From positions 70,160 to 134,159 of the forward strand of contig JBAWWL010000008.1 of the NCBI GenBank assembly GCA_037146775.1: a stretch of DNA of 64,000 bases, in the 5' to 3' direction. The position numbers were made by a program, and so were the translations under genes. Source of the stretch: Candidatus Omnitrophota bacterium (lineage in GTDB: Bacteria; Omnitrophota; Gorgyraeia; Duberdicusellales; 4484-171). This document shows, piece by piece, positions 1 to 64,000 of the stretch; the stretch's first letter is position 1; every line of letters starts with the position of its first letter. A model generated the notes under the pieces. That model was given only the letters and a program-made list of their open reading frames with translations, ran no database searches and was not told where the DNA came from.

Positions 1-257
1 AAAGGCGCGATGTGTTTGTGAAGGGATTGAGGGAAATAGGATTCAAGGATATTTATGCGCACGCAACGTTTTATGTGTGGGCAAGGTTACCGGCTGAATA
101 TAAATCTTCGATAGATTTTTCAAAATATTTAATCACGCAAAAAAGAATTATTGCTACCCCGGGGGTTGGCTTCGGAAAATACGGAGAAGGGTTTATCAGG
201 TTTGCGCTTACGGTGGATAAGGCTGTACTCGTTCAGGCGATTGAGAGATTAAAGTGA
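1..257 (+). CDS. aminotransferase class I/II, C-terminal fragment (gene starts upstream of window)
   Basis: ORF open to the window edge. C-terminus ...ATPGVGFGKYGEGFIRFAL... resembles DapL/aspartate aminotransferase C-termini. Confidence 0.55.
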   Translation, partial: RRDVFVKGLREIGFKDIYAHATFYVWARLPAEYKSSIDFSKYLITQKRIIATPGVGFGKYGEGFIRFALTVDKAVLVQAIERLK

Positions 258-709
258 AAGATGTTTTTATTGGGGTTGGCTCCAATATTGAAGATAGGCG
301 CACATATATCCATCAGGCAATAGAATACTTACGTAAGACGGCCGGAATAGAAGTAGAAAAGATATCTTCTGTAATCGAAACTAAACCTCAGGGAGGCCCT
401 CCGCAGCCCGATTACTTAAACGCAGTTATAAAAATAAAAACTGGCTTGGAAGCGAAAGCGTTATTAGGGATTTTGCAGGGTATCGAAACATTGTTAGGCA
501 GAAAGCGCGCGGTGCAAAATGGGCCGCGAACTATTGATTTGGATATTCTTTTATATGGCGATGAAATTATTAGGCAAGTCGGTTTGGAAGTTCCGCATCC
601 GAGAATGTTTGAGCGTGAATTTGTAATGCGGTCGCTTTCCGAGATTGCTCCGGAAATAACAGGAAGAGTTAATAATTTAAAATCGGAAGCTGAAAGACTA
701 CGGAAATAA
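254..709 (+). CDS. folK: 2-amino-4-hydroxy-6-hydroxymethyldihydropteridine pyrophosphokinase (HPPK)
   Basis: 151 aa. VFIGVGSN...PRTIDLDILLYGD...HPRMFEREFV motifs are typical of HPPK. Confidence 0.8.
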   Translation: MKDVFIGVGSNIEDRRTYIHQAIEYLRKTAGIEVEKISSVIETKPQGGPPQPDYLNAVIKIKTGLEAKALLGILQGIETLLGRKRAVQNGPRTIDLDILLYGDEIIRQVGLEVPHPRMFEREFVMRSLSEIAPEITGRVNNLKSEAERLRK

Positions 710-710
710 A

Positions 711-1559
711 ATGATTATTACGCGAAGCATATACGCGACAAGGAAGGCTATTGCTCGGGCAAAGGAGAGAAAGGAAAAAATAGGTTTTGTACCAACCATG
801 GGTGCGCTGCATGAAGGTCATCTTTCTCTGGTTCGGCGGGCGGGTAAAGAATGTGATTTTGTGGCAGTAAGTATTTTTGTCAACCCTGCTCAATTTGGCC
901 CGAAAGAAGATTTCAAAAAATACCCCCGTGCGTTCCGTCGCGATAGCGCGTTACTCGGAAAAGAACATGTTGATTTACTTTTTGTTCCATCGGTAAAAGA
1001 AATGTACGATTCGGATTTTTCTACCTATGTTGAGGAGACGTATCTTGGCCGGGTTCTTTGCGGGTTATCCCGCCCGGGGCATTTTAAGGGAGTTTGTACT
1101 GTGGTGACGAAACTTTTTAATATTATTACGCCGGATTTGGCGTATGTCGGCCAAAAAGACTATCAACAGGCGGAAATTATTAGGCGTCTCGTACAAGATC
1201 TGAATTTTCCCGTAACGGTAAGAGTGGCGCCGATTGTCCGGGAAGATGATGGCCTGGCTATAAGTTCACGAAACAAATATTTGAGCGTGTATGAACGTAA
1301 GCAGGCGTTATCGCTTTCTCAGGCATTACGTTTTGCCAAGAATATGATTAGAACTGGAGAGCGTAGCCCCCAGAAGGTAATACGTTGTCTGCGAAATATG
1401 ATTGATGGCTCTAAAGACGCAAAAATTGATTATATTAAAATCATAGATCCCCGTACATTAAGGGACGTTACCCGGATAAAAGGTAAAGTAGCGGTGGTGC
1501 TTGCGGTCTATATTGGGAAAACCAGGCTTATTGATAATGAGGTGATGTATGCGCGATAA
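711..1559 (+). CDS. panC: pantoate--beta-alanine ligase
   Basis: 282 aa. VPTMGALHEGHLSL HIGH-type motif and overall PanC architecture. Confidence 0.85.
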   Translation: MIITRSIYATRKAIARAKERKEKIGFVPTMGALHEGHLSLVRRAGKECDFVAVSIFVNPAQFGPKEDFKKYPRAFRRDSALLGKEHVDLLFVPSVKEMYDSDFSTYVEETYLGRVLCGLSRPGHFKGVCTVVTKLFNIITPDLAYVGQKDYQQAEIIRRLVQDLNFPVTVRVAPIVREDDGLAISSRNKYLSVYERKQALSLSQALRFAKNMIRTGERSPQKVIRCLRNMIDGSKDAKIDYIKIIDPRTLRDVTRIKGKVAVVLAVYIGKTRLIDNEVMYAR

Positions 1560-2364
1560 AAGATTAAAAATCGGTTTAGTCGGTTGCGGAGCCATTGGAG
1601 AAGGGGTCGCTCTTTTCATTGACAGACAATTACGGGAAAAAGCAGTGCTTTGGGCTATAGCGGATAGCGATACCGAAAAAGCCGAGGTTCTCACGGAAAA
1701 GCTTTGCGCGGTTCCTAAGATGCTTAACGTCGATGAGCTGATTAAGGGCGCTGATTTTATTATTGAGGCAGCTTCGGTAAACGCAGCCCGTTATATTTTG
1801 CGTAAGGCAGTCACGCTCAAAAAAAATGTTCTCATTTTGAGCGTTGGTGCCTTGATTGAGGACATGTCAATTCTGGAAAAGGCCAAAAAACGGGGTATCA
1901 ATATCTATGTTCCTTCCGGAGCCATCTGCGGCGTAGACGGCTTGGGTGCGTTGAGTTTGGGGGGTATCAAGCGTATTACCTTGACTACCTCTAAGCCCCC
2001 GAAAGGCCTTTCGGGCATCGATTATTTAAAGAAAAAGGGAATCAGCGTGGCGCACTTAACAAAAGAAAAGGTCATTTTTAGGGGTAATGTTAAAGAGGCT
2101 ATCCGGTATTTTCCGCAGAATATCAATGTCGCCGCCATAATACTTTTAGCTTCTTCATTTCAGAAGGTTGAAGTTTGCATCAAGGCTGATCCCGGAGTAC
2201 AGCGCAACATTCATCGCATCGAGATTGATACGGAAGAGGCAAAGGTAAGTATCGCGATAGAGAACGTTCCGTCAAAAGCAAATCCCAAGACGAGCACTTT
2301 AGCGATTCTTTCTACGCAATATCTACTAAAGAAAATATTTTCGTCTTTTAAAATTGGCAGTTAG
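1549..2364 (+). CDS. nadX: L-aspartate dehydrogenase
   Basis: 271 aa. GLVGCGAIG Rossmann motif; PSGAICGVDGL, KPPKGL, FPQNINVAA, ADPGVQRNIHRIEI and ENVPSKANPKTS match the Thermotoga TM1643-type enzyme. Confidence 0.75.
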   Translation: MRDKRLKIGLVGCGAIGEGVALFIDRQLREKAVLWAIADSDTEKAEVLTEKLCAVPKMLNVDELIKGADFIIEAASVNAARYILRKAVTLKKNVLILSVGALIEDMSILEKAKKRGINIYVPSGAICGVDGLGALSLGGIKRITLTTSKPPKGLSGIDYLKKKGISVAHLTKEKVIFRGNVKEAIRYFPQNINVAAIILLASSFQKVEVCIKADPGVQRNIHRIEIDTEEAKVSIAIENVPSKANPKTSTLAILSTQYLLKKIFSSFKIGS

Positions 2365-2562
2365 TTATATAATATATAAATTCTAAATACGAAACAGCAA
2401 CGGTTCGACTGCGCTCACTATTAATCCTGAGCTAAGTCGAAGGGCTAAATCCTAAACAAATCCGAAACGCAAAATTCCAAACTTGAAATTGATGTTTGTG
2501 GTTTGAGGTTTATGATTTCGAATTTGTTTGAGAGTTTCGGATTTAGGGTTTAGAGTTTAACT

Positions 2563-5385
2563 ATGATAAATGATTATATTATTATTAAGGGCGCAAAAGA
2601 GCACAATTTAAAAAATATAGATCTCAAGATACCCAAGAACAAACTTATCTGTATTACCGGTCTTTCCGGTTCCGGAAAATCATCATTGGCTTTTGATACT
2701 ATCTATGCGGAAGGCCAACGGCGTTATGTCGAAAGTCTTTCCAGTTATGCCCGCCAGTTTCTCGAACAATTACATAAACCCGAAGTGGAACATATCGAGG
2801 GCTTATCTCCGGCGATTGCCATAGAACAGCGTACCGCCGGAGGTTCTCCGCGTTCTATCGTGGCTACTCAGACCGAAGTGTATGATTATCTGCGTTTGCT
2901 TTTTGCGCGTATCGGTAAACCGCATTGCTATAAATGCGGCAAGTCTATCACTCGCCAGACTTCTCAGGAAATCATCGACCAAATACTTGCTTTTCCTCAT
3001 AATGACAAAATCTATATTCTTTCTCCTGTAGTAATGGGTAAAAAGGGGGAATATAGTGCGCTTTTTGCCCGTTTGCTTAAGGAGGGATTTGCACGTGTCC
3101 GCGTGGATGGCTTGGTATATGAACTAACCGAAAAGATTACATTGGAAAAATACAAGATTCATACTATCGAGATTGTTGTTGACCGGATACAGGTTTCGGC
3201 AAATTACAAGAAACGTATCGCCGATTCTGTTGAAACTGCCATTAAGCATTCGCAAGGTTTAGTGCTTGTGTATGACGAAACACGGCAGAAAGATTTTTTA
3301 TTCAATACCCGTTTAAGTTGTTCTTCTTGCGGTGTGTCTATCGGTGATTTAGAGCCGAGGATGTTCAGTTTTAATTCTCCTTACGGAGCGTGTCCGGCTT
3401 GTAACGGTTTAGGCACGAAATTGGAATTTGATATTGATTTTATTATACCGGATAAGCAAAGAACTCTCGGAGAAGGCGCTATCGAGGCTTGGCATAGAGG
3501 AACAAGGGGTTATGTCATGTTTCATCGGGCGCTGTTACGTGAATTTGCCCGCGAAGCGCGTATTTCTTTGGATACTCCTTTTAGCAAGTTAGAGAAAGAG
3601 ATACGCAGCAAACTTCTTTATGGCAGCGATGATCTTTGGGTTTGGAATAAACCGTTTGAAGGAGTCATTCCGCGTCTGGAGCGATTATTCCGGAGTACGG
3701 ATAGTGAATATATAAGAGAAGAAGTGGCCAAATATATGTCAAAGTTACCTTGCCCCGAATGCGGCGGAGCGCGTCTACGAAAAGAAAGCTTGGCGATACG
3801 TATAGGTAATAAATCTATCTGGGATATTATACATATGAGTATCGGCGAATGTTTTGAATTTTTTACAAAGTTGAGCTTAACAGACTACGAAGAAAAGATT
3901 GCGCATTATATCGTGAAGGAAATAAAAAAGCGGTTTATATTTTGCATTGATGTAGGTTTGAACTATTTATCGCTGGATCGCTTGAGCTCAACGTTATCCG
4001 GCGGAGAGGCGCAACGTATCCGGCTCGCAACGCAGGTTGGTTCTTCTCTTTCTGGGGTTATTTACATTTTGGATGAACCAACGATAGGATTGCATCCTCG
4101 CGACGACAAGAAGCTTATTAATACCTTGAAAAATTTGCGCGTACTGGGTAATACCGTCATTGTGGTAGAGCATGACGAACAGATGATCTATGCAAGTGAT
4201 TGGCTGGTCGATCTTGGCCCGGGTGCAGGAGCGGGCGGCGGGCGGATAGTTTATAACGGAGAGCGTCGAGGCGTGCGCACCGCAGATACTCTTACCGCAA
4301 AATATTTGCGCGGCGAAGAGAAAATAGAAGTACCGTTGAGGCGCCGGGCCTATCAAGAAAAGCCGCGCCTTGTTGTCCGTAAAGCCAGAGAGCATAATTT
4401 AAAGAACATTGATATTACGATTCCGCTAGAGTCGTTTGTCTGTGTTACCGGAGTTTCAGGTTCAGGAAAATCAACGCTTGTTGAGGATATTTTATACAAA
4501 GCTTTAGCACATACCCTCTATAAGAGCAGAGAGAAGGCCGGCGCGCACTTAAAAATTGAAGGTCTTAATAATATTGATAAAGTGATTATTGTGGACCAGT
4601 CTCCGATCGGCAGAACCCCGCGTTCTAATCCGGTAACGTATACCGGTGTTTTTACGCATATACGGGAAGTTTTCAGCCAGTTACCTGAGGCAAAAGTCCG
4701 GGGTTATACGCCTTCCCGTTTTAGTTTCAACGTGTCGGGCGGCCGCTGTGAAGGGTGTCAGGGTGATGGCACAAAAAAAATCGAGATGCATTTTCTTCCT
4801 GACGTATATGTGCCTTGTGAAATTTGCGCCGGAAAACGGTTTAATAAGCAAACACTGGAAGTTACCTTCAAAGGGAAAAACATTTATGACGTATTGGAGA
4901 TGAATGTTGACGAGGCGTACGAGTTATTTGAGAATTTTCCTCGGATACGCATTGTTCTGGAGACCATCAAAGATGTGGGCCTGGGGTATATCACTCTTGG
5001 TCAATCTGCCACAACACTTTCCGGAGGCGAAGCGCAACGAATCAAGCTTGCGGCACAGCTACGCAAGAAAGCGACGGGCAAAACGTTATATATTCTTGAT
5101 GAGCCGACGACGGGTTTGCATTTCGATGATGTGAAAAAACTGCTTTCGGTATTGCAGCGTTTGGTTGATAAGAAAAACACTGTTTTAGTTATTGAACACA
5201 ACCTGGATGTGATAAAATGTGCTGACTATATTATTGATCTAGGGCCTGAGGGCGGAGAAGGCGGTGGCTATTTGGTCTCTAGCGGGACTCCCGAGGAGAT
5301 TATAAAGTGCAGCGCTTCGTACACCGGAAAATTCTTAAAGGAAAAGTTAAAAACAAAACACGGAATAGCACTATGCCGAAATTAA
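2563..5385 (+). CDS. uvrA: excinuclease ABC subunit A
   Basis: 940 aa. Two ABC ATPase modules (GLSGSGKSSLAFDT / GVSGSGKSTLV, LSGGEAQRI x2) plus zinc-finger cysteines. Confidence 0.95.
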   Translation: MINDYIIIKGAKEHNLKNIDLKIPKNKLICITGLSGSGKSSLAFDTIYAEGQRRYVESLSSYARQFLEQLHKPEVEHIEGLSPAIAIEQRTAGGSPRSIVATQTEVYDYLRLLFARIGKPHCYKCGKSITRQTSQEIIDQILAFPHNDKIYILSPVVMGKKGEYSALFARLLKEGFARVRVDGLVYELTEKITLEKYKIHTIEIVVDRIQVSANYKKRIADSVETAIKHSQGLVLVYDETRQKDFLFNTRLSCSSCGVSIGDLEPRMFSFNSPYGACPACNGLGTKLEFDIDFIIPDKQRTLGEGAIEAWHRGTRGYVMFHRALLREFAREARISLDTPFSKLEKEIRSKLLYGSDDLWVWNKPFEGVIPRLERLFRSTDSEYIREEVAKYMSKLPCPECGGARLRKESLAIRIGNKSIWDIIHMSIGECFEFFTKLSLTDYEEKIAHYIVKEIKKRFIFCIDVGLNYLSLDRLSSTLSGGEAQRIRLATQVGSSLSGVIYILDEPTIGLHPRDDKKLINTLKNLRVLGNTVIVVEHDEQMIYASDWLVDLGPGAGAGGGRIVYNGERRGVRTADTLTAKYLRGEEKIEVPLRRRAYQEKPRLVVRKAREHNLKNIDITIPLESFVCVTGVSGSGKSTLVEDILYKALAHTLYKSREKAGAHLKIEGLNNIDKVIIVDQSPIGRTPRSNPVTYTGVFTHIREVFSQLPEAKVRGYTPSRFSFNVSGGRCEGCQGDGTKKIEMHFLPDVYVPCEICAGKRFNKQTLEVTFKGKNIYDVLEMNVDEAYELFENFPRIRIVLETIKDVGLGYITLGQSATTLSGGEAQRIKLAAQLRKKATGKTLYILDEPTTGLHFDDVKKLLSVLQRLVDKKNTVLVIEHNLDVIKCADYIIDLGPEGGEGGGYLVSSGTPEEIIKCSASYTGKFLKEKLKTKHGIALCRN

Positions 5386-7841
5386 GACGAATAGTATTGG
5401 TGGTGGCACTTCTTTTTTGCTGTGGTCAGTTATGCTTTCCGGCTGATAAAGATAAGGAAGAAGAAAAGTTTTTTATCTCAGCAAAAGCTTTCTCTGATGG
5501 TTTCTATGATGCGAGTCTCTCCCTTTTTAAGCGTTTTCTTGAAGAATATCCTCAGAGTAAAAATATACTGACCGCAAAACTATATGTGGCGAAGTGTTAT
5601 TATTTCAAGGAAGACTACACGCATTCTTTAGAGGTGCTTACGGAACTTGAAAAAACAACCGCGGCGGAGGTAAATACCGAGGAGGTTTTGTACTGGCTGG
5701 CCGAAGTTTATTTTAAGGGAAAAAATTACGCCAATACGATTCGTTATACAACGAATATTATCGAAAACTATCCTTCTTCGAAATTCATGTGGCGCGTTTA
5801 CTATCTTAAAGCTGCCAGTTTGGCAGAATCGGGAGAGGGGCTAAAGGCGCAAGAGTTGTTTGAGAAGATAGTCGAAAAGTGCAAAGACAAAGATATCGCG
5901 GAAGGTGCGTATGCACAATTGCTTAGCTGGTACTTTCAGCAGAAAGAGTATGTCCAGCTTATTTCGCTGGGAGAAAAATATCTTAAATATGCCCCCAAAG
6001 GCCCTTCAGCTGCGAAGGTATATTTTTATCTTGGTGAAAGTTATTATGCCAGAAAAGACATGGAGAAATCCGTTGCTAATTATCAACGCGCATTGAATAT
6101 CAGTATAGATGCGCACTTGAACGATCTTATCAGGCAGGGGCTTGGGTTTGCGTATCTGGCCAAGGATGACAGTCAGCAGGCAAAACGCATCATTGATTCG
6201 ATTGAAAGCGCTCAGCTACGTCTTTTTTGTCAGGGTGTATATTATTTTAAATTGAAAGACTATACAAAAGCTCTGGAAAACTTTGATGTATTCTTGAAGA
6301 CGTTCGGACAAAGCAATATTGTTGCCAATGTATATCTTAATAAAGCAGATGCGTTGTATGAGATGGGTAGGATCAACGATTCGCTCTACGCCTATCAGTA
6401 TGTGCTGAATAATTTTAAAGGTAGTACCTACTCGGATATCGTCGACAAAACACATTACGGGTTGGCGTGGTGCTTTTTAAAACAGGGAGAATTTAAGAAG
6501 GCGATCGAGGAGTTCAAAAATACGCTCAAATTTACGAATAATGCCATAGTCATGGTAAGTTCGCAGATCCAGATTGCCGACGCATATCAGGAGGCCGAAA
6601 ACTATAATCAGGCATTGGACATGTATAACGAAATATTGAACAATAACCCGAATACAATATATGCAGATTATATTCAGTTTCAGATAGGCATGATTTTCCT
6701 TAAAACGAAAAAGTTAGAAGAGTCGCTTCTTGCGCTTAAGAATTTGCAAACTGGTTTTCCTTCGTCAAAGCTCATTCCTCAAGCGCAATATTATTTAGCA
6801 GTCGGCTATTTCAGCAGCGAAGCATATCAGGAAGCGAGGAGTCTTCTGGAAGATTTCTTTAAAAAGTTTCCGCAAAGCGATTTAATGGCAAAAGCGCAGT
6901 ATCTTTACGGTAAATGTTTCTTTAACGAGAAGAATTATGAAAAGGCTGCCGACATATTTAGGGCGATGATCGGTAAATACAGCGATAAAGAAATGGAAGA
7001 GCTGGTGTATATCGATTTGGGCAATTGCTATTTGAATCTTTCGTTGTACGACAAAGCTAAAGATGTATGGGGCCAGTTTCTCGCTAAATTTAGCCAATCA
7101 TCATATGCGGCTTGCGTATCGTTATATCTGGGTGGTTTGTATGAGCGGGAAAAAAACTATCCGGAGGCCGAACGGTATTATCAACAAGTGGTGACTCAAT
7201 ATGCTTCGTCGAATTGGGCCAAAGAAGCGTATGTTTCTTTGGGGCATCTTTACTGGTCGAGAGGAGACTTGGATAGAGCGGAAACATATTTTAAGAAAGT
7301 GCAGGATAAAGATAGCCCGCTTTCGTCAAAAAGTAAATTGTATCTGGCTAAGATTTATATGCAAAAGGGAGCCGCACAGGATGCGCTCGTGCTTTACGAT
7401 GAGCTTATTTCTTCCGGGGCGGATGTTTCAAGGATAGCAACACTGGAAAAAGCATATGCGCTTAAGGATATTAAAGAATATAGCCGGGCGATACCGTTAT
7501 TCCGGCAAGTGATAGATGCGGGTATGGATTCGCCTAAAATTCGTTTTTCGCTGGGGACGTGCCTGGAGAAGACAAATCAAAATAAAGAGGCGATTGACGA
7601 GTATTTCAAGGCGGCATATATCTTTTCGAAAGATACGCCAGAAGAACCGGTTACGGATAGCGAGGAGTATACTGTCAAAGCATATTTTCGTGTTGCAAAA
7701 ATTTATGAAAAAGAAAATAAAACAGCAGCTGCAATAGAGATTTATAAAAAAATAGTCGGTTCGGACACAGAAGAAGCGAAAATCGCCAAAGAGCGGCTGG
7801 AAGAGTTAGGAAAAAGCCAAAAAACGCATACGGAAAATTAA
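5373..7841 (+). CDS. secreted tetratricopeptide (TPR) repeat protein
   Basis: Signal peptide (MPKLRRIVLVVALLFCC) then ~800 aa of TPR-like repeats (Y/W/A/L periodicity). Start set at the internal ATG after the uvrA stop overlap. Confidence 0.7.
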   Translation: MPKLRRIVLVVALLFCCGQLCFPADKDKEEEKFFISAKAFSDGFYDASLSLFKRFLEEYPQSKNILTAKLYVAKCYYFKEDYTHSLEVLTELEKTTAAEVNTEEVLYWLAEVYFKGKNYANTIRYTTNIIENYPSSKFMWRVYYLKAASLAESGEGLKAQELFEKIVEKCKDKDIAEGAYAQLLSWYFQQKEYVQLISLGEKYLKYAPKGPSAAKVYFYLGESYYARKDMEKSVANYQRALNISIDAHLNDLIRQGLGFAYLAKDDSQQAKRIIDSIESAQLRLFCQGVYYFKLKDYTKALENFDVFLKTFGQSNIVANVYLNKADALYEMGRINDSLYAYQYVLNNFKGSTYSDIVDKTHYGLAWCFLKQGEFKKAIEEFKNTLKFTNNAIVMVSSQIQIADAYQEAENYNQALDMYNEILNNNPNTIYADYIQFQIGMIFLKTKKLEESLLALKNLQTGFPSSKLIPQAQYYLAVGYFSSEAYQEARSLLEDFFKKFPQSDLMAKAQYLYGKCFFNEKNYEKAADIFRAMIGKYSDKEMEELVYIDLGNCYLNLSLYDKAKDVWGQFLAKFSQSSYAACVSLYLGGLYEREKNYPEAERYYQQVVTQYASSNWAKEAYVSLGHLYWSRGDLDRAETYFKKVQDKDSPLSSKSKLYLAKIYMQKGAAQDALVLYDELISSGADVSRIATLEKAYALKDIKEYSRAIPLFRQVIDAGMDSPKIRFSLGTCLEKTNQNKEAIDEYFKAAYIFSKDTPEEPVTDSEEYTVKAYFRVAKIYEKENKTAAAIEIYKKIVGSDTEEAKIAKERLEELGKSQKTHTEN

Positions 7842-7850
7842 GGAGGTACG

Positions 7851-8477
7851 ATGTGGCAGTGGATTGAGAAAGGCGGGCCGGTCATGATACCGATCATTCT
7901 TTGTTCCGTGGTGACTCTTACCATCATTGTGGAGCGATTTATTTTTTATCATAGCCGCATCCGATTTGATACCCAGGCGCTTCTTGAAAAGATTCTTGGC
8001 TATGTACGCAAGAACAGGATCACTGAAGCTATTGATCTTTGCGAAAAGAACCCTTACTATGTTACCAACATTCTGAAAGCCGGCCTGCTTCATCACGAGG
8101 ATTCCAGGGATATTGTTAAGGATGCTATGGAAAATGTTTCGCTCTATGAAATACCGAAATTAGAGCAGAATATAAGTTTTTTGGGCGCAATCGCTTCTCT
8201 CGCGCCTTTACTGGGATTCTTGGGAACCGCGGTAGGATTCTTGCGTTGTTTTTATGTTATTGAAAAAAAACTTGGGATCGCAACGTTCGCCGATCTTTCG
8301 ATGGGAATATGGGAGGCTCTGGTGACTACGGTATTCGGTTTATGTGTGGCAATATTCAGCTACAGCGCATATCGATACTTTTTGCACAGAGTAGGACTTT
8401 ATATGTTAGACGCACAGCGGGCGGAAAGTGAATTATTGGAAGTGCTCGCCCAACGTAAATATGTTAATGAAGTATAA
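7851..8477 (+). CDS. MotA/TolQ/ExbB proton-channel family protein
   Basis: 208 aa with 3 TM segments and the conserved C-terminal TM pair; an ExbD-like gene follows. Confidence 0.75.
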   Translation: MWQWIEKGGPVMIPIILCSVVTLTIIVERFIFYHSRIRFDTQALLEKILGYVRKNRITEAIDLCEKNPYYVTNILKAGLLHHEDSRDIVKDAMENVSLYEIPKLEQNISFLGAIASLAPLLGFLGTAVGFLRCFYVIEKKLGIATFADLSMGIWEALVTTVFGLCVAIFSYSAYRYFLHRVGLYMLDAQRAESELLEVLAQRKYVNEV

Positions 8478-8859
8478 AGGAGTTCACGAGCAGCAGATTA
8501 ACTTTGAACTATTCCATGGTATTGCATTTGCCAATATCGCGCTCTTATTGCTTCTTTTTTTTATGTTATACTCTTCTTTGTCTGGCACGCTCGGCATAAC
8601 GCTTAAATTCCCGCGTTTTTTGACTTCCCAGGATATGCCACAACAGATGTTTACGCTCGCCATTTCGGCTAACGGCAAAATATTTGCGCTCAATAAATTT
8701 GTTGATAGCGATACTCTCGAGCGTATGATAAAAACGGGTCACTATACGGCCGTATTTATCAAGGCTGACAGTAAAACCAGCTTAGCGGCGCTTACGGCTG
8801 TATGGGAGATATGTAAAAAGGCAGGAGTAGAAAGAATAGGGATCGCTACCGGAAAATAA
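8428..8859 (+). CDS. ExbD/TolR biopolymer transport protein
   Basis: Single N-terminal TM (IALLLLLFFMLY) plus periplasmic domain. True start is probably the ATG near 8461-8467, overlapping the upstream stop. Confidence 0.7.
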   Translation: MNYWKCSPNVNMLMKYKGVHEQQINFELFHGIAFANIALLLLLFFMLYSSLSGTLGITLKFPRFLTSQDMPQQMFTLAISANGKIFALNKFVDSDTLERMIKTGHYTAVFIKADSKTSLAALTAVWEICKKAGVERIGIATGK

Positions 8860-8869
8860 TATACTACAT

Positions 8870-9631
8870 ATGTATCCAGTCCTTTTGAAAATAGGTTCAA
8901 TCACCATATATACGTATGGTTTTTTGGTGTTTATAGGGGTATTGTGCGGTTATGTTGTCTGTATGCGGGAAGCCCAAAGGCAGCAGATAAACCGGCAGGT
9001 ATTTTCAGACATATTTTTTTGGACCGTGTTTATCGGTTTTATTGGCGCACGGTTTTCTTATCTCGTTATCGAATACAAAAGTTTTTTTGAAGATCCTCTG
9101 GGCCTGCTTTTTAACCGAGGCGGTTTCGTTTTCTACGGCGGTGTCCTAAGCGGCTTTTTGGCTGCTTTTTTGTTAACCAAGAAATATCGTATTCCTTTTT
9201 TATCATTTTTGGATATCATGGCAGTAGGGATCCCTTTGGGGCATGCTTTTGGGAGGTTGGGGTGTTTCTCGTATGGCTGTTGTTACGGCCGCGCAACCGG
9301 CTCATCCTGGGGAGTAGTTTTCCCCTTAGATTCCCCGGCAGGTTACCACTATCCAACCATGAAACTTATTCCTGCTCAACTCATTGAAGCATTTTTCCTT
9401 CTTGCTGTTTTTGCTATACTGCTTATTTTTAGAAAAAGAAAACGGTTTAATGGACAGCTTTTTCTTATCTATCTGATAAGTTATGGGTTTTTGCGGTTTA
9501 TTGTTGAATTCTTTAGGGGTGATTTAAGGGGCGAATTATTTTCTTTGTCGACTTCCCAAATTATTGCTATCATCTTATTGCTGTGTAGTTTTGTGTGGTG
9601 GCGTCGCTGGAGTTCCGGGAAACATCCGTAA
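8870..9631 (+). CDS. lgt: prolipoprotein diacylglyceryl transferase
   Basis: 253 aa polytopic protein with Lgt signature region (FNRGGFVFYGGVLSG...GRLGCF). Confidence 0.8.
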   Translation: MYPVLLKIGSITIYTYGFLVFIGVLCGYVVCMREAQRQQINRQVFSDIFFWTVFIGFIGARFSYLVIEYKSFFEDPLGLLFNRGGFVFYGGVLSGFLAAFLLTKKYRIPFLSFLDIMAVGIPLGHAFGRLGCFSYGCCYGRATGSSWGVVFPLDSPAGYHYPTMKLIPAQLIEAFFLLAVFAILLIFRKRKRFNGQLFLIYLISYGFLRFIVEFFRGDLRGELFSLSTSQIIAIILLLCSFVWWRRWSSGKHP

Positions 9632-9695
9632 GTATTCTTTAAAATTGGTAGGCGGTTTATCTAGCGGCGGCAAGGACAGATATAAGAGATTATAT

Positions 9696-11300
9696 ATGCT
9701 TACGATTGCATTAGCACAAATTAATTCCTGCGTGGGAGCTATAGAGAAGAATGCTGAAAAAATAATCAGCATTATCCGGCAGGCGAAAGCCAGAAAAGTA
9801 AGTATGGTAATTTTCCCTGAGCTTGCTCTTACCGGATATCCGCCCGAGGATCTGCTTCTTAAGCCACATTTTGTCGAGAAGAATCTGTATTATCTTAAAA
9901 AAATTAAAGAAGAATGCAAAAACATAGTTGCGCTGGTCGGTTTTGTCGATAGAGCCGAGGGCCGCTTGTATAATGCCTGCGCATTTTTGCAGGAAGGGAA
10001 AATTAAGGATATTTACCGCAAGATTTATCTTCCGAATTACGGCGTTTTTGATGAAAAAAGATATTTTCATTCTGGTAATTCGCTCTCGTTTTATACCTTC
10101 AAAGGGTACCAATTCTCGGTAAGTATCTGCGAAGACGTTTGGAAAGAGGCCTTTATAACTGTTTTGAGAAAGCGGCAGCCAGATTTTATCGTTACTTTGT
10201 CGGCGTCTCCTTTCCATTTGGGAAAAATTTCCTTACGGGAAAAAACCATGGCGGCCGTAGTGCAAAAAACCGGAGCTTTTCTCTTTTATTGTAACCTTGT
10301 CGGCGGGCAAGATGAACTGGTGTTTGATGGCACCAGCATGGTTGTTTCACCGTCGGGAGAAGTAATTGCCCGTGGCAAGCGATTTGCCGAGGATATGCTT
10401 GTTTTCAATCTTTCCAGGAAAAAGCAATACCTGTCAAAAGAAATAAAACTTTCGCCAGTCGAGGAAACTTTCGAAGCTTTACGGCTTGGTTTGCACGATT
10501 ATGTATATAAAAACGGATTCAAAGATGTCTTGGTGGGGATTAGCGGAGGCATTGATTCTGCCCTTGTCGCCGCATTGGCGGTTAAGACGCTGGGAAATAA
10601 TCGGGTACACGGCCTGATTATGCCTTCCCGTTATACCTCTGTGGCGACGTTACGTGATGCAAAGAAGATATGCGAGAAGCTCGGGATTGCCTATCAGCTT
10701 GTCGATATTGACGAGTTGTTTGATTGTTATCTTAAGGTGTTGCAGCCGTTTTTTGCCAAACATGGGCAGGATAAAACCGAAGAAAATCTGCAAGCACGGA
10801 TTCGAGGAAATCTCTTGATGGCTTTTTCGAACAAATTTGGTTCACTGGTTTTAAATACCGGCAATAAGAGCGAAGTGTCGGCCGGGTATTGTACGCTTTA
10901 CGGTGACATGGTGGGCGGGTTCGGTCTCCTGAAAGACGTTCCCAAGACGCTTGTCTATGAACTTGCCAGGCATATTAATATGGTAAGCAAGAAAGAGTTA
11001 ATACCTTCTTCTGTCATCAAGCGCGCCCCTTCGGCGGAGCTAAAGCCAAATCAGAAAGATCAGGACACTTTGCCTCCCTATGAGGTTTTAGACGCGCTTA
11101 TAAAACTATATGTGGAAGAGGAATGTAGCTTGGAGGATATTACTGCGAAAGGATTTAATGAACAGTTAGTTAAGCGTGTCATACGTATGATTGATGCAAG
11201 TGAATATAAGCGTAGGCAGGCACCTATCGGTATTAAAATTACGCCGCGAGCTTTCGGTAAAGACCGGCGTATGCCGATTACTAACGAGTTTAGGCAGTAA
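9696..11300 (+). CDS. nadE: glutamine-dependent NAD+ synthetase
   Basis: N-terminal CN-hydrolase domain (MVIFPELALTGY) plus C-terminal NAD synthase PP-loop (GISGGIDSAL). Start placed at MLTIALAQ. Confidence 0.9.
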   Translation: MLTIALAQINSCVGAIEKNAEKIISIIRQAKARKVSMVIFPELALTGYPPEDLLLKPHFVEKNLYYLKKIKEECKNIVALVGFVDRAEGRLYNACAFLQEGKIKDIYRKIYLPNYGVFDEKRYFHSGNSLSFYTFKGYQFSVSICEDVWKEAFITVLRKRQPDFIVTLSASPFHLGKISLREKTMAAVVQKTGAFLFYCNLVGGQDELVFDGTSMVVSPSGEVIARGKRFAEDMLVFNLSRKKQYLSKEIKLSPVEETFEALRLGLHDYVYKNGFKDVLVGISGGIDSALVAALAVKTLGNNRVHGLIMPSRYTSVATLRDAKKICEKLGIAYQLVDIDELFDCYLKVLQPFFAKHGQDKTEENLQARIRGNLLMAFSNKFGSLVLNTGNKSEVSAGYCTLYGDMVGGFGLLKDVPKTLVYELARHINMVSKKELIPSSVIKRAPSAELKPNQKDQDTLPPYEVLDALIKLYVEEECSLEDITAKGFNEQLVKRVIRMIDASEYKRRQAPIGIKITPRAFGKDRRMPITNEFRQ

Positions 11301-11375
11301 TGTGGCAGGTGCATGTGTGCAGGGTCCGTTGGGTTGCTGGAGCAACTCAACGAAAGTAGTATAGTGTAAGGTTGA

Positions 11376-12930
<1,555 letters not shown>

Positions 12931-12976
12931 GTTGTTAGAATCTACTAAGTTTCGTATGAGTCTATCCTGATTTTTA

Positions 12977-13050
12977 CGCGGGGTGGAGCAGACAGGTAGC
13001 TCGCAAGGCTCATAACCTTGAGGTCAGTGGTTCAAATCCACTCCCCGCAA
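12977..13050 (+). tRNA. tRNA-Met (CAU), initiator type (fMet)
   Basis: Cloverleaf CGCGGGG...CTCATAACC...GGTTCAAATCC...CCCCGCAA. The C1/A72 mismatch and 5'-terminal CGCGGGG are hallmarks of bacterial initiator tRNA. CCA is not encoded. Confidence 0.9.
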
Positions 13051-13205
13051 TGTCTTAAATAGAGGGCGTAGATTGAAGAAATTCAACCTACGCCTTTTCT
13101 GTTTATGGACATATAGTATCGTTGGAGGCTGTGTGATATGGTTTATGCTGAGGTTTAAATTGTAAATTTTAGCCTGTAGGATATAATAAAAAAAAGGAGT
13201 AATAA

Positions 13206-13235
13206 ATGAAACCTCAAACAAAGAAAATCATAGCG
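13206..13235 (+). repeat. 5' module copy 1 (ATGAAACCTCAAACAAAGAAAATCATAGCG), encodes 16-aa mini-ORF MKPQTKKIIADEWFGE
   Basis: 30-nt motif present 9x between 13.2 and 22.4 kb. Confidence 0.9.
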
Positions 13236-13262
13236 GATGAGTGGTTTGGTGAATAAGGAGGG

Positions 13263-13706
13263 GTGATGGAAAATATTACAGCACCAAAAGGTGTAATATT
13301 AATAGTAAAAACTTATACTGTGTTAATTGTCTTATTGTTTGGGATATCGCTGCTTTTATTATTTGCAAGCACACTTCCAGTTCCCGTATCAGAAAGTGAT
13401 AGCCTTGAAGCTGGTGTCCGGGTTTCAAAGATGCAATCGTTGTCTTTGCGAGCTTCCGGTATTATTCTATTTTTAGCTATTAATTTTATCCTGTTGCGAA
13501 AAGCACTGCGAAATTTAAAAAAGTTGGCACTATATTACAATTTGTTACTTTTCATAGCATGTAGTATTCCTTTATTATTATTCATTATTGATGTTAAAGA
13601 CGCCCAAGTTATTGGTATTAAGATATTTTTTATTTTAATAATTCTATTATTTCTGTGCAGTAATTTGTATCTTTTCCGTTCCAAGGTTAAAAAGTGTTTT
13701 ATATAG
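13263..13706 (+). CDS. hypothetical polytopic membrane protein
   Basis: 147 aa, 4 predicted TM helices; RBS GGAGGGG upstream; lies between the two tRNA-derived repeats. Confidence 0.5.
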   Translation: MMENITAPKGVILIVKTYTVLIVLLFGISLLLLFASTLPVPVSESDSLEAGVRVSKMQSLSLRASGIILFLAINFILLRKALRNLKKLALYYNLLLFIACSIPLLLFIIDVKDAQVIGIKIFFILIILLFLCSNLYLFRSKVKKCFI

Positions 13707-13743
13707 AAATATTGTAAGCCGATTCTACTATCCATTTTTTTTC

Positions 13744-13805
13744 ATCATCTGGGCGGTAAGGACGTTGAAGCAAAATGATTTAGGTAAAGATATTTAAAAG
13801 GAAGT
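13744..13805 (+). repeat. 3' module copy a (..CATCTGGGCGGTAAGGACGTTGAAGCAAAATGATTTAGGTAAAGATATTTAAAAGGAAG)
   Basis: ~60-nt motif present 7x. It reads as the C-terminal peptide IIWAVRTLKQ.DLGKDI* when in frame. Confidence 0.9.
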
Positions 13806-13949
13806 ATAGAAATGAGGACCGGGTCTACTATTATAAATTGAGCATTTCTATTTACATTACTACTTGAAGTAATACAATCATCTAAAGGAGGTAAAGGCTA
13901 CTGAGGACAGGGTACTAGTCAACAAAGCTCTTTATTAGTTTTTTATCGT

Positions 13950-14140
13950 CTCATAACCTTGAGGTCAGTGGTTCCCCGCCAGCGAAGCTGGCGAGGTCTC
14001 GCCCTCTGCCGAAGGCAGAGAGGCGGAAAATCCACTCCCCGCAATGTCTTAAATAGAGGGCGTAGATTGAAGAAATTCAATCTACGCCTTCTTTGTTTAT
14101 AGGCATGTAATGCTTTCGGAGGCTGTGGGGAGACTCGATA
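13950..14140 (+). repeat. direct repeat of the tRNA-fMet 3' half (anticodon loop onward) plus ~90 nt of its downstream flank, interrupted by a 57-nt insertion
   Basis: 13009-13140 and 13950-14140 share CTCATAACCTTGAGGTCAGTGGTT...TCCACTCCCCGCAATGTCTTAAATAGAGGGCGTAGATTGAAGAAATTCAA. The second copy has a two-hairpin insert CCCCGCCAGCGAAGCTGGCG...GCCGAAGGCAGAG at the T-loop position. Confidence 0.85.
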
Positions 14141-14334
14141 ATGTTTATCCTACCAACGAACCTATATTAATTTGGACCTTATCATGTGTTAGCAGCATTA
14201 CTTTCTGCTAGCATTGTAAGCGATTCCAGCAATTACCGTGCATAGCCTTGTCGGCTAATCTCTTAAAATGTTATACTTAAATACTAGAGCATCATAAAAA
14301 TAAGGAAATATCTGTAGATGATAGGAAGAAAGCT

Positions 14335-15162
14335 ATGAGATCGTTCAAATTCTTATTGTTTTATCTTGTTTTTAATCTGCTATTTGTAGGATTTAGATGT
14401 TTTGCTTCCGATAGCAAGGTGCTATCTACAAAAGTTGTCAGTAATAGAGCCCAGAAGCGTGAACAAGTAAAGGGGCAATTTATGGCCGAGCGTTCTATAG
14501 ATAGAAGGCAAGAACTAGATGCCCGCGCAAAATGGAACAACGCAATTATTCCTGCCGCTGGTACAACATACGAAGTTCGTGCTTTAGTAAAAGGGAAAGA
14601 CCGAGACCAAGTATTTGAACAGACAATTTCCTCGGGGCACACTTCTTTGCAACGCGCAGAAGAGAAACGTGCCGAAGCCCTTGATAGACCTTATTATAAA
14701 GGTTCTCATGTTGCAATTTTTATGGAAGTTAATAATGAATTAAAGCAAGTGCTATATTGGGACCCCGCCATTAAACCTTTATATAGAATTGGTAGTTATG
14801 ATACGCTCTATGAGGTGGCTGATTTGGCCGCACGCTTACGTTTGGATGATTATAAAATGATAGCAGCTAAAGGATGGGATAGAGATCCGAATGTAGCTGG
14901 AATGTTAGCGCCAGAACTAAAAATATACAGTGTTGATGGCGATGGCATGCCCATGAGTGAAGCTGATATCGCCTTCGAAGTATTTCTTAAAACAGAAGGT
15001 ATTCATAGGCCAAAAGCGTTAAATATTTTTCATTATACAAACCAAGAAGCAGAAGATTTTGTTTCAAGAGAACAAAAATTTCTTCCACAAGGACAGAGTT
15101 TACGTATTAGAGAATCAATCTTTTTTAACCCTCTCCCGGAAAATTTCAGTTATCCTGATTGA
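14335..15162 (+). CDS. hypothetical secreted protein
   Basis: 275 aa, N-terminal signal peptide, no recognisable motif. Confidence 0.5.
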   Translation: MRSFKFLLFYLVFNLLFVGFRCFASDSKVLSTKVVSNRAQKREQVKGQFMAERSIDRRQELDARAKWNNAIIPAAGTTYEVRALVKGKDRDQVFEQTISSGHTSLQRAEEKRAEALDRPYYKGSHVAIFMEVNNELKQVLYWDPAIKPLYRIGSYDTLYEVADLAARLRLDDYKMIAAKGWDRDPNVAGMLAPELKIYSVDGDGMPMSEADIAFEVFLKTEGIHRPKALNIFHYTNQEAEDFVSREQKFLPQGQSLRIRESIFFNPLPENFSYPD

Positions 15163-15325
15163 AAGTTATATCTTGTCATTATGAACACAATATGACATTT
15201 GAGTGGGAATTAGTAGTTAACCTGCCTTAGTTTTTATCCCACCAGCCAATCTACATTAGTTTTAACCCCTCGCTAAATCTGTTGTAGTCATAAATTACCG
15301 TGGTATATTGAAAACAAACAGTAAA

Positions 15326-15526
15326 ATGACAGCAGCAAATATAATAGGTGGGATTTTATTTAGCGGAATTGGCTTCGTTGCCTTGATGTATGGGAAAAAG
15401 CAAGTCAATACAAAGGCGATGATAATCGGCGTTCTACTTATGGCCTACCCTTATTTTGTGTCAAACACCATTGCGTTATATCTAATAGGCGTTGTTTTAA
15501 CAGTAGCCTTATTCATCCCCCGCTAA
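15326..15526 (+). CDS. small two-TM membrane protein
   Basis: ~66 aa, two hydrophobic helices. Confidence 0.35.
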   Translation: MTAANIIGGILFSGIGFVALMYGKKQVNTKAMIIGVLLMAYPYFVSNTIALYLIGVVLTVALFIPR

Positions 15527-15712
15527 ATACCTCGCTTTTTTAACCTTGACCAATATTTACTATAGCAGTATCATTTTAGCTACTTGACCACAAAGGGGTG
15601 GTTAATGCATGAGGATAAAATGATATCCAGAAAACACAATCGGGACATTTTTATAGGGTAAGGCAATCATCTATCAGAGGATTGCCTTTTTGGTTTAAGA
15701 AAGGAGATATAT

Positions 15713-16462
15713 ATGAAATGCAGCGTTCATCTTGAAAGAGAAGCTGTAGGAGCTTGCGTAGAATGTGGTCTTGCTTTTTGTGAGGAGTGCAAAGTTACTA
15801 TAAGTAATAAAAATTATTGCAAAAAATGTGTTGAAAGGGTAATCAAAAGAACCAAACTTTCTGAAAGAAATCCTGCCATTGCTGCTTTATTGAGTTTTAT
15901 TATCGCTGGTGCAGGACAAATATATAATGGACAGATAGGAAAAGGTATTTTAATATTTCTAACGGCTTGGCTAGTAATACCTTGGATTTATGGCATTTTC
16001 GATGCCTACAACACAGCCAAAAGAATAAATAATGGAGAAATAGTTACTGAGGAACCATCGGGTTGTTTGCTTGCGCTTTTGTTTGTTATAACGATTCCGG
16101 TGGTTGTTGCTATGATTGCTTTACTTGCTGCTATAGCTATCCCAAATTTCTTGAGAGCTAGATTGGCAGCTAACGAAGCCGGAGCAGAAGCAAAAGTAAT
16201 GACTATATCTACAGCACTTGAGAGCTATGCCTCTGTGCATGAAGGGAATTATCCTTCAGATGAAAAGGACCTTACAAATGCCCAGCCACCCTACTTAGGT
16301 GAATCTTGCAGTAATAAATCAATTAAAGGATATAATTATTCTTTAGAATTAAATTCTGATGGATATACAGTTACTGCAGAACCTTCCAGTTGCGGAACTA
16401 CAGGAAGTAGAATTTTTAAAGTAGAGACGGGTGGGATTAAACGTGAACAACAATGTAAATGA
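15713..16462 (+). CDS. zinc-ribbon / TM2-domain / type IV pilin-like helix fusion protein
   Basis: N-terminal CxxC...CxxC...CxxC ribbon. TM2-like segment (AGAGQIYNGQIGKGILIFLTAWLVIPWIYGIFDA). Then ALLAAIAIPNFLRARLAANEAGAEAK, which resembles the conserved pilin/pseudopilin N-terminal helix. Confidence 0.5.
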   Translation: MKCSVHLEREAVGACVECGLAFCEECKVTISNKNYCKKCVERVIKRTKLSERNPAIAALLSFIIAGAGQIYNGQIGKGILIFLTAWLVIPWIYGIFDAYNTAKRINNGEIVTEEPSGCLLALLFVITIPVVVAMIALLAAIAIPNFLRARLAANEAGAEAKVMTISTALESYASVHEGNYPSDEKDLTNAQPPYLGESCSNKSIKGYNYSLELNSDGYTVTAEPSSCGTTGSRIFKVETGGIKREQQCK

Positions 16463-16731
16463 ATAAAAAACAATTAATAGTTACTTTATTAACACTATTT
16501 TTTGTTTTACCTGTATTCGCCGCCAATATACCTCAAGAGTTACAATTGCTTGGTTTTACTCAAGACAAGTTAGTTGATTACAGACGTGCTAAAGATAATA
16601 TTGAATATTTTACTTTCTCCGATTGGACTACGGAGAGGAAGGGAGATACAATTACCTTCATAGTCGAGAGAGGTCAGATAACAGGAAAGTTTAAAGATGA
16701 GAATAGAAAGGTTTTAGATAAGGATATTTAA
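16459..16731 (+). CDS. small secreted protein (paralog of 22090..22383)
   Basis: 90 aa, signal peptide; the mature part is ~90% identical to the 22090 ORF (IPQELQLLGFTQ.KLVDYRRAK.NIEYFTF.DWTTERKGDTITFIVERGQITGKFKD). Confidence 0.6.
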   Translation: MNKKQLIVTLLTLFFVLPVFAANIPQELQLLGFTQDKLVDYRRAKDNIEYFTFSDWTTERKGDTITFIVERGQITGKFKDENRKVLDKDI

Positions 16732-16744
16732 AAGGAGGAGATAA

Positions 16745-17305
16745 ATGAATAGTAAAATAATTACGTTGATGATAGTGCTATCAGTTTTATATTATAACAA
16801 TGCTGCAGCTAAAACTATAAACGCTTTAGACGTATTATCTTTTGAGGTAAATGATGCTACTCAGGTTACTGTAGGACCATATAAACAAGGCGACTTCCAG
16901 ATATATACAGCAGCCTTGGTCGATCCTGAAGATAGGCTTTTGGGGGAATTTCATATCCAGGATTTTTCCAAACAATATACAAATTGGAAAGAAGTCTTAG
17001 TGTCGCCAACATATGATTTGGATGGATACAAAAGTGCGATTACTACACTTTTTCCTAATACTTTAATTTCTACCTTAACTTGGGTTTCGGCTGAAAAAAA
17101 TAACATAAATGATAAGCAAGTTTATACGTATATTTTTGATTATACTAACTCTAAACTTTCGATAACTCATAGATTCAAATGCTACATATTAATACAAAAT
17201 AGTTATCTCATTAGATGTTATGCTGGAACACCGCAGGCAGAATTTGAAAAAAATTCTAAAATAATAGATAGCATTATAGAAAGTGTAAGATTTGTTCAGA
17301 ATTAG
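16745..17305 (+). CDS. hypothetical secreted protein
   Basis: 186 aa, signal peptide; RBS AAGGAGG 8 nt upstream. Confidence 0.5.
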   Translation: MNSKIITLMIVLSVLYYNNAAAKTINALDVLSFEVNDATQVTVGPYKQGDFQIYTAALVDPEDRLLGEFHIQDFSKQYTNWKEVLVSPTYDLDGYKSAITTLFPNTLISTLTWVSAEKNNINDKQVYTYIFDYTNSKLSITHRFKCYILIQNSYLIRCYAGTPQAEFEKNSKIIDSIIESVRFVQN

Positions 17306-17349
17306 CAAAATTCTTTAGAACAAAAGAACAGTTTAAATAAGGAGACTTA

Positions 17350-17583
17350 ATGAAACCTCAAACAAGGAAAATCATAGCGAGAGAAGTAAGGATTCTGTTG
17401 CTTTGTTATGTCTTAGGTCTTATAGCTGGTTATCTCGTGACGTGCAATAAGAATGCCCCTTGGTACTCTTCCTTTGTGGGAGCGTTCAGTGTTTGTATAA
17501 TTTATTACATCGCTATTTTAATTGTGCGTTTGTTATTCAAATGTATCATCTGGGCGGTAAGGACGTTGAAACAAAGGATTTAG
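17350..17583 (+). CDS. small membrane protein, intact member of the module-bounded family (MKPQTKKIIAR...IIWAVRTLKQRI)
   Basis: 77 aa, 2 TM. N-terminus is the 5' module and C-terminus is the 3' module, in one frame. Confidence 0.6.
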   Translation: MKPQTRKIIAREVRILLLCYVLGLIAGYLVTCNKNAPWYSSFVGAFSVCIIYYIAILIVRLLFKCIIWAVRTLKQRI

Positions 17584-17609
17584 GTAAAGATATTTAAAGA
17601 GGCGATATG
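17545..17609 (+). repeat. 3' module copy b
   Basis: CATCTGGGCGGTAAGGACGTTGAAACAAAGGATTTAGGTAAAGATATTTAAAGAGGCGATATG. It supplies the RBS and start context of the 17607 ORF. Confidence 0.9.
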
Positions 17610-17948
17610 AATGAGGTCGTTACAAAGAAGAAAAGACCAAACATGGTTTCGATGTTCGTTCTCTGTTATGGTTTATTGGGTGGCTATTATCTTTTTGAAC
17701 GTTTTTTGGGTTCAAGCGGAGTAAGAATGATAAAGCCATACGATGTAGCAGAAGTTAGTATTGTCTTAATTTTTGGTTTATTATTTTTTCTTTCTTCGAT
17801 TCTACTGTTTAGAATGAAGTACTCTGGATTTTGGGTTGTTATTATACCGCTATTTTTATTTGCTTACGGTTTACCCCCATTATCTTTATTGCTATTATTA
17901 CATATTGTTTATTTTAATCTACCCAAAGTAAAAGAACAGTTTAAATGA
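17607..17948 (+). CDS. small membrane protein (C-terminal LPKVKEQFK)
   Basis: 113 aa, 3 TM. Shares its C-terminal motif with the 17989 ORF. Confidence 0.5.
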   Translation: MNEVVTKKKRPNMVSMFVLCYGLLGGYYLFERFLGSSGVRMIKPYDVAEVSIVLIFGLLFFLSSILLFRMKYSGFWVVIIPLFLFAYGLPPLSLLLLLHIVYFNLPKVKEQFK

Positions 17949-17974
17949 AACTTCAAACAAAGAAAATCATAGCG
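17945..17974 (+). repeat. 5' module copy 3 (mini-ORF MKLQTKKIIARRRE)
   Basis: Its ATG overlaps the TGA of the upstream gene (TAAATGA); the internal AGGAGGG serves as RBS for the 17989 ORF. Confidence 0.9.
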
Positions 17975-17988
17975 AGAAGGAGGGAATA

Positions 17989-18417
17989 ATGGAGAAGAAA
18001 AGGTCGGTTGGGGTTACGATACTCTCACTGATTTATATCGTTATAGGCTTAGGCATATTAACAACTACCATAACCGAACCCAGAAATACAGAACCAAGCA
18101 TTTTCTATTCGCATTGGGGGAGGGAAATTTTTGAGCCAATGACACCCTTAGAGCATTTGCGTTTCCAGGCAATTTTAGCGTTTTGCTTATCCACACCTTT
18201 TCTTATTAGTGGATTTGGTACTTTGAAATTGAAAAAATGGGGAAGGATACTTATTGTAATACTAAATATGTTTTTTGTATTTTTATTACCCCCAACAATT
18301 ATAACAGTAGTTATCTATAAGCATCACGATTTTTTATTTCTCCTTATTATGGAAATTTTTGCACTCATTTTTTCGGTTTATCTCGCCCGTCCCAAAGTAA
18401 AAGAGCAGTTTAAGTAA
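17989..18417 (+). CDS. small membrane protein (C-terminal RPKVKEQFK)
   Basis: 142 aa, 4 TM. Confidence 0.5.
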   Translation: MEKKRSVGVTILSLIYIVIGLGILTTTITEPRNTEPSIFYSHWGREIFEPMTPLEHLRFQAILAFCLSTPFLISGFGTLKLKKWGRILIVILNMFFVFLLPPTIITVVIYKHHDFLFLLIMEIFALIFSVYLARPKVKEQFK

Positions 18418-18424
18418 TCCGCTT

Positions 18425-18490
18425 TATCCTCTGGGCGGTAAGGACGTTGAAGCAAAAGGATTTAAGGAAAGATATTTAAGGAGATATATG
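18425..18490 (+). repeat. 3' module copy c
   Basis: CCTCTGGGCGGTAAGGACGTTGAAGCAAAAGGATTTAAGGAAAGATATTTAAGGAGATATATG; ends in the ATG of the 18488 ORF. Confidence 0.9.
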
Positions 18491-18760
18491 AATAAACAAA
18501 AGACGAAATTTTTCTGGATAGTTATGGTGTTGGTTCTTGTCGGCATTGCTGTATTATTTTTGTTAATTTATGCTCAATGCTATGTACTTAAGCCTCAACA
18601 CGGAATGGGTCGGATGAGTCCAGGTAAAGATGCAGCATATTACGATTCAGATAAGAAAAAATGGGTAAGCGAGGCGGAATGGCTTAGGAAGTACACAGAA
18701 TTGCCAATAGGTTATCTTTCGAAAGAGGAGTGGGATAAGAAAAAACGGAATAATCAATGA
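18488..18760 (+). CDS. small single-TM protein
   Basis: 90 aa, N-terminal TM, charged C-terminal domain. Confidence 0.45.
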   Translation: MNKQKTKFFWIVMVLVLVGIAVLFLLIYAQCYVLKPQHGMGRMSPGKDAAYYDSDKKKWVSEAEWLRKYTELPIGYLSKEEWDKKKRNNQ

Positions 18761-19374
18761 AACCTCGAACAAAGAAAATCATAGCGATAGCAATAATAGG
18801 AATTATCATTTTTGGGGTTATATTTTTTGGAGGACATTTATTTAAGGGGAATGTATCTGGCAATGCAAGAATAAATAGGTCTTTCAAAGATTTAACTCTT
18901 GGAATGAGCCTCGAAGAATTTAAGTCAAAATTAATATATGAAGAAGGAAGCATGACAAAAGGTACATCATACAGAAGCTATGCGATATATAATACTTTTT
19001 ATAACTCTTTGTATCATTACTCCGGTCAAGGCAAACGAATGAAGGAAATTAAAAATGTTTATAGCGTCTGGTGTTATTTCCTTGAAAACAAACTATTTAA
19101 GATCCACATAAGTTACCTTAATAGCTATCATCCGACTTGGGATAATGTTATCCATAACGCAAAAGGAAAGTATGGTGAGGGTATAATAGAAGCAGGAAAT
19201 GTTATTCGTTGGGATGATGGAAAAACTACTCTAACGATAGCCAAATTATACGGGGAGCAAGGCTTAAATATAAGTGATAGTTATAGTGGAGACCATTACA
19301 CAGTAACTTATAAAGATAACGAGCTGAGCTCATTAATTGACAAGAAAGAAAAGAAGGAAACCCCTGAAATCTAA
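18757..19374 (+). CDS. hypothetical N-terminally anchored protein (N-terminus derived from the 5' module)
   Basis: 205 aa; starts MKPRTKKIIAIAIIGIIIF, which is 5' module copy 4. Confidence 0.5.
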   Translation: MKPRTKKIIAIAIIGIIIFGVIFFGGHLFKGNVSGNARINRSFKDLTLGMSLEEFKSKLIYEEGSMTKGTSYRSYAIYNTFYNSLYHYSGQGKRMKEIKNVYSVWCYFLENKLFKIHISYLNSYHPTWDNVIHNAKGKYGEGIIEAGNVIRWDDGKTTLTIAKLYGEQGLNISDSYSGDHYTVTYKDNELSSLIDKKEKKETPEI

Positions 19375-19394
19375 ACGAGTAAAGGTAGAGAAAG

Positions 19395-19673
19395 ATGTTT
19401 AAAAGGGAATATATGAAACTAAAGAAAATCATAGCGAGAGAAGGGTTGGCATTGTTGGTGGCGATTTTTATTGCTTGGCATATGGCACAAACTAACGGTC
19501 TGAAAAGTTTTATGATGGATATTAGAATTGTAACCCCACGCCCAAATCAAGCAGATGCTGTTTTGCAAGAAGCAACTACAGCTGGTTTTTGGTTTATTTT
19601 GATTGTGGGTTATGGCGTTGTCCGCTTCATCCCCCTAAAGGGACGGCGTTGGACGCCAGCATCTGGGCGGTAA
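19395..19673 (+). CDS. small membrane protein, module family member with frame-shifted 3' end (possible pseudogene)
   Basis: Contains the 5' module deletion variant (MKLKKIIAREG). The 3' module follows out of frame (ends PASGR* instead of IWAVRTLKQ). Confidence 0.35.
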   Translation: MFKREYMKLKKIIAREGLALLVAIFIAWHMAQTNGLKSFMMDIRIVTPRPNQADAVLQEATTAGFWFILIVGYGVVRFIPLKGRRWTPASGR

Positions 19674-19724
19674 GGACGTTAAAGCAGAAGGATCCAAGGA
19701 AAGATATTTAAAGGAGGCGATATG
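19659..19724 (+). repeat. 3' module copy d
   Basis: CATCTGGGCGGTAAGGACGTTAAAGCAGAAGGATCCAAGGAAAGATATTTAAAGGAGGCGATATG; feeds the 19722 ORF. Confidence 0.9.
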
Positions 19725-20039
19725 AAACTATCCAGTAAAGTAATCTGGTTTATTTTTGGTGTAATACTTTATCCGCTTTGTTTTATGCTTATTTTTATAC
19801 TTACGATTCCCCTTTCAGCTCTACCAAAAAATAATGCGGTGCAAATTTTTTCTATATCGGTAATATTTTTAATACCTATTTTTATTATCGTACTGACTTG
19901 GAAACGTAATATTAGTTTTGCTGTAGGATTAATTTTATCCTTTTGCTTAGTTTTCATTTCGTTGAATAGAAGTTACAGAAGGGTGGTGAAGAATGAGAAA
20001 GCAAAAGTACTAGAAAATTCATTACCCGCCCCAAAGTAA
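19722..20039 (+). CDS. small membrane protein
   Basis: 105 aa, 3 TM. The 3' end runs into the PKVKEQFK-type motif out of frame. Confidence 0.45.
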   Translation: MKLSSKVIWFIFGVILYPLCFMLIFILTIPLSALPKNNAVQIFSISVIFLIPIFIIVLTWKRNISFAVGLILSFCLVFISLNRSYRRVVKNEKAKVLENSLPAPK

Positions 20040-20052
20040 AGGAGCAGTTTAA

Positions 20053-20082
20053 ATGAAACTTCAAACAAAGAAAATCATAGCG
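20053..20082 (+). repeat. 5' module copy 6 (mini-ORF MKLQTKKIIARGDENVFI)
   Basis: Preceded by GGAGCAGTTTAA; overlaps the start of the 20090 ORF. Confidence 0.9.
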
Positions 20083-20089
20083 AGAGGGG

Positions 20090-20488
20090 ATGAGAATGTA
20101 TTTATTTAAAAGGATAATGTGGTTTCTCGGAGGGATTATTACGGGGTTCATATCATCTTTTTATATTCTTGTACCTATATTTTGTTCACTCCAAATACCC
20201 GTCTATTTACAATGTAGTATTATCATTATCATTGTGACAATTGTGCTTTTGCTATTTTCTAAGAAAAATAGAATATTCTTTTATAGTTTCCTTATTTCAT
20301 TTATTATTGGGACGATTCCATGTATTGTGTTTTATTATGTGTTTGGAGGTGGCAGTTTTCCTAACCCCGATGGCGGTTCTGGCAGGATGAGTCGGGAAGA
20401 ACAGTTAGAATTAGAAAGAAATCAACAAGAATACAAACCAGACCCAAGCAGAATTAAAATAATACAACTGAAATCAAAAAATGATTAA
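20090..20488 (+). CDS. small membrane protein
   Basis: 132 aa, 3-4 TM, Gly-rich C-terminal tail. Confidence 0.45.
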   Translation: MRMYLFKRIMWFLGGIITGFISSFYILVPIFCSLQIPVYLQCSIIIIIVTIVLLLFSKKNRIFFYSFLISFIIGTIPCIVFYYVFGGGSFPNPDGGSGRMSREEQLELERNQQEYKPDPSRIKIIQLKSKND

Positions 20489-20519
20489 GGAAATGGTAAT
20501 GTTTTTTTTCTTTAATGGT

Positions 20520-20549
20520 ATGAAATCCCAAACAAAGAAAATCATAGCG
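20520..20549 (+). repeat. 5' module copy 7 (mini-ORF MKSQTKKIIAREAKLAYIGKKEETYELVFPSA)
   Basis: The leader ORF overlaps the RBS and start of the DUF805 gene. Confidence 0.85.
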
Positions 20550-20592
20550 AGAGAGGCAAAGCTAGCATATATCGGAAAAAAGGAGGAGACCT

Positions 20593-20937
20593 ATGAATTG
20601 GTATTTCCAAGTGCTTAAGAAGTACGCAGTATTTAGCGGTCGTGCTAGACGGAAAGAGTACTGGATGTTCTTAATTTTTAACTTGAGTGTCTGCTTTGTA
20701 TTAGGTTTCATAGAAGGGTTTTCCGGTATTACGCCAAAGGGAAACCACAGTGTTTTGGGCAGGATTTATGTATTGGCTGTCTTGATTCCGATCATTGCCG
20801 TTGCTATCCGCAGAATGCACGACACTGACCATCGCGGATGGTGGATACTCGTTCCGATTGTCAGCTGGGTTTTCCTCTGTTTAGATAGTACCCCCGGAAA
20901 CAATAGATTCGGACCTAACCCCAAGGCTATCTCTTAA
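20593..20937 (+). CDS. DUF805-family inner membrane protein
   Basis: MNWYFQVLKKYAVFSGRARRKEYW motif and 3 TM typical of DUF805 (YhaH-like). Confidence 0.65.
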   Translation: MNWYFQVLKKYAVFSGRARRKEYWMFLIFNLSVCFVLGFIEGFSGITPKGNHSVLGRIYVLAVLIPIIAVAIRRMHDTDHRGWWILVPIVSWVFLCLDSTPGNNRFGPNPKAIS

Positions 20938-20945
20938 CTTGTTTT

Positions 20946-21012
20946 CATCATTTGGGCGGTAAGGACGATAAGATAAAAGGATTTAGGTAAAGATATTTAG
21001 GGGGGATATACG
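20946..21012 (+). repeat. 3' module copy e, followed by a degenerate 5' module
   Basis: CATCATTTGGGCGGTAAGGACGATAAGATAAAAGGATTTAGGTAAAGATATTTAGGGGGGATATACGAAACCTCCAATACAG. Confidence 0.85.
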
Positions 21013-21073
21013 AAACCTCCAATACAGATTCCGTATATTAATTGTTAGATTTAATAAATAAGATAAAAAAATA

Positions 21074-21436
21074 ATGGCGAAATGTTTTAACTGTGGCAAA
21101 GAAATTGGTTTATCTTGGATTTGGAAAAAGCGGATGGTCCACGCGCCTCTTACTCTCCGACGATATACTCATAAGATAGTAGGCTTACCATTTTTTTATT
21201 GCCCCGATTGCGGAACAGAAATTCAACCTTCCGCAATCACAATGTGTGTTTATAGCGTTATAGTAATGGGTGGAACGTTGGGAACCTCGTGGCTGATTGT
21301 TCTGTTTGGCGATAAAAAACAGGTTAACATTATTAGCATAACAGTGATTTTTATATTTTTTGCTGTACTTGGTAACTTATGGTGGAAATTTTTCGGCAAA
21401 TTAAAAGAACCATATCAATTTCCTTGGGAAAAGTAG
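21074..21436 (+). CDS. zinc-ribbon membrane protein
   Basis: CFNCGKEI...YCPDCGTEI ribbon then 2 TM. Confidence 0.5.
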   Translation: MAKCFNCGKEIGLSWIWKKRMVHAPLTLRRYTHKIVGLPFFYCPDCGTEIQPSAITMCVYSVIVMGGTLGTSWLIVLFGDKKQVNIISITVIFIFFAVLGNLWWKFFGKLKEPYQFPWEK

Positions 21437-21494
21437 TAATTAAATAAAAATCTAACAAGGCAATCCAGCGGACTAAAATAAGGGAGCAGTTTAA

Positions 21495-21524
21495 ATGAAA
21501 CTTCAAACAAAGAAAATCATAGCG
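21495..21524 (+). repeat. 5' module copy 8 (mini-ORF MKLQTKKIIARRRG)
   Basis: Preceded by GGGAGCAGTTTAA; AGGAGGGG RBS for the 21536 ORF. Confidence 0.9.
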
Positions 21525-21535
21525 AGAAGGAGGGG

Positions 21536-21805
21536 ATGATGGAGAAGAAATGCTCGGTTGGGATAAGAATATTTAGCATAATAGGATTACTTTATGTGTC
21601 CTTTTTTCATTTAATACCTTTATTTTACTATGCTCGGATGAATAATTTTATTCATTTAATTTTCTTAGCTTTCTCCATAATTCTAATAATTAGCTTAATA
21701 TTTATGTTAAAAATGAAAAACTGGGCAAGAATAGTATTTGTTTCCCTTATGATTATCCAATGTTTATCTGTGTTTCCAACTATAATCGAGGATTTTAGAA
21801 AATAA
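21536..21805 (+). CDS. small membrane protein
   Basis: 89 aa, 3 TM; its 3' end is tagged by the GGGGTCAGACC... repeat. Confidence 0.45.
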   Translation: MMEKKCSVGIRIFSIIGLLYVSFFHLIPLFYYARMNNFIHLIFLAFSIILIISLIFMLKMKNWARIVFVSLMIIQCLSVFPTIIEDFRK

Positions 21806-21811
21806 GATAGA

Positions 21812-21836
21812 GGGGTCAGACCTTCAGATGTCAGAT
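21812..21836 (+). repeat. GGGGTCAGACCTTCAGATGTCAGAT repeat copy 1
   Basis: Identical 25-26-mer at 21812, 23456 and 26039, each at a gene 3' end. Confidence 0.9.
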
Positions 21837-22089
21837 AGATCGCAAAAATGAATTATTTATCAACCAAAGCCCACCTCCGGGGTGGGATTTGGTTGAGGTT
21901 TATAGATTAAACAAAATTAAAAATTATCCATGCCCGACGATCCACTTGATGAATTTCTAGGATATGATTTTGCAGTGGGCGCGGATAACATAAAATGTTC
22001 CCATTGTGGTTACAACATATCGCGTAGCTTATTCTTCGAAGACGATGACGAAGAAATCAAATGTCCTAAGTGCGGCGGAAAAATAGAAA

Positions 22090-22383
22090 ATGATGGATAA
22101 AAGACACGTAATATCTTTTTTGCTGGTATTAATTTATTTTGTTTCCCTGTCTTATAGTAAAGAGCTGCCAAAAAAGAATATTCCCCAAGAGCTGCAATTG
22201 CTCGGTTTTACTCAAGAAAAGTTGGTTGATTACAGACGTGCTAAAGGAAATATCGAATACTTCACTTTCTTTGATTGGACTACAGAGAGGAAGGGAGATA
22301 CCATTACTTTCATAGTCGAGAGAGGTCAGATAACAGGAAAGTTTAAGGATAAAGATAGGAAAGATTCAGGTAGGGATATTTAA
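22090..22383 (+). CDS. small secreted protein (paralog of 16459..16731)
   Basis: 97 aa. Different signal peptide from its paralog but a near-identical mature region. Confidence 0.6.
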   Translation: MMDKRHVISFLLVLIYFVSLSYSKELPKKNIPQELQLLGFTQEKLVDYRRAKGNIEYFTFFDWTTERKGDTITFIVERGQITGKFKDKDRKDSGRDI

Positions 22384-22394
22384 AAGGAGGATAT

Positions 22395-22625
22395 ATGAAA
22401 CTCGAAACAAAGAAAATCATAGCAAGCGAATGGTTGATTTTGTTATGTTTAATAATTACTTTTTATTCATCTTTGGCATTGTACAGGGAAATAACCTTAC
22501 GGTATGACCAAATTTTAACTCCTATTTATTTCTGGAGGCATTTTGGTTTAATGTACACAGCTTATTTTATCATTCGCTTTACAATCTGGGCGGTGAGGAC
22601 GCTAAGGCAGAAGGATGTAAAATGA
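22395..22625 (+). CDS. small membrane protein, second intact member of the module-bounded family (MKLETKKIIA...FTIWAVRTLRQKDVK)
   Basis: 76 aa. 5' module copy 9 forms the N-terminus and 3' module copy f the C-terminus. Confidence 0.6.
   Translation: MKLETKKIIASEWLILLCLIITFYSSLALYREITLRYDQILTPIYFWRHFGLMYTAYFIIRFTIWAVRTLRQKDVK
22583..22624 (+). repeat. 3' module copy f (coding, in frame)
   Basis: CAATCTGGGCGGTGAGGACGCTAAGGCAGAAGGATG. Confidence 0.85.
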
Positions 22626-22918
22626 GATTGGGCAATAAAATTGGATTGTTGATTATAATTATAATTCCAGTATGGATATTTATAAGAGCCCAGTTAATTT
22701 ATACAGAAGGTCCAAAAATAGTTAAGAGGATAGAAGAATATAAGGTTAGATATAAAACATACCCAGAAACATTAGGGCAGATGAATATAAGGAGTATACT
22801 TTCTCCGATATATATGTATTCTAAAAACGATGACAAATTTAGCTTAATGTATTCTATATTTATATTTTCAAGATGGTATTATGATTCCAATGATAAAAAA
22901 TGGAAGACCATGGATTAA
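22622..22918 (+). CDS. small N-terminally anchored protein
   Basis: 98 aa, one TM. Confidence 0.4.
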   Translation: MRLGNKIGLLIIIIIPVWIFIRAQLIYTEGPKIVKRIEEYKVRYKTYPETLGQMNIRSILSPIYMYSKNDDKFSLMYSIFIFSRWYYDSNDKKWKTMD

Positions 22919-22984
22919 ATGTTAACTAAAAAATTATTGGATATTTATAAAACTGCGAAAGAATATTTTACTCGTCCGTTTCAT

Positions 22985-23015
22985 CGCCTGGGCGGTGAGG
23001 GCGAAAGATAAAATG
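22985..23015 (+). repeat. 3' module copy g (truncated)
   Basis: CGCCTGGGCGGTGAGGGCGAAAGATAAAATG; runs into the start of the 22995 ORF. Confidence 0.75.
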
Positions 23016-23432
23016 AAAAAACTAATCGGTTTATTGATATTAGTTGTATTGATTGATGGGTATACTGCAAGAATTGATGCTGCGAGCAATGGAAGTGAAG
23101 CATCTAATTATGAGTACAGCGATAATGATATTCCGGCTGTTTGTTTTTTCCCGGTAGAAAAGGCAAGATGGAGTGGCTACGGCGTTACCAACAATGATTG
23201 GGGAAAGCTGACTGATTATCAAAAAACTATGTTTATCTCAGAAGGGATAGAAGAAATTAAACGAATCGAAACGGGTAAAGTTACGGTAAATATTCAGGAA
23301 GAAGGGGCAGCTTTGCTTATTGCCACGAACGAAAGGGTTTTCCGTCTTCAGGAAGAATACCCCGGCCTTGATGTAGGAATGATAAAGTTTCTACGCGATA
23401 TGTTGCAAGATATGGGAAAAATAAAAGAATAA
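22995..23432 (+). CDS. hypothetical secreted protein
   Basis: 145 aa with signal peptide; 3' end tagged by the GTCAGA repeat. Confidence 0.45.
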   Translation: MRAKDKMKKLIGLLILVVLIDGYTARIDAASNGSEASNYEYSDNDIPAVCFFPVEKARWSGYGVTNNDWGKLTDYQKTMFISEGIEEIKRIETGKVTVNIQEEGAALLIATNERVFRLQEEYPGLDVGMIKFLRDMLQDMGKIKE

Positions 23433-23455
23433 ATAAGTCATATAGTGGGGTCAGA

Positions 23456-23480
23456 CCTTCAGATGTCAGATGAATAAAAA
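23456..23480 (+). repeat. GGGGTCAGACCTTCAGATGTCAGAT repeat copy 2
   Basis: Exact copy. Confidence 0.9.
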
Positions 23481-23625
23481 AATACATGATCCCAGCCTAC
23501 GAAGATACTGCGAAATTCTTTTCGATCATTTCACGATGTTTAGCGGGGTTAATGCCAGTGAGACTGTCTTTTTTTTAGACAAAGCGAAAAACATATAGTC
23601 AGATTACCATTAAGGAGGCAAAAGA

Positions 23626-24285
23626 ATGAAGTACTTTGAAGTTCCTCGGCCGGCAGGAAACGGACTCTGTTCGGACAAGAACTGTCCTTGTTCGGAAACG
23701 GTAATCTTGCGAGGCAGCGGTTATTTGTATATTAGCCAGGAGCTCGTGGATTTTCGCCAGGATTGTCTTAGTTATGAGCAACTTCAGGCTAAGTTAGAGG
23801 CGATGGCTAAATCCGACCCGTTAAACAATCATGGCTCTTCCGGATTCGTGCGTTTCTTACCCCCCGGCACTACCAGTCCGATTATGATGTGTAAGCAAGG
23901 CGCTACGCTTAGGGGGTTAGACCTCGGGGTGGCTGCCGCTGATGCAAAATATTGGTGGAAAACCGGTCTGGTGCCGCTTCGAGTGACTCCGATTGCTACT
24001 GGCGGTATGGCGAATCCTGAAAATATACAGTCTACTATTAGCCAACTAAACGAATCAGCTTCTCGCGAAAGATTTCAGGGTAAAAAGGTTTGCGTAGTAT
24101 GCAATAGCGATATTTCTACAGGAGTTATTCAATGTGCTAACTGCGGCAGTTCACGCTTTAATTACATCTCGGATAAAATAGAAACTATACCAACAGATTC
24201 CGAACGACAATCGAAACTGCCAGAGGAAAAACAAAAAAAGTGGTGGCAGTTCTGGAAAACATCCAAAATCTTATCCGCAAAATAA
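23626..24285 (+). CDS. hypothetical protein with Cys-rich N- and C-terminal segments
   Basis: 219 aa; CxxC pairs (CSDKNCPC...CVVCNSD...CANCGS); RBS AAGGAGG upstream. Confidence 0.45.
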   Translation: MKYFEVPRPAGNGLCSDKNCPCSETVILRGSGYLYISQELVDFRQDCLSYEQLQAKLEAMAKSDPLNNHGSSGFVRFLPPGTTSPIMMCKQGATLRGLDLGVAAADAKYWWKTGLVPLRVTPIATGGMANPENIQSTISQLNESASRERFQGKKVCVVCNSDISTGVIQCANCGSSRFNYISDKIETIPTDSERQSKLPEEKQKKWWQFWKTSKILSAK

Positions 24286-24445
24286 TAACGGGGTTAGATC
24301 GTAAAATGCGAAGTGTATCGCGGCGAGCATATAGCAAAATTAAAAAATATGAGTTATGTGCATGTAATTTTCAAAACAAAAAAACTAATTTCTTTAGATC
24401 TTAAGGTTTCTCTATTGCTCCACCGCCATATAATTTATAAATTGA

Positions 24446-26065
24446 ATGGTTAGAAAAGAACATAAAATCTTATTATTGTCTTTATTTTTTACTACAGGCA
24501 TTTTGTTATATTCCTTCGGTGTCCAGATAGGGAATCTTTGCGGCAATGGTGTCTGTCAGGTAGGTGAGAATTCCGGAAATTGTCAGGCAGATTGCAGGCC
24601 CAGAAAAATAACACAGGATCCTTTCGGCATTTTTGTGCCTTATCTTACAAAAAACTCGATAAGTATGATCAACGAACTTGCTGTTGACGCAAGAACCATC
24701 GTTATGTGGGATTGGATTACACCGAGGAAAATTACGGCTTTTGATGATTTTATTTCTCAAGTTAAAACGAATGTGGTGCTTACCTTAGGTGGGGCTAAGA
24801 AATTTTCTTCCGGCGGGGGTTTTCCGCTTCCGCGAGGAAAAGATCTCGAAGAATGGAAAACGATGGTTGCAAGATTAGTCGAAAGATACGATGGGGATAA
24901 CGATTGGGGATGTGCTTTAAATCAGCCGGACTGCTATAATCCCGGAGACGGACTTTACCCAAATAATGATTTTCAAGAAGCAATCAAGAAAAGGCCAATT
25001 AAATATTGGCAGATAGAAAATGAATGGCTTTGGGAGATCAAAGATCCCGACAACCCGCAACGTCGGGCTTCCAATGAGAGCATGTTGGACTATTTTCTAC
25101 AAATCAGAAAAGTTATCAAGGATAGAGACTCCCGGGCTAAGATAGTTTTGGGTGCTTCTACTACTTCCCATTTTTCCGCAGGTGCGGATGGCTATAGTCC
25201 CGACAATTGCATTGAGTGGGGGGATTTAGATTGTAAATATGAAAAACTTTCTTTGGATGCGCTGCGGCCAAAAGCACGCTTGAAATTAAAGGAGATGCGG
25301 GAAAGGGATATTTTCTTTATGAAAAAAGCTGCGCCGTATTATGATGTTTTTGATTTCCATATCTATGGAAATAATCTTTTGGATATTGCTTATGTGGTTG
25401 GCTGGTTTAACAAAATAATGCATGAAAATAATATTGCAGGTAAGGCAATCTGGAGTACAGAAATAGCTAAGCCATATTTTTTCTTTCCTTTAATGGGCCT
25501 GCCTAGACCGGATTGTGCCACGGATGACAAATTATTTTATCCCAACGGGCCGCGGCCGATTAAAACAGCATATGATAGTAGTATACATTCGAGTTACCTG
25601 GTTAAGCTTTTTGTCATTGGGATAGACAGCGGTGTAGAGAAAATGTTTTATGCCGGCTTGCACCCGATTTTTAACCTCAATGATAATTTTTGTAAACTAT
25701 CCCTCACTAATGAAAGAGATGAGAAAAAACCGGCATATTACACTTATAAATTAATGCGGGAAAAGCTAGCTGGATGCACAGACGTAGAAAAATTAGCCGA
25801 CCATACCTATAAGTTTTCTTTTGGGAATAAGAAACCAGTCTTTGTTGTATGGGGCGACTCCGGAAATAAAACTATCGACTTATCGCGTTATATTGGCGCA
25901 AAAAAAATAAAAGTTACACGTATTATTACCGAGAACGGTAAGACTGACCAAGATGCGTTGGTAGAGACTTTACCTGTGAGCCAGATAGAAATTTCGGTGA
26001 CGCCTGTTTTTATCGAAGAGGCAGATAAGGAAAATGACGGGGTCAGACCTTCAGATGTCAGATAA
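24446..26065 (+). CDS. secreted glycoside-hydrolase-like (TIM-barrel) protein
   Basis: 539 aa, signal anchor, Cys-rich linker. WQIENEW resembles the GH5/GH39-type catalytic NE(P/W) strand. C-terminus VRPSDVR is encoded by GTCAGA repeat copy 3. Confidence 0.4.
   Translation: MVRKEHKILLLSLFFTTGILLYSFGVQIGNLCGNGVCQVGENSGNCQADCRPRKITQDPFGIFVPYLTKNSISMINELAVDARTIVMWDWITPRKITAFDDFISQVKTNVVLTLGGAKKFSSGGGFPLPRGKDLEEWKTMVARLVERYDGDNDWGCALNQPDCYNPGDGLYPNNDFQEAIKKRPIKYWQIENEWLWEIKDPDNPQRRASNESMLDYFLQIRKVIKDRDSRAKIVLGASTTSHFSAGADGYSPDNCIEWGDLDCKYEKLSLDALRPKARLKLKEMRERDIFFMKKAAPYYDVFDFHIYGNNLLDIAYVVGWFNKIMHENNIAGKAIWSTEIAKPYFFFPLMGLPRPDCATDDKLFYPNGPRPIKTAYDSSIHSSYLVKLFVIGIDSGVEKMFYAGLHPIFNLNDNFCKLSLTNERDEKKPAYYTYKLMREKLAGCTDVEKLADHTYKFSFGNKKPVFVVWGDSGNKTIDLSRYIGAKKIKVTRIITENGKTDQDALVETLPVSQIEISVTPVFIEEADKENDGVRPSDVR
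26039..26063 (+). repeat. GGGGTCAGACCTTCAGATGTCAGAT repeat copy 3
   Basis: Exact copy, forming the last codons of the 24446 ORF. Confidence 0.9.
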
Positions 26066-26303
26066 ATAGGAAAAAGTGTTTTATATTCAAGATCCGGTTA
26101 GACGAAATTGACAATTTTTTCAAGGAGTTAATGATCCAATCATTTTTTGCGAACAGCACATATAAATCCATTTCCCGAAATTAGATAATTCCGATAACCC
26201 TACGATTTTGCGAGTCGTAGGGTTCTCTCTTTTTATGGGGATTTGTACCAATCCATGCATTTTTGGTATATAATAGAAAGATAAAAGACATTCAAGCAAA
26301 AAC

Positions 26304-27497
26304 ATGGACATATTTAAAGACAGATTATTATTGATTACTTGCGGTCGAGGCGTAGTTCCTTATCTGCGCCAGGAAGTAGAGCAACTCGGATATAAGGTGT
26401 TGTCTACTCATGATACCGGTTTAGAAGTGGATGCCTCGTTTGAGGATGCAGCCAAACTGAATCTTTGTTTACGTACCGCCCTGCGCGTGCAATATTTACT
26501 CAAAAAGTTTCTCTGTCGTAACCCGGATCAACTTTATCGGGAGGTGGTCTCAATACCATGGGAAGAGGTAATGGCTGTTTCCGAATACTTGAGTGTGGTA
26601 TCGGTCACTAAAACCGTGAATGTTAACAATTCTATGTTTGCAAGCCAAAAAGTTAAAGATGCGATTGTCGATCGGATGGTTGAGAAGTGTGGAGATCGGC
26701 CATGTTCCGGCCCGAAACGCGATAATGTGGTTGTTCATCTTTACTGGAAGGACGATTACTGTTGGCTGTATCTGGATACTTCCGGTAACAAACTTTCCGA
26801 CCGTACCTACCGAAAAATTCCGCATACAGCACCGTTACAGGAAACGCTTGCTGCGGCATTATTGCTTGCCGCCGGCTACAAAGGTTCGGTTCCTTTAGTT
26901 AACCCCATGTGCGGAAGCGGTACCCTTGCTATTGAAGCAGCACTTATTGCTTTGCGTTACGCACCAGGGCTGCTGCGGAATAATTTTGGCTTAATGCATG
27001 TGAAGAATTTTAACGCTACTAAATGGGTTGCTTTGCGCAAAGAATTACAGGCAGATATGCTCACGCGTATGCCGGTTCGTATTATTGCTTCGGACATTGA
27101 TAAACACGCAATTGAAATAGCGAAGGCAAATGCTCGGGCGGCCGGAGTCGATAAAATGATCGAGTTCTATGTGTGCGATTTTACCGACACACCGTTACCC
27201 CCGGAAAAAGGCATTGTTATTCTTAATCCGGAATATGGCCTTAGGATGGGGCAAGATAAAGAGTTGGGGCAAATCTACGAAAGTATAGGAGACTTTTTTA
27301 AGCAGAAATGCGCAGGGTTTACCGGCTATATTATTACCGGCAATCTCCTCGGCGCAAAACAGGTTGGATTGAGGACTAGCCGTAAACTTATATTTTTTAA
27401 CGCTCAGATAGAGTGCCGGCTTCTGGAATATCCGTTATATGCAAGTGATAAAAAAACTGTGCAGGAAAATAGTACGTTGGACAATGATAAGGTGTGA
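26304..27497 (+). CDS. THUMP-domain class I SAM-dependent RNA methyltransferase (RlmL/RlmK N-terminal-domain-like, COG0116)
   Basis: VNPMCGSGTLAIEAA (SAM motif I) and NPEYGLR (NPPY-type motif IV) with THUMP-like N-terminal domain. Confidence 0.7.
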   Translation: MDIFKDRLLLITCGRGVVPYLRQEVEQLGYKVLSTHDTGLEVDASFEDAAKLNLCLRTALRVQYLLKKFLCRNPDQLYREVVSIPWEEVMAVSEYLSVVSVTKTVNVNNSMFASQKVKDAIVDRMVEKCGDRPCSGPKRDNVVVHLYWKDDYCWLYLDTSGNKLSDRTYRKIPHTAPLQETLAAALLLAAGYKGSVPLVNPMCGSGTLAIEAALIALRYAPGLLRNNFGLMHVKNFNATKWVALRKELQADMLTRMPVRIIASDIDKHAIEIAKANARAAGVDKMIEFYVCDFTDTPLPPEKGIVILNPEYGLRMGQDKELGQIYESIGDFFKQKCAGFTGYIITGNLLGAKQVGLRTSRKLIFFNAQIECRLLEYPLYASDKKTVQENSTLDNDKV

Positions 27498-27591
27498 TAG
27501 GGGATAAGCCGCAAATTTTTTTCAGTGTTTTTTATTTACAGAAAATGTTGTAAGCGAGGTATGACAGGGAGATACGGGGGGTGGATAACGG

Positions 27592-28710
27592 ATGATTTTC
27601 GATACATTCCTGTTTTTTAATGAAATTGATTTACTGAAGATTCGATTAGAGGAATTAAAAAATAAGGTAGACAAGTTTGTCGTAGTCGAAGCAACTCGGA
27701 CTTTTGCTTTCAGGGAAAAACCGCTCTATTTTCAGGAATATAAGCATGAGTTTAAGGAGTATCTTGACAGGATAGTTTATTACTTAATCGATGATACGCC
27801 GCCGATAAAACTTTACAATCGATGGAGTATCGATAGGTATCAGCGAGATTGCATTTCGAAAGCGCTGGTACGGTGTGGTTGCCACGATAACGATGTTATA
27901 TTGATATCCGACGCTGATGAGATTCCGCGTGCCAGTAAAATAAGTGAAGCAGAAAAGCTATTGCAGGATCATGATTTTGTTGTTTTTGACCAAAAGTTTT
28001 ATGTGTATTATCTAAACTATATTCATAGGGATTATTTTTGTGGTACGGTTGCGTGTAAATACGGCACTTTAAAAAAACTTCCAAGTATTGATGCGGTGAG
28101 ATGGGGAAGGGGCGCTGCAAGGGGGCTAAGTATTGAACAGAGAGCCGGGGTTGTAAAAAAGTACGCCGACACCCGCTACCCGCATATTTCTGATGGCGGT
28201 TGGCATTTTACATCATTTGGAGGCCCGGATTCAACCTTATACAAGGTTCAGAATTTCGCCCATAAAGAATTAGATAAAAGTGCGCTCAAAGGATTACCTT
28301 ATATTAGACATACTATCGGCAGATCTAATCTACAGAATAGCCGTGTATTAGCGCAGAAGTATAGAAAACTTCAAGCGCAAACTTACCCGCATTACCGTGA
28401 TTTTGTCGAAATCCCATTATCTTCGGACAAAGATTTTCCCGTGGACGACGACCTTCCTGATTATTTGAAAAGCAACAAAGAAAAATATAAACATTTTTTT
28501 AAATTTATTGAACCATATTGCGATTCCGAGGCAGACATCAAATATTTTGGGACATTGCAGACCATAAAAATGTGGCTTCTGGAGGCTCCCATGAGTCTAG
28601 TATATTTCTTTGCGAAGATATTGAGAAATGCATTTCCTAAGGCGTATGCTGCGTTACGAAACTCAAGAGATGTGCACGCAAGACGCGGCAAGAAATCACC
28701 CCCTTGTTGA
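27592..28710 (+). CDS. glycosyltransferase family 17-like protein
   Basis: N-terminus MIFDTFLFFNEIDLLKIRLEEL...KFVVVEATRTF matches the conserved start of GT17 (MGAT3-like) bacterial homologs. Confidence 0.55.
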   Translation: MIFDTFLFFNEIDLLKIRLEELKNKVDKFVVVEATRTFAFREKPLYFQEYKHEFKEYLDRIVYYLIDDTPPIKLYNRWSIDRYQRDCISKALVRCGCHDNDVILISDADEIPRASKISEAEKLLQDHDFVVFDQKFYVYYLNYIHRDYFCGTVACKYGTLKKLPSIDAVRWGRGAARGLSIEQRAGVVKKYADTRYPHISDGGWHFTSFGGPDSTLYKVQNFAHKELDKSALKGLPYIRHTIGRSNLQNSRVLAQKYRKLQAQTYPHYRDFVEIPLSSDKDFPVDDDLPDYLKSNKEKYKHFFKFIEPYCDSEADIKYFGTLQTIKMWLLEAPMSLVYFFAKILRNAFPKAYAALRNSRDVHARRGKKSPPC

Positions 28711-28854
28711 ACCAACAGTAGATTTTTGTACCTTTTATATTTCAAACTTGCCGGAAAACCGCTGCGTATGGAAATATATGTGGTTTGGCGTTTAGGCATA
28801 AAATTTTACTATTATGGAGAGAGGGTGGTATAATAGTAAAACCACAATAAAAAC

Positions 28855-29019
28855 ATGGCAAAGAAAATTAAATCATATAAAAAAGGTAGAATTTGTAAAT
28901 TTGCTGGTTGCAAAAACATTTTAAGTATGTACAATGCAGAAATTTTTTGTCATATTCATCGGCGTGCAGCAACTCCGACAAGTTCTTCTAAGATATCCAG
29001 TCGTCCGCATTATGCATGA
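28855..29019 (+). CDS. small Cys/His-rich protein (54 aa), not in ORF track
   Basis: Extended -10 TGGTATAAT at 28826-28834, then ATG; encodes MAKKIKSYKKGRICKFAGCKNIL...CHIH. Confidence 0.3.
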   Translation: MAKKIKSYKKGRICKFAGCKNILSMYNAEIFCHIHRRAATPTSSSKISSRPHYA

Positions 29020-29211
29020 ATGCAGCCTATCCTGTAATCAGCTTATTACAATATGTTAGTTTTTCCACCTCGACGCGTTTTTAATGCGGCAGTATTATTT
29101 TTTTCAATTAGGCATATAGCAGCGCAAAAGCGAGCTTAAAGACTTGGTTGTGTCCTGGATAAATTTCCAATAAAGAAGGCATATTTAAACGAAGGTAGCC
29201 TGCAAGGAGGC

Positions 29212-30186
29212 GTGAGGATGTGGCCGAGAATTCCCCTGATACGTTTATGGCGCGTTTCTGATGTTGTCTTGTCTGTCACACTTTTGTTGTGCAATGCCAT
29301 CAAGGTTTTTAAAAAACTCAAGACGCGTGGCCAGAGTCTGGCGGTCAGCAGGCAGGTAATCTTGAGATGCTTCATGTTGCTATCGTTGAGCGTTTCTTCC
29401 TTATTTGTGACACCGCATGCTTTTTCTCAAGAGAAATATTCAACCGCAGAGAAAAAGTATATGTTGGCCTTGGCAAGGGAAACGCTGGTATGGTATTTGA
29501 AATATCATAAACTACCGCAACCGGACACAGCAACGCTTTCCGGTAATCTGAAAGAAAAGAGGCCTTGTTTTGTGACTTTGATGAAGAAAGGGAATTTACG
29601 AGGGTGTGTAGGATTGTTTGAATTCGAAAAGCCTTTATATGAGAATATCATTGATAGAACGATAGTCGCCGCCGTACACGATGACAGGTTTTTTCCTGTC
29701 TCATACGATGAGTTAAGAGATATTACGCTTGAGATAAGCATTTTGACCGAACCAAAAGAATTAACTTTTACTACTGCCGAAGATCTGCTGAATAAATTAA
29801 TTCCCTTCGAAGACGGGGTCATTTTGTATACCCCCTATGGCAGTTCCACGTATTTACCTCAAGTGTGGGAACAATTACCGGACAAAGAAGCATTCCTGTC
29901 TCAGCTATGCGCCAAACACGGTGCTCCTGGAAATTATTGGAAAACTAATTATAAAAAGATTAGAGTTGAGATATATAAGGCAATTCACTTTAAGGAAGAA
30001 TCTTCCGCGGCAGGAAAGATTGTCGGGCCTGGTGGTGCGCTGGCAGGTAAGGGTGGAGCTAAAGTTATCGGCATAGTAGCTTTGACTAAAGAAGGTTCTC
30101 CTGCGCCATATGTTGTCAATGAGGGCGTCCCGTTACAGCCGGGGACGATTGTTGCCGAAGATTCAATTATTGTAGACAGGCAATGA
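29212..30186 (+). CDS. AMMECR1-domain protein with Gly/Ala-rich C-terminal extension
   Basis: KRPCFVTLMKKGNLRGCVG is the AMMECR1 core motif. The true start may be an internal Met (MLLSLSV...). Confidence 0.6.
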   Translation: MRMWPRIPLIRLWRVSDVVLSVTLLLCNAIKVFKKLKTRGQSLAVSRQVILRCFMLLSLSVSSLFVTPHAFSQEKYSTAEKKYMLALARETLVWYLKYHKLPQPDTATLSGNLKEKRPCFVTLMKKGNLRGCVGLFEFEKPLYENIIDRTIVAAVHDDRFFPVSYDELRDITLEISILTEPKELTFTTAEDLLNKLIPFEDGVILYTPYGSSTYLPQVWEQLPDKEAFLSQLCAKHGAPGNYWKTNYKKIRVEIYKAIHFKEESSAAGKIVGPGGALAGKGGAKVIGIVALTKEGSPAPYVVNEGVPLQPGTIVAEDSIIVDRQ

Positions 30187-30626
30187 ACATATTGTTGTAT
30201 TTTAAGTCGCTTTTTTTAAAGCTGATCGATAAGCTGTTTGGTCGGACAGGTATTTTTATCACTTTTTTAGGTTGGTTTTTATTGCTTACCGGCCTTTGGA
30301 TGTTAGCAAACCCGGAAAGAGCCAGGAGGAGCTTGTCCGGCCAAAGTTTTGTACTTGCTAAAGGATATGTGTTGATATCGGTATTATTTTTGGGAACACT
30401 TTTGTTTTCGCTCAATGGTAAATTAAGCGGCGTTATATCCTTTAATATACTGCTTGTGGCAATCGTATTGTTGGTACAGGTTTATTTTGTATTAAAGAAA
30501 AGAATTGCTCAAAAAATCAATGCGTGGACAGGAAAAGTGCCAATAAAATTTCTAAGAATATATGCGATAATCCAAATCTTTATCGCTGTGGCCATGTTAT
30601 TCCTACATAAGCGAATCTGGTATTAA
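30183..30626 (+). CDS. polytopic membrane protein
   Basis: 147 aa, 4 TM. Confidence 0.45.
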   Translation: MNILLYFKSLFLKLIDKLFGRTGIFITFLGWFLLLTGLWMLANPERARRSLSGQSFVLAKGYVLISVLFLGTLLFSLNGKLSGVISFNILLVAIVLLVQVYFVLKKRIAQKINAWTGKVPIKFLRIYAIIQIFIAVAMLFLHKRIWY

Positions 30627-30725
30627 CTGTTTTTGTGTATAGCAAGGTATTTGTGACGTAATATTAAGCCTTTCCGTTGTAAAATGTTTAAACTTATTTC
30701 ATGTAGTGGTATAATCAAAAATACA

Positions 30726-31724
30726 ATGAACAACGTTAAAAAAGTATTGTTTCTTGGGATTGTCTTGAGTATATTTTTATTCATACCGCAGAAGGCTGTC
30801 TGTGGAGCAAAAAATTATCGTGGTAAGAAAATACTCTATATAAACTCGTATCACCAAGGTTATTACTGGAGTGACGGCGAACAGAATGCCGCTCAAAAGT
30901 CCTTGAGCGATACGGGTGTACAGTTTACGATCGCATACATGGATACCAAGAATAATCCTTCCGCTGAATTTAGCAGGCGAGCCGGCCTAAAAATAAAAAA
31001 GTTAATTCAAGAGTTTAAGCCCGACGTAGTGATCGCCGCGGATGATACCGCATTTAGGTATGTGATTATGCCTTATTACCGCAATAAGCCGTTGCCGGTT
31101 GTATTGTGCGGTATTAACTGGGATTTATCGCCCTACGGCGCACCGTACAAAAATACTACCGGTATGTTAGAAATAGGATTGGTCGAGTCGATTTATAAAC
31201 ATTTAAGGAAAATTGCAAAGGGTAACAGGGTCGGGCTTATCAGCTTTGATTCGTTCGGCGAGCGCAAAAACGCAGGATATTATCGTCAATATATCGACGG
31301 AGAATTCATCCGGGTTGAGTTTGTGAAAGACTTTGCGTCCTGGAAGCAGAAATTTATTGAAATGCAGGATAAGGTTGATATGCTTATTGTCGCCGACCCC
31401 TCCGGAATTAGAAACTGGAATATAACCCAAGCGGAGCAGTTTGTCTTAGAGCACATACGTATTCCTGTCGGGACAGAAACGATATCGATGATTCCGATCG
31501 CTTTGGTCGGAGTGACAAAAGTTCCCGAAGAACAAGGGGAATATGCTGCTCGAACGGCCTTGCGCATTCTTGACGGAGAAAAGCCTTCGGATATTCCGAT
31601 TGTCAGCAATAAAAAAGGGAATCTATATGTAAATTTGAAAATTGCTAACAAGCTGGGTGTTATATTTAATCCGGCGACACTTAGGAGCGCAAAAGCTGTT
31701 ATCGGCAGCGGAGAAAAGAACTAA
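30726..31724 (+). CDS. periplasmic substrate-binding protein (ABC-transporter SBP-like, COG2984-type) associated with the sensor kinase
   Basis: Signal peptide; KILYINSYHQGYYWSD...VVIAADDTAF pattern of PBP-like sensor-accessory proteins; lies immediately upstream of the histidine kinase. Confidence 0.5.
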   Translation: MNNVKKVLFLGIVLSIFLFIPQKAVCGAKNYRGKKILYINSYHQGYYWSDGEQNAAQKSLSDTGVQFTIAYMDTKNNPSAEFSRRAGLKIKKLIQEFKPDVVIAADDTAFRYVIMPYYRNKPLPVVLCGINWDLSPYGAPYKNTTGMLEIGLVESIYKHLRKIAKGNRVGLISFDSFGERKNAGYYRQYIDGEFIRVEFVKDFASWKQKFIEMQDKVDMLIVADPSGIRNWNITQAEQFVLEHIRIPVGTETISMIPIALVGVTKVPEEQGEYAARTALRILDGEKPSDIPIVSNKKGNLYVNLKIANKLGVIFNPATLRSAKAVIGSGEKN

Positions 31725-31726
31725 CG

Positions 31727-33553
31727 ATGCTGAAACTTTCTATAAGAACCAAAATTATCATAGCTTTCTTTATCCTCATTATGCTTTCCGTATCTTTTCT
31801 ACTTATCAGTTTTCCTTCTTTGTCTAAAATCAACGCCTTATCTTTCGCGGCGATTCCTTTAAGCAGGGAAATTAATATTTTGCAAGATTATGATGAAGGC
31901 GTGAAGTATTTGGCAAATAAAATTGAATTATATTTTAATATACGAAGCGAAGAGACGAAAGGGGAGGTGCTTGCGGCCGTAAAGCAGGTAAACGTGTTAG
32001 CAACGCAGCATAAACAGGAAAAGGCCTTGAGCCCGCTTGCGGGCATGTTTGATTTGGTTTTAGAATTAAACAACGCCGTCGTAGAGCTCATGAGTTATAT
32101 GGACAAGAGTGAATCCGCCTATAAAATCAATCTGCAGATTGTTACCGTTAATAAACTCTTTGAAGCTTTCGACCAGATGCAAAATAATCTGCAGGAAGCA
32201 AGGTTGGTGCAGCTGCAGAAAAATGTACATTCACAAACGGAAATTACTCGCGTGCTTTTAGACAAGTTTTTGATGATAGAAATATTTATTATTGTCGTTG
32301 GTTTACTGTCATCGATAATTTTATCTAGAATAATTACCAGAAATTTATTGAAATTACGTAAAGGAACCCAGGAAATCGCCGAGGGTAATTTTTTGGCGCG
32401 CATTGATATATCTTCAGGCGACGAAATAGAAGAATTAGCCCGGTCTTTTAATATGATGGCAGATCACCTGCGAAAAACAACCGTTTCCAAAGATTATATG
32501 GATAATGTCATTCATACCATGGCGGAAACGTTGATTGTTGTCAACCCGGATCTCACGATTAGCAGCGTGAACCAGGCGACATGCGGGCTCTTGGGGTATT
32601 CCGAAAGTGAACTTATCGGCAAGTCCGTTATGATGTTATTTTCTGTCGAAGGAGCGCTCATGGAGAATGTTGAGTTTGATCATCTTATTAAGGATGCAAA
32701 ACTCATGAATTGCGAGATAAACTATCGAGCGAAAAATGGCAGAAAGATCCCTATTATTCTTAGTACGTCGGCCATGAAGGATAAAGATAATAACACCATA
32801 CGTATTATTTGTACGGCAACAGATATTATTGAGCGTAAAATAGCGGAGGAGAAATTAAAAGAGGTGGCGGAGCTGAAGTCGAAATTAACCTCTATGGTTT
32901 CCCATGAGCTGCGAACGCCGCTAGCGGCAATTAAGACCGGAATTAGTATTGTTTTGGACGGCTTGACCGGTGGGATCAATGTTGAACAGAAAGAAGTCTT
33001 GGATATCGTAAAAACAAACGTTGATAGATTAGCCCGTCTGATCAATGATGTCTTAGATTTTCATAAACTTGAATCAAAAAAGATGCAATTGAAAATGGAT
33101 GAAAATGATATTGCCGAGGTTATCAGGGAAATTTATGATACGATGAATCCCATGGTTGAGCAGAAGGGATTGACGTTTATATTGAACTTGTCGGCGCCGT
33201 TGCCGAAAGTCATCTTTGACAGGGATAGGATGATTCAGGTGCTTAGTAACCTAGTTAATAACGCCATTAAATTTACGCAAAAGGGCTCAATTACAATAAC
33301 CGCGGAAAAAGAATCACAGGGATTACATGTAGCAGTTATTGATACTGGCATAGGTATCAAACAGGAAGATATTGCCAGGTTATTTCATTCGTTCGAACAA
33401 TTAGAAACTCCGGATAACGCCAAAATAGAGGGAACAGGGCTGGGCCTTGCTATTTGCAATGAGATCATTGAGCAGCACGGCGGCGAAATTTGGGTAGAAT
33501 CAGAAATTGGCAAAGGATCTTTTTTTCATTTCATTATACCGTTCCAACGATAG
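31727..33553 (+). CDS. sensor histidine kinase (TM-HAMP-PAS-HisKA-HATPase_c)
   Basis: H-box SHELRTPL; N/G1/G2 boxes (LVNNAIKFT, DTGIGI, GTGLGLAI); PAS segment. Confidence 0.9.
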   Translation: MLKLSIRTKIIIAFFILIMLSVSFLLISFPSLSKINALSFAAIPLSREINILQDYDEGVKYLANKIELYFNIRSEETKGEVLAAVKQVNVLATQHKQEKALSPLAGMFDLVLELNNAVVELMSYMDKSESAYKINLQIVTVNKLFEAFDQMQNNLQEARLVQLQKNVHSQTEITRVLLDKFLMIEIFIIVVGLLSSIILSRIITRNLLKLRKGTQEIAEGNFLARIDISSGDEIEELARSFNMMADHLRKTTVSKDYMDNVIHTMAETLIVVNPDLTISSVNQATCGLLGYSESELIGKSVMMLFSVEGALMENVEFDHLIKDAKLMNCEINYRAKNGRKIPIILSTSAMKDKDNNTIRIICTATDIIERKIAEEKLKEVAELKSKLTSMVSHELRTPLAAIKTGISIVLDGLTGGINVEQKEVLDIVKTNVDRLARLINDVLDFHKLESKKMQLKMDENDIAEVIREIYDTMNPMVEQKGLTFILNLSAPLPKVIFDRDRMIQVLSNLVNNAIKFTQKGSITITAEKESQGLHVAVIDTGIGIKQEDIARLFHSFEQLETPDNAKIEGTGLGLAICNEIIEQHGGEIWVESEIGKGSFFHFIIPFQR

Positions 33554-33563
33554 GTGGCTTGAT

Positions 33564-33935
33564 ATGGCAAGAAAAATTTTAGTCATAGAAGATGAGTTAA
33601 GCGTCCGCAGGCTTGTTGAATTTATATTCAGTAAGAATGGTTTCGAGGTCGTAGGTGCAGGAAATGGTCAGGAAGGATTAGATTTGGCCCGTCAACATAA
33701 TCCCGATCTTATCATACTTGATTTACGTCTACCTATTATGGATGGAGTCGCGGTCGGCAAGGAGCTTAAAGGCGATGAAAAATTACGAAAGATCCCGGTA
33801 ATTTTGGTAACTGCGAGTACTGATAACATAGAGGAAAAAGTTAGAGAAAGCCTGGTAGATAGTTATTTTTTGAAGCCGTTTGATTACCAGGAATTATTAA
33901 AAAAAGTCGAAGAGCTTTTGAGGCGAGAATTGTAA
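33564..33935 (+). CDS. single-domain response regulator (CheY-like receiver)
   Basis: ILVIEDE...DLIILDLRLP...K receiver motifs. Confidence 0.85.
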   Translation: MARKILVIEDELSVRRLVEFIFSKNGFEVVGAGNGQEGLDLARQHNPDLIILDLRLPIMDGVAVGKELKGDEKLRKIPVILVTASTDNIEEKVRESLVDSYFLKPFDYQELLKKVEELLRREL

Positions 33936-33991
33936 ATTCTGTGCGTGGTTGCGTCGCGACGGAAAAATTTGTGTAAGCCAAGGAGGAGGCT

Positions 33992-34375
33992 ATGGGCAAG
34001 AAAAAAATATTATTAGTAGATGACGAGGTTGATTTTTTGATCCTGATGAAAAAAATAATTATATCGTGGGGATACGATATAATAACTGCATCAAACAGTC
34101 AAGAGGCGCTAGCGGCGTTTCAGAAAGAGAAGCCGAATATTCTTATAGTAGACTATGCAATGCCGGAGGTCAATGGGATTGAGCTTTTAGAGAAAATACG
34201 TTCTTTAGTTGGCGGTGGGGTCCCGGCTATAATGTTTGCGGCAGAGCCGAGCATGAAGGCGATGGAGAAGGCAAAAGATCTGCGCATTTCAGCGTTTATT
34301 CCCAAGATAAGCCCGCGCATGCATACGCACGAAGATTTAAAAATGGCTCTGGATTTGATAGCTAAAGGAATATAA
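33992..34375 (+). CDS. single-domain response regulator (CheY-like receiver)
   Basis: ILLVDDE...ILIVDYAMP receiver motifs. Confidence 0.8.
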   Translation: MGKKKILLVDDEVDFLILMKKIIISWGYDIITASNSQEALAAFQKEKPNILIVDYAMPEVNGIELLEKIRSLVGGGVPAIMFAAEPSMKAMEKAKDLRISAFIPKISPRMHTHEDLKMALDLIAKGI

Positions 34376-34485
34376 TTTTGTGGTTGTAGATCATTTTTCT
34401 TTGTTTTCTCGCCAGAACTTGATGTTGACACCGTAGATAAAAATGTTATAGTACTTTTAATCAAACCAATAAAGGAGGGTGTTTT

Positions 34486-34944
34486 ATGAAACAATTTCTT
34501 GGGACAGTTCTTGTCTTGCTTATGGCAGCAGGGTTTAGTGTTGCGGCTGGTTTGTATTTTACCAAGGATTATCAAACACGATTGCATGCTCTTGAGCAGC
34601 AGGGTAAGCTTGCCGATCAGGATATAGATAGTATACAGGAGATTGTGAGTAATTTAAAAACAAATATCGAAGCAATAAACACTCAGTTTAAAATGTACGC
34701 CGATAGCGCGACAGCTGTTGAAGGAAAAATAAAGATTAGCCAGGAAAAGATAGAAGCTATTTCTTTCAAGATTGACGAAATCAATAAAAATATTCAAAGT
34801 TTACAAAAAAGTTATAACACAATGGCTGTCGAACCAAAACAGCAAACTCAAGCTTCGCAAGGCTCTACTACGATCGTTAAGGTCGAAGACGTAAAAAAAG
34901 TTGATTTAGGTGAGATTGCTGTTCAAAAAGCCGAACCAAGATAA
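34486..34944 (+). CDS. secreted coiled-coil protein
   Basis: Signal peptide plus heptad-rich sequence. Confidence 0.45.
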   Translation: MKQFLGTVLVLLMAAGFSVAAGLYFTKDYQTRLHALEQQGKLADQDIDSIQEIVSNLKTNIEAINTQFKMYADSATAVEGKIKISQEKIEAISFKIDEINKNIQSLQKSYNTMAVEPKQQTQASQGSTTIVKVEDVKKVDLGEIAVQKAEPR

Positions 34945-34958
34945 TTTACTACCCCTAC

Positions 34959-35882
34959 ATGCAGAATCTTTTTATTAACGTGACAGGAATATATTTAATT
35001 ACCACAGGAACTATTCTTGTTGCCGTATCGTTTTTTGTCGGCTTACTGAGTAAGAATCCTGGGGCATATAAGTTTTCTCACGAATTTCCATTTTTTTTAG
35101 CCCCAATTGTCTATATTCTTTTGCTAGGATGTTGGCCGATTTTCACCGGAATGGCGCTGATGGCAAAGAAAAACTGGGCGCGCTATTCGCTCTTTGTCAT
35201 GTCTATTTTTGCCATTGCGATCGGTCTTTCTTCCGGCTTCTCCCTGCTTTTTTTATCACGATCGCAAGCGACAGTAGACGCCACCGCCCGTTCTCTCTAT
35301 GCGTTTTTTATCTCTCTTGTTAATTTCATTTTTTTTATCGGCATACCTACTTATTTTCTCATATTTTTCAATAAAAAGGCCGTAAGGCAGCTGTTTTCTC
35401 CCCGAGATGTGCTCTCGAGGGGGGAGCGTAGAACTTTTGGCATTACATTGATTGCTTTTATTGCTTTTGTCAACGCCATATTCTTGTGTATATTTACTTT
35501 TTCCTCGGTGCACAATAAGATCCCGCTTTTCGGAACTTTTTCTTTATCGGGACACTCTGCAAAGGCGTACTTTTTTATTTGCGCGCTTATCAATATTTAT
35601 ATTGCTTTTGGTTTCTTCTATAGAAGGAAATTGGCGTGGTTTACGTATATTATCTTTACTCTTATCAGCGTGGTAATAGGTATTATCAATAGTTTTTCCG
35701 TAACAAGCATACGCCTGCGCGAGAGCGTTCCAAATGTAACAACCAGCTACAATGATATTCCGAAAATAGTATATAATGTTTCTGGAGGTGTCGGGATATT
35801 AATTACCCTCGTATTCCTATGCTACGTTATCTCAAAAAAACAATTCTTTAGCAAACGTTCAGCTAAAACTATCGGGACATAA
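34959..35882 (+). CDS. polytopic membrane protein
   Basis: 307 aa, ~8 TM. Confidence 0.5.
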   Translation: MQNLFINVTGIYLITTGTILVAVSFFVGLLSKNPGAYKFSHEFPFFLAPIVYILLLGCWPIFTGMALMAKKNWARYSLFVMSIFAIAIGLSSGFSLLFLSRSQATVDATARSLYAFFISLVNFIFFIGIPTYFLIFFNKKAVRQLFSPRDVLSRGERRTFGITLIAFIAFVNAIFLCIFTFSSVHNKIPLFGTFSLSGHSAKAYFFICALINIYIAFGFFYRRKLAWFTYIIFTLISVVIGIINSFSVTSIRLRESVPNVTTSYNDIPKIVYNVSGGVGILITLVFLCYVISKKQFFSKRSAKTIGT

Positions 35883-35905
35883 TACATAAGATATTTTAAA
35901 CAGTT

Positions 35906-36694
35906 ATGAGTGACGCGACACATAAAGATCCGAAAGTGTTAGAAGAGGAAGCGTATGTGTATCTTTATCACGAAAAATACCACGAAGCTTTCGGTTTGTT
36001 CAAAAAAGCGGGCGATCTCTATAGAGTAATAGGAAACCATAAGCAGGCCGCAATTTGCTTAGCAGCCGCCGGCAGTAGCTGGAGCATTAAATCCGGAGAG
36101 AAAACTTTTTATAACGCGGCAGTATCATATGAAGAGGCCGCGAAAGAAGCGCGGTCGGCAGGAGATTATGAATATGCTTCTATGCTTTATAGATATGCGG
36201 CAGTCAATTATGAAAAAGATATGGAGTTTTATAATTTTTCTGAATGTTTTTATCGTTCAAAGCAGTGCCGCAGGAAATTTATAACTTATCTTTTGATAAA
36301 TCCGAAAAAAATTCGTCCGATTGCCAAAATCGAAGAAGAGCATGGGATAAAGAACTTTATCAAACTGCTTTTCTCTTGGTTTGCTTTGAGCATTGCTTCT
36401 CTTGTCTGGGGGTACGGAGAGCGTCCTTGGCGGGCAGCCTATGCGGCATTATCGGTGATTTGTGTTTCAGCCGGACTCTATACGTGTGGAACCCTCGCAA
36501 GAGGCGCGGTACCGTTTCAGCCAAATTTTATCGAGGCAATGTATTTTAGCATTGTAACTTTTTCAACGGTCGGCTATGGCGATATTGTGCCGGTTGGGTT
36601 CAGTAAGGTCGTCGCCGCCGGAGAAGTGTTATCGGGAATGCTTACGACGTCAATCTTCATCGTTTCACTTTCCAGAAAATATCTGCGTATTTAG
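35906..36694 (+). CDS. two-TM potassium channel family protein with N-terminal helical (TPR-like) domain
   Basis: Pore helix plus selectivity filter TVGYGD between two TM helices. Confidence 0.75.
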   Translation: MSDATHKDPKVLEEEAYVYLYHEKYHEAFGLFKKAGDLYRVIGNHKQAAICLAAAGSSWSIKSGEKTFYNAAVSYEEAAKEARSAGDYEYASMLYRYAAVNYEKDMEFYNFSECFYRSKQCRRKFITYLLINPKKIRPIAKIEEEHGIKNFIKLLFSWFALSIASLVWGYGERPWRAAYAALSVICVSAGLYTCGTLARGAVPFQPNFIEAMYFSIVTFSTVGYGDIVPVGFSKVVAAGEVLSGMLTTSIFIVSLSRKYLRI

Positions 36695-36873
36695 GTAATC
36701 CAAGGCTTTTTTCCTTCATTACAAATCTTTAAAATTTAATTTGACAATTTCTCTAAGACTATTATAATTCCTTTTTCGTGATTAATTTGGCTTGTAGTGT
36801 CCCGGTATGCTTTTTAAAAAAGCATATTCTCGTTCGCTTAGCGAGCGATAAAATTTTTTTAAGGAGGATCGTT

Positions 36874-37059
36874 ATGGTAGAAAGAATCTTTCGTGTGATG
36901 AGCAACTCAGGTGAACACTTGACTGCCGAAGCTATCGCGATGGCGCTTTTAAAACAAATTACCCTTTCTTCGGATGGCCGCAAGGAGACTTTTGCGGTAA
37001 AGGAAATAGCTGGAGAAAACAATTTGCCAAATAACTGTCAAAAAACTTGTTGTTCCTAA
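36874..37059 (+). CDS. small hypothetical protein (61 aa)
   Basis: RBS AAGGAGG 6 nt upstream; preceded by two palindromes (ATGCTTTTTAAAAAAGCAT, TCGTTCGCTTAGCGAGCGA). Confidence 0.35.
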   Translation: MVERIFRVMSNSGEHLTAEAIAMALLKQITLSSDGRKETFAVKEIAGENNLPNNCQKTCCS

Positions 37060-37365
37060 TCTCGTAAAAGACCGCCAGTCTTTAGCTATACCCCTAAACG
37101 TTTGAGTGTGTGCGTCTACACCAAGGGTGGTTCTTTTCCAAAGGGGTAAACGCTATCATTCGATAACTCTTCAGTAGCTCTAATTCTTTGCTTTAGACGA
37201 TTTCATAAAATAGGATAGCCATTGCAGGCGTTTCTTGGCGATGCGGCTGATATTTTTATGCGTTTTTGCCGAATATCGCAATGTGCGGGTGAAATACCCC
37301 ATCATTTTTCAATATTTCTCATATTTATATTGCTATGTGTTAACCGCATGGTATAATCAAAACAT

Positions 37366-37545
37366 ATGAAGAATCGCCGTGAATTACTATTTTTATCACT
37401 AGCGATGTGTGCGTGTATATCTTTAACGGGATGTGAGCTTTTGACTCTTCCCTTGCAGGCTGCCGGAATGGCGGTCGGCCTTGCATCTGATGCTTTTGAA
37501 TTGTATCAATCCTTGCCTTTACCTCCGCCGTGGATGTTCATATAA
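37366..37545 (+). CDS. small lipoprotein (59 aa), not in ORF track
   Basis: MKNRRELLFLSLAMCACISLTGC lipobox. Confidence 0.35.
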   Translation: MKNRRELLFLSLAMCACISLTGCELLTLPLQAAGMAVGLASDAFELYQSLPLPPPWMFI

Positions 37546-37645
37546 GAGCCTTCCATTACCTATATTTTCATTGTATTATTAGCGGGTATTTTAAAAGAAG
37601 AAGAATATAGTTTTTTATCGTGACATTCTGCTTTGTGTAAAGTGT

Positions 37646-38515
37646 ATGGCGCAGAAAAATCATAAAATTCATCTTGAATCATTATCAAAATCAAAAGATA
37701 CTTTTCCAAGTGCGGCGATACGAGAAGCATTGCGTGTTTACTATAAAACTTCCGCCCCGTATCTTAAACAGCCAGCCCTCGACAAAGCTTATTTTAGCGG
37801 ATACGTTGCTTGGTTGTCTCAATATGCGCCAAAAGGCGCGCGAATTCTAGACGTAGGCTGTGGTACTGGTTTGTCTTCCTGCCTTTTAAAGCAGAATGGC
37901 TTTGAGGTGATAGGAATGGATATTTCGTTTTGTCTTTTAGAGAAGACTTGTCGTCAAGGACTCGAGAGTGCAGAGTATGTTGTGGCTGACGCGGTTGACT
38001 TGCCTTTTCGTGATGCATCTTTTGACGTTATTGGTTCAATGTCTTGCCTGGAGCATATTCCTGACACAGAGCAGTTGCTTGAGGAGATGATGCGGGTGCT
38101 TAAGCGCAGAGGTTTCATGCTTATCATGGCGCCAAATTTACTGAGTCCATTTCTGGCATTATCCGTTTTTTTTCGCATATGTTTTAAAAAGAAAGGTATG
38201 CCGGGTTTTGCTTCGACTCCCCGAGAAGCGCTTCGGTTATTTTTTAGAAACTTGTTCGTTTCGTTGAGAAAAAAAATAAATAAAAGTGCGCAGTTTTTGT
38301 ATCGGCGCCCGGACCTATCGTGTGCCTATGGCGGAGACGTGGACGGTGTTTATTTGGCTTGTCAGATTGATTTGAAAAATTTCTTCACGAACAACAAATG
38401 GGAAATTATTGAGTATGCGACCAATAAAGGAATCCGTTCTTGCTGGGCAAAAATCATTACAAAGGTTTTTCCTGATTTCTGTGGTGCGTGTAGTATTGTG
38501 GTGAGAAAACCTTAA
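37646..38515 (+). CDS. class I SAM-dependent methyltransferase
   Basis: ILDVGCGTGLSS motif I; Methyltransf_11-like. Confidence 0.75.
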   Translation: MAQKNHKIHLESLSKSKDTFPSAAIREALRVYYKTSAPYLKQPALDKAYFSGYVAWLSQYAPKGARILDVGCGTGLSSCLLKQNGFEVIGMDISFCLLEKTCRQGLESAEYVVADAVDLPFRDASFDVIGSMSCLEHIPDTEQLLEEMMRVLKRRGFMLIMAPNLLSPFLALSVFFRICFKKKGMPGFASTPREALRLFFRNLFVSLRKKINKSAQFLYRRPDLSCAYGGDVDGVYLACQIDLKNFFTNNKWEIIEYATNKGIRSCWAKIITKVFPDFCGACSIVVRKP

Positions 38516-38528
38516 AGTGAGATAAGAT

Positions 38529-39269
38529 ATGCCAATACTTTCGGTTACCGGATTAACAAAGACGTACGCAGATACTGTTGCGGTGGATGATATCTCTTTC
38601 AGTGTGCATCGCAATGAAATTGTGGGCTTGCTTGGCCCAAACGGAGCAGGCAAGACCACCACTATTGATATGATTCTTAGCATTCTTGAACCAAATGCCG
38701 GAGTTATCGCTATTGATGGTTTGGATATTTCTTTACATCGTTCCCAGGCTATCGCACGCACAAATTTTTCTGCCGTCTATACTCCTTTGCCCGGCAATTT
38801 AACTGTTGCGCAGAATTTACGTATTTTTGGCCGTCTCTACAGCGTTAAGGATCTTCCGAGTCGAATCGAAGAAATGCTTGCTCGTTTTGATCTTGTAAAG
38901 TTTCGCGACAAAAAATGCGGCGTACTTTCTTCGGGTGAGCAGACACGTGTGAGTCTGGCTAAATCCATGCTTAATAATCCCCAATTGCTTTTACTTGATG
39001 AGCCAACGGCGTCGCTTGATCCGGCTACTGCACGGGATATACGCGTAAAAATGCGTGAATTCGCGACACAAGGAGGGGGTGGGGTGCTTTGGACATCACA
39101 TAATATGTATGAAGTGGAAGAGATATGTGATCGCGTGCTTTTTCTTTCGCACGGCAAAATTATTCTTGAAGGTAATCCAAAAACTTTGCCCGCACAACAT
39201 CGTAAAAAAACACTCGAAGAGCTTTTTATCGCCGTGGCGCGCGAACCGCTTACTTTACGGGAGAATTAA
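38529..39269 (+). CDS. ABC transporter ATP-binding protein (ABC-2 type)
   Basis: Walker A GPNGAGKTT, signature LSSGEQTRVSLA, Walker B LLLLDEP. Confidence 0.9.
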   Translation: MPILSVTGLTKTYADTVAVDDISFSVHRNEIVGLLGPNGAGKTTTIDMILSILEPNAGVIAIDGLDISLHRSQAIARTNFSAVYTPLPGNLTVAQNLRIFGRLYSVKDLPSRIEEMLARFDLVKFRDKKCGVLSSGEQTRVSLAKSMLNNPQLLLLDEPTASLDPATARDIRVKMREFATQGGGGVLWTSHNMYEVEEICDRVLFLSHGKIILEGNPKTLPAQHRKKTLEELFIAVAREPLTLREN

Positions 39270-39272
39270 TCC

Positions 39273-40076
39273 ATGTCTTTTTACAGAATTTTTACCATTG
39301 TGCTTCGCCAGCTTTATCTTATCCGCGGCAGCTTCTCGCGAGTATTTCCGCTTTTTGCCTGGATCGGAGTCGATATGATTCTGTGGGGATTTCTTACGAG
39401 ATATCTTAATACTGTAGCTCTTCCCGGTTTTAATTTTGTTCCTGCACTTCTCGGTGCGGTTCTGTTGTGGGATTTTTTTGGACGTATCATGCAAGGTGTT
39501 ACCATCGCATTTTTTGAAGATGTCTGGTCGCGTAATTTCCTTAATATATTTGCGACGCCGCTTTTGATATCCGAATATGTCAGCGGTCTTGTCTTAACGA
39601 GCATCCTGACGAGTTTAGTAGGGTTGGTTGTGATGTGTGTGATAGCAACTATTTTTTTTAAGTTATCATTTTTTGCCTATGGCCTCATGGTGATGCCGTT
39701 TCTTTTGGTGCTTTTTTTATTTGGTATCGCACTCGGTATTTTCGGGAGCGCACTCGTGTTTCGTCTTGGCCCGGCATCGGAATGGTTTATTTGGCCGATC
39801 CCTGCATTTATTTCGCCGTTTGCCGGAGTATTGTATCCTATTTCAACGCTGCCGCATTGGATGCAGTTTATTTCGAAAATATTGCCGCCAGCGTATGTCT
39901 TTGAAGAGTTAAGAGCAATTATTCAAGGCAGAACGGTTTCGTGGATGCCGCTTGTTATTGCTACAGTTCTTTCGCTCCTATATATATTGTTGGCATATTG
40001 GCTTTTTACGAGAATTTACCGCAGTGCGTTGCGCAGTGGCCTTATAGCTCGCTATAGTGCAGAAAGCGTCAGCTAA
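39273..40076 (+). CDS. ABC-2 type transporter permease
   Basis: 267 aa, 6 TM; immediately downstream of the ATPase. Confidence 0.8.
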   Translation: MSFYRIFTIVLRQLYLIRGSFSRVFPLFAWIGVDMILWGFLTRYLNTVALPGFNFVPALLGAVLLWDFFGRIMQGVTIAFFEDVWSRNFLNIFATPLLISEYVSGLVLTSILTSLVGLVVMCVIATIFFKLSFFAYGLMVMPFLLVLFLFGIALGIFGSALVFRLGPASEWFIWPIPAFISPFAGVLYPISTLPHWMQFISKILPPAYVFEELRAIIQGRTVSWMPLVIATVLSLLYILLAYWLFTRIYRSALRSGLIARYSAESVS

Positions 40077-40579
40077 TTATATAGGACAGCCCCCCCAGAT
40101 GCCAAATATAGCGCAAAAACCATGAAGAATAATAATTCATATTGAAAGATTAATATGATGTCTGCCAGAAGCAGCCTCAACACATCAATCTAATAACCTA
40201 CCAACGTATCAACTTGTCACCTATTTGGACACCAGTTGCTAAAAATGAAAATAGTGATATACTATATTTTCCTAAAGACATTGAAAACAAAAGCGAATTG
40301 ACTATTGCGCCCGTAGATCAATTGGATAGATCGTCTGGCTACGGAGAAGATTTAAACCTCAGTAATCACCAATAGAAATAAGGGTTTGTTAATAGTGATG
40401 TTGCTAAAACGTAAGCGATTAGCTAAAAAAGTGCTTAAATAGTTGGATAAAAAATACTTGACAAAAATAGGTAAAAAAAGGTATACTTTAAGCGAACCAA
40501 GGAACCTTCCGAAAGGAAGAACATTGATCAGAGAGAGGGGTAACACCCTCTCTTTCTTACTTTGTAAGGAGGTGTTTTA

Positions 40580-41305
40580 ATGCTGCAAGTACGTAAAGAT
40601 AAGGTAATGATTTTTGTTGACGGTAATTATGTATATAAATGCTTAGAGGATATTAAAAAAGGGCTTGATGCTAAGCATCTTTCATTGTTATTGGAAGCGG
40701 TTTTTAAAAAATTGAATGGAGACAATGACTTACGCAGAATTTATTATTATAACTCATATCCACCGCTTGAATCAGATAAATCTCGCGCCGAAGGTGTTGC
40801 CAAACTTATTTGGCAAATAGAAAACAAAACAAAGAAATCACTTTCAGATATACAAAACGAAATCAAAAATATGTTTACACAGCATTTGCCGCGCGAAGAA
40901 GTATTAAAAAAGCTAGGTTTGACTGCACAGGAGTTTGAAGCCCAAGCATTACATAAGAAATCCAAACAACAAATGAAATTCTATGAAGTTTTAGAGTATC
41001 ATGGATTTAAGGTAATTTTGAATAAACTTAAAAAAGATAAATATGGTCATTATTACCAAAAAGGTGTAGACATTTATATTGCTTCAGATATGTTAAGTTT
41101 AGCTTTTGAGCATGGCTATGATACATCGGTGCTTGTAAGTGGCGATGCTGATTTTATCGAGGTTGTCAACAAAATCCAGGAAAAAGGTAAAAGAGTGATA
41201 TTGTCTTGCTTTGAATGCGGAAAATCTTGGGAGTTACAAAGAATTTGTGATGATTTTATTTGTTTAGATAGTATTCACGAAGAGATGGTTTCTTCTAATA
41301 GATGA
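40580..41305 (+). CDS. NYN/LabA-like (PIN-like) domain protein
   Basis: IFVDGNY...GVDIYIASDM...VLVSGDADF motifs of NYN domain proteins. Confidence 0.65.
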   Translation: MLQVRKDKVMIFVDGNYVYKCLEDIKKGLDAKHLSLLLEAVFKKLNGDNDLRRIYYYNSYPPLESDKSRAEGVAKLIWQIENKTKKSLSDIQNEIKNMFTQHLPREEVLKKLGLTAQEFEAQALHKKSKQQMKFYEVLEYHGFKVILNKLKKDKYGHYYQKGVDIYIASDMLSLAFEHGYDTSVLVSGDADFIEVVNKIQEKGKRVILSCFECGKSWELQRICDDFICLDSIHEEMVSSNR

Positions 41306-41309
41306 ATAT

Positions 41310-42305
41310 TTAAAACTTCAACGTCTCAACCGCTTTCTTTAAATGCTCCGGACTTAGGTGAGCGTATATCTGCGTAGTAGCAAAGTCAGCATGGCCCAAT
41401 ATTTTACCTACTGTATATAAATCCACCCCACTCATGACTAACCATGAGGCGCAGGAATGACGAAGTACATGGAAGAGCCTGCCTTTACCCAAGTTTATCT
41501 TCGCGGCCACCAATAAAGTCTTAAATGCCCTCTTGGGCTCGTCTGTGTATTTTTTACCGTTATAAACGAACACAAACGGCGTAGAATGGGGTATCTTGTG
41601 TAGGGTAGAGGAAACCATCGGATGTATGGGAATTGTGCGAAAAATACGGCTTTTTGCCTTACTACCACGTATTGTAATAGTATTGTTCGATAAATCTATG
41701 TCTTTCCATTCAAGATTAAGGATTTCACCTATTCTCATGCCGGTATAGAGTGCAGTTATGATTATAGGATATAAATGCGATTCTTTGGAAACTTCAAGCA
41801 GCTTGGATATTTCGTCTTTGGATAAATAGCGCGGAGGTTCTTTCGGTACTTTGAGTTTTTTAATCTGGTCTATCGGATTATCAAAGATGTAGTTATTTCG
41901 TTTAGCGTAATTTAAGAAAGTGCGGATATTGCCGATATAGTTATTTATGCTTTTAGGTTTTAGTTTTTTCAGCGATTGAAGATATAGTTGTATCGTATGT
42001 GGCTTAACATCCCTTAACGTGTTTGCTCCGCTAAACTTAATAAATTTCTCTAACTGTGGTATATCTGTCTTGAGTGATTTTTCTGCTTTCTTGAGTTTCG
42101 AGTATTCCTTATATTCTTCAACAATTTCTGAAAGTTTTTTGCTTGTAGGTAATTTGGCGCGGCCTTCCTCAAGCTCTATTTCTTTTTGCCGTTTTAGATG
42201 AAGCGCTAGCCTGCGGTCCTTTACCTTGAGGGAATACTGGATCCTTTTTCCGTTAAGATAGAACGAAAGCCAGTAGGTGTTGTTTCTTAGGAAGATTGAG
42301 GCCAT
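41310..42305 (-). CDS. tyrosine-type site-specific integrase (phage integrase family)
   Basis: C-terminal R...HVLRHS...TTQIYAHL catalytic motif set. Confidence 0.9.
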   Translation of the reverse strand: MASIFLRNNTYWLSFYLNGKRIQYSLKVKDRRLALHLKRQKEIELEEGRAKLPTSKKLSEIVEEYKEYSKLKKAEKSLKTDIPQLEKFIKFSGANTLRDVKPHTIQLYLQSLKKLKPKSINNYIGNIRTFLNYAKRNNYIFDNPIDQIKKLKVPKEPPRYLSKDEISKLLEVSKESHLYPIIITALYTGMRIGEILNLEWKDIDLSNNTITIRGSKAKSRIFRTIPIHPMVSSTLHKIPHSTPFVFVYNGKKYTDEPKRAFKTLLVAAKINLGKGRLFHVLRHSCASWLVMSGVDLYTVGKILGHADFATTQIYAHLSPEHLKKAVETLKF

Positions 42306-42306
42306 C

Positions 42307-42669
42307 TTAAGGCACTATGCCATATTTCATTGGTTTGTCGGAATTGATAGATGAATATTCTTCAACAATCCCATCTTTAGAAAACATTATGACCAGCATT
42401 TGATTTTTCATTTCCATTTCGCTGTGGATAATATTGACTACCGGTATAAAGTTCCAGGCGGTATTTCTTACCTTACTGGCAAAGTAAGAATAAACTAATC
42501 TTCCGTCTTTATCGAAGTAGGTTGTGTCGGGTTGGCCGAAAACCTTTACCACTTCTTCTTTGGTAGTTTTGCCTTTTTGAAGCTTATCAACATTAGTTTG
42601 TTTAATTTCTGTTCCAACAGTGGCGCAGCCGGAGAAAAGAACCAAGATACAAAATATAATTATTCTCAT
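42307..42669 (-). CDS. BamE/SmpA-OmlA-like lipoprotein
   Basis: Lipobox LFSGC; LQKGKTTKEEVVKVFGQPD motif. Confidence 0.55.
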   Translation of the reverse strand: MRIIIFCILVLFSGCATVGTEIKQTNVDKLQKGKTTKEEVVKVFGQPDTTYFDKDGRLVYSYFASKVRNTAWNFIPVVNIIHSEMEMKNQMLVIMFSKDGIVEEYSSINSDKPMKYGIVP

Positions 42670-42678
42670 AGTCTAATT

Positions 42679-43317
42679 TTAATTGAAACTTTTCAAAGCC
42701 TTTATAACCTTGCCAATAATTTCTATGGTAGTATTTTTTGGATCAATTACTATCGGTGCATAATCGTGATTACACGGCTCTAAAATAATTTTTTCGCTTT
42801 TCCCGTCTTCTGTTTTTGTTCTATAAAATTTTTTCATTGTGCATTCATCTCCTATCCGCGCCACAATAATATCGCCATTATTTATATGATTATTAGGCGA
42901 AACGATGACGAGGTCACCGTTAAAAATACCAGCTTCTTTCAAGCAGTCACCCTTTACGCGCAAGGCAAAGCAGTCTTTGTTTTTTACAAAATCATAATTT
43001 AAAATAATGGTATCAAGAATATCTTCGAATGCAAAATTAAATCTATCTGCCGGGCATTCACCGCGAACAGGTATTTCTACTGTTTTTGATATTGTAGTTT
43101 CTTTAACTGGTAACGCACCATAAAGTTCGGCCTCTGATATATTTAAAGTTTTGCAAAGTTTTTTCCTAGTTTCGGGATTAGGCTCATTAATGCCCTGTTC
43201 GATTGCTCGGATAGTAGCCAATTTTACCTTAGACTTTTCAGAAAGTTCTTCTTGAGTTAGTCCGGCCTGATCGCGATAAAATTTTAATTTTATAGTCATG
43301 GTAGATAGTATTATCAT
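42679..43317 (-). CDS. CI/LexA-like phage repressor (XRE HTH + S24 peptidase)
   Basis: N-terminal HTH (LTQEELSEKSKVKLATIRAIEQG); C-terminal S24 domain (FALRVKGDCL...). Confidence 0.85.
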   Translation of the reverse strand: MIILSTMTIKLKFYRDQAGLTQEELSEKSKVKLATIRAIEQGINEPNPETRKKLCKTLNISEAELYGALPVKETTISKTVEIPVRGECPADRFNFAFEDILDTIILNYDFVKNKDCFALRVKGDCLKEAGIFNGDLVIVSPNNHINNGDIIVARIGDECTMKKFYRTKTEDGKSEKIILEPCNHDYAPIVIDPKNTTIEIIGKVIKALKSFN

Positions 43318-43475
43318 AACAGCTTTTAAGATATTTACTTGTAAAAATTATAATATTTATATTTTTTTAGTCAATCAAAAACACTCAAAAGCTATTGATT
43401 TTAAAGGGTTTCTAACATAAAATATAATACTTGCAACGATTTAGTTGTATTTTTTACTTGACAGGTAATATAAAA

Positions 43476-43505
43476 AATGGTATAAATCAACTGAATCTCC
43501 AAATT
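43476..43505 (+). promoter_or_regulatory. sigma70-like promoter for the Cro-like gene in the divergent repressor/cro intergenic region
   Basis: TTGACA - 17 nt - (TG)GTATAAAT; perfect palindrome TAATAT-AAAAAA-ATATTA lies ~20 nt downstream as a candidate operator. Confidence 0.5.
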
Positions 43506-43558
43506 CTATTTTTTTTGTCCTGTTACTAATATAAAAAATATTACTTGAGAGGAAAAAG

Positions 43559-43819
43559 ATGAGAGGAAAAATAAGACTAAGAAAGACAGTCGTTGAAACT
43601 TGGGTAAAGGGTGCAGGCCCTGATATGAATATAACCAGGTTAGCTGAGGAAGAGGGTATAGATCCTGGTAATTTTTCACGAATGATGAGTGGTGACCTCG
43701 AGCCGTCAAAGCCGGTGATGAAAAAATTATTGATGCGCACCGGTTATAGTTTTGATGCATTGTTTGAATTTGATAGAAATGCCACATCAGATGAAAACGA
43801 TAAAACAAATGATAATTAG
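43559..43819 (+). CDS. Cro/HTH-type regulator
   Basis: 86 aa; divergent from the repressor; HTH-like ITRLAEEEGIDPGNFSRMMSG. Confidence 0.5.
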   Translation: MRGKIRLRKTVVETWVKGAGPDMNITRLAEEEGIDPGNFSRMMSGDLEPSKPVMKKLLMRTGYSFDALFEFDRNATSDENDKTNDN

Positions 43820-43891
43820 TCATCAATATTATGCTAACACGGTTTTTAAGTTTTGCGGAAGATAAAAATAAAAATTCTTAGGAGGTAGAAA

Positions 43892-44281
43892 ATGGCCGGC
43901 AAGCCCCAAATAAAAAACGAATTAACCGAAGAACTAATGGAAGCGAAAGCTTTTTACGCTAATTTTACCGGTGATATTGAAAAGATACTTGAGTCTATCG
44001 ATAGGAACGAAAAACTTGACCGGCAGAATGATGATATCCGTAGCAAAACATTTTGGTTTCTACTTAAGGCGCTTGAAGCATATAGCGCTAAAAATTATGA
44101 GGAAATGGATAAGTTTGTCCATTGCGCGGTACAAAAGTTGCATGAGCAGGAACGCCTGGACTTTGCTGATGATAAGCCAAGGGGAGAAGCAAAGATTAAA
44201 ATATCCTTGGCCCGGCAAAAAGCAATCCATAACGAAAAAATATTAACCAATTTATTGGAAAAATTAAGTAAGAAAGGATAA
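43892..44281 (+). CDS. phage hypothetical protein
   Basis: 129 aa, helical, RBS GGAGG. Confidence 0.45.
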   Translation: MAGKPQIKNELTEELMEAKAFYANFTGDIEKILESIDRNEKLDRQNDDIRSKTFWFLLKALEAYSAKNYEEMDKFVHCAVQKLHEQERLDFADDKPRGEAKIKISLARQKAIHNEKILTNLLEKLSKKG

Positions 44282-44283
44282 CC

Positions 44284-44499
44284 ATGAAAGTCTTACCTGT
44301 TGAAAAACGTTGCCTTTCGGTTACTGAATTAGCTAACTATCTTAGTATTTCCCGGGCCTTTATCCACCAGGAATATCCGAAATGGTGTCTTAACTACGGA
44401 ATAAGGATTTATAAGGTCGGCGCCAGCGCCCGTAAAAAGGTTTTATTTGAGAAGCAAGATATCGATCAGAAATTATTACCCAATCTACAGGTAGTATGA
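44284..44499 (+). CDS. excisionase/AlpA-like HTH DNA-binding protein
   Basis: 71 aa; LSVTELANYLSISRAFIHQ HTH; small size and position typical of Xis. Confidence 0.5.
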   Translation: MKVLPVEKRCLSVTELANYLSISRAFIHQEYPKWCLNYGIRIYKVGASARKKVLFEKQDIDQKLLPNLQVV

Positions 44500-44514
44500 A
44501 TTATTTCGCTGGCC

Positions 44515-44712
44515 GTGAAAATAAAAAGGGAGGTAACGATGAATAAAATTGAGTTTACCAGCCTTATGCGGCACAAGCAGCGTATTGTTGAAGCCTTGGA
44601 AATAATTGAAATGTATAAGTACACCGTATTAGTTGCGGACTTGCAGGGAGAACTTAGGGGAGAATTTGAGGATATTGAAAGAAGAACTAAAGCAGAAGCA
44701 GTTGTGGGTTGA
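44515..44712 (+). CDS. phage hypothetical protein
   Basis: 65 aa; RBS AGGGAGG. Confidence 0.35.
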   Translation: MKIKREVTMNKIEFTSLMRHKQRIVEALEIIEMYKYTVLVADLQGELRGEFEDIERRTKAEAVVG

Positions 44713-44762
44713 AAGTGACAATGTTGTGGTGTCAGTGTCCTTTTGATGAGGTTGGTTGAAAT

Positions 44763-45120
44763 ATGATTTCTGATTTGAGTTCTAAAATACATCAATTTCT
44801 TGAAGAACATTGTGTAGGCAAAAAGTATGCCATAAAAGCCCAGATTATCGCCGATACTTTTGAGGTTAGCTTACGAGAGGTAAACGCGGCGGCAAGGAAA
44901 ACTTATCGGATCGTCAAAAGAAAATCCCTGCGGTTATTATCTTCCGGCTACCGAAGAAGAGGTAAAAGACTATCTCGACACGTTTAAGCGCGAACTCTTC
45001 GATATGTTAAAGACGTTCAACCGTCAAAAAAGAGCAAAGGCTGTTTACCTAGAAAACCAAAAAATAGGCAGTTTGTTTGATTTTAAGTGTAACCAAGCGG
45101 GCCAACTAGTTTTTATTTAA
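44763..45120 (+). CDS. phage hypothetical protein, apparently frame-shifted near 44925-44940
   Basis: Frame 1 (44763..44987) continues in another frame as ...LPATEEEVKDYLDTFKRELFDMLKTFNRQKRAKAVYLENQKIGSLFDFK... to 45120; A-rich run CAAAAGAAAAT at the junction. Confidence 0.3.
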
Positions 45121-45126
45121 TTATAT

Positions 45127-46125
45127 TTGATGGAAAGAATATATATCAATCCCTATAAGTTATTTATAGGCGCCTTTCTTCCTAATTGGCTGCTTTCCCG
45201 GCCGGAAAAAGAAATAAGTCTTGGCGCTAAGGTTTGTTACGCAAAATTATGCCAGTATGCCGGAAAAAATGGCGAGTGTTTTCCCAACCAAACATCCATA
45301 GCTAACGATATCGGTTGTGGCCGAAGACAGGTTATCCGCTATATCCAGGAGCTTGTTGGGTTCCAGCTAATAATTTCTGTTAAGGTTGGCTTCCCGGGCA
45401 GAAACGTATATAGATTTTTATATCATGATTGGATGAAGTCTTACCCGGTAAGGTCAAAAATAACTCCCATGGATGGCCGCTCAGTTGTGACATCTGTGTC
45501 ACAACTAGACACAACCAGTTGTGACATCCCTGACACTCCAGTTGTGACACAGATGGTAAGCCCTATATATGAAGAGAATCAACTAAGAGAATCAATAGAG
45601 AGTATATATAAGCACTGGAACTCTTTAAATCTACTAACCCACCGTAATTTCGAGAAATTCAAGCCGGTAATAACATCAGCACTAAAGATTTATAAGCTCG
45701 AAGAGGTTAAGGCCGCCATGAGCAATTACGCTATGGTGGTTAATGGCGACAAATACTTCTGGAAATACAAGTGGACATTAGATCAGTTTTTGGACCGTAA
45801 GAACGGAATAGATAGGTTTTTGCCGGGAAATTTCAAAGAGAAGGATTATTTAAAGAACATCGGCAAGACTAACCAGGATAACTCATCGGCTATTAATGAA
45901 GAATATCTAAGCAAGAAATTAGGAAGAATCGCCACAAAAGAAATGATTAAAGAAGTTTTAAGGCAAATACCGCAAACTCAATGGTGGGTAGTTGGTAAAT
46001 TCTTACGCCGGAGATATCCGGCAAGTAACGGCATCGATGAGGTAGAGCGCGAACTTATAGCTGAGTCGCGTGTAGGGCAAGCTCGTATAGCTGAATTAAC
46101 CAGCGGGATAGCAAAGGCGGCATGA
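45127..46125 (+). CDS. phage replication initiator / replisome-organiser-like protein with internal iterons
   Basis: N-terminal wHTH (CFPNQTSIANDIGCGRRQVIRYIQEL); three CAGTTGTGACA direct repeats plus inverted copies at 45482-45555 inside the gene. Confidence 0.5.
   Translation: MMERIYINPYKLFIGAFLPNWLLSRPEKEISLGAKVCYAKLCQYAGKNGECFPNQTSIANDIGCGRRQVIRYIQELVGFQLIISVKVGFPGRNVYRFLYHDWMKSYPVRSKITPMDGRSVVTSVSQLDTTSCDIPDTPVVTQMVSPIYEENQLRESIESIYKHWNSLNLLTHRNFEKFKPVITSALKIYKLEEVKAAMSNYAMVVNGDKYFWKYKWTLDQFLDRKNGIDRFLPGNFKEKDYLKNIGKTNQDNSSAINEEYLSKKLGRIATKEMIKEVLRQIPQTQWWVVGKFLRRRYPASNGIDEVERELIAESRVGQARIAELTSGIAKAA
45482..45555 (+). repeat. iteron cluster (putative phage origin)
   Basis: CAGTTGTGACA at 45482, 45516 and 45539; 12-nt inverted pair CATCTGTGTCAC / GTGACACAGATG. 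Confidence 0.65.
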
Positions 46126-46598
46126 AACGATTTTATTATTTTATCTTAATTGGGATGTTTGTATTAAGTTTTTCCGAAAATATTTACGCAAACAATCTTT
46201 GTGCCAGCTGGTATAGTCGCGAAAGTTTGATTAAAGAAGGGACTTGGAAGAACGGAAAAGAAAGGAGAATGGCAAATGGCAAAAAATTTAATGAGAACAA
46301 TCATACTTGCGCCACTAGGTTATATCCTATTGGGAGTATCCTGGTTATTACTAATATTGCAACGGGGGATAGATGTGTTGTTGAGGTTACTGATAGAATT
46401 GGGAGAAGGTTCGCTAAAAAAAGAATAGATTTAAGCAGAATGGCTTTTTCTTGTTTGGCCGATTTAGATACCGGCATTATCAAGGTTAAAGTCGAACCGA
46501 TAATAATAACCAAGCGGAAAAACGTTACTGCTTCCCGGGTAAGCGGAAAGCAGTACGTTCCGCCAAAGGTTAAGGATAAAAGATCAATAAAAAAATAA
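46122..46598 (+). CDS. RlpA-like double-psi beta-barrel (DPBB) protein, secreted
   Basis: CASWYS...CATRLYPIGSILVITNIATGDRCVVEVTDRIGRRFAKKRIDLSRMAF matches the RlpA/3D motif order. Confidence 0.6.
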   Translation: MKRFYYFILIGMFVLSFSENIYANNLCASWYSRESLIKEGTWKNGKERRMANGKKFNENNHTCATRLYPIGSILVITNIATGDRCVVEVTDRIGRRFAKKRIDLSRMAFSCLADLDTGIIKVKVEPIIITKRKNVTASRVSGKQYVPPKVKDKRSIKK

Positions 46599-46650
46599 TA
46601 ACAGGCCGGTCCGCACTTACCTGCGGCCGGTCACCAATAAGGAGGGTGAC

Positions 46651-47937
46651 GTGGTAGATATCAAATTATCTCAAATCTCATTAAGCGGAACTAATCCGCG
46701 TAAACGATTTAACGCCGAAATGTTCAAGGAGCTGGTTGATTCTGTACGTAAACACGGAATAATCGAGCCGTTAATTGTCCGGGAAAGAAAAAATATACCC
46801 AATCGCTTTGAGCTCGTATCCGGAGAGCGCCGCCTTAAGGCAGCTCAGGAGCTTAAGTTTGATGTAGTGCCGGCAATTAAAAAGGAATTAAACGATGTCG
46901 AGGTCCTTGAAATCCAGTTAATCGAGAACATCCAGCGCCAGGACCTTTCGCCGGTTGAAGAGGGAAGAGCGTTCAAGGCGCTCATGGCAGCATCTAAATG
47001 CACACAGGAAGACGTGGCGCAGAAGATCGGTAAAAGCCAGGGGTATGTAGCCGCCCGCGTAAGCCTTTTAGATCTACCGGAAGATTTTTTAAAATTACTT
47101 GAAGAAGATAAACTCCAAGCCGGGCATATAAAGTTCATGATGAATTTTAAGGCATCACCAAAAATATTAGACAACTTAAAGAAGAGATTAAAGGATCATT
47201 GGAAAAACGCAGATACTATTACCGTCAGAGAATTTCAAGATTTATGTTTAGATGTCACCTCAAGACAAACTAAACCGCTTTATAAAGAAAGCTATGGTGG
47301 CGATATGTGGCCGGTGTTTGATCTTAAGGTTTGCGAAAAGTGTGAACACAACAAAACCGTTGATCTTAAATGGGATAAAAACAAAAAACGTTGTTTCAAC
47401 CCGGAATGTTGGTCACAAAAACAAACAACATTTAAACGCGCCGAAGCCGAACGTGTCAGGGAAAAGGTAAAGTCCGGCAAGGTGGTAAAAGAAGCAGATT
47501 TACCCAAAAACCTACAAACTCTTGAAAATTGTAGGTTTGATAAGAAAACTTGCGCTAAATGTGAAAACCGGAAGATAGGAATTGTAAAAGATTGGAATAA
47601 TAAATCAGTAAAAAAAGAAATATGTCTCGATAAAGAATGTTACGCCCGGAAAGAAAAAGAAGCCCTGGAAGCGGCAGAAAATGCTAAGCAAGAAGCTTTT
47701 AAGAAGCAAGTAGAAAAATGTAAAGAAAAAGCCGCTAAAGGTGCTATGGATCGAGAGTTTGTTATTGAGCTTTTAGTTTCCAAGATGGGATGGGATAACC
47801 ATGAAGCGGTAACGCTTGCTTATGGTATCAAGCGCGAGATTTTGAATAATCACAAAAAAGCTATGGAATATTTCACAAGAAATACCAAGGTTAACGTAGA
47901 GGAGATACTGCGTTTCGTAACCTATTGGAAAGATTGA
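46651..47937 (+). CDS. ParB/Sulfiredoxin N-domain protein with C-terminal Cys-rich repeats
   Basis: GIIEPLIVRER...LVSGERRLKAAQEL ParB N-terminal motif; multiple CxxC pairs later. Confidence 0.7.
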   Translation: MVDIKLSQISLSGTNPRKRFNAEMFKELVDSVRKHGIIEPLIVRERKNIPNRFELVSGERRLKAAQELKFDVVPAIKKELNDVEVLEIQLIENIQRQDLSPVEEGRAFKALMAASKCTQEDVAQKIGKSQGYVAARVSLLDLPEDFLKLLEEDKLQAGHIKFMMNFKASPKILDNLKKRLKDHWKNADTITVREFQDLCLDVTSRQTKPLYKESYGGDMWPVFDLKVCEKCEHNKTVDLKWDKNKKRCFNPECWSQKQTTFKRAEAERVREKVKSGKVVKEADLPKNLQTLENCRFDKKTCAKCENRKIGIVKDWNNKSVKKEICLDKECYARKEKEALEAAENAKQEAFKKQVEKCKEKAAKGAMDREFVIELLVSKMGWDNHEAVTLAYGIKREILNNHKKAMEYFTRNTKVNVEEILRFVTYWKD

Positions 47938-48015
47938 GCTTTTTGACCTATTTTGTAGGCATGGCGAGGTAAAAGTATTGTATCAACCGGAATAGGCCAG
48001 ATTGAGGAGGTTCAG

Positions 48016-48627
48016 ATGGGATCAGAAAGGTGGGCGATCTGTTGTCCCGGGCCATCGTTATCTAAATATAATTTTTCCAAAAGAATCCAAGTATACAACC
48101 CGGACTGCATCATAGCGGTAAACGGAGCAATCTGCGCTGACCTTGTTTTTGATTATTGGGCTTTAGGAGACATCGAAGTCTTTTCATCAGTATCCGCGAA
48201 GCTGGACTTACCGGGGATAGCTAAACGCACAATCCTATGGATACCTGATTTTTGGTTAAACCACATAAACAAATATACTGATCTTTCGCCAATATTTTAC
48301 AAATTCAGAAGAGAAACCTGGCATAACTTAACTTACGAAATGCATATTGGCATGGGATATCCTTGGAGAGAATACACGATGTTTGCGGCTATAGCCTTGG
48401 CAATAAAGAAAGAGGCCACATTTATTAAAATATATGGCGCTGACATGGATGGAAAGGGTTACTTCCAGCAAGGTTTTGAAAATGTCCGCACCAGGCACAA
48501 TCAGAAGCGCTGGGAAGACGAGCGTTTCTGGTTTAACGAGATAGTACACGTATGTAAGAAATATGGAATAGAAATTGTCCGCGACGAGGTTAAGAATGAA
48601 AGTATTGATAGTAGCGCCAAGGTATAA
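48016..48627 (+). CDS. phage hypothetical protein
   Basis: 203 aa, no recognisable motif. Confidence 0.4.
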   Translation: MGSERWAICCPGPSLSKYNFSKRIQVYNPDCIIAVNGAICADLVFDYWALGDIEVFSSVSAKLDLPGIAKRTILWIPDFWLNHINKYTDLSPIFYKFRRETWHNLTYEMHIGMGYPWREYTMFAAIALAIKKEATFIKIYGADMDGKGYFQQGFENVRTRHNQKRWEDERFWFNEIVHVCKKYGIEIVRDEVKNESIDSSAKV

Positions 48628-50092
48628 ACCTTTTGGCCAATTCTATGAGTTGCCGTTGGGCCTGGCGTATTTGTCAGCATATTTAAAGACAAAAGGTGTG
48701 CATGTTGATTTTTTAAATCTTAATCAGTGCCCTTTTGACGAGGTATTGATCAAGATGTTATCCGAAGCAGATATCGTTTGCACCGGGGGGCTTTCAGTGC
48801 ATTATCATCAAGTTAAAACTATTATCGATATGGCTAAATGCATCAATCCAGCTATAAAAACTATTGTCGGCGGCGGTTTGATAAGTGCAACCGCAGGCAT
48901 AGTGATGCGCGCTCTAAACGCTGACGTTGGGATCATAGGAGAAGGAGAAATAACATTATTTGAAGTCATAAAGGCCATAGAGGAAAAAAGAAAAATAAGC
49001 ACGATTCCAAACGTAATAGCCAATGAAGATGGCGTTTATGTTATTGATACTACTTCCTACCGGACAGAAATAGATAATATAGATACCCTGCCATTCCCGG
49101 ATTATGAAGGATTAGGCATAGAACAATATCTTGATAAACAATTATGCGGTGATGAACATTACCTTTATCCTTTTGATAACCCCCGCGGTATGCCTATCAT
49201 TTCCAGCCGGTCCTGCCCCTTCAACTGCACATTTTGTTTTCATCCTATCGGTCAAAAATACCGGCAAAGGTCGCTGGATAATTTATTCACTGAGATAGAT
49301 TATCTTGTAGAAAGATACCGGATTAATATTCTCTCTATACTTGATGAGCTTTTCTCTTTGGATCACGCGCGCATAAAAGAATTTTGCCGGCGTATCAAAA
49401 AATATAACCTTAGGTGGATGACGCAAATGCGTGTTGACAGCGTTACAGAAGAAATAATCGGCTTACTTAAAGAATCAGGCTGTTTTCAAATCAGCTTCGG
49501 CGTTGAAAGCGCAAGTAATAAGGTTTTAGAAAGCATGAATAAGAAAATCTCTATTGAACAAATAGGCCAGGCTCTTGAATGGTCCTATAACGCAGGGATA
49601 GGAATACAGGGAAACTTTATATTCGGGGATAAGGCCGAAACCCCGGCAACGGCAAAAGAAACACTGGATTGGTGGTTGGCGCATAAAAAATACGCGCTCA
49701 ATTTAACTTATATAATCCCTTACCCGGGAAGCGGGCTTTACAATTACGCAGTGATTAAGGGGATTATCAAGGATGAAACAAAATATCTTACAAATAATTG
49801 TCCTTTCGTAAAGATCACACCAAGCTTTCCGGAAGTTTCTTCTATGCTGGAATCATATAGAAACCAACACAATCACCTACCGGCAATAAACCAGGTATCT
49901 CAAAAGGTTGGATATGATCCAATCAGGGGCGAACTTTATCAGGTTACAGCCGTTTGCCCGCATTGCAAGAAACAGGAAACATATAAAAACTTATATTGGG
50001 GCAGTACCGGGATATCGTTTTTATCTGGGAGAGGTTACCGGATCGGCTGCCGGGATTGTAACCAGAGGTTTGATTTAACAAAGTTTAATTGA
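48596..50092 (+). CDS. B12-binding-domain radical SAM protein
   Basis: N-terminal B12-binding-like Rossmann fold then SRSCPFNCTFC (CxxxCxxC). Start set at MKVLIVAP. Confidence 0.7.
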   Translation: MKVLIVAPRYKPFGQFYELPLGLAYLSAYLKTKGVHVDFLNLNQCPFDEVLIKMLSEADIVCTGGLSVHYHQVKTIIDMAKCINPAIKTIVGGGLISATAGIVMRALNADVGIIGEGEITLFEVIKAIEEKRKISTIPNVIANEDGVYVIDTTSYRTEIDNIDTLPFPDYEGLGIEQYLDKQLCGDEHYLYPFDNPRGMPIISSRSCPFNCTFCFHPIGQKYRQRSLDNLFTEIDYLVERYRINILSILDELFSLDHARIKEFCRRIKKYNLRWMTQMRVDSVTEEIIGLLKESGCFQISFGVESASNKVLESMNKKISIEQIGQALEWSYNAGIGIQGNFIFGDKAETPATAKETLDWWLAHKKYALNLTYIIPYPGSGLYNYAVIKGIIKDETKYLTNNCPFVKITPSFPEVSSMLESYRNQHNHLPAINQVSQKVGYDPIRGELYQVTAVCPHCKKQETYKNLYWGSTGISFLSGRGYRIGCRDCNQRFDLTKFN

Positions 50093-50778
50093 TAATGAGA
50101 ATAGCAATAGCGATAGCAACGAGAGGAAACGATATCTATGCAAAGTTACTGCATTTTTGCTGTGAAGCTGTAAAGAAATATAATTGTGACATAGTTACTT
50201 CTGAAGCTGGTTTTTCTGCTGAACAAGCGCAGACAAATTTATTTCATTACATACTCAGCTGTGATTTTGATTATGTTCTTTTAATAGATAGCGATGTGGC
50301 GGTGCCCTTTGATACGCTGGATAAATTATTAGCCTGTAAAACCGACATTGTTAGCGCCCCGGTACTACATTATGATCCAATGACAAACGACATTCATTGG
50401 AATATATCTTTAGAAATGATTAACCCAACTGAATTTAAAAGATTATATGAGCGTAAAGATTCCGGGGTCGAAGAACTTATGTCATCATCATTTGCATGTC
50501 TTTTACTCAGCAAGAAAGTTTTTCAAATTTTTAAAGACGCCGGAGAAAGTTTTTTTACATGGTCGCCTTTGGTTGATGAAAGATGGAACAGGCGAAATTC
50601 GGACAACATTTTTTTCTTAAAAGCCAAAGCCTTGGGGTTACGATCGTTTGTTTGTTGGGAAATAAAAGGCGCTGTCCACAATAGAACAATTAAATTAACA
50701 GATCAGCTAATAACACACTTTTATGCGCATTGTCCGCAAAAATGTAAATCTGAAATAATAGAGATAAAAAAACCATAA
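50089..50778 (+). CDS. glycosyltransferase-like protein (putative, DSD motif)
   Basis: 229 aa; LLIDSDVAVPFD D-x-D-like motif in nucleotide-sugar-transferase-like context. Confidence 0.35.
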   Translation: MIMRIAIAIATRGNDIYAKLLHFCCEAVKKYNCDIVTSEAGFSAEQAQTNLFHYILSCDFDYVLLIDSDVAVPFDTLDKLLACKTDIVSAPVLHYDPMTNDIHWNISLEMINPTEFKRLYERKDSGVEELMSSSFACLLLSKKVFQIFKDAGESFFTWSPLVDERWNRRNSDNIFFLKAKALGLRSFVCWEIKGAVHNRTIKLTDQLITHFYAHCPQKCKSEIIEIKKP

Positions 50779-50784
50779 TTAGAT

Positions 50785-51498
50785 ATGAATAACGATACAA
50801 AATTATTAGTTATCTGCCCTAGCCGGATACGTCCGGTCCGGCTAAAAGAAATGCTTCAAAGCTTTGATGCCACGAAAAGCGAAGGTACAGATATCGTTGT
50901 TTATGTAGCTGATGATGATCCCACGATAGAAGAATACAAGTCTTTGTTGCAAGGTAGAAATCTTGTTATCGGGCGCCGCCGGCATCTTGTAGAGGTATTG
51001 AATTATATATCCTGCGAGCTTTACCCATGGCTGGCTTATTATGGCGAGATTAACGATGATCATATATATCGCACTCCTGGGTGGGACAAGGTGCTTATAA
51101 ACGCTTTAGAGGCACGTGGAGGAGGTTGGGGAATAGCTTGCGGAACTGATCATATAAATGATAACTGGTATAAGTTCAGACATCCAAGCGCTTGTGTAAT
51201 ATCCGGAAAGATGGTTAGAACACTTGGGTTTTTTGTTTTACCGCTTTTACAGCACATGTGGACCGATGTTTTTTTAAGGGATATTTCCGAAGGCATAGGA
51301 AGATTATACTTTTGTCCGGAAGTGGTAACAGAGCACATGCATATAAGTACCGGCAAAGCCAGAAACGATGCTAACTATAAGTGGGTATATTCACCGGAAC
51401 AAATGAAGTTTGGCCAAGAAAACTACGAAAAATGGAAACGGGAACATTATATACAAACCATCGATAAATTAAAAAAGGCCATAGAAAATGACCGTTGA
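50785..51498 (+). CDS. glycosyltransferase-like protein (putative GT2-like)
   Basis: LLVICPSRIRP...VVYVADDDP pattern. Confidence 0.35.
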   Translation: MNNDTKLLVICPSRIRPVRLKEMLQSFDATKSEGTDIVVYVADDDPTIEEYKSLLQGRNLVIGRRRHLVEVLNYISCELYPWLAYYGEINDDHIYRTPGWDKVLINALEARGGGWGIACGTDHINDNWYKFRHPSACVISGKMVRTLGFFVLPLLQHMWTDVFLRDISEGIGRLYFCPEVVTEHMHISTGKARNDANYKWVYSPEQMKFGQENYEKWKREHYIQTIDKLKKAIENDR

Positions 51499-52120
51499 CA
51501 TAGCTATACCTACTTATTGCAGGCCTCAAAAACTTTCTTGGCTTATTAAATCTATTCTTGTGAATGATTACCCGGGATATCGAATAATCATTATCCCTGA
51601 TTACGAGAGAAAACATGTATTCAGGTTGATCAATGAAGCATCTCAAAAGAGCGATGCAGATATATTTTTGGGTATATCCGATGATACAGAATTTGAACGT
51701 GACGTTATTATTTCGGCAGTTTCTTCTATGAAAGAACATTTTCCTGATACCGATGGAATTATCTATATGAATTGGTTAAATCTTCCCAATGTATGCAAGG
51801 GGGCTATCGCTTTTACCGGTAAAAAATTCCGTGAAAGGTTTCCTGATAAGTTTATATATTGTCCGGACTATATAAGTCTTTATGCTGATGATGAGCTTGG
51901 AAGGTATGCAGAGTCAATAAATAAGTTAGCTTTTTGTTCCGATACAGGATTGCATCATTACCATCCATCAGCTTATCCGGATCAGGTTGATATAACTCAT
52001 AAACTTGGAAGAGTAAATCAGCCGCACGACTTGGATGTTAGATCGTTAAGGAAAGCCAAGGGTTATCTTTGGGGAAAAGATTTCAATTTGGTAACAACAG
52101 ATTTAGAAAGAATTTTATAG
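51488..52120 (+). CDS. glycosyltransferase family 2 protein
   Basis: IAIPTYCRPQKL (IPTYNR-type) N-terminal motif and DxD region. Confidence 0.6.
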   Translation: MTVDIAIPTYCRPQKLSWLIKSILVNDYPGYRIIIIPDYERKHVFRLINEASQKSDADIFLGISDDTEFERDVIISAVSSMKEHFPDTDGIIYMNWLNLPNVCKGAIAFTGKKFRERFPDKFIYCPDYISLYADDELGRYAESINKLAFCSDTGLHHYHPSAYPDQVDITHKLGRVNQPHDLDVRSLRKAKGYLWGKDFNLVTTDLERIL

Positions 52121-52137
52121 AATCAAGAGTTTTCGAG

Positions 52138-53298
52138 ATGAATAAATTTATCGTAGTCAGTTACTATACAAAAAACACAAGTTATCAAAATAGCGTAGAG
52201 AGGTTAAGGCAGTCTTTGGATAAACTTAATATTAATTATCACATCCAGCCAATCGACAACCTGGGCAGCTGGGATAAAAACACCCACTATAAAGCAAGCT
52301 TTATTTTAGAAATGCTAGATAAGTATCCGGACAAGAACATAGTTTTTATAGACGCCGATGCGATAGTACATAGTTACCCTGATCTCTTTGACGTCCTGGA
52401 TGTTGATTTTGCTGTTCATTACTTCCGCGGCCGGCAACTGGCTTCCGGTACGCTGTTCTTTAAGAATAACACTATATCCAGGGAGCTATTAAAAGCATGG
52501 ATAGAGAGAAACAATCAAGACAAAACAAACCTGGATCAGCAAAATCTACAGAATATCATTGAAGAGGTTTGGAAATACAAGATAACAATTTTCGATTTAC
52601 CACCGGAATATTGCACTATCTTTGATATGAGAGAACGAATCCCACGCCCAATTATTGAGCATTTTCAGCTTTCCCGGGAAGGCCGCATAGAAGTTAATTT
52701 ATATCATAGGGAACACGAGAAATACTCAAAACAATGGAAAGATGGATATCAACGTTCTGCCTGCGCTGTGCCTTTAGGCTATTATATTGCAGCAAAAGCA
52801 CAGAAACATTGGAAGCTGCTTGACATCGGCTGTGGAGACGGAACAACTATTAATATTTTAAATAGATTAGGATTCTGCTGCTACGGTACGGATATAACCT
52901 TGAATGGATTAATAGGCAAGCCAATTTATACTTATAAAAACACACCAATTCCAGAAAATCTGATTACAGAGGCTCCTATATGGAATATTCCATGCAAAGA
53001 CGATGAATTTGATTTTACTTTTTCAACGGATATGCTTGAGCATTTACCACCGGAACTTATAAACAAATCAATCAAAGAAATATACCGTATATCAAAATTA
53101 AAGACATATCATTGCATTGCAAATTTCAGCCATATTTTATCTAATCAAGAAATGCACTTGACTATCCGCCCGTTCGAATGGTGGCAAAAGCATTTTGAAG
53201 CGCTTAACTTTAAAAAGATAGATACCAGGATAGATGATCGCAAGGATTTTATGCTTAGCCCACTGACACGGATAGGGGGTAATGAAAATGGCATTTAA
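52138..53298 (+). CDS. nucleotide-sugar-transferase-like domain fused to class I SAM methyltransferase
   Basis: C-terminal LLDIGCGDGTTINIL motif I; N-terminal GT8/DUF-like transferase fold features (IVFIDADAIV). Confidence 0.5.
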   Translation: MNKFIVVSYYTKNTSYQNSVERLRQSLDKLNINYHIQPIDNLGSWDKNTHYKASFILEMLDKYPDKNIVFIDADAIVHSYPDLFDVLDVDFAVHYFRGRQLASGTLFFKNNTISRELLKAWIERNNQDKTNLDQQNLQNIIEEVWKYKITIFDLPPEYCTIFDMRERIPRPIIEHFQLSREGRIEVNLYHREHEKYSKQWKDGYQRSACAVPLGYYIAAKAQKHWKLLDIGCGDGTTINILNRLGFCCYGTDITLNGLIGKPIYTYKNTPIPENLITEAPIWNIPCKDDEFDFTFSTDMLEHLPPELINKSIKEIYRISKLKTYHCIANFSHILSNQEMHLTIRPFEWWQKHFEALNFKKIDTRIDDRKDFMLSPLTRIGGNENGI

Positions 53299-53473
53299 TT
53301 TAAGATGTATGATCTGCGGCAATGAGCATAAAGCTAGAAAGGATAAATTCCCTGTAGTTTATGCTATCCAAGATAAAGATGCTAAGACCGGAGCAGTCAT
53401 CGAAAAAATATTAGGTCATGTCTGTAAAAAATGCGTTCGGAAGGCACGTAAGCACGGAGGAAGGATACAATGA
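53282..53473 (+). CDS. small zinc-ribbon protein
   Basis: CMICGNEH...CKKCVRK. Confidence 0.35.
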   Translation: MKMAFNLRCMICGNEHKARKDKFPVVYAIQDKDAKTGAVIEKILGHVCKKCVRKARKHGGRIQ

Positions 53474-53670
53474 TGTGGCTGCTTACGGCTTTGTCGATTG
53501 TTGGGGTAGTGCTTAATATACAAAAGAACAGGTCCTGTTTTAAGATCTGGGTTTTTACTAATGCATCCTGGTGCGTGTATGATTTTCTTATAAAAGCTTA
53601 CGCCCAAAGTTTTTTATTTCTTGTGTACACGGCTTTAGCGGTATGGGGTTTCGTTAAATGGAAAAAGTAA
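53470..53670 (+). CDS. small two-TM membrane protein
   Basis: 66 aa. Confidence 0.35.
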   Translation: MMWLLTALSIVGVVLNIQKNRSCFKIWVFTNASWCVYDFLIKAYAQSFLFLVYTALAVWGFVKWKK

Positions 53671-53691
53671 TAATCAAAAAGGAGGGAGAAG

Positions 53692-54135
53692 ATGAAGCAG
53701 GTTACTCGAAAACAAAAGACAAGTTCGCCAAGGTTTCTTGACAACGAGAATGGCACAATCACCGATACGAAGACCGGGCTTATCTGGGTTAAAAATCCGC
53801 ATACTGATTTGCCGGAAGAGTTTAAGAATTACATGACCTGGAAGCAAGCTGTAGACGCTTGTAAGAAGCTTAACTATGCCGGCAATAAAGACTGGCGGTT
53901 GCCTACGGTAGAGGAGTTAAGAGAGCTTGTAGATTACGCACGCGGCAGTAAGTCCGAAGAGCCAGCAATAGATACATCAGTCTTTCCGGATACTAAATGC
54001 AACTGGTACTGGACATCTACTTCCTGTGCCTGGGATCCGAGCAGCGCTTGGGTAGTGGATTTCTATGGCGGCGACGTGGGCAACGGCGGTAAGGGCAACA
54101 GTAACTATGTACGTCCGGTTCGTTCCAGCCAGTGA
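53692..54135 (+). CDS. DGR target protein, DUF1566 (C-type-lectin-fold) family, variable region at C-terminus
   Basis: WRLPTVEELRELV and NWYWTSTS motifs of DUF1566. The last 106 nt (54027-54132) are a mutated copy of the TR. Confidence 0.75.
   Translation: MKQVTRKQKTSSPRFLDNENGTITDTKTGLIWVKNPHTDLPEEFKNYMTWKQAVDACKKLNYAGNKDWRLPTVEELRELVDYARGSKSEEPAIDTSVFPDTKCNWYWTSTSCAWDPSSAWVVDFYGGDVGNGGKGNSNYVRPVRSSQ
54027..54132 (+). repeat. DGR variable region (VR)
   Basis: 106-nt match to TR 54657-54762; 15 differences, all at TR adenine positions. Confidence 0.85.
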
Positions 54136-54169
54136 GTTGAAGTTTTGACTTTTTTGACGAGGTTAAAAA

Positions 54170-54544
54170 ATGAGTTTATATGAACAACTTCCGGTTTATA
54201 AATCAGCCTTAGATTTAGCGGTGTATTTTGAAAAGATAGTTAGTAATTTTGAGCGTTCTCACAAGTTCACGATTGGAGCTGATTTAAAAAACCTCTCTCG
54301 CCGGATTCTTGTTTTGGTTGCTAAAGCCAACACTAAGCAATCAAGAAAAGAATGTCTTGTCGAGGTATTAGATAAACTGGAAGAGCTTAAAATTATCATT
54401 CATCTTTGCAAGGAGATAAAAGCATTCCGTTCTTTAAACAGTTTTGAATTTGCAACAAAGTCAGTAATCGAAGTATCGAAACAATGCGAAGGGTGGTTAA
54501 GAAGCCAGAATTTCTCAGGTGTAAAACTTGAGGAAGCGAGCTAA
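54170..54544 (+). CDS. avd: Avd-like accessory variability determinant (four-helix-bundle protein)
   Basis: 124 aa, all-helical, basic; matches the four-helix-bundle/Avd family pattern; positioned between target and TR as in BPP-1. Confidence 0.65.
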   Translation: MSLYEQLPVYKSALDLAVYFEKIVSNFERSHKFTIGADLKNLSRRILVLVAKANTKQSRKECLVEVLDKLEELKIIIHLCKEIKAFRSLNSFEFATKSVIEVSKQCEGWLRSQNFSGVKLEEAS

Positions 54545-54656
54545 AGAAGTCACTGGGCGCTTATTCCACCAGGATTGGTATAAGAATGCAGGAAGTAGTA
54601 CTGAAGGGATCTGCTTTCGGAGGCCTTAAAACGGCAAGAAGTGAATAAGCAAAAGT

Positions 54657-54762
54657 TGCCTGGAATCCGAGCAGCGCTTGGATAGTGAATTTCAATAACG
54701 GCAACGTGAACAACAACAATAAGGACAACAATAACTATGTACGTCCGGTTCGTTCCAGCCAG
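54657..54762 (+). other. DGR template region (TR)
   Basis: Non-coding copy of the target gene 3' end, rich in AAC/AAT triplets; its 3' end overlaps the RT start. Confidence 0.85.
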
Positions 54763-55834
54763 CGGCTCAAAAAGTGGAATATTCTCTTACAGGAATATCT
54801 ACCGGAGTTATCTTGATTGCCGGCGCAAAAAACGCAATACTTATAATGCGCTAAAGTTTGAGATTAACGCCGAAGAGAATATTCTTAAGTTAGAGCAATC
54901 ATTAAAGAACAAAACTTACCACCCTTCGCGTTCTATTCTTTTTGCCGCCAAGAAACCTAAATTACGAGAAATATTCGCCGCTGATTTTAAAGATAGGGTA
55001 GTTCACCATATCCTGGTTAATGAACTTGAAAAGATATGGGAGCCTATCTTTATTTACGATTCCTACGCCTGCCGCGATGGGAAAGGAACACACAGGGCAG
55101 TAGCTAGATTGCAGAAATTTTTGCGTAGCGCGACAACAAACGGTAAAGTCCGGGCATATTATTTGCAGCTGGATATTAAAGACTTTTTTACAAGCATAGA
55201 CAAGAAAACACTCTTTTCTTTGATCAGCCGGAAAGTATCGAATCCGGACGTTCTCTGGCTTGTGGATGTGATCCTTTTCTGGGATTGCACTAAGTCATAT
55301 ACACCTAAAGGGCCTAAACAAATATTGCTTAATATCCCACCTAACAAAAGCCTTTTTGATAAAGATAATTTACGCGGTTTGCCTATAGGTAATCTTACCA
55401 GTCAATTCTTTGCAAATATTTACTTGAACACCCTAGATCAATTCGTGAAGCATAATCTCAAAGCAAAATATTATCTGCGTTACGTAGATGACTTTGTATT
55501 GTTAAGTAGGGATAAAGACGAGCTCCTGCGATGGAAAGAAGAAATCAAAAACTTCCTGGCTAATACCCTAAGTCTACAACTACACCCTAAACGTCAAAAG
55601 CTTCAACCGGTATCCAATGGCATAGATTTCTTGGGTTATATTACTCGGCACAACTATATCTTGGTTAGGCGTAGGGTAGTCAATAATCTTAAGGCGCTAA
55701 TTGAAGCTTTTACAAAGTCAAAAGTTAAAGATTTCAAAAAGTTTAACGATTCAATAGCTTCATACCTAGGACATTTCAAGTGGGCAAATACTTTTAGGTT
55801 GAAGAATAAACTAGGGTTATCTTATGCAAATTAG
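54737..55834 (+). CDS. DGR reverse transcriptase (bRT-like)
   Basis: Motif-by-motif similarity to Bordetella phage bRT: DFKDRVVHHIL, DSYACRDGKGTHRAV, LQLDIKDFFTSID, LPIGNLTSQFFANIY, YLRYVDDFVLL (YxDD), IDFLGYI. Confidence 0.85.
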   Translation: MYVRFVPASGSKSGIFSYRNIYRSYLDCRRKKRNTYNALKFEINAEENILKLEQSLKNKTYHPSRSILFAAKKPKLREIFAADFKDRVVHHILVNELEKIWEPIFIYDSYACRDGKGTHRAVARLQKFLRSATTNGKVRAYYLQLDIKDFFTSIDKKTLFSLISRKVSNPDVLWLVDVILFWDCTKSYTPKGPKQILLNIPPNKSLFDKDNLRGLPIGNLTSQFFANIYLNTLDQFVKHNLKAKYYLRYVDDFVLLSRDKDELLRWKEEIKNFLANTLSLQLHPKRQKLQPVSNGIDFLGYITRHNYILVRRRVVNNLKALIEAFTKSKVKDFKKFNDSIASYLGHFKWANTFRLKNKLGLSYAN

Positions 55835-56204
55835 TTTTTTTATAGATGTATCGCCATCATCTTTAAACACCACGCAGTGCCAACACTGGACAGCGCGATA
55901 CAAAGATCGTAATAGATGGAGAGAATTAATATTCGAACACTGGATGTTAAACAAACGGTACGTATTTACTAAGCCGGTAAAGGTGTTATATATTTTAAGT
56001 TTTCCAGATAGACGCCAGCGCGATAAAGATAACTATATCGGCGGCATGAAAAATATCACTGACGCATTAAAGAAAACATTTATAACTCGGGACGACGCAA
56101 GTTGGCTTAGGAACGTCGATGTAGCCTTCATAAAAGGCCCTCAAGGATTAAGAGTTCTCATTGACGAGGTAACCGAAGCGGAAAACAGAGGAAATGTAAG
56201 TTAA
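55824..56204 (+). CDS. rusA: RusA-like Holliday junction resolvase
   Basis: 126 aa; PDRRQRDKDNYIGGMKNITDAL matches the RusA catalytic D-x-D-N region. Confidence 0.55.
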   Translation: MQISFFIDVSPSSLNTTQCQHWTARYKDRNRWRELIFEHWMLNKRYVFTKPVKVLYILSFPDRRQRDKDNYIGGMKNITDALKKTFITRDDASWLRNVDVAFIKGPQGLRVLIDEVTEAENRGNVS

Positions 56205-56205
56205 A

Positions 56206-57273
56206 ATGACTAAGTATCTTTTTGACGGACACAAATTAATTTGGCACATGGATAGAGTTCATAAGCATTACAAGCTTGGTAAACGTATCCCACCTATTCA
56301 TATAGATATTGGAGTTACAAAGCTATGCAATGCACGGTGTGTTTATTGCTACGGTATCTTTCAAAAGTTAAGTGGTGATATTATCCCTAAGTCTACGCTA
56401 ATGAGGCTCTTTAAGGACGCTCCCACTTGTGGGGTTAAGTCTTTAGCTATTATTGGCGACGGCGATCCTACATTAAACTCCGGAATCTATGATGCAATAA
56501 CCGTTGGCAAGGATAGCGGGCTTGACATAGCTTTTGGAACTAACGGTATTCTGCTTGATGATGATAAGTTGTTATGCCTTTTATCTTCCTGCGCGTGGTT
56601 AAGGTTTAATCTTTCGGCAGTAGATAAGCAAAGATATTTAGATATTCACGGCGTAGACAAGTGGGGGCAAGTTAAAGGGAATATCATAAGAGCGGCAGAG
56701 CTTAAAAGTAGGTACGGCCTTAAATGCACGATTGGTTTGCAAATGGTGTTGATACCTGATTGCGTTGAGCAAGTCATACCGGAAGCGCAATTTGCTTTAG
56801 ACACCGGAGTTGACTATTTCGTTATTAAGCAATTCAGCGACCCGCAATGTGATGAAATGTCAAGGTTTTCTCTGACTTGGTATGATAACCCCGAGGTGTT
56901 AGATATCCTTAAACGCGCCGAGGCAATGTCAACGGATAAGACAGCGATTATTCCAAAATGGAACACAATATCATCTAAAGGTGTGAGGCCCTACGACCAT
57001 TGCGTTGACTGCCCGCTTATTTTCCAGATTAGCGGAAACGGAAAAGCCTACCCTTGCGGCTATCTGTTTGGCGATGATAGGTATTGCTATGGCGATTTAA
57101 ATAAACAATCGCTGGGCGAGATTTTATACAGCGAGCATTATTGGGGAGTAATTAAATATATGCGCGAGAGGTTTGATGTGCATAAGGATTGCGCGGGGTG
57201 CTGTCGTCATGACCACAGTAACAAGTTTATTTGGGGATACTTACATCCACCGGTACACTTAAATTTCATTTAG
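56206..57273 (+). CDS. radical SAM protein with C-terminal Cys-rich (SPASM/twitch-like) region
   Basis: CNARCVYC CxxxCxxC; C-terminal CVDC...PCGY...CAGCC. Confidence 0.7.
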   Translation: MTKYLFDGHKLIWHMDRVHKHYKLGKRIPPIHIDIGVTKLCNARCVYCYGIFQKLSGDIIPKSTLMRLFKDAPTCGVKSLAIIGDGDPTLNSGIYDAITVGKDSGLDIAFGTNGILLDDDKLLCLLSSCAWLRFNLSAVDKQRYLDIHGVDKWGQVKGNIIRAAELKSRYGLKCTIGLQMVLIPDCVEQVIPEAQFALDTGVDYFVIKQFSDPQCDEMSRFSLTWYDNPEVLDILKRAEAMSTDKTAIIPKWNTISSKGVRPYDHCVDCPLIFQISGNGKAYPCGYLFGDDRYCYGDLNKQSLGEILYSEHYWGVIKYMRERFDVHKDCAGCCRHDHSNKFIWGYLHPPVHLNFI

Positions 57274-57280
57274 GAGGCTT

Positions 57281-57664
57281 ATGAAACATAAAACAAATAT
57301 TGATATGAGCTTAGGTGATGTGATTGACAGGTTGACTATTCTTTCAAGAAAGATATTTTTCGGCGCCGAGGGGGCATATAAAGAGCATACTTATCTTACC
57401 GAGGGTATAGATAGGCTTGGGATTAAGCTATCCGGCGCTCTCCTTGCCGTAATTATCCGCATAAACCAGATGAATATAGAAATATGGAACTTGGAAAATT
57501 CTATCCGTAACGACACCGAAGACAAAATGGACAATGCCGAGGTTGGCAGACGCGCCAAGCTGATACGCGATTACAACAAGAAGCGGATCGAATACAAAAA
57601 CGAAATTAACCGTCTTACTGAAATGGGGTTTCGTGAGTTCAAAACAAAACACAGAAGCCAATGA
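57281..57664 (+). CDS. phage hypothetical protein
   Basis: 127 aa helical. Confidence 0.4.
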   Translation: MKHKTNIDMSLGDVIDRLTILSRKIFFGAEGAYKEHTYLTEGIDRLGIKLSGALLAVIIRINQMNIEIWNLENSIRNDTEDKMDNAEVGRRAKLIRDYNKKRIEYKNEINRLTEMGFREFKTKHRSQ

Positions 57665-58233
57665 TAAAACAAGAACTTATTGATTTTGAAGACGAAATAG
57701 CCGAGTTGTTCAAGGCTAAAAAAATAAAATGCCCTATTCACTTAAGCGGGGGTAATGAAGACGAACTTATAAGTATTTTTAAGAACATATCGCCAAAGGA
57801 TTATGTATTTTCTACTCACAGGAACCATTACCATTATCTACTTCATACCGGGGCAGCGGAAAGATTGAAGAAACAGATACTATCTGGTGACAGTATGCAC
57901 ACCTGCGACCCAGAGCATAATTTCTATTCTTCATCTATTGTGTCTGGGTGCGTGGCAATTGCCTGTGGGGTGGCGTTGGCGTTGAAGATGAAGAAAAGCA
58001 AACAAAAGGTTTGGTGCTTTGTCGGTGATGCCGGTACTGATGAGGGTTGGTTTTGGGAGGCATTAAGGTATTCGGCAGGCTTGCCGATAACTTTTGTGGT
58101 AGAAGATAACAATAGATCAGTTTTTGCCACCAACAAGCAACGTTGGGGGGGTATGAAGAAAGTTAATATTATTGCTTATAAATATAAATGCGGTTGGCCG
58201 CACGTCGGTTGTGGTGAATGGGTAACATTTTGA
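57661..58233 (+). CDS. TPP-dependent enzyme, E1-alpha/transketolase-N-like subunit
   Basis: GDAGTDEGWFWEAL resembles the TPP-binding GDG...E...N motif region. Confidence 0.5.
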   Translation: MIKQELIDFEDEIAELFKAKKIKCPIHLSGGNEDELISIFKNISPKDYVFSTHRNHYHYLLHTGAAERLKKQILSGDSMHTCDPEHNFYSSSIVSGCVAIACGVALALKMKKSKQKVWCFVGDAGTDEGWFWEALRYSAGLPITFVVEDNNRSVFATNKQRWGGMKKVNIIAYKYKCGWPHVGCGEWVTF

Positions 58234-58733
58234 AATATAAAGATTATCTTCACAATACTATGTTGCGGTTAGCCAAAGACTATAGGGTTCGTTTCTTAGG
58301 GTACAACACAAGATATGGGCATAAATTTAACGGAACGCTGGAAGGGTGCGAGGGATCTTGCTTGGAAATGCCAGTAGCGGAGAACCTTATTTTAGGCGTA
58401 GCCATGGGTATGGCTCTTGAGGGCTACAGGCTGATTGTTTGTATAGAACGAATGGACTTTCTCTGGGCTTGCGCGGATGCTCTGATTAACCACTTAGATA
58501 AAACTATAGAGTTGGGTTGGCCTGCGTTAGACATAATCATCCGGACGTGCGTGGGTGGGATTAGCCCGCTGGATCCAGGTTGCCAGCATAAGGGCGATTA
58601 TTATGATGTTTTCAAGGGATTGATGAAAGAAGTTTTTGTTACTACCTCTTGGAGTAAAGCGTTAAAACATAAAGGCGCGGTCATGGTTGTTGAGTGGAGA
58701 AATGATTATGAAAAAGATTATACTCCCCGATAG
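58218..58733 (+). CDS. TPP-dependent enzyme, E1-beta/transketolase pyrimidine-binding-like subunit
   Basis: Overlaps and follows the alpha-like subunit; Pyr-domain-like fold motifs (EMPVAENLILGVAMGMALEG). Confidence 0.45.
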   Translation: MGNILKYKDYLHNTMLRLAKDYRVRFLGYNTRYGHKFNGTLEGCEGSCLEMPVAENLILGVAMGMALEGYRLIVCIERMDFLWACADALINHLDKTIELGWPALDIIIRTCVGGISPLDPGCQHKGDYYDVFKGLMKEVFVTTSWSKALKHKGAVMVVEWRNDYEKDYTPR

Positions 58734-59532
58734 TTATAGCTATATCGGTGCTTTCTTAACTCTTAGGTGCGGATTGGGTTGTTCTTATTGCCTTAATCAT
58801 TATGACGTTTCGGGAAAGTTTGACGAGATGAGTACCGAGGATTGGATTACCGGACTTTCTCGGATAGAAACAAGGGAAGATTTTCCTATAACTCTGCAGG
58901 GCGGCGAGCCTACGGTTCATAAAGGATTTTATGATATAGCCAGTAGTCTTCATTCATTGAATCAATGCATGGATTTGCTTACCAACGGAATGTTCGATGT
59001 AAAAGAATTTCAGCAACGGTTAAGGGCTACAACTTTTTTCAGAGAAGCCAAGTATGCCTCTATAAGATTCTCTTTCCACGAATCAACGGTTGGTATTGCC
59101 TTGGCTATGAAAGTTTGGACGTTAAAAAATAACGGCTATCAGGTGGGAATATGGGGGTTGGGTGATACGGAAAGAAATAAAATCATGGCTGTGTTATGCA
59201 AACAACTTAACATTGATTTCAGGTTAAAAGAATTTTTGTCTGAGGACCTTGGAACATATAAATATCCCGAAGCCCATACTAAGAAATTCAAGAAGACGGT
59301 GATGTGCAAGCCAAGAGAGTTTCTTGTCGGGCCTTCCGGGCATATCTTCCGTTGTCATGCTGACCTATACGCTAACCGTAACCCTATAGCGCATATTCTT
59401 GATGAGAGTATTGAGTTTAAAGATTCATTCCCCTGTGATAATTACGGGCATTGTAACCCTTGTGATGTGAAGTTAAAGACCAATAGATTCCAGGAGTTTG
59501 GATATTGTTCTGTGTTAATCAAAGAACTATAA
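58708..59532 (+). CDS. radical SAM protein
   Basis: CGLGCSYC CxxxCxxC near the N-terminus; C-terminal CHAD...C...CNPC cluster. Confidence 0.65.
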   Translation: MKKIILPDSYSYIGAFLTLRCGLGCSYCLNHYDVSGKFDEMSTEDWITGLSRIETREDFPITLQGGEPTVHKGFYDIASSLHSLNQCMDLLTNGMFDVKEFQQRLRATTFFREAKYASIRFSFHESTVGIALAMKVWTLKNNGYQVGIWGLGDTERNKIMAVLCKQLNIDFRLKEFLSEDLGTYKYPEAHTKKFKKTVMCKPREFLVGPSGHIFRCHADLYANRNPIAHILDESIEFKDSFPCDNYGHCNPCDVKLKTNRFQEFGYCSVLIKEL

Positions 59533-59547
59533 GGTCGGAGGTAAAAC

Positions 59548-59802
59548 ATGAATAAGGATAACGAAAAAAATGATACAGATAAAGACAATAAAGAACAACA
59601 ACAACAAATGCAACAAATGTTTAACGAAATAACTTCTTATGCTATTAGACTTTACGATTTGATGCAACACGGTATGACTATTGAGTTAACTTTTCCTGAT
59701 CCAAACGGTATTGTAATACCTAACCAGCCACCTAAGTTACGCCGTCTTCTTATTACTAAACCTAAACTACACGTAAGTATTCAGGTGCCAAATAAATGTT
59801 AA
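59548..59802 (+). CDS. phage hypothetical protein
   Basis: 84 aa; RBS GGAGG. Confidence 0.35.
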   Translation: MNKDNEKNDTDKDNKEQQQQMQQMFNEITSYAIRLYDLMQHGMTIELTFPDPNGIVIPNQPPKLRRLLITKPKLHVSIQVPNKC

Positions 59803-60130
59803 ACATATTTAAACAAATAAAAAGAAAAAGAAGTATTAATAAGATAAAGAATGCAGTTGAGATATTGGGTACGTTAGATCAAACATTAAAGAGTATTGGA
59901 TATAGTAGACAAGTTCTCCGGCGGATGTTCTTAGCAATGAGCAAGAACACAAATGAAGTATAAAAATATTACAAGATATTTTATGCGCGGGTCCTTCCTA
60001 GGGGGTATGCCGTGCGCGGGTCGGGCGACGCGCGGACGAAGTTTGCATTTGATTTTGTTTTTTGGGTTTTCCTGTTCCTAAAATGAGAAATAGTAAAAAT
60101 CTAATTATGCCCTATAGATAAGCGTTTTTT

Positions 60131-61429
60131 ATGATTAACATTAATATAAAACCGGAAATAAAGGAAATCTATTTAAAGAATATTTTTCCTAATCCTGCCA
60201 ATCCGCGTGATATCACCGAAGAAGCCATGGCGGGACTACAAAAAAGCCTTGAGCAATTTGGTTACGTGGATTTACTTATTGTCAATAAACGTAATATGCA
60301 ACTTATTGCTGGCCACCAACGTTTAAAAATATTCAAAGAAAATGGTATCAAGCGCGTTCCTTGTATTTTGGTTGATATTAACGATATGCGTCAGCAGACA
60401 ATGGCTATAACTTTGAATAATCAGCAAATTGTAGGTTTTTGGACAGCGGCATTAATTCCCATTTTAGAAAAAATACGTCAAGAAATACCAGACGATTATA
60501 TTAACTTAAGGATAGAAGCTCTCCGCGAAGAAGTTGAAGAACTTGAGAAAGAAAGTTTAGGTACTGGAAAAACATTACCAGATGATATACCGCCTATTCC
60601 TAAGAAGGCTGTCACTAAGGCAGGGGATCTATGGATATTAGGACAGCATCGGATTTTGTGCGGGAGTAGCACTAATAAAGATCACGTTGCGCATTTGATG
60701 GATGGACGTAAGGCGCGATTGTTGGCTACAGATCCACCATATCTGGTTGATTATACTGGTGACGATAGACCCAAATCCGGAAAAGACTGGTCTGATGTAT
60801 ATCACGAAATCGATATCCCCGATGCGTATATATTTTATAAAGACTTCCTGTCGATTGCGCTTAAACATATTAATAATAATTCAGCAATTTATATGTGGCA
60901 TGCATCTAAACGCATTGACGTAATCCAAAAAGTATTTATTGAATTAAAAATTTTAATCCATCAGATAATTATTTGGGTTAAACCTTGTGCAATATTGACA
61001 TTCTCAATATATCCATGGAGACATGAGCCATGCATATTTGGCTGGTTGCAAGGCAATAAGCCAAAAATTAAAGCTACAGCAAACAAAACCGGAACAGTAT
61101 GGACAATAGGATTAATGCGCACAGGAGATCCAGCAAGCCCGGAATATTATACTGACATCTGGGAAATTGATTGGGAGGGAAAGAAGAGAAGCCCGGGTAA
61201 AGATCATCCCACAATCAAGCCTACCGAAGTCTTTGCAATTCCTATGCGCGTTCATACAAACCCGGGAGATATCTGCTATGAGCCTTTTAGTGGGTCCGGA
61301 TCGCAAATAATAGCAGCTGAACGATTAAACCGTAGATGCTTTGCTATGGAGATAGAACCGATCTTTGTAGATGTGGCGGTAAAGCGCTGGGAAGAGTTCA
61401 CAGGTAAAAAAGCTAAATTAGAAAAATAA
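60131..61429 (+). CDS. ParB-like nuclease domain / DNA methyltransferase fusion (N6-adenine or N4-cytosine)
   Basis: N-terminal ParB-N motif (LIAGHQRLKIF); MTase motifs LLATDPPYL (DPPY) and CYEPFSGSGSQIIAAE (FxGxG). Confidence 0.8.
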   Translation: MININIKPEIKEIYLKNIFPNPANPRDITEEAMAGLQKSLEQFGYVDLLIVNKRNMQLIAGHQRLKIFKENGIKRVPCILVDINDMRQQTMAITLNNQQIVGFWTAALIPILEKIRQEIPDDYINLRIEALREEVEELEKESLGTGKTLPDDIPPIPKKAVTKAGDLWILGQHRILCGSSTNKDHVAHLMDGRKARLLATDPPYLVDYTGDDRPKSGKDWSDVYHEIDIPDAYIFYKDFLSIALKHINNNSAIYMWHASKRIDVIQKVFIELKILIHQIIIWVKPCAILTFSIYPWRHEPCIFGWLQGNKPKIKATANKTGTVWTIGLMRTGDPASPEYYTDIWEIDWEGKKRSPGKDHPTIKPTEVFAIPMRVHTNPGDICYEPFSGSGSQIIAAERLNRRCFAMEIEPIFVDVAVKRWEEFTGKKAKLEK

Positions 61430-61605
61430 TATTAATAAATAGGAAAAATTAAAAGAACCAGTATGAAAGTAATTACGGCCGGGATCGCCGCGTAAACGGC
61501 GACCCAACCCACATGATATCAGCATGTAGGCTTTATGCGACCGAGGGAAGCTAAATGAATGATATTCTACCGAATAGTTAGCATATTTGTCAACATCGAT
61601 ACTAT

Positions 61606-62232
61606 GTGGGTACTATGTCTGAGGGAAATAGCAAAATACCGGGGATACTGGAAGTGGCAAATAAAAAACGTCATCTTTTCTTATTGCAAAAACTTCATGA
61701 AGGAAAATCTCTGTCTAGATCAGAAATAAAAGAATTAGAAAAGTTTGAAGGAAAAAATCCTAAACCGGGAATAATCACTACCCAAGAAAAGCTCGCCCAA
61801 ATTTTCGGGGTATCCAACCGAACTATCCGCTACTGGGAAAAAGAAGGTTTGCCGAAGACATCTGAAGGTTTCTACAATATCGCTGATGTTCAGGAATGGA
61901 GATTTTGTAATGATAAACGCCGCAAAAATATCCCCAAGAAAAAAGAAGATGAGTATGAATCACAGTTTAGGAAATTCAAAGCTTTATTAGCCGAGATAGA
62001 ATGGAAAGAAAAAACAAAACAACTTATTCCCATAGGTGATGTAGAAAAAGATAATGTTCAAAAAATCATAGCGATTAAAACAAAATTTTTATCTTTACCC
62101 CGCACAATAGCCCCTCAGCTAGTAGGTTTAGAAGTACAGAAGATAGAAAGTATTTTAAGGATAAGAATAGAGGAGATTGTAAATGATTTTGCAAGCGGAA
62201 AGATTACCCACACTAAGAAAAAGACAAAATAA
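61606..62232 (+). CDS. terminase small subunit (putative)
   Basis: MerR-like HTH (IFGVSNRTIRYWEKEGLP); directly upstream of and overlapping the large terminase. Confidence 0.45.
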   Translation: MGTMSEGNSKIPGILEVANKKRHLFLLQKLHEGKSLSRSEIKELEKFEGKNPKPGIITTQEKLAQIFGVSNRTIRYWEKEGLPKTSEGFYNIADVQEWRFCNDKRRKNIPKKKEDEYESQFRKFKALLAEIEWKEKTKQLIPIGDVEKDNVQKIIAIKTKFLSLPRTIAPQLVGLEVQKIESILRIRIEEIVNDFASGKITHTKKKTK

Positions 62233-64000
62233 AATTAATTGGACAGCTGCTGAGTTAAGAGCCTGGCAACTCCCAAAGAAGATAAACGTATCTCAATGGG
62301 CGGATGAAAACCGTATTCTTGATTCACGTACGTCTTCCGAGCCCGGCCGGTGGCGGACAGAGCGCACACCCTACCTACAAGGCATTATGGATGCATTTAC
62401 CGATCCCTTGATTGAATCTATCACGATTAAAGCGAGTACGCAGGTAGGTAAAACCGAAACAATATTAAACATGCTTGGCTATACTATCGATCAGGATCCG
62501 GCCCCAACGCTTTTCGTTGGCCCGCGCAAAGATGATGCCAAGATGATTTCGAGCGACAGGATAAAGCCTATGATTGAATTATCACAGGCCCTTTCGAATC
62601 ATTTAACCGATTACGATGATGATGTAACTCAATTTGTTGTAAATCTCGATAAGATGATTTTGTATTTAGCCTGGGCAAATTCGCCGGCTGCGTTATCAAG
62701 TAAACCTATCAGGTATCTTTTTCTTGATGAGGTAAATAAATATCCACCGTTTTCCGGTAAGGAAGCCGATCCGATTAAGTTAGCTACTGAAAGAACGAGA
62801 ACATTTTGGAATCGCAAGATAGTAAAAGTATCTACACCGACAACGGAAGACGGGTATATTTCGCGCGAATACGAACAGTCAGACAAAAGTAAGTTCTACG
62901 TTCCCTGTCCTCATTGCGGTAAATATCAAATTATGACCTGGGCCCAGGTTAAATTTCCTCCTGAAGAAAGAAATCCGGAAATCATAAAATTAAAAAGGCT
63001 TGCATGGTACGAATGCGAAGAATGCCGGGGAGTTATCACCGATACCATGAAACAAAAAATAATGTTAAAGGGTAAATGGCTTCCTGAAGGTTGCAGTATC
63101 GATAAAGAAGGAAATACCAAAGGCAATTTGAACAGTTCTTCTCATAGAGGGTTTTGGATTAATGCCTTGTATTCGCCATGGCTTACTTTTGCCGAAATAG
63201 TCGCAGAATGGTTAGATTCGCAAGATCGCCCGGAGCTTTTAATGAATTTTATCAATTCGTGGTTAGCTGAGGAATGGAAGGAAAAAATAGAAGAACGCAA
63301 ACCAGAGATGTTAAAAAAACTTGCTCTTGAGTATGAAGCCGGAAAAGTTCCTGAAGGTGCAATAGTGTTAGTTGCTGGCGTAGATGTACAGAAAGATCAT
63401 TTTATTTATACCATACGCGGCTTTGGGGTTGGGTATGAAAACTGGCTGATTAAGGCTGCCTATGTAGAAACTTGGGAAGAAATCATCGCACAAATAATTA
63501 ATGGTTTCTTTCCGTCAGAAATAAAAGGTTTACCGGATTTTCAGGTAAGTTTAGCAAATATAGATACCGGGCATAGGACTGATGAAGTTTATCAAATGTG
63601 CAGAGAGTTTGGGGGCATATTGCGCCCGATAAAAGGCAGCGATAATTTACGCGGATTGTTGTATAAACTTTCAACGATAGATAAATACCCTAACGGAAGA
63701 GTAATCCCGGGTGGGCTTAAACTATACCATATCGATACAAATATGTTTAAGGACAAGCTGGCCAGGCTTATCAACATCGAAGGAGAAAATAAAAAATGGC
63801 ATTTACATCGCGAGCCTTCTGAAACATATCTTAAGCAGATGTGTTCTGAAGGAAAGATATTAGAAAGAGGAAAAAATCCGAGGCAACGCAGGGAAGTTTG
63901 GAAAACTCTTTCTTTGCATACGCCTAACCATTTTTGGGATGCAGAAGTATACGCCCTTGCCGCCGCGGAAATGCTTAGGGTATATGCGTTACGCGCAGAA
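62183..64000 (+). CDS. terminase large subunit, GpA family (3' end beyond window)
   Basis: Walker A STQVGKT; lambda gpA-like N-terminal ATPase; open to the window end. Confidence 0.8.
   Translation, partial: MILQAERLPTLRKRQNKINWTAAELRAWQLPKKINVSQWADENRILDSRTSSEPGRWRTERTPYLQGIMDAFTDPLIESITIKASTQVGKTETILNMLGYTIDQDPAPTLFVGPRKDDAKMISSDRIKPMIELSQALSNHLTDYDDDVTQFVVNLDKMILYLAWANSPAALSSKPIRYLFLDEVNKYPPFSGKEADPIKLATERTRTFWNRKIVKVSTPTTEDGYISREYEQSDKSKFYVPCPHCGKYQIMTWAQVKFPPEERNPEIIKLKRLAWYECEECRGVITDTMKQKIMLKGKWLPEGCSIDKEGNTKGNLNSSSHRGFWINALYSPWLTFAEIVAEWLDSQDRPELLMNFINSWLAEEWKEKIEERKPEMLKKLALEYEAGKVPEGAIVLVAGVDVQKDHFIYTIRGFGVGYENWLIKAAYVETWEEIIAQIINGFFPSEIKGLPDFQVSLANIDTGHRTDEVYQMCREFGGILRPIKGSDNLRGLLYKLSTIDKYPNGRVIPGGLKLYHIDTNMFKDKLARLINIEGENKKWHLHREPSETYLKQMCSEGKILERGKNPRQRREVWKTLSLHTPNHFWDAEVYALAAAEMLRVYALRAE

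Follow-up and report, generated by a model that had tools for sequence, protein, structure and literature searches.

A two-cassette, putative glycosylation island flanking a DGR in a temperate Omnitrophota prophage

Introduction

'LPS'/heptose clusters are known from T4-like cyanophages, as represented by S-SM2 SSM2_198 and P-TIM68 gp190 (Sullivan et al. 2010, PMC3037559). Two-subunit E1-like enzymes, AviB1/AviB2 and Pau11/Pau12, serve to build the C-4 acetyl branch of eurekanate and paulomycose, and the yersiniose pathway has YerE (PMC4753412). In Flavobacteriia, DUF4254 has been linked to the RfaF heptosyltransferase (PMC9425974). Our literature search found no paper on the bacterial rSAM/SPASM-GmhA-HldE-E1 cluster met below. 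Here we establish, for an enzyme island of an Omnitrophota prophage, which genes it contains, with their folds and cofactor motifs, its modular build from cassettes and the sugar-pathway neighbourhoods of its homologues, and put forward a pathway.

Results

Layout of the island

The window (the whole 64-kb stretch analysed) holds an integrated prophage in a Candidatus Omnitrophota MAG, a temperate element with integrase and repressor, as relative L061 also supports. Between 48.0 and 59.5 kb on the + strand, all genes that the initial annotation had listed around the DGR (a B12-rSAM, four GT-like genes, a split TPP enzyme and two further rSAMs within 11 kb) are present, co-directional and tightly packed. 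Their proposed location between ParB and the terminase genes is likewise correct, with ParB on one side and a ParB-N6/N4 DNA methylase and TerS on the other; the island lies within the + strand lytic operon, flanked by replication and packaging genes. As to its bounds, the end at 59532 stands, but the start moves one gene upstream to the unlisted o203, and a RusA resolvase gene, inside the island and outside the pathway, has to be added. Two separable cassettes lie one on either side of the DGR (Table 1). The 64-kb window contains no nucleotidyltransferase, kinase, isomerase or dehydratase, that is, no sugar-activating or priming gene, and the island has no Wzx, Wzy, GtrA-type or other membrane or flippase component.

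Pfam matches were counted as firm above the gathering score, which was reached by B12-binding, Radical_SAM, SPASM, E1_dh, Transket_pyr, Methyltransf_11, Lcl_C, bAvd and RVT_1. The GT-like calls fall below it; they are upheld instead by PHROG 14945, an AF2 GT-A fold, Anp1/GT2 family matches and a GT210-GT237 hhalign alignment, the N-terminal half of the fusion having a weak Nucleotid_trans match.

Table 1. Coordinates of the island's features within the window
Feature	Positions	Strand	Evidence or remark
Cassette 1	48016-53298	+	sialyltransferase/MptE-fold protein, B12-rSAM, three GT-A-type transferases, GT-methyltransferase fusion
o203, sialyltransferase/MptE-like (DUF115) fold protein	48016-48627	+	motif CPGPSL
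Cobalamin-dependent (class B) radical SAM enzyme (B12-rSAM)	48596-50092	+	likely ATG 48596; ORF opens TTG 48575
o229, GT-A-type glycosyltransferase-like (Anp1/GT2-like family)	50089-50778	+	family Pfam matches
GT237, GT-A fold glycosyltransferase	50785-51498	+	PHROG 14945 'glycosyltransferase', 3e-36
GT210, distant GT-A paralogue of GT237	51488-52120	+	sub-threshold Pfam GT2 match, E 8e-4
GT-like N-terminal domain fused to class I SAM methyltransferase	52069-53298	+	likely start ATG 52141
Two small conserved ORFs	53282-53670	+	63-aa Cys-rich protein; 66-aa PnuC-C-terminus-like membrane protein
DGR cassette	53692-55834	+	between the two enzyme cassettes
DGR target, Lcl_C	53692-54135	+	Pfam Lcl_C 7e-37; VR 54027-54132
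DGR bAvd	54170-54544	+	Pfam bAvd 4e-12
DGR TR	54657-54762	+	106-nt repeat with VR
DGR RT	54737-55834	+	Pfam RVT_1 3e-22
RusA-like Holliday junction resolvase	55824-56204	+	PHROG 34, 3e-11
Cassette 2	56206-59532	+	rSAM/SPASM, DUF4254-like, miniature split E1-type TPP enzyme, short rSAM
rSAM/SPASM enzyme (gene 1)	56206-57273	+	Radical_SAM 4e-11, SPASM 2e-6
Small helical DUF4254-like protein (gene 2)	57281-57664	+	DUF4254 match below the Pfam threshold, E 1.7e-4
Miniature split E1-type TPP enzyme (genes 3 + 4)	57661-58733	+	E1_dh 5e-20, Transket_pyr 1e-6
TPP enzyme alpha (PP) domain	57661-58233	+	E1_dh
TPP enzyme beta (Pyr) domain	58218-58733	+	Transket_pyr
Short rSAM enzyme, Cys-rich C-terminus (gene 5)	58687-59532	+	Radical_SAM 4e-7; likely start 58702-58708

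The DGR is genuine, every mismatch of the TR/VR repeat falling at a TR adenine. Unlike in the window, the RusA gene lies upstream of the DGR in L056 and L061. The close prophage lineage (L056/57, L061, L063) is the only one to have a DGR along with the cassettes, and some 45 further loci on viral contigs and in phages lack one; the functional link once suspected between a diversified lectin and glycan synthesis is hence a matter of synteny within one lineage and is not conserved beyond it.

Cassette 1

Invariably the first gene of the cassette (it also heads it in L056, L060 and L061), o203 had no match in Pfam, PHROG or NCBIfam. Its AF2 model (pLDDT 83) gave a moderate fold match in the PDB (Foldseek, TM about 0.53, E about 1e-3), ST8SiaIII (6e-4), CstII (1e-3) and M. 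jannaschii MptE being the best, and the BFVD matches were MptE-like and GT29 viral proteins. The B12-rSAM enzyme has a CPFNCTFC cofactor motif at residue 214 and matches B12-binding (3e-16) and Radical_SAM (3e-19), both above the gathering score; among NCBIfam models the PhpK family comes closest, at 160 bits (cut-off 600), and among PDB structures the sugar-acting AprD4 (2.6e-18). Its reaction may be a methylation or a dehydration. A copy 49% identical adjoins cassette 2 in L006.

The o229 family comprises 72 cluster representatives at E<=1e-10, and its members match Anp1 (21/50), GT2 (7/50) or Glyco_tranf_2_3 (2/50); PDB profile searches returned weak matches to GT25 and STIV A197. GT237 was modelled as a GT-A fold with pLDDT 95.8, matched AvpGT, WrtF, SpsA and TarP in Foldseek at 1e-10 to 1e-7, and belongs to a family in which D91 and D92 are invariant. 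To this family GT210 aligns over 152 columns, DD motif included (hhalign, E 1.4e-4). The counterparts in L056 are 73% (o229) and 68% (GT210) identical. In the fusion protein, Methyltransf_11 covers residues 251-343 of the C-terminal half (1e-9, above the gathering score) and a weak, sub-threshold Nucleotid_trans match covers residues 88-185 of the N-terminal half (E 4e-4); the same arrangement recurs in phiAsp2 pas34 and L061. Both small ORFs downstream are kept in L056, and the 66-aa one, which matches Pfam NMN_transporter (2e-7) over the C-terminal 63 positions only, also in L023 and L060.

Cassette 2

The rSAM/SPASM enzyme (CNARCVYC at residue 41) has 668 homologues at E<=1e-10, the best 120 of the 668 being 54-70% identical, and shares 41-47% identity with rSAMsp2 of bacterial heptose-type clusters. 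The DUF4254-like gene is kept beside the rSAM/TPP genes in 20-28 loci, and GT9-like genes take its place in L022 and L024. The two TPP ORFs are the two halves of PHROG 34187 (5e-56 and 5e-23), and the split enzyme displays the cofactor motif GDA-x25-NN; its homologues are fused in S-SM2 and P-TIM68 and full-length E1 alpha/beta in bacteria. The short rSAM enzyme, with CGLGCSYC at residue 28 and a C-terminal CDNYGHCNPC, is syntenic in 40 loci at 40-60% identity.

Distribution and neighbourhood of the cassettes

A single cluster, as initially annotated, is not what the distribution reveals. The close relative L056 (82% identity) has cassette 1, supplemented by a GT29-like gene and a CMP-sugar synthetase (CTP_transf_3), and no rSAM/TPP half. 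Among about 44 loci on viral contigs, most keep cassette 2 in synteny; the counts were rSAM (44), TPP (39), DUF4254 (20) and GT237 (18, the commonest transferase beside it), and no viral locus has a homologue of o203, o229 or GT210. In L006 and L023 cassette 2 directly adjoins B12-rSAM and GT237 genes, no DGR intervening. In type A viral loci (e.g. L014, L016, L018-L021) it occurs without a recognisable GT, with a B12-rSAM in L030/L031 only, amid replication genes (PDDEXK, AAA_24, ParB-methylase, PolA), a placement no less compatible with action on nucleotides or DNA, or with a free metabolite. In L001, L004, L007 and L044 it stands beside portal and MuF genes, and many carriers look lytic, encoding a PolA, primase or SNF2 helicase of their own. 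The two cassettes occur independently and are best read as mobile units that flank the DGR by happenstance.

Chromosomal homologues of the TPP and rSAM/SPASM genes occur in Methylobacter tundripaludum SV96, Polaromonas, Nitrospira, Omnitrophota and others, in the order rSAM/SPASM, NDP-sugar epimerase/dehydratase, SIS (GmhA-like), HldE-like, E1 alpha, E1 beta, rSAM/SPASM, then GTs; 32 of 47 bacterial loci have SIS or HldE and 28 of 47 E1. In other phages the TPP neighbour is a ketoreductase: SDR in L004/L007, AKR in L008, Zn-ADH in cyanophages. A Pfam census of 129 neighbouring proteins yielded Epimerase (6), GDP_Man_Dehyd (5), RmlD (5), DegT (3), LicD (3) and CTP_transf_3 (2), with GT1, PfkB and methyltransferases also among the most frequent families, and Streptomyces phages pair a GT237 homologue with a heptose-1-P adenylyltransferase-like gene. 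Nucleotide-sugar enzymes co-occur repeatedly with cassette 2 homologues in phages, bacteria and a megaphage. The sugar-pathway gene content initially proposed is supported by the TPP homologues in such clusters, and the idea of a two-carbon branch TPP enzyme accords with its two-subunit E1 type, as in AviB1/AviB2 (PMC4753412).

Discussion

On balance, we consider it probable that a heptose-type nucleotide sugar is tailored and then transferred to an acceptor. On this reading, a temperate Omnitrophota phage would carry within its lytic operon a glycosylation island of mosaic make-up, and cassette 2 would be a stripped-down phage form of a widespread bacterial heptose-type nucleotide-sugar pathway. 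Since all enzymes score below every NCBIfam equivalog cut-off, we infer the substrates by guilt by association, and step order, product and acceptor are likewise proposals. The rSAM enzymes would carry out an oxygen-independent oxidation, dehydration or rearrangement, making or processing a keto intermediate, and the TPP enzyme would take two carbons, as an acetyl or hydroxyethyl group, from pyruvate or another 2-oxoacid and add them to the keto-sugar nucleotide. The phage itself encodes neither GmhA nor HldE, so the nucleotide-heptose would come from the host. Cassette 1 may contribute a SAM-dependent O/N-methylation and a radical reaction that needs cobalamin, either a C-methylation or a step akin to it, after which three or four GT-A enzymes and o203, the latter probably with a CMP-activated sugar as donor, would transfer sugars. 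Because the site is a lytic operon, membrane and flippase parts are absent and the island recurs in apparently lytic phages, a protein or glycan that can be reached from the cytoplasm is the likeliest acceptor. Virion proteins are our tentative first choice, a host envelope precursor a doubtful second, and DNA an improbable third.

A rather unlikely reading is that the LPS core or another heptose/Kdo-containing envelope glycan of the Omnitrophota host is altered at the cytoplasmic face, the virions remaining undecorated, which by analogy with prophage TarP would amount to lysogenic conversion or superinfection exclusion. The integrase and repressor of a temperate element, bacterial homologues in heptose clusters whose GTs presumably build surface glycans, the DUF4254-RfaF link together with the GT9-like replacements, the 'LPS' annotation of cyanophage clusters and TarP among the GT237 fold matches all speak for it. 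Yet the island is embedded in the lytic operon rather than being an independently oriented moron near att, Wzx, Wzy, GtrA-type and other membrane parts are absent, and both the lytic appearance of many cassette 2 carriers and the portal and MuF neighbours argue against it.

Very unlikely, in our judgement, is a modification of phage DNA, which the initial annotation also envisaged; a modified sugar or side chain would be put on the bases to evade restriction. The position between ParB and a DNA methylase with TerS, the replication-gene surroundings in type A and B viral loci and the GT-free type A loci would fit, and rSAM enzymes are part of the thymidine and 7-deazaguanine hypermodification pathways. 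However, the cluster and the visible early region contain no thymidylate-synthase-like hydroxymethylase, DpdA/TGT, 5-HMUDK, aGPT-Pplase or TET/JBP, no hallmark family is among the 25 most frequent of the 76 Pfam families in the census, and the bacterial homologues form chromosomal sugar clusters. The sole 'DNA methyltransferase' label (PHROG 2675) derives from phiAsp2 pas34, originally annotated as an O-methyltransferase, among GTs and downstream of tail genes. We give equally little credence to cassette 2 making a diffusible small molecule or modifying a peptide (RiPP- or cofactor-like), the GTs being unrelated cargo. rSAM/SPASM and B12-rSAM enzymes also commonly serve as peptide maturases, which counts against a sugar, and ours match RiPP maturases, MoaA, PqqE or QueE below NCBIfam thresholds; moreover, the cassettes are separable and cassette 2 stands alone in type A loci. 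Against this, there is no conserved precursor-peptide candidate, the association with nucleotide-sugar enzymes is strong and recurs, and E1-type TPP enzymes are not known to belong to RiPP systems. Cassette 2 is present across dozens of uncultured-phage contigs and has so far gone unstudied.

Among known systems, the cyanophage clusters carry a fused homologue of the window's TPP pair (47-48% identity) next to phosphoheptose isomerase, heptose kinase/adenylyltransferase, epimerases and GTs. The TPP gene alone is common to both; the cyanophages have no radical SAM, DUF4254 or B12 enzyme but encode their own sugar activation, unlike the window. AviB1/AviB2 resemble our enzyme by description rather than by sequence comparison, in being a two-subunit PDH-E1-like TPP enzyme followed by a ketoreductase in a sugar pathway, and the TPP-reductase adjacency of L004/L007, L008 and the cyanophages follows this branched-sugar logic. 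The phage proteins, however, are about half-size (190 + 171 aa) without a Transketolase_C domain, and in the window radical SAM enzymes, not a ketoreductase, are the partners. Actinobacteriophage cassettes (Actinoplanes phiAsp2 pas33-35, directly downstream of tail genes; Streptomyces BE-cluster, e.g. EGole gp35-37) share GT237 homologues (25-32% identity), the GT domain-O-methyltransferase fusion and flanking GTs, and also have a small CTP_transf_like nucleotidyltransferase; they differ in Gram-positive hosts and in having no radical SAM, TPP or sialyltransferase-fold genes.

Class B rSAM sugar enzymes (AprD4 diol dehydratase, GenK-type C-methyltransferases) have the same B12-binding domain and rSAM core, although the window's enzyme scores far under every NCBIfam equivalog cut-off. 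Phage DNA hypermodification systems (T-even glucosylation, thymidine, 7-deazaguanine) likewise form enzyme islands near replication genes, some with rSAM, but none of their defining genes is in the island. The bacterial chromosomal cluster has homologous adjacent E1 alpha/beta and rSAM/SPASM genes (30-47% identity), often a B12-rSAM nearby, and occurs in Omnitrophota MAGs. Its proteins are full-length and its heptose-activation steps encoded, whereas the phage version has activation genes missing, is miniaturised and has gained a DUF4254-like protein and a short rSAM enzyme.

Gene content and prophage setting of the island

The genes between ParB and the terminase fall into two cassettes with a diversity-generating retroelement (DGR) between them. 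Cassette 1 runs from o203 through a B12-dependent radical SAM (rSAM) gene, o229, GT237 and GT210 to a fusion of a glycosyltransferase (GT)-like domain with a methyltransferase; cassette 2, a five-gene module, holds an rSAM/SPASM gene, a DUF4254-like gene, the alpha and beta genes of a TPP enzyme and a short rSAM gene, rSAM281. Across 48.0-59.8 kb, 18 plus-strand ORFs overlap or are closely packed. Bacterial genes at 24000-40100 (histidine kinase, response regulator, ABC transporter, read from translations) are followed by an integrase and a repressor, which mark the left end of an integrated prophage, and in another assembly of the same phage a GpA terminase and a lambda-type portal continue the sequence; the island thus lies within the lytic operon. 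The assignments at this left end were made by reading translations directly and from the NCBI names of identical proteins. Proteins identical (100%) to GT237 and o203 are encoded on a 153.8-kb contig of a Candidatus Omnitrophota MAG. The flanks are those given in the initial annotation, with ParB upstream, and a ParB-N6/N4 DNA methylase and TerS downstream.

Features of the prophage island and of the chromosomal reference cluster
Feature	Position	Strand	Basis or remark
Tyrosine integrase	41310-42305	-	Tyrosine-recombinase C-terminal motif, read from translation
CI/LexA-type repressor	42679-43317	-	Read from translation
Small protein	46122-46598		Read from translation
ParB	46651-47937		Upstream of island
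o203	48016-48627		Cassette 1
B12-binding/Radical_SAM protein	48575-50092, ATG likely 48596	+	Pfam above gathering score
o229	50089-50778		Cassette 1
GT237	50785-51498		Cassette 1
GT210	51488-52120		Cassette 1
Class I SAM methyltransferase domain	C-terminal half of 52069-53298	+	Pfam above gathering score
66-aa ORF	53470-53670		PnuC-like
Lcl_C target	53692-54135	+	Pfam above gathering score
Variable repeat (VR)	54027-54132		106 nt
bAvd	54170-54544	+	Pfam above gathering score
Template repeat (TR)	54657-54762		106 nt
RVT_1 reverse transcriptase (RT)	54737-55834	+	Pfam above gathering score
RusA-like resolvase	55824-56204		Between DGR and cassette 2
Radical_SAM/SPASM protein	56206-57273	+	Pfam above gathering score
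DUF4254-like protein	57281-57664		Cassette 2
E1_dh (TPP PP-domain) protein	57661-58233	+	Pfam above gathering score
Transket_pyr protein	58218-58733	+	Pfam above gathering score
Further Radical_SAM protein (rSAM281)	58687-59532	+	Pfam above gathering score
ParB-N6/N4 DNA methylase	60131-61429		Downstream of island
TerS	61606-62232		Downstream of island
SV96 cluster (L068)	NZ_JH109152.1, about 1,358,700-1,366,500

The downstream methylase joins a ParB N-terminal domain to an N6/N4 DNA methyltransferase (PHROG 498, 1e-98); this fusion is kept directly upstream of TerS in the prophage lineage and also occurs in many unrelated cassette 2 loci. Encoded between the replication initiator and ParB, the small protein starts with a hydrophobic, signal-sequence-like stretch and is conserved in three comparison loci (L025, L060, L061); in related prophages its homologues have a DPBB_1 (RlpA-like) domain, at an unusual site for a domain of cell-wall-binding type. 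A scan of 44.8-62.3 kb returned 45 promoters and 13 terminators against shuffled expectations of 50 and 14, and hence gave no operon-boundary information.

Radical SAM and TPP enzymes

Profile annotation bore out the B12-rSAM, the two further radical SAM genes and the split TPP enzyme of the initial annotation, and the CxxxCxxC motif is present in 3 of 3 radical SAM proteins. The B12-rSAM (PF02310, 59.7 bits, cut-off 32.1; PF04055, 70.2 bits, cut-off 29.5) has an N-terminal B12-binding domain and a radical SAM core with CPFNCTFC at residue 214, as expected of class B. In NCBIfam it reached the curated cut-off of none of the characterised subfamilies, including PhpK, GenK/KedN5, AprD4, HpnJ and BchE; its top score was to the PhpK family (159.6 bits against 600), with AprD4 at 74 against 500, and its closest solved relative is AprD4, a sugar-acting enzyme. 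The rSAM/SPASM protein (PF04055, 43.8 bits; PF13186, 28.3 bits, cut-off 21.5; CNARCVYC) likewise has the features of its class, fell below every NCBIfam equivalog cut-off and found no match in a PDB sequence search.

Within the TPP pair (E1_dh, 72 bits, cut-off 22; Transket_pyr, 28.7 bits, cut-off 27), the alpha subunit carries the PP domain with a GDA-x25-NN motif (GDAGTDEG...VVEDNN) and the beta subunit the Pyr domain, which is an E1 domain layout. At 190 and 171 aa, the subunits have no Transketolase_C, unlike their bacterial E1 homologues, and fall short of a full-length PDH E1 (PDH_E1_alph_y, 87 bits against 394). A phosphonate pathway, considered because of the PhpK match and with the TPP enzyme as decarboxylase, was rejected: there is no PEP mutase, the scores lie far below cut-off, and the domain order is PP-Pyr (E1/transketolase type), not Pyr-PP.

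Glycosyltransferase-like genes, o203 and a mini-membrane protein

As no GT-like gene exceeded a Pfam threshold, each was examined individually. Of the four in the initial annotation, GT237 has a confident GT-A fold, while o229, GT210 and the fusion N-terminus stay below Pfam thresholds with family-level or weak matches. GT237 matched PHROG 14945 'glycosyltransferase' (3e-36); its AF2 model, built with 26 homologues (pLDDT 95.8), found the GT-A enzymes AvpGT, WrtF, SpsA, TarP and hyaluronan synthase as closest solved structures in Foldseek (probability 1.0 to the first four), and D91 and D92 are invariant. PDB sequence searches with GT237, family profiles included, gave noise only. In the o229 family (72 cluster representatives at E<=1e-10), a Pfam scan detected Anp1 in 21 of 50 members and GT2 in 7 of 50, and hhalign found no relationship to the GT237 family (probability 5%). 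GT210 reached 19.8 bits to Pfam GT2 (cut-off 23.3) and aligned with the GT237 family at E 1.4e-4 over 152 columns, acidic motif included (hhalign), and the N-terminal half of the fusion matched Nucleotid_trans weakly (20.9 bits, cut-off 22).

The o203 gene, absent from the initial annotation, belongs to the island. Its protein matched no Pfam, PHROG or NCBIfam family, nor any entry in a PDB sequence search; its AF2 model (pLDDT 83) resembles ST8SiaIII (6e-4), CstII (1e-3) and MptE (2e-3) in Foldseek, with TM about 0.5, and also ST6GALNAC2 and the MptE/DUF115 kinase fold. Matches in BFVD are viral MptE-like and GT29 proteins, Pfam MptE-like was found weakly (0.017) in 1 of 12 homologues, and a CPGPSL motif is nearly invariant. 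In L056, a close prophage relative, the cassette with the o203 homologue also carries CTP_transf_3 and Glyco_transf_29 genes, an indirect hint that o203 may use a CMP-activated nonulosonic or ulosonic acid as donor.

Of the PnuC/NMN_transporter profile, the 66-aa ORF matches just the final 63 positions. With a length of 65-73 aa it is kept in L056, L060 and a viral contig (L023), again in this cassette setting, and is therefore a real mini-membrane protein, not a gene remnant. An NAD-salvage role, suggested by this ORF and by CTP_transf_like and Nudix genes in another comparison locus (L014), is not favoured: the ORF is a conserved mini-protein and the CTP_transf_like/Nudix pair is not conserved with the module.

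Two separable cassettes

The single 11-kb cluster originally proposed resolves into two cassettes that occur apart. L056 (60-82% protein identity over shared genes) has the order ParB, o203, B12-rSAM, o229, Glyco_transf_29, CTP_transf_3, GT237, GT210, methyltransferase, two small ORFs, RusA, Lcl_C, Lcl_C, Avd, RT, o84, ParB-methyltransferase, TerS; the whole rSAM/DUF4254/TPP/rSAM block is missing, and an extra sialyltransferase-family gene and a CMP-sugar synthetase are present instead. In two more distant relatives (L060, L061) o203 still heads the slot with different cargo behind it, namely a GT2-Methyltransf_24 gene, another rSAM and a protein without assignment.

Conversely, the TPP alpha and rSAM/SPASM proteins, used as queries against viral contigs, gave 48 loci, or 44 once duplicates were removed, in which clustering found rSAM (44), TPP (39), DUF4254-like (20), GT237 (18) and B12-rSAM (6) genes and no homologue of o203, o229 or GT210. 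Four architectures recur among these loci. Cassette 2 stands alone beside PDDEXK, AAA_24, ParB-methylase and PolA (type A); lies with an uncharacterised gene and GT237 between PrimPol/VapE and an SNF2 helicase (type B); or is joined by GT2-like, CTP_transf_like, LicD-methyltransferase and GT237 genes (type C). In type D (L006, L023), TPP alpha/beta, rSAM281, B12-rSAM, GT237, GT2-like and GT237 genes are contiguous, with no DGR; L006 has the rSAM/SPASM gene between rSAM281 and B12-rSAM. In four loci (L001, L004, L007, L044) cassette 2 neighbours portal and MuF genes. The B12-rSAM and GT237 genes can thus work with cassette 2, as type D indicates, and can do without it, as in L056, while the varied neighbours of cassette 2 make its position uninformative: it behaves as mobile cargo.

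The retroelement and its neighbours

The DGR reported within the island is genuine: RVT_1, bAvd and Lcl_C are accompanied by a TR/VR pair whose mismatches fall at TR adenines only, with the VR at the 3' end of the target gene for a C-type-lectin-fold protein. Only in the close prophage lineage (L056/57, L061, L063) do homologues of RT, Avd and Lcl_C lie beside the cassettes; the remaining viral-contig and phage loci lack them. Even there the order differs, with RusA-Lcl_C-Avd-RT in the relatives and Lcl_C-Avd-RT-RusA-cassette 2 here. The functional link once suggested between a diversified lectin and glycan synthesis is accordingly not upheld, and the adjacency is best explained by common descent of a variable genome slot, not by functional coupling. 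For the DGR field this is a caution that the neighbouring enzymes are cargo, not parts of the retroelement. In a Deltaproteobacteria MAG (L063, JAUWWP010000003.1, 880-4810), two Lcl_C genes and an Avd gene (protein 71% identical to the Avd here) immediately precede a relative of cassette 2; the locus showed no intact reverse transcriptase, and the set may be a decayed DGR.

Nucleotide-sugar context of cassette 2

Cassette 2 relatives occur in phages of sizes between about 40 kb (siphovirus-like genomes) and 735 kb (a megaphage); in the megaphage, TPP beta, rSAM/SPASM and TPP alpha lie near an NDP-sugar epimerase. Cyanophages S-SM2 and P-TIM68 encode a fused TPP homologue (47-48% identity) among phosphoheptose isomerase, heptose kinase/adenylyltransferase, nucleotide-sugar epimerase, Zn-ADH and GT genes; a 2010 paper noted these clusters as 'LPS genes' without a known role (PMC3037559). 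In a 133-kb viral contig (L008), the TPP pair occurs with three Glyco_trans_1_2 genes, a DUF4254 protein, a B12-rSAM, an aldo-keto reductase, a DegT aminotransferase, a GT237-like GT and a GHMP kinase. The B12-rSAM homologue of this contig (IMGVR_UViG_3300037882_003154, 4736-7867) owes its length of 1043 aa to an intein that separates the B12-binding domain from the radical SAM core and carries a LAGLIDADG homing-endonuclease domain.

Scanning 185,579 species genomes gave 47 loci. Methylobacter tundripaludum SV96 has, in order, rSAM/SPASM, an NAD-dependent epimerase/dehydratase, SIS (GmhA-like), CTP_transf_like and PfkB (HldE-like), a full-length E1 alpha, an E1 beta with Transketolase_C, a second rSAM/SPASM (42% identical to the prophage protein) and two GTs. 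The same gene set was found in Polaromonas, Polynucleobacter, Nitrospira, Gallionellaceae, Zetaproteobacteria, Omnitrophota and archaeal MAGs; SIS or HldE is present in 32 of the 47 loci and E1 alpha/beta in 28. Besides SV96, the chromosomal cluster occurs at about 30 genome loci in Proteobacteria, Nitrospira, Omnitrophota, Myxococcota and archaeal MAGs, often accompanied by B12-rSAM genes and GTs. In a census of 129 proteins encoded next to the module in viral loci, the leading Pfam families were Epimerase, GDP_Man_Dehyd, RmlD, DegT, LicD, CTP_transf_3, GT1, PfkB and methyltransferases. DUF4254 itself has been linked to the heptosyltransferase RfaF in Flavobacteriia (PMC9425974), and a GT9-like gene replaces it in L022 and L024. 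Taken together, these contexts assign the TPP/rSAM pair to nucleotide-sugar metabolism, most commonly of heptose type.

Discussion

Since no protein reaches an equivalog cut-off, every statement on substrates rests on association. We tentatively propose that cassette 2 and its chromosomal relatives might turn a nucleotide-heptose into a higher sugar, either C-branched or chain-extended (C8-C9) and possibly C-methylated, in a new oxygen-independent conversion by two rSAM enzymes and an E1-type TPP carboligase, and that phages of many lineages may have captured a miniaturised mobile version, giving virions or hosts a novel glycan. The nucleotide sugar must come from the host, as no sugar-activation step is encoded in the window. 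The radical SAM enzymes would oxidise, dehydrate or rearrange the sugar independently of oxygen; the B12-rSAM would contribute a radical methylation or dehydration, and the fusion methyltransferase could attach a methyl group to O or N, after which the predicted GT-A enzymes and o203, with its putative sialyltransferase fold, would transfer sugars.

As to the acceptor, virion proteins are slightly preferred, tentatively and on indirect evidence, over the host envelope, which is itself a possible though somewhat less probable recipient. An envelope glycan is favoured by the bacterial homologues and the heptose/Kdo flavour. Against classical lysogenic conversion stand the location inside the lytic operon, the island's want of membrane components, and recurrence in apparently lytic phages and beside head genes. 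On comparison with Gtr-type and Wzy-dependent modules that modify O-antigen in lysogenic conversion, no Pfam family of flippase, bactoprenol-linked GT or polymerase/ligase was found, and the sole membrane ORF of the island is the 66-aa PnuC-like protein.

Modification of phage DNA, also envisaged earlier, is improbable. Its defining genes are absent from the island, the visible early region and the leading census families. Comparison with known hypermodification clusters by Pfam, PHROG and NCBIfam found no dNMP hydroxymethylase/TS homologue, 5-HMUDK, aGPT-Pplase, DpdA/TGT or TET/JBP among the enzyme ORFs of 48.0-62.2 kb (DGR ORFs by Pfam only; the window does not reach the structural half of the prophage), and none of the leading families of the 129 neighbour proteins is a base-activating or base-exchanging enzyme. 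A PHROG 2675 'DNA methyltransferase' label that seemed to point to DNA is an annotation artefact, judged from the record of Actinoplanes phage phiAsp2, whose pas34 was originally a 'putative O-methyltransferase'. The RefSeq product name behind the label conflicts with that original note (L059, 5992-7782); in pas34 a methyltransferase is joined to a GT237-like GT domain, and the gene lies among GTs after tail genes.

The rSAM/DUF4254/TPP/rSAM module recurs, strongly conserved, in dozens of uncultured-phage contigs and is essentially absent from sequenced phage isolates. The 11.6-kb region had no megablast match among INPHARED phages, and tblastn of the rSAM/SPASM protein against 50,697 GenBank phage records gave a single match at 26% identity; in a large protein collection it has 668 homologues, the best 120 of the 668 being at 54-70% identity and all metagenomic. 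Literature searches on DUF4254, heptose with radical SAM, and phage rSAM with transketolase found no description of the module, nor of the chromosomal heptose-associated cluster, which is apparently undescribed so far. The main value of the module is as a tractable lead to unexplored, anaerobic radical/TPP sugar chemistry, because it is tied to a cluster of cultivable bacteria such as SV96. Additionally, it raises the question of which glycans phages of anaerobes place on themselves or their hosts.

Phage sugar and glycosylation islands are already known, for example the cyanophage 'LPS' clusters, actinophage GT cassettes and prophage TarP; three radical SAM enzymes together with an E1-type TPP enzyme occur in none of the described examples. 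A parallel is offered by AviB1/B2 and Pau11/12, two-subunit E1-like enzymes proposed to add a C-4 acetyl branch from pyruvate to NDP-keto-sugars, followed by a ketoreductase step (PMC4753412). The same adjacency of TPP and reductase genes is seen in L004 and L007 (SDR), L008 (AKR) and the cyanophages (Zn-ADH), whereas in the Omnitrophota prophage the partners of the TPP enzyme are radical SAM enzymes.

What the first reader, a model, noticed from the sequence alone, without database searches (positions are those of the whole stretch)
53692..55834. Complete diversity-generating retroelement (target-VR / Avd / TR / RT) embedded in the prophage
The 54737..55834 ORF aligns motif-for-motif with the Bordetella phage BPP-1 DGR reverse transcriptase, including YVDD and the DGR-typical SYACRDGKGTH and LPIGNLTSQFFAN blocks. 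Upstream is a 124-aa all-helical basic protein of the Avd/four-helix-bundle type, and before it a DUF1566 (C-type-lectin-fold) protein. The last 106 nt of that gene (54027-54132, VR) match a non-coding copy at 54657-54762 (TR). There are exactly 15 substitutions and every one is at a TR adenine (14 A->G, 1 A->T). The TR is built of AAC/AAT triplets. The 3' 33 nt (AACTATGTACGTCCGGTTCGTTCCAGCCAG, an IMH-like region) are identical in VR and TR. Adenine-restricted mutagenesis of this kind is the diagnostic signature of an active DGR.
Basis: partly seen in the sequence, partly recalled or inferred. Interest (0 to 1): 0.9.

Follow-up and report, generated by a model that had tools for sequence, protein, structure and literature searches.

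The report
Prophage diversity-generating retroelement, confirmed
A prophage in an uncultivated Omnitrophota bacterium carries a complete, apparently working diversity-generating retroelement that rewrites the binding tip of a small lectin-fold protein; it is an ordinary member of a well-known system, though its lineage has a conserved structured RNA beside the template that matches no Rfam 15 family.

Summary
VR (54027-54132) and TR (54657-54762) are a 106-nt repeat with 15 differences. All 15 lie at TR adenines (14 A>G, 1 A>T; P about 5e-9), and all fall in codon positions 1-2. The three genes are a DUF1566/C-type-lectin-fold target, an Avd and an RT whose best solved relative is the BPP-1 DGR RT. 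The cassette lies in a temperate prophage (integrase, CI-like repressor, RusA, terminase) of a Candidatus Omnitrophota MAG.

In 75 related loci, 96.4% of 1608 TR/VR mismatches are at TR adenines. One relative, sampled twice, has identical TR and flanks but VRs that differ almost only at TR-adenine positions, so the lineage diversifies in nature.

Beyond the finding:
- The RT start codon lies inside TR (26-nt overlap).
- A covariation-supported structured RNA (54504-54650) precedes TR.
- A long-range helix pairs avd codons (54483-54500) with RT codons (54915-54932).
- None of this matches an Rfam family.

Verdict: a genuine, probably active DGR and a new member of a known kind. Activity at this locus itself and the target's ligand remain untested.

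The parts
53692..54135 (+). Target (variable-protein) gene, 147 aa, consisting of a DUF1566/Lcl_C C-type-lectin-fold domain only. No signal peptide or transmembrane segment is visible by eye.
   Evidence: ORF. Pfam PF07603, E = 6.9e-37. AlphaFold model pLDDT 92.3. Best fold hit 8q4e_A (Lcl C-terminal domain), then C-type lectin-like domains. NCBI protein MEI8350071.1.
54027..54132 (+). Variable repeat (VR), the last 106 nt of the target ORF. The substituted zone is 54034-54101. The invariant IMH-like tail is 54102-54132 (31 nt).
   Evidence: 15 differences from TR, all at TR adenines, all in codon positions 1-2, changing 11 codons.
54170..54544 (+). Accessory variability determinant (Avd) gene, 124 aa, pI 9.0.
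   Evidence: Pfam bAvd 47.1 bits against a gathering score of 40. PHROG 3206 'Avd protein of DGR', E = 7.7e-18. NCBIfam DivGenRetAVD 43 bits, below its cut-off of 80. pI.
54483..54500 (+). 5' arm of a long-range RNA helix, inside the avd ORF (codons QCEGW). It pairs with 54915-54932.
   Evidence: I6; closing helix of the MFE fold; present in all 21 loci examined, window included; 90.7% of cells paired against 35-53% when slid; one pair shows GC, AU, UA, CG and UG; recovered by an unbiased scan.
54504..54541 (+). Conserved hairpin at the 3' end of avd, ending just before the avd stop codon (stem 54511-54519 / 54527-54535, with outer pairs 54504-5 / 54540-1).
   Evidence: 8 of 9 stem pairs have compensatory changes.
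54559..54650 (+). Structured non-coding RNA domain between avd and TR. It has a closing helix (54559-54567 / 54641-54650) and inner hairpins (54568-70 / 54577-79 and 54591-98 / 54611-18). It ends 6 nt before TR.
   Evidence: 96.5% of cells paired, 26 of 33 pairs with compensatory changes, 0 of 500 shuffles reach this; covariance model R1 hits once per locus upstream of TR in 88 of 99 related loci, and once in the window (154.7 bits); no Rfam match.
54657..54762 (+). Template repeat (TR): 35 adenines and 12 AAY codons. Its last 26 nt overlap the RT ORF.
54737..55834 (+). DGR reverse transcriptase, 365 aa. The start codon lies inside TR and there is no other in-frame start.
   Evidence: 8ub7_A (BPP-1 bRT) at E = 7.4e-43, with equivalents of R74, I181, Q187 and the YxDD motif conserved. 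PHROG 1423, E = 4e-113. NCBI MEI8350073.1.
54915..54932 (+). 3' arm of the long-range RNA helix, inside the RT ORF (codons 61-66, YHPSRS).
41310..43317 (-). Left end of the prophage: tyrosine integrase (41310-42305), a small ORF, and a CI/LexA-like HTH-S24 repressor (42679-43317).
   Evidence: Pfam; PHROG 1 integrase, E = 1.8e-71.
55824..56204 (+). RusA-like Holliday-junction resolvase immediately after the RT (phage recombination/nin-type module).
   Evidence: PHROG 34, E = 3e-11. The Pfam and NCBIfam hits are weak.
61606..64000 (+). Phage packaging genes: small terminase (61606-62232) and large terminase (an ORF open from about 62201 that runs off the end of the window).
   Evidence: PHROG 57, E = 6e-23; PHROG 15, E = 7.5e-187.

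Best explanation
This is a complete, intact diversity-generating retroelement (target-VR, avd, TR, RT) carried by a temperate prophage of a Candidatus Omnitrophota bacterium.

Proposed mechanism:
1. An RNA is made that runs from the 3' end of avd to about 170 nt into the RT ORF. It folds so that a long-range helix (54483-54500 with 54915-54932) encloses a structured leader (54504-54650), TR, and the first 60 RT codons.
2. The RT, together with the Avd protein, reverse-transcribes TR and misincorporates opposite template adenines.
3. The mutagenised cDNA replaces VR. It is guided at the 3' side by the 31-nt tail that is identical in VR and TR, and at the 5' side by TR/VR homology.
4. Up to 17 codons with mutable adenines are rewritten, 11 of them in the current VR. 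These codons form the C-terminal strands of a 147-aa C-type-lectin-fold protein, giving a very large ligand-binding repertoire.

What is shown: gene identities, adenine-restricted TR/VR divergence, the codon design of TR, conserved catalytic and dNTP-contacting RT residues, the conserved RNA structures, and VR turnover in a relative.

What is inferred: transcription of the RNA, priming, the role of each RNA element, homing, and the target's job. The target is most likely a variable binding protein that serves phage-host recognition, but it has no tail-fibre domain, signal peptide or membrane anchor.
For: TR/VR pair:
- 106 nt, 15 of 15 differences at TR adenines, P = 5e-9; 33 of 35 TR adenines in codon positions 1-2; all changes non-synonymous.
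- 15 of the 29 adenines in the variable 75 nt are substituted.

Proteins:
- The RT's best solved relative is the BPP-1 DGR RT (7e-43, against 1e-18 for group II). The FKDR/KLR, LPIGNLTSQ and YVDD blocks align. Handa et al. (bioRxiv 10.1101/2023.10.23.563531) show that R74, I181 and Q187 contact the incoming dNTP.
- Avd.
- Target fold.

Family:
- 109 TR/VR pairs in 75 related loci; 1550 of 1608 mismatches (96.4%) at TR adenines.
- TR ends 21-38 nt inside the RT ORF in 63 of 75 loci.
- L030 and L097 share an identical TR and 300-nt flanks, but their two VRs differ at 9 positions (9 at TR-A) and 16 positions (15 at TR-A).

RNA:
- Long-range helix, with compensatory wobble-position changes between a Gly codon of avd and a His/Gln codon of the RT.
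- Structured leader with 26 of 33 covarying pairs, found in 88 of 99 loci.

Prophage context.
Against: - No population or read data exist for this locus. The exact VR/TR pattern was not found in the viral or metagenome collections, so current activity here is inferred.
- The Avd score is below the NCBIfam equivalog cut-off.
- There is no GC-rich inverted repeat after VR. IMH and IMH* are identical, so the element that tells donor from recipient is unidentified.
- No conserved stem-loop or primer-template duplex was found downstream of TR, where BPP-1 has its spacer. The priming step therefore cannot be mapped.
- 14 of 15 changes are A>G. This is extreme even for the family (57% A>G; P about 0.003 at the family rate).
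- The target's role is unknown.
Confidence: 0.85

Rival explanations
1. It is a genuine DGR but no longer active, so the VR/TR pattern is a fossil of past homing. This could result from a silent prophage, a lost host factor, or a defective RNA element.
For: There are no within-population data for this locus, and exact-pattern scans found no second copy with a different VR. The window has one target where many relatives have two. The gene order differs from the closest relative L038.
Against: All three ORFs are intact, with catalytic and dNTP-contacting residues conserved. There is not a single non-adenine difference between VR and TR and no difference in the 31-nt tail; ordinary drift after inactivation would add such changes. 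All conserved RNA helices are intact in the window, and R1 scores 154.7 bits.
Confidence: 0.12
2. It is not a DGR. On this view the repeat is an ordinary partial gene duplication, and the RT belongs to a group II intron, a retron or a defence RT.
For: NCBI annotates the RT only as 'reverse transcriptase/maturase family protein'. The NCBIfam group II, retron and DRT models give sub-threshold hits.
Against: All those NCBIfam hits are far below their cut-offs (126 bits against 300 for group II). The DGR RT is by far the best solved match. Adenine-only divergence has P = 5e-9. The Avd gene and lectin-fold target are in the canonical order. No Rfam group II intron or retron RNA is present.
Confidence: 0.01
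3. The near-exclusive A>G spectrum (14 of 15) reflects adenosine deamination of the template RNA (A-to-I, read as G) rather than polymerase misincorporation.
For: 14 of 15 changes are A>G, P = 2e-6 under equal A>G/T/C. A>G is also the commonest class across the family.
Against: One change here is A>T. In the family, 515 A>T and 147 A>C changes accompany 888 A>G, which deamination cannot produce. No deaminase gene lies in or next to the cassette. The RT keeps the residues that contact the incoming dNTP in BPP-1. Selection for Gly, Asp and Ser at binding sites can also skew a single VR.
Confidence: 0.02
4. The DGR is active, but its target is not a virion receptor-binding protein. It could instead be a soluble intracellular or released binder, for example one used against host defences or in lysogenic conversion.
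For: The target is 147 aa and consists of the DUF1566 domain only. No signal peptide, membrane anchor or tail-fibre domain is seen (sequence by eye). The cassette sits between the recombination module and the terminase genes, not among tail genes, and this position is conserved in relatives. Roux et al. 2021 (PMC8144416) note domain-less targets of unknown location in CPR and archaea.
Against: Phage-encoded DGRs with known function diversify receptor-binding proteins (BPP-1 Mtd; Wu et al. 2018, PMC5758913). The structural genes lie beyond the window, so association with the virion cannot be excluded. The lectin fold is a ligand-binding scaffold in either case.
Confidence: 0.3

Closest known systems
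Bordetella phage BPP-1 DGR (mtd-avd-TR-brt), the prototype
   Same: The gene order is the same: target-VR, avd, TR, RT, in a temperate phage. It has an Avd accessory protein and an RT of the same clade (best PDB hit 8ub7_A). VR sits at the 3' end of a C-type-lectin-fold target. Substitutions are adenine-specific and fall in codon positions 1-2 of AAY-rich TR codons. [quoted passage not shown]
   Different: - The target is a 147-aa DUF1566-only protein, not the Mtd tail-fibre protein.
- There is no 140-nt non-coding spacer after TR. Instead the RT ORF starts 26 nt inside TR.
- A roughly 150-nt structured RNA lies upstream of TR.
- The upstream arm of the long-range helix is 157 nt before TR rather than adjacent to it.
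- IMH and IMH* are identical, and there is no hairpin after VR.
- The Rfam RT-10 motif of the BPP-1 spacer is not detected.
Legionella pneumophila DGR and the 'category d' / CLec2 DGRs of Wu et al. 2018 (DUF1566 targets)
   Same: VR lies in a DUF1566/Lcl_C domain. Wu et al. report that about half of such targets are short, DUF1566-only proteins (PMC5758913). The best fold match of the target is the Legionella Lcl C-terminal domain.
   Different: Legionella LdtA is a surface lipoprotein encoded on a chromosomal island, and its DGR needs a hairpin after IMH. Here there is no lipobox or signal peptide and no hairpin, and the element is phage-borne.
DGRs of nano-sized uncultivated lineages (CPR/DPANN; Paul et al. 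2017, Roux et al. 2021 clades 2 and 5)
   Same: Small targets without recognisable extra domains, an environmental uncultivated host, and often several targets per cassette (the family statistics are).
   Different: Those clades are described as almost entirely cell-encoded. This lineage is found in an Omnitrophota prophage and in 27 IMG/VR viral contigs, with terminase genes next to the cassette.
RT-associated structured RNA motifs RT-1 to RT-19 (Weinberg et al. 2017)
   Same: A conserved structured RNA lies next to an RT gene. RT-10 lies in the BPP-1 DGR, and the authors expected more DGR-linked motifs (PMC5737381).
   Different: No Rfam 15 family matches 53600-55900 even at E = 1. The RNA here lies between avd and TR, not between TR and the RT.

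Membership tests
Diversity-generating retroelement (DGR) | The reverse transcriptase belongs to the DGR RT clade | tested here: met
   Best solved relative is 8ub7_A, the BPP-1 bRT, at E = 7.4e-43 and 150 bits; the best group II intron RT scores 1e-18 and 71 bits. PHROG 1423, E = 4e-113. The group II, retron, DRT and Abi NCBIfam models are all far below their cut-offs. No formal tree was built.
Diversity-generating retroelement (DGR) | RT catalytic YxDD motif, plus the DGR-typical [I/L]GxxxSQ block and the fingertip Arg that contact the incoming dNTP (bRT R74, I181, Q187) | tested here: met
   The alignment shows YVDD aligned with YMDD, LPIGNLTSQ with IPIGSLTSQ, and KLR with KPR (R74). The roles of these residues come from Handa et al. 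2024.
Diversity-generating retroelement (DGR) | A TR/VR repeat pair whose differences are (almost) restricted to TR adenines | tested here: met
   15 of 15 differences are at TR adenines, P = 5e-9. In the family the figure is 96.4% of 1608.
Diversity-generating retroelement (DGR) | TR adenines are concentrated in codon positions 1-2 (AAY codons), so that mutagenesis recodes amino acids | tested here: met
   33 of 35 adenines are in positions 1-2, there are 12 AAY codons, and all 11 altered codons are non-synonymous.
Diversity-generating retroelement (DGR) | VR lies at the C-terminus of a target protein with a C-type-lectin (or Ig) fold | tested here: met
   Pfam Lcl_C, E = 7e-37. Model pLDDT 92.3. 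Foldseek hits are 8q4e_A and then many C-type lectin-like domains. VR covers residues 112-147.
Diversity-generating retroelement (DGR) | An accessory protein Avd (or HRDC) is encoded in the cassette | tested here: met
   Pfam bAvd scores 47.1 bits against a gathering score of 40. PHROG 3206 'Avd protein of DGR', E = 7.7e-18.
Diversity-generating retroelement (DGR) | Avd meets the NCBIfam equivalog model DivGenRetAVD (NF033474) | tested here: not met
   43.3 bits against a cut-off of 80, although the match is full length. This indicates a divergent Avd, not the absence of one.
Diversity-generating retroelement (DGR) | An IMH at the 3' end of VR, with a non-identical IMH* in TR that marks the donor | tested here: inconclusive
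   The invariant GC-containing tail is present but is identical in VR and TR over 31 nt; divergence starts at the next base. Wu et al. report identical IMH and IMH* in some DGRs.
Diversity-generating retroelement (DGR) | A GC-rich inverted repeat (cruciform) downstream of VR. This is present in BPP-1 and Legionella and in 34% of DGRs, so it is not universal. | tested here: not met
   Folding 54100-54185 as DNA gives -3.2 kcal/mol, z = +0.96.
Diversity-generating retroelement (DGR) | [quoted passage not shown] | tested here: inconclusive
   An upstream-downstream helix exists and covaries, but its arms lie 157 nt before and 153 nt after TR. No conserved stem-loop is found downstream of TR. Covarying stem-loops lie upstream instead. 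Their functional equivalence to the BPP-1 elements is unknown.
Diversity-generating retroelement (DGR) | Ongoing diversification: VR heterogeneity confined to TR-adenine positions | not testable with these tools
   No reads are available, and exact-pattern scans found no other copy. In a relative the feature is met: L030 and L097 differ at 24 of 25 positions that are TR adenines, with identical flanks.
Diversity-generating retroelement (DGR) | RT-Avd-dependent, adenine-mutagenic cDNA synthesis and homing | not testable with these tools
   This needs an experiment.
Temperate prophage | Integrase, repressor, replication genes and packaging genes in one co-oriented block | tested here: met
   Integrase and S24/HTH repressor on the minus strand. 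Then, on the plus strand: replication initiator, ParB, RusA, ParB-methylase, TerS and TerL. The same cassette-ParB-MTase-TerS-TerL order occurs in IMG/VR contigs.
Temperate prophage | Attachment sites and capsid/tail genes | not tested
   The window ends inside the large terminase gene. The right end and the structural genes lie outside it.
Rfam RNA families, including RT-1 to RT-19 and group II intron domains | A match to a curated covariance model | tested here: not met
   There is no match at E up to 1 in 53600-55900.

The most novel reading that the evidence does not exclude
In this large, mostly phage-borne DGR lineage the cis-acting RNA may be arranged differently from the BPP-1 paradigm. 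The structured protein-binding elements would sit 5' of TR in the avd-TR intergenic region. The non-coding 'spacer' would be replaced by the 5' end of the RT ORF. The whole RNA of about 450 nt would be clamped by base-pairing between avd codons and RT codons, strongly enough that an RT residue switches between His and Gln to keep a pair. If so, priming, termination and possibly the coupling of RT translation to reverse transcription (start codon and an AAGGA box inside TR) work through a permuted ribonucleoprotein architecture. I found no description of such an arrangement in the papers consulted or in Rfam 15.
Probability: 0.35. Interest if true: 0.55.

Novelty: new member of a known kind. 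Interest (0 to 1): 0.35.

Why it matters
As a DGR it is ordinary. About 31,000 DGRs are catalogued, short DUF1566-only targets are a recognised class, and the capped homologue search returned 7,986 proteins at E <= 1e-20, the best non-self ones 64-82% identical to this RT.

Its value lies elsewhere:
- It gives the RT and the DUF1566 protein of an Omnitrophota MAG, labelled only generically by NCBI, a DGR reading, and documents a temperate phage with targeted hypermutation in this little-known phylum.
- It gives a clean, compact example (2.1 kb, one target) from a lineage that demonstrably diversifies in nature.
- It exposes a strongly covarying RNA leader and a coding-to-coding long-range helix. 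These make the question of how general the BPP-1 RNA architecture is directly testable in a distant, abundant DGR lineage.

Tried and rejected
- **Exact-protein look-ups.** Look-ups of the RT, Avd and P0001 in the contig index found nothing, so the neighbourhood had to be annotated by hand.
- **Degenerate VR/TR pattern.** A pattern with N at every TR adenine was scanned against metagenome and viral contigs to find sister copies with other VRs. There were no hits.
- **Phage DNA search.** A blastn search of GenBank phages with the cassette gave only short 73% matches in unrelated RTs.
- **BPP-1-type hairpin after VR.** None was found.
- **Promoter and terminator scan** of 53000-56400: no more sites than in shuffled sequence.
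- **Rfam.** No family matched.
- **RNAduplex on 260-nt flanks.** It produced uninformative end-to-end pairings and was replaced by short-arm searches.
- **Conserved structure between TR and the 3' arm.** RNAalifold found essentially none. The 13-bp hairpin seen in the window (54776-88 / 54873-85) is only weakly supported across relatives: 76% paired against 41-62% when slid. It is left as inconclusive.
- **Helix involving the 3' end of TR** (a candidate primer-template duplex): the unbiased stack scan found none.
- **A second VR or target in the window.** None exists.
- **The deamination idea for the A>G excess.** Rejected on the family spectrum.
Full report
**The observation**

The region contains three co-oriented ORFs: 53692-54135 (147 aa), 54170-54544 (124 aa) and 54737-55834 (365 aa). 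A script and the repeat finder (family D1) both find one 106-nt direct repeat, 54027-54132 and 54657-54762, 630 nt apart.
- There are exactly 15 mismatches, all at adenines of the downstream copy (14 A>G, 1 A>T).
- Similarity collapses immediately outside the repeat.
- With 35 adenines in 106 nt, the chance that all 15 differences fall on adenines is 5e-9.
- In the reading frame of the upstream gene, 33 of the 35 TR adenines are in codon positions 1 or 2, and twelve codons are AAC or AAT.
- All 11 altered codons change the amino acid (residues 115-137).
- 15 of the 29 adenines in the variable 75 nt are substituted.
Everything else in the description is accurate.
- No further copy of either end of the repeat exists in the 64 kb.

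**The genes**

- *Target.* It is a Pfam Lcl_C/DUF1566 domain and nothing else (E = 7e-37). An AlphaFold model built on 72 homologues is confident (pLDDT 92.3). Its best solved match is the Legionella Lcl C-terminal domain (8q4e_A), followed by dozens of C-type lectin-like domains. VR encodes the C-terminal strands. By eye the N-terminus (MKQVTRKQKTSSPRF...) has no signal peptide or membrane segment.
- *Avd.* The 124-aa protein (pI 9.0) passes the Pfam bAvd gathering score and matches PHROG 3206 'Avd protein of DGR' (E = 8e-18). It is below the stricter NCBIfam equivalog cut-off.
- *RT.* Its best solved relative is the BPP-1 DGR RT in the bRT-Avd-RNA complex (8ub7_A, E = 7e-43). The best group II intron RT scores 1e-18. 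The alignment conserves YxDD, the LPIGxLTSQ block and the fingertip arginine. According to Handa et al. (bioRxiv 10.1101/2023.10.23.563531), the corresponding bRT residues R74, I181 and Q187 contact the incoming nucleotide. NCBIfam models for group II, retron, DRT and Abi RTs are all far below threshold.

**Where it sits**

The RT and target are 100% identical to NCBI proteins MEI8350073.1 and MEI8350071.1 of a Candidatus Omnitrophota MAG (contig 153,777 bp). There they are annotated only as 'reverse transcriptase/maturase family' and 'DUF1566 domain-containing'.

The first 13 kb of the window are cellular: a 940-aa ABC-type ATPase that I take, from size and architecture, to be UvrA-like, then NAD synthetase and tRNA-Met.

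From 41.3 kb the genes form a temperate-phage layout:
- On the minus strand: integrase and an HTH-S24 repressor.
- On the plus strand: a replication initiator, ParB, a set of radical-SAM, glycosyltransferase and methyltransferase genes, the DGR, RusA, more radical-SAM and TPP enzymes, a ParB-DNA methylase, small terminase, and a large terminase that runs off the window.

So 'embedded in the prophage' is right. However, the cassette lies between the recombination and packaging modules, not among tail genes, which are outside the window. The same placement (cassette, ParB-methylase, TerS, TerL) recurs in related viral contigs. The closest is L038/L041, which is syntenic over about 12 kb but carries two targets.

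**The family**

I fetched 119 related loci: 12 from species-representative genomes (mostly Omnitrophota, also Nitrospirota, Desulfobacterota, Planctomycetia), 27 IMG/VR viral contigs and 80 metagenome contigs. An automatic TR/VR search gave 109 pairs in 75 loci:
- 1550 of 1608 mismatches (96.4%) are at TR adenines.
- The spectrum is A>G 888, A>T 515, A>C 147.
- TR ends 21-38 nt inside the extrapolated RT ORF in 63 of 75 loci.
- 33 loci have two or more VRs.

The window's 14:1 A>G ratio is at the edge of this distribution (4 of 109 pairs reach 90% or more). The family spectrum excludes a deamination mechanism.

One element was sampled in different metagenomes. L030 and L097 have identical TR and identical 300-nt flanks, but their two VRs differ at 9 and 16 positions, of which 9 and 15 are TR adenines. 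That is direct evidence that this lineage diversifies in nature. It is not evidence for the window's copy.

**RNA features not in the finding**

1. *TR overlaps the RT start.* The RT start codon (54737) lies inside TR, and there is no other in-frame start. There is therefore no non-coding spacer after TR. In BPP-1 a 140-nt spacer there supplies the primer and the protein-binding elements.
2. *A long-range helix.* A helix of 15-18 bp joins avd codons QCEGW (54483-54500) to RT codons YHPSRS (54915-54932).
   - It closes the minimum-free-energy fold of the region.
   - It is present at the homologous position in all 21 loci examined, the window included.
   - 90.7% of cells are paired, against 35-53% in slid controls.
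   - The pair formed by the wobble base of the avd Gly codon and the wobble base of the RT His codon occurs as GC (11), AU (6), UA (2), CG (1) and UG (1). The RT residue switches to Gln where needed.
3. *A structured leader.* The avd 3' end and the 112-nt avd-TR spacer form a conserved structure: a hairpin ending just before the avd stop codon, and a closed domain (54559-54650) with two inner hairpins that ends 6 nt before TR.
   - 96.5% of cells are paired.
   - 26 of 33 pairs have compensatory changes.
   - No shuffle out of 500 reaches the observed values.
   - A covariance model of it hits exactly once per locus, just upstream of TR, in 88 of 99 loci, including distant ones not used to build it. 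It hits once in the window.
   - An unbiased scan for covarying stacks over the whole 490-nt region recovers these helices, plus two short stacks I judge spurious.
4. *No conserved structure downstream of TR.* RNAalifold finds none between TR and the 3' arm. A 13-bp hairpin specific to the window is inconclusive.
5. *No database match.* No Rfam 15 family matches, including the RT-associated motifs of Weinberg et al., of which RT-10 lies in the BPP-1 spacer.

Handa et al. looked for conserved elements using only 40 nt upstream and 100 nt downstream of TR, so the arms described here would fall outside their search.

**Mechanism**

The best-supported reading is canonical mutagenic retrohoming. 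An RNA spanning at least 54483-54932 folds as above. RT plus Avd copy TR with misincorporation at adenines. The cDNA replaces VR, using the identical 31-nt tail as the 3' homology and the TR/VR match as the 5' homology.

What is shown is the anatomy, the adenine-restricted pattern, the conserved catalytic residues, the conserved RNA structure, and VR turnover in a relative.

What is inferred is transcription, priming, termination, homing and the role of each RNA element. The priming nucleotide could not be located. The structured domain abutting TR may act as the stop for cDNA synthesis, as the avd:Sp duplex does in BPP-1, but that is a guess.

Two features of BPP-1 are missing. There is no hairpin after VR, although only 34% of DGRs have one (Wu et al. 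2018). IMH and IMH* are not distinct, which is also known from other DGRs.

The function of the variable protein is unknown. A phage receptor-binding or adhesion role is the default by analogy, but the lack of any anchoring domain and the position of the gene leave other roles open.

**Comparison and novelty**

This is a DGR of the DUF1566 ('category d', CLec2) type. Wu et al. already describe short DUF1566-only targets in that category. The element meets every defining feature that could be tested. The exceptions are the strict NCBIfam Avd threshold and non-universal BPP-1 features.

It is therefore a new member of a known kind. The part that may be new is the RNA architecture of the lineage, which I rate separately as the novel case.

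Noticed in passing
window 54723-54739: An AAGGA box (part of the nearly invariant TR codons AAG GAC) lies 11 nt upstream of the RT ATG. The ATG itself comes from the conserved TR sequence AAC TAT GTA. The RT's ribosome-binding site and start codon therefore appear to be built into the template RNA, which could couple or oppose translation and reverse transcription.
   Followed up: partly
window 48575-53298 and 56206-59532: The prophage carries an unusual load of enzymes around the DGR: a B12-binding radical SAM protein, several glycosyltransferases, a fused glycosyltransferase-methyltransferase, a radical SAM/SPASM protein, a split TPP-dependent E1/transketolase-like pair and another radical SAM protein. 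Most are absent from related phage contigs. They may be a sugar or DNA modification pathway carried as a moron.
   Followed up: partly
window 53282-53670: Two tiny ORFs lie directly upstream of the target: a 63-aa protein with two CxxC pairs, and a 66-aa membrane protein matching only the C-terminal end of the PnuC NMN-transporter family (E = 2e-7). Both are conserved in the closest related phage, L038/L041.
   Followed up: no
L089:2341-3370: A relative has three tandem targets. Two of its VRs (at 2341 and 2808) carry almost the same set of adenine substitutions, differing at 2 positions. This suggests recent target duplication, or one cDNA pool homing into two genes.
   Followed up: no
window 12977-24000: tRNA-Met (12977-13050) is followed by about 10 kb of lower GC (0.34-0.38) with many short ORFs lacking Pfam or PHROG matches. 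This may be a separate genomic island upstream of the prophage.
   Followed up: no
window 40580-41305: A NYN-domain (predicted RNase) protein abuts the integrase gene at the presumed left prophage boundary. No tRNA or obvious att repeat was identified there.
   Followed up: no
window 60131-61429: A fused ParB-N-terminal / N6-N4 DNA methyltransferase lies just upstream of the terminase genes. It is conserved in 16 related loci next to the DGR cassette.
   Followed up: partly
window 54619-54636, and the same position in related loci (A3 columns 146-170): Inside the leader domain there is a variable-length hairpin, often capped by a tetraloop (GCAA in L001, GAAA in L015). It covaries by eye but is deleted in L026 and L037. 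It was not included in the consensus structure.
   Followed up: partly

Follow-up and report, generated by a model that had tools for sequence, protein, structure and literature searches.

The diversity-generating retroelement (DGR) of Bordetella phage BPP-1, arranged Mtd-Avd-TR-Brt, is phage-encoded and works by adenine-specific mutagenic retrohoming with an Avd protein; its variable repeat (VR) is C-terminal on a C-type-lectin fold, the target gene is directly upstream of avd, and a GC-rich hairpin follows the VR. Mtd itself, which forms the trimeric tip of the tail fibre, has 381 aa and is encoded among the tail genes. A different kind of target was catalogued by Wu et al. (2018, NAR 46:11, PMC5758913), whose category 'd' (the CLec2 VR class) comprises 14% of DGRs. 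Short DUF1566-only targets make up about half of this category; in them the VR lies in a C-terminal DUF1566/Lcl_C domain with no other motif, and the gene order is target-Avd-TR-RT, where TR is the template repeat and RT the reverse transcriptase. In that survey the short targets are not placed in phage early regions, and their lack of export signals goes without comment (PMC5758913). The same VR and domain class, with its C-type-lectin fold, includes LdtA of Legionella pneumophila, a chromosomal-island lipoprotein that is exported and displayed on the outer membrane (PMC5758913). The DUF1566 fold is also that of the C-terminal domain (PDB 8q4e) of Legionella Lcl, a trimeric adhesin with a collagen stalk that is secreted, binds glycosaminoglycans and is not DGR-diversified (PMC11162425). 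Finally, DGR-diversified C-type-lectin domains predicted to be cytoplasmic have been described in bacterial conflict systems, where they form part of large multidomain cellular proteins (STAND NTPases among others) that have effector partners (Doré et al. 2024, PNAS, PMC10907252).

We analysed a 64,000-nucleotide stretch of Candidatus Omnitrophota DNA (the window) and conclude, with high confidence, that it holds a complete DGR carried by a lambda-like prophage integrated in the chromosome. The prophage landmarks and the genes on either side of the element are:

41310 to 42305, reverse strand: tyrosine integrase, the left prophage landmark (Pfam Phage_integrase, 1.3e-30)
42679 to 43317, reverse strand: cI/LexA-like repressor (HTH_3 and Peptidase_S24)
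45127 to 47937, forward strand: replication initiator-like gene (HTH_36), DPBB lytic-transglycosylase-like gene and ParB
48016 to 53298, forward strand: upstream cargo cluster (B12-radical SAM, glycosyltransferase-like genes, fusion of GT and SAM-methyltransferase)
48575 to 50092: B12-binding radical SAM enzyme
50785 to 51498, 51488 to 52120 and 52069 to 53298: glycosyltransferase-like genes
55824 to 56204, forward strand: RusA-like Holliday-junction resolvase, directly after the RT (PHROG, 3.2e-11)
56206 to 59532, forward strand: downstream cargo cluster (radical SAM-SPASM, DUF4254-like, TPP E1/transketolase-like alpha and beta, radical SAM)
56206 to 57273: radical SAM-SPASM enzyme
57661 to 58733: split TPP E1-like alpha and beta subunits
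58687 to 59532: further radical SAM enzyme
60131 to 62232, forward strand: ParB-N6/N4 DNA methyltransferase and MerR/Nu1-like small terminase

Unlike the BPP-1 element, the DGR sits in the early/replication region of its prophage, between the replication genes and the RusA-like gene, and the target gene lies outside the tail/late structural module in the window. The sequence-only reading had described this setting correctly: the target is flanked by glycosyltransferase, B12-radical SAM and TPP genes and is away from tail genes, none of which was found from the integrase (41310) to the window end. An identical independent assembly runs 7.4 kb past the window, and only GpA-type terminase, portal and capsid genes are present there. 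A BamE-like lipoprotein gene adjoins the integrase, which suggests that the prophage carries lysogenic-conversion genes.

The target gene and the signals upstream of it are:

53692 to 54135, forward strand: DGR target gene, encoding a 147-aa stand-alone Lcl_C/DUF1566 (C-type-lectin-fold) protein
53671 to 53673, forward strand: in-frame TAA stop, 21 nt 5' of the target start
53679 to 53686, forward strand: Shine-Dalgarno sequence AAGGAGGG, read from the sequence and ending 5 nt before the target ATG

Both the coordinates and the length first given for this ORF hold, and the protein is identical to the NCBI entry 'MAG: DUF1566 domain-containing protein [Candidatus Omnitrophota bacterium]'. Lcl_C (DUF1566, PF07603) matches residues 21-144 with an E value of 6.9e-37 and 126.8 bits, against a Pfam gathering score of 34.9 bits, and the alignment spans the whole profile (positions 1-117 of 117). 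Only 20 residues precede the domain, which is the sole Pfam domain found, so that, unlike Mtd, the target has no Mtd or tail-fibre domains; its PHROG matches are families of unknown function. The ORF is capped at 147 aa because of the in-frame TAA 21 nt upstream, and no alternative ATG, GTG or TTG lies between this stop and the target ATG. The ORFs 5' of the target, a PnuC-like remnant and a zinc-ribbon mini-protein, are not fibre-like and are unrelated to it, and a scan for a promoter or terminator dedicated to the target gave nothing beyond shuffled expectation. A longer upstream start or a frameshifted fibre gene, the outcome that would have undone the original interpretation, is ruled out by the stop, the ribosome-binding site and these unrelated upstream ORFs, and same-size homologues likewise indicate that the gene is no tail-fibre fragment: a search found 411, the best 120 of which are 91-217 aa long.

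The N-terminus of the target is a basic disordered tail of ~14 aa. As had been proposed, it has no hydrophobic segment (maximum 12-residue Kyte-Doolittle hydropathy near the N-terminus, -0.9), and by the same measure no signal or lipoprotein sequence was found there, which distinguishes this prophage-encoded protein from LdtA. Phage-encoded proteins, virion proteins included, normally lack a signal peptide. Its absence, which the sequence-only reading took to be unusual, is therefore what is expected for a phage protein, and a hydrophobic N-terminus or signal peptide is also absent in 114 of the best 120 of the 411 homologues. Nor is a short DUF1566 target the oddity it was first taken for, given the category already described (PMC5758913).

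The remaining parts of the cassette, which has the order target-Avd-TR-RT, are:

54027 to 54132, forward strand: VR, covering target codons 113-147, with 15 substitutions relative to the TR
54170 to 54544, forward strand: bAvd (accessory variability determinant), 124 aa (Pfam bAvd, 3.8e-12; PHROG 'Avd protein of DGR', 7.7e-18)
54657 to 54762, forward strand: TR, whose 3' end overlaps the RT start codon
54737 to 55834, forward strand: DGR reverse transcriptase, 365 aa (Pfam RVT_1, 3.4e-22)

This order, together with a short protein whose VR lies in a C-terminal DUF1566/Lcl_C domain without other motifs, is that of the short category 'd' targets (PMC5758913), and the element shares with BPP-1 its phage location, its Avd, its C-terminal VR on a C-type-lectin fold and the position of the target directly upstream of avd. 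The RT carries YVDD at residue 249 and IGNLTSQ at residue 217 and is 37-42% identical to phage DGR RTs, its best phage matches being annotated as DGR or retron-type RTs. VR and TR align without gaps over 106 nt at an offset of 630, and 15 of 15 mismatches fall at TR adenines (14 A>G, 1 A>T), the adenine-specific signature also known from BPP-1. Eleven codons differ between the two repeats (115, 121, 123, 125, 126, 128, 130, 132, 133, 135 and 137); the count of eight made earlier had missed D115, V121 and D123. The mutagenised stretch of the TR contains 31 adenines and 12 AAY codons. The VR and TR 3' ends share a conserved GC-rich TCCAGCCAG and then diverge at once, into TGA in the VR and CGG in the TR, and this shared end with its immediate divergence is kept across relatives. 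Unlike in BPP-1, no GC-rich hairpin follows the VR; a weak A/T stem is found instead (z-score -0.5).

A search with the TR adenines as wildcards gave no VR copies in the window besides the VR and TR pair, no second Lcl_C gene was found in the window, and no remote VR was found in the 7.4 kb past its end. The target is the sole VR-bearing gene found in the window and these 7.4 kb. Across the target family, column entropy averages 2.79 bits at TR-adenine codons versus 1.19 elsewhere (Mann-Whitney p = 2e-8), and this family-wide focus of variation offers indirect support for the DGR still being active, as we infer. Three contig pairs were compared: two lie within IMG/VR (L092/L100 and L097/L103) and the third joins L094 to the ENA contig L005; all are 100% identical, VRs included.

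The target is confidently predicted to adopt a C-type-lectin fold closest to the Legionella Lcl C-terminal domain. The single-chain AlphaFold2 model has a pLDDT of 93.5 and a pTM of 0.85, and the C-terminal variable face that had been proposed for the protein is borne out, with the VR on codons 113-147; an invariant face carries the NPHTDLP and DWRLPT motifs. The top PDB match of the model is 8q4e, the Lcl C-terminal domain (Foldseek E 1.6e-5, TM 0.58-0.64), followed in the ranking by snake C-type lectins and the C-terminal domain of Bdellovibrio Bd2740; 8q4e is also the best sequence match among solved structures (hmmsearch E 2.9e-5, identity 23%). Among predicted viral structures, the fold occurs at the C-terminus of 'tail fibre' and 'peptidase S74 domain-containing' proteins (594 and 1417 aa) and also in small stand-alone phage proteins. 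Longer members of the target family have in addition a helical hairpin at the N-terminus and a linker that is flexible and basic; these are compatible with a docking or oligomerisation module, and the N-terminal amphipathic helix of Lcl has a counterpart in these longer paralogues. The target differs from Lcl in being DGR-diversified. The fold by itself does not imply a role outside the cell, since genome loci also show Lcl_C joined to cytoplasmic TIR, kinase, caspase and DnaJ domains. The output of a whole-library profile search for domain fusions of the clade was dominated by giant multi-repeat Lcl_C proteins.

The target is part of a coherent lineage of phage-borne DGRs in which almost every target is small (127-182 aa) and has no signal peptide. 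The GenBank phage collection gave relatives through the RT only: at the DNA level nothing matched, and tblastn with the target had no hits at E < 1e-5. Elsewhere, target-Avd-RT cassettes with 60-77% identity are carried on phage contigs together with integrase, RecT, SSB, Rep_O, ParB, methyltransferase, terminase and portal genes. A scan of IMG/VR with the conserved VR/TR 3' end returned VR ORFs of 127-182 aa without signal peptide, with the exception of one 261-aa VR ORF that has a signal peptide, and no large (tail-like) VR ORF, even on contigs of 43-48 kb. In seven relatives (L002, L004, L005, L020, L021, L031 and L033) one TR serves two to three small targets. Small Lcl_C DGR targets without signal peptide are also found in Lysobacterales, for example Dokdonella soli JCM 15421 (L020). 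The clade thus departs from the survey's description in being clearly phage-borne and signal-peptide-less and in often having several targets per TR. The relatives place the target beside SSB, RecT, Rep_O, ParB, RusA and methyltransferase genes; neighbours across the 13 IMG/VR loci are ParB, DNA methylases, RusA, YopX, VRR-NUC, RecT and terminase, and a RusA-like gene also adjoins the cassette in L093, L099 and L104. What is conserved around the cassette is the replication/recombination ('nin-like') region of the phage. The sole relative with targets just downstream of tail genes is L008. A Mtd_2nd-domain protein in this phage was considered as a headless fibre onto which the small proteins might dock, a 'split Mtd', but it has its own C-terminal region and profile-profile comparison shows no relation. 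In the literature on this clade, on Omnitrophota DGRs and on DGR-diversified anti-defence proteins, we found nothing specific.

We take the element to work as follows. The RT and Avd would copy the TR transcript, misincorporating opposite adenines, and the mutated cDNA would replace the VR at the 3' end of the adjoining target gene; up to 31 adenine positions (12 AAY codons) could be rewritten in this way, giving ~5e17 protein variants. Expression from the phage early/replication region would yield the target in the cytoplasm, on induction or infection of the cell, and it could reach the outside without Sec export, by non-covalent docking to the virion or by release at lysis. Outside the cell it would recognise variable host-surface structures, performing the job of Mtd as a separate small subunit. 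We tentatively favour this reading, in which the target is a soluble variable binding module acting as an accessory adhesin outside the cell, and hold it with something short of even confidence; the oligomeric state, localisation and ligand of the protein are all things we infer. Against the adhesin reading, the target lies outside the tail/late module in the window and in most relatives, and an early-region position is not typical of virion components. The ~14 residues outside the lectin domain offer no evident attachment domain, and no partner protein was identified. The search for a remote VR covered the window and 7.4 kb beyond, and a tail gene of this phage further along may hold one.

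It is possible, though we consider it rather unlikely, that the target instead stays in the cytoplasm and binds variable proteins of the host or of competitor phages, as an anti-defence factor or to retarget host factors; the DGR would then perhaps let the phage match host immune diversity. The position among early or replication/recombination genes (RusA, ParB, methyltransferases, RecT, SSB and Rep_O), in the window and in relatives, is consistent with such a role, although it may track the RT and Avd, which are nucleic-acid enzymes, and not the function of the target. So are the lack of a signal peptide and of a virion-attachment domain, the basic N-terminal tail, and the existence of cytoplasmic TIR-Lcl_C, kinase-Lcl_C, caspase-Lcl_C and DnaJ-Lcl_C architectures, but the nearest structural relatives of the target are extracellular adhesins. 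A weak Acb2/Tad1-hairpin match was seen in a gene beside two Lcl_C genes of L008, but it was not reproduced in a separate Pfam scan, and no effector or partner was found. To our knowledge, no phage DGR target characterised by experiment is intracellular. Bacterial conflict systems have been proposed to include DGR targets of the C-type-lectin kind that are cytoplasmic (PMC10907252); like them, the target is a DGR-diversified C-type-lectin domain, but it is a bare phage domain. A more specific form of this idea, which we regard as improbable, is that a temperate-phage lineage diversifies a free cytoplasmic lectin-fold 'intrabody' that neutralises variable host defence proteins. Such an intrabody might be expressed with the early/replication genes or be co-injected by means of its basic tail.

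Defence genes are often carried by prophages. A DGR-based immunity has also been proposed (PMC10053308), and the BamE-like lipoprotein gene next to the integrase hints at lysogenic conversion, so we considered a target that is made in the lysogen and, as a variable sensor or decoy, keeps superinfecting phages out. We think this quite improbable, as the target lies deep in a rightward operon opposite the repressor and has no effector domain. Moreover, its expression in a repressed lysogen is unlikely because the promoter/terminator scan found nothing above shuffled expectation.

The glycosyltransferase, radical SAM and TPP genes on either side had been taken as an unusual setting for a DGR target, and the element lies between two enzyme blocks; the target might bind a product of the adjacent cluster, such as modified DNA, a glycosylated virion or a modified surface polysaccharide. 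In one relative, L007, genes for GT2, cytidylyltransferase, LicD, radical SAM-SPASM and methyltransferase proteins lie ~5 kb downstream of the DGR. This is, however, the only comparable cluster. None is found within ~6-10 kb in L001, L002, L004, L005 or the 13 IMG/VR loci, and the IMG/VR census gave a single radical SAM match. For most of the window's enzyme genes, the other DGR-bearing loci contain no homologue. The exceptions are orf203, shared with L007 and L099, and two genes that L007 matches weakly and in part, the GT and methyltransferase fusion (41% over 54 aa) and the radical SAM-SPASM enzyme (23%). A hypervariable binder is, moreover, poorly suited to one fixed enzyme product, and we consider a glycan-linked function very improbable.

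There is, finally, next to no chance that the target is an artefact or fragment, whether a 3' remnant of a longer tail-fibre gene left by frameshift or misassembly or part of a decayed DGR: a short-read assembly of the same sequence does break inside the TR, which shows that the repeat troubles assemblers, but an in-frame stop precedes the gene by 21 nt, its ribosome-binding site is strong, the upstream ORFs are not fibre-like, its architecture and length are common to hundreds of homologues, its Pfam domain is covered in full and every DGR component is intact.

Taken on its own, the element is a well-formed example of a catalogued DGR class, that of short DUF1566-only targets, now on an Omnitrophota prophage. 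What goes beyond routine annotation is the recurrent placement of small, signal-peptide-less targets in the replication/recombination region across related phages. This placement, together with the frequent presence of two to three targets per TR and no large tail-type target, does not fit the textbook tail-fibre view of phage DGRs, and the clade is well suited to testing whether phage DGRs have uses besides receptor binding. An accessory adhesin would be an incremental result. A target that acts inside the cell would represent a new category of phage counter-defence, and an intrabody, if that is what the target proves to be, would be without precedent both as a hypervariable anti-defence system and as a phage DGR target other than a receptor-binding protein.

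The short DUF1566 protein that the sequence-only reading had proposed as target of a diversity-generating retroelement (DGR) was confirmed in its coordinates, its length, its Lcl_C match and its pairing of variable repeat (VR) with template repeat (TR). The cassette and the two ORFs preceding it are laid out as follows.

53282-53473: CxxC mini-protein, 63 aa, upstream of the target
53470-53670: PnuC-like ORF, 66 aa, immediately upstream of the target, with a match to the PnuC profile over its C-terminal 63 positions only
53692-54135, forward strand: target ORF, 147 aa, Pfam Lcl_C (PF07603, formerly DUF1566)
54027-54132: VR, the final 106 nt of the target ORF, aligned to TR without gaps
between VR and TR: accessory variability determinant (bAvd), 124 aa (Pfam 3.8e-12; PHROG 'Avd protein of DGR' 7.7e-18)
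54657-54762: TR, 630 nt downstream of VR
3´ of TR: reverse transcriptase (RT), 365 aa (RVT_1 3.4e-22), with YVDD and DGR-typical IGNLTSQ motifs

The Pfam match covers target residues 21-144 and the whole profile (1-117 of 117; E 6.9e-37; 126.8 bits, cutoff 34.9). VR and TR differ at 15 positions, all 15 at TR adenines (14 A to G, one A to T), and a search with TR adenines as wildcards found only these two copies of the repeat in the 64 kb. Eleven target codons are changed (115, 121, 123, 125, 126, 128, 130, 132, 133, 135 and 137); the eight given by the earlier reading are among them, but its count missed D115, V121 and D123. The mutagenised stretch of TR holds 31 adenines and 12 AAY codons, allowing ~5e17 protein variants. 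The cassette is thus a complete, canonical, adenine-specific target-Avd-TR-RT DGR.

The RT ATG lies within TR, an overlap of 26 nt (54737-54762), and the RT N-terminus (MYVRFVPAS), encoded by the TR 3´ end, mirrors the target C-terminal YVRPVRSSQ in another reading context. The spacer between the target stop and the avd start (54136-54169) lacks the GC-rich hairpin of the Bordetella phage BPP-1 type and contains a motif, TTTGAC[A/T]nTTTT ... GAGG, conserved at the same position in the related loci L001, L002, L004 and L005; this may be an alternative retrohoming cis element, or a regulatory or ribosome-binding element. In an independent short-read assembly, the contig of this phage (Logan SRR12676968_20883, L009) starts at 54733 and so breaks inside TR, as could happen if the VR/TR repeat, or VR heterogeneity, upset assembly.

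Diversification was also evident across the family. In a 96-sequence alignment, mean column entropy was 2.79 bits at TR-adenine codons vs 1.19 bits in the rest of the domain (Mann-Whitney p = 2e-8), and the residues found there (S, G, D, Y, N, C) are those that mutagenesis of AAY codons typically yields. Pairs with identical scaffolds differ chiefly in VR, as for homologues P0002 and P0003 (scaffold 93/98 shared, VR 16/26).

The target gene is complete. An in-frame TAA lies 21 nt 5´ of the ATG with no other start codon in between, AAGGAGGG precedes the ATG by 5 nt, and neither upstream ORF has fibre-like features. Among 5.8 billion proteins searched, 411 relatives were found; the best 120 match Lcl_C and are 91-217 aa, and a protein from a Candidatus Omnitrophota MAG at NCBI is an exact match. 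The upstream stop, the missing alternative start, the non-fibre upstream ORFs and the same-size relatives rule out the target as the 3´ fragment of a tail-fibre gene, the case that the earlier reading had named against itself. As for the upstream ORFs, 53470-53670 is either what is left of a gene or a membrane mini-protein with two helices (PnuC being an NMN transporter profile). The 63-aa zinc-ribbon-like CxxC...CxxC mini-protein occurs near the DGR or an Lcl_C gene in four loci (window 53282-53473; L012 9678-9860; L001 13358-13537; L101 771-953) and, in another Omnitrophota MAG, immediately precedes a 144-aa Lcl_C gene; it is a possible conserved partner gene of the cassette.

The target N-terminus, MKQVTRKQKTSSPR, is basic and hydrophilic, in agreement with the earlier call of no signal peptide. 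This absence, which had been taken as unusual, is unremarkable for a phage protein. Among the 120 closest homologues, 114 lack an N-terminal hydrophobic stretch and only P0102 has a convincing signal peptide. Three N-terminal types occur in the family: a 10-18-residue basic tail, as in the target; an amphipathic helix (KETVLSVLKEIRDLL); and a conserved module (KQVERILEDRIDIPGIARDLLAAGY), modelled by AlphaFold as a two-helix hairpin with a flexible basic linker to the lectin domain. Structure prediction, as the earlier reading had suggested, gave a single-domain C-type-lectin fold (AlphaFold2 with the 96-sequence alignment; pLDDT 93.5, pTM 0.85) with disorder only in the first ~10 residues. The top solved-structure match was the C-terminal domain of the Legionella adhesin Lcl (8q4e; Foldseek E 1.6e-5, hmmsearch E 2.9e-5), a trimeric, glycosaminoglycan-binding adhesin head (PMC11162425), with snake C-type lectin-like proteins and the C-terminal domain of Bdellovibrio Bd2740 next in rank. 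In predicted structures of viral proteins, the fold ends two proteins, of 594 and 1417 aa, named as tail fibre or peptidase S74 domain-containing, and also forms small stand-alone DUF1566 phage proteins. Cellular genomes encode fusions of Lcl_C with TIR, protein kinase, caspase (Peptidase_C14) and DnaJ domains (loci L027, L057, L065, L053, L048 and L075), so that cytoplasmic proteins of signalling or conflict make use of this fold too.

The DGR lies in the early region of a prophage. Positions 1-41 kb are cellular (UvrA, NAD synthetase, tRNA-Met, RlmL-like methyltransferase, AMMECR1, a two-component system, an ABC transporter), and the prophage starts at 41.3 kb.

from 41.3 kb, reverse strand: integrase
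42307-42669, reverse strand: BamE-like lipoprotein gene, between integrase and repressor
beyond the BamE-like gene, reverse strand: cI/LexA-like repressor
48016-53298 and 56206-59532: enzyme cargo, either side of the DGR

The BamE-like gene is a candidate for lysogenic conversion or superinfection exclusion. Rightward genes begin with a replication initiator-like protein, a DPBB protein and ParB, followed by an enzyme cluster, the DGR, RusA, a second enzyme block, a ParB-N6/N4 methyltransferase and a MerR/Nu1-like small terminase. An independent Logan assembly, identical to the window across 9,268 nt, adds 7.4 kb encoding a GpA-type large terminase, a lambda-type portal and a Mu gpT-like capsid protein; this extension contains no further VR, and the tail module is beyond it. 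Elsewhere in the window, GC drops to 0.34-0.38 (vs about 0.41-0.44) for ~11 kb after tRNA-Met (12977-13050), up to 24300. None of the eight ORFs scanned there (of ~13 of at least 100 aa) exceeded a curated Pfam cutoff, and 12977-24300 is possibly an island or another integrated element.

The first cargo block comprises a B12-binding radical SAM enzyme, 3-4 glycosyltransferase (GT)-like genes and a GT + SAM-methyltransferase fusion; the second, a radical SAM-SPASM enzyme, a split TPP E1/transketolase-like alpha/beta pair and another radical SAM enzyme. The set looks like a pathway to an unusual modified sugar for DNA, virion or cell surface. The GT, radical SAM and TPP flanks reported earlier are present here, but they are not conserved with the DGR: most have no homologues in other DGR loci (exceptions are orf203, in L007 and L099, and weak partial L007 matches to the fusion and to the radical SAM-SPASM gene), and only L007 has a comparable cluster. 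On this gene-content comparison, the cluster is variable cargo beside the DGR by chance rather than a conserved functional partner.

The contigs encoding the closest target homologues are all phage-like and carry the same cassette (identity 60-74% for target, 65-77% for Avd, 68-75% for RT), with integrases and repressors only 30-54% identical. Gene content of six related loci is listed below.

L001: integrase, HTH repressors, YqaJ, RecT, SSB, target-Avd-RT, methyltransferase, TerS, portal
L002: target-Avd-RT, Rep_O, second Lcl_C, ParB, methyltransferase, portal
L004: tail J-like, ~15 small ORFs, Lcl_C, Gp3-like, target-Avd-RT, portal, capsid
L005: integrase, S24 repressor, cro-like, Lcl_C, Gp3-like, target-Avd-RT, Rep_O, terminase
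L007: integrase, S24 repressor, target-RT, Gp3-like, DPBB, GT2, cytidylyltransferase, LicD, radical SAM-SPASM, methyltransferase
L008: two Lcl_C genes, ~1.6 kb downstream of an Mtd_2nd-domain tail protein

On 13 IMG/VR contigs, the 130 ORFs lying no more than 6 kb from the cassette matched 29 Pfam families, among them Lcl_C (13), bAvd (8), RVT_1 (7), ParB_N (5), and C-5 cytosine DNA methylase, RusA, YopX and VRR-NUC (3 each). Terminase, portal and RecT were present too, as were the Dam, N6/N4 and Methyltransf_24 methyltransferases (1 each); no tail-fibre family was among the 25 commonest. In L002, L004, L005, L020, L021, L031 and L033, one TR is paired with two or three separate small Lcl_C genes, typically one with a short basic N-terminus and one with an amphipathic helix. 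The lineage therefore usually diversifies a paralogue pair or trio; the window phage has one target. In a scan of all IMG/VR with the conserved VR/TR 3´ end, TATGTNCGNCCNGTNCGYTCCAGCCAR, complete VR-bearing ORFs were 127-182 aa without a signal peptide (one exception, 261 aa with a signal peptide), and no large VR-bearing ORF was found, including on contigs of 43-48 kb that are probably complete genomes. The best relatives in GTDB representative genomes are only 43-48% identical and mostly large, multidomain and signal-peptide-bearing, with no RT nearby; small DGR-linked versions without a signal peptide recur in Lysobacterales. The arrangement is therefore not idiosyncratic to the window and belongs to a coherent phage-borne lineage.

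Mutagenic retrohoming would rewrite the C-terminal strands and loops of the target, its putative binding face. Every characterised phage DGR target that we know of is receptor-binding, the fold tips fibres and adhesins elsewhere, and the N-terminal helical modules of the paralogues, as modelled, appear suited to docking or oligomerisation. For these reasons we tentatively favour a soluble accessory adhesin that leaves the cell without Sec export and is docked on the virion or freed at lysis. The main rival, which we consider rather unlikely, is an intracellular binder such as an anti-defence protein; it would fit the consistent early-region placement of the cassette, the lack of any attachment domain and the cytoplasmic Lcl_C fusions, and C-type-lectin DGR targets in the cytoplasm have already been proposed (PMC10907252).

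According to Roux et al. (2021, PMC8144416), most viral DGR targets are tail proteins and most cellular ones are anchored in the membrane; viral non-structural targets are mentioned as well. Wu et al. (2018, PMC5758913) place 14% of DGRs in category 'd' (DUF1566/DUF823/Fib_succ_major targets, CLec2 VRs), about half of them short and with DUF1566 alone, so a small DUF1566-only target is of an already known kind, to which the window adds an Omnitrophota prophage member. We found no description in the literature of the lineage's systematic early-region placement and multi-target organisation, and these two features leave room for a non-canonical function.
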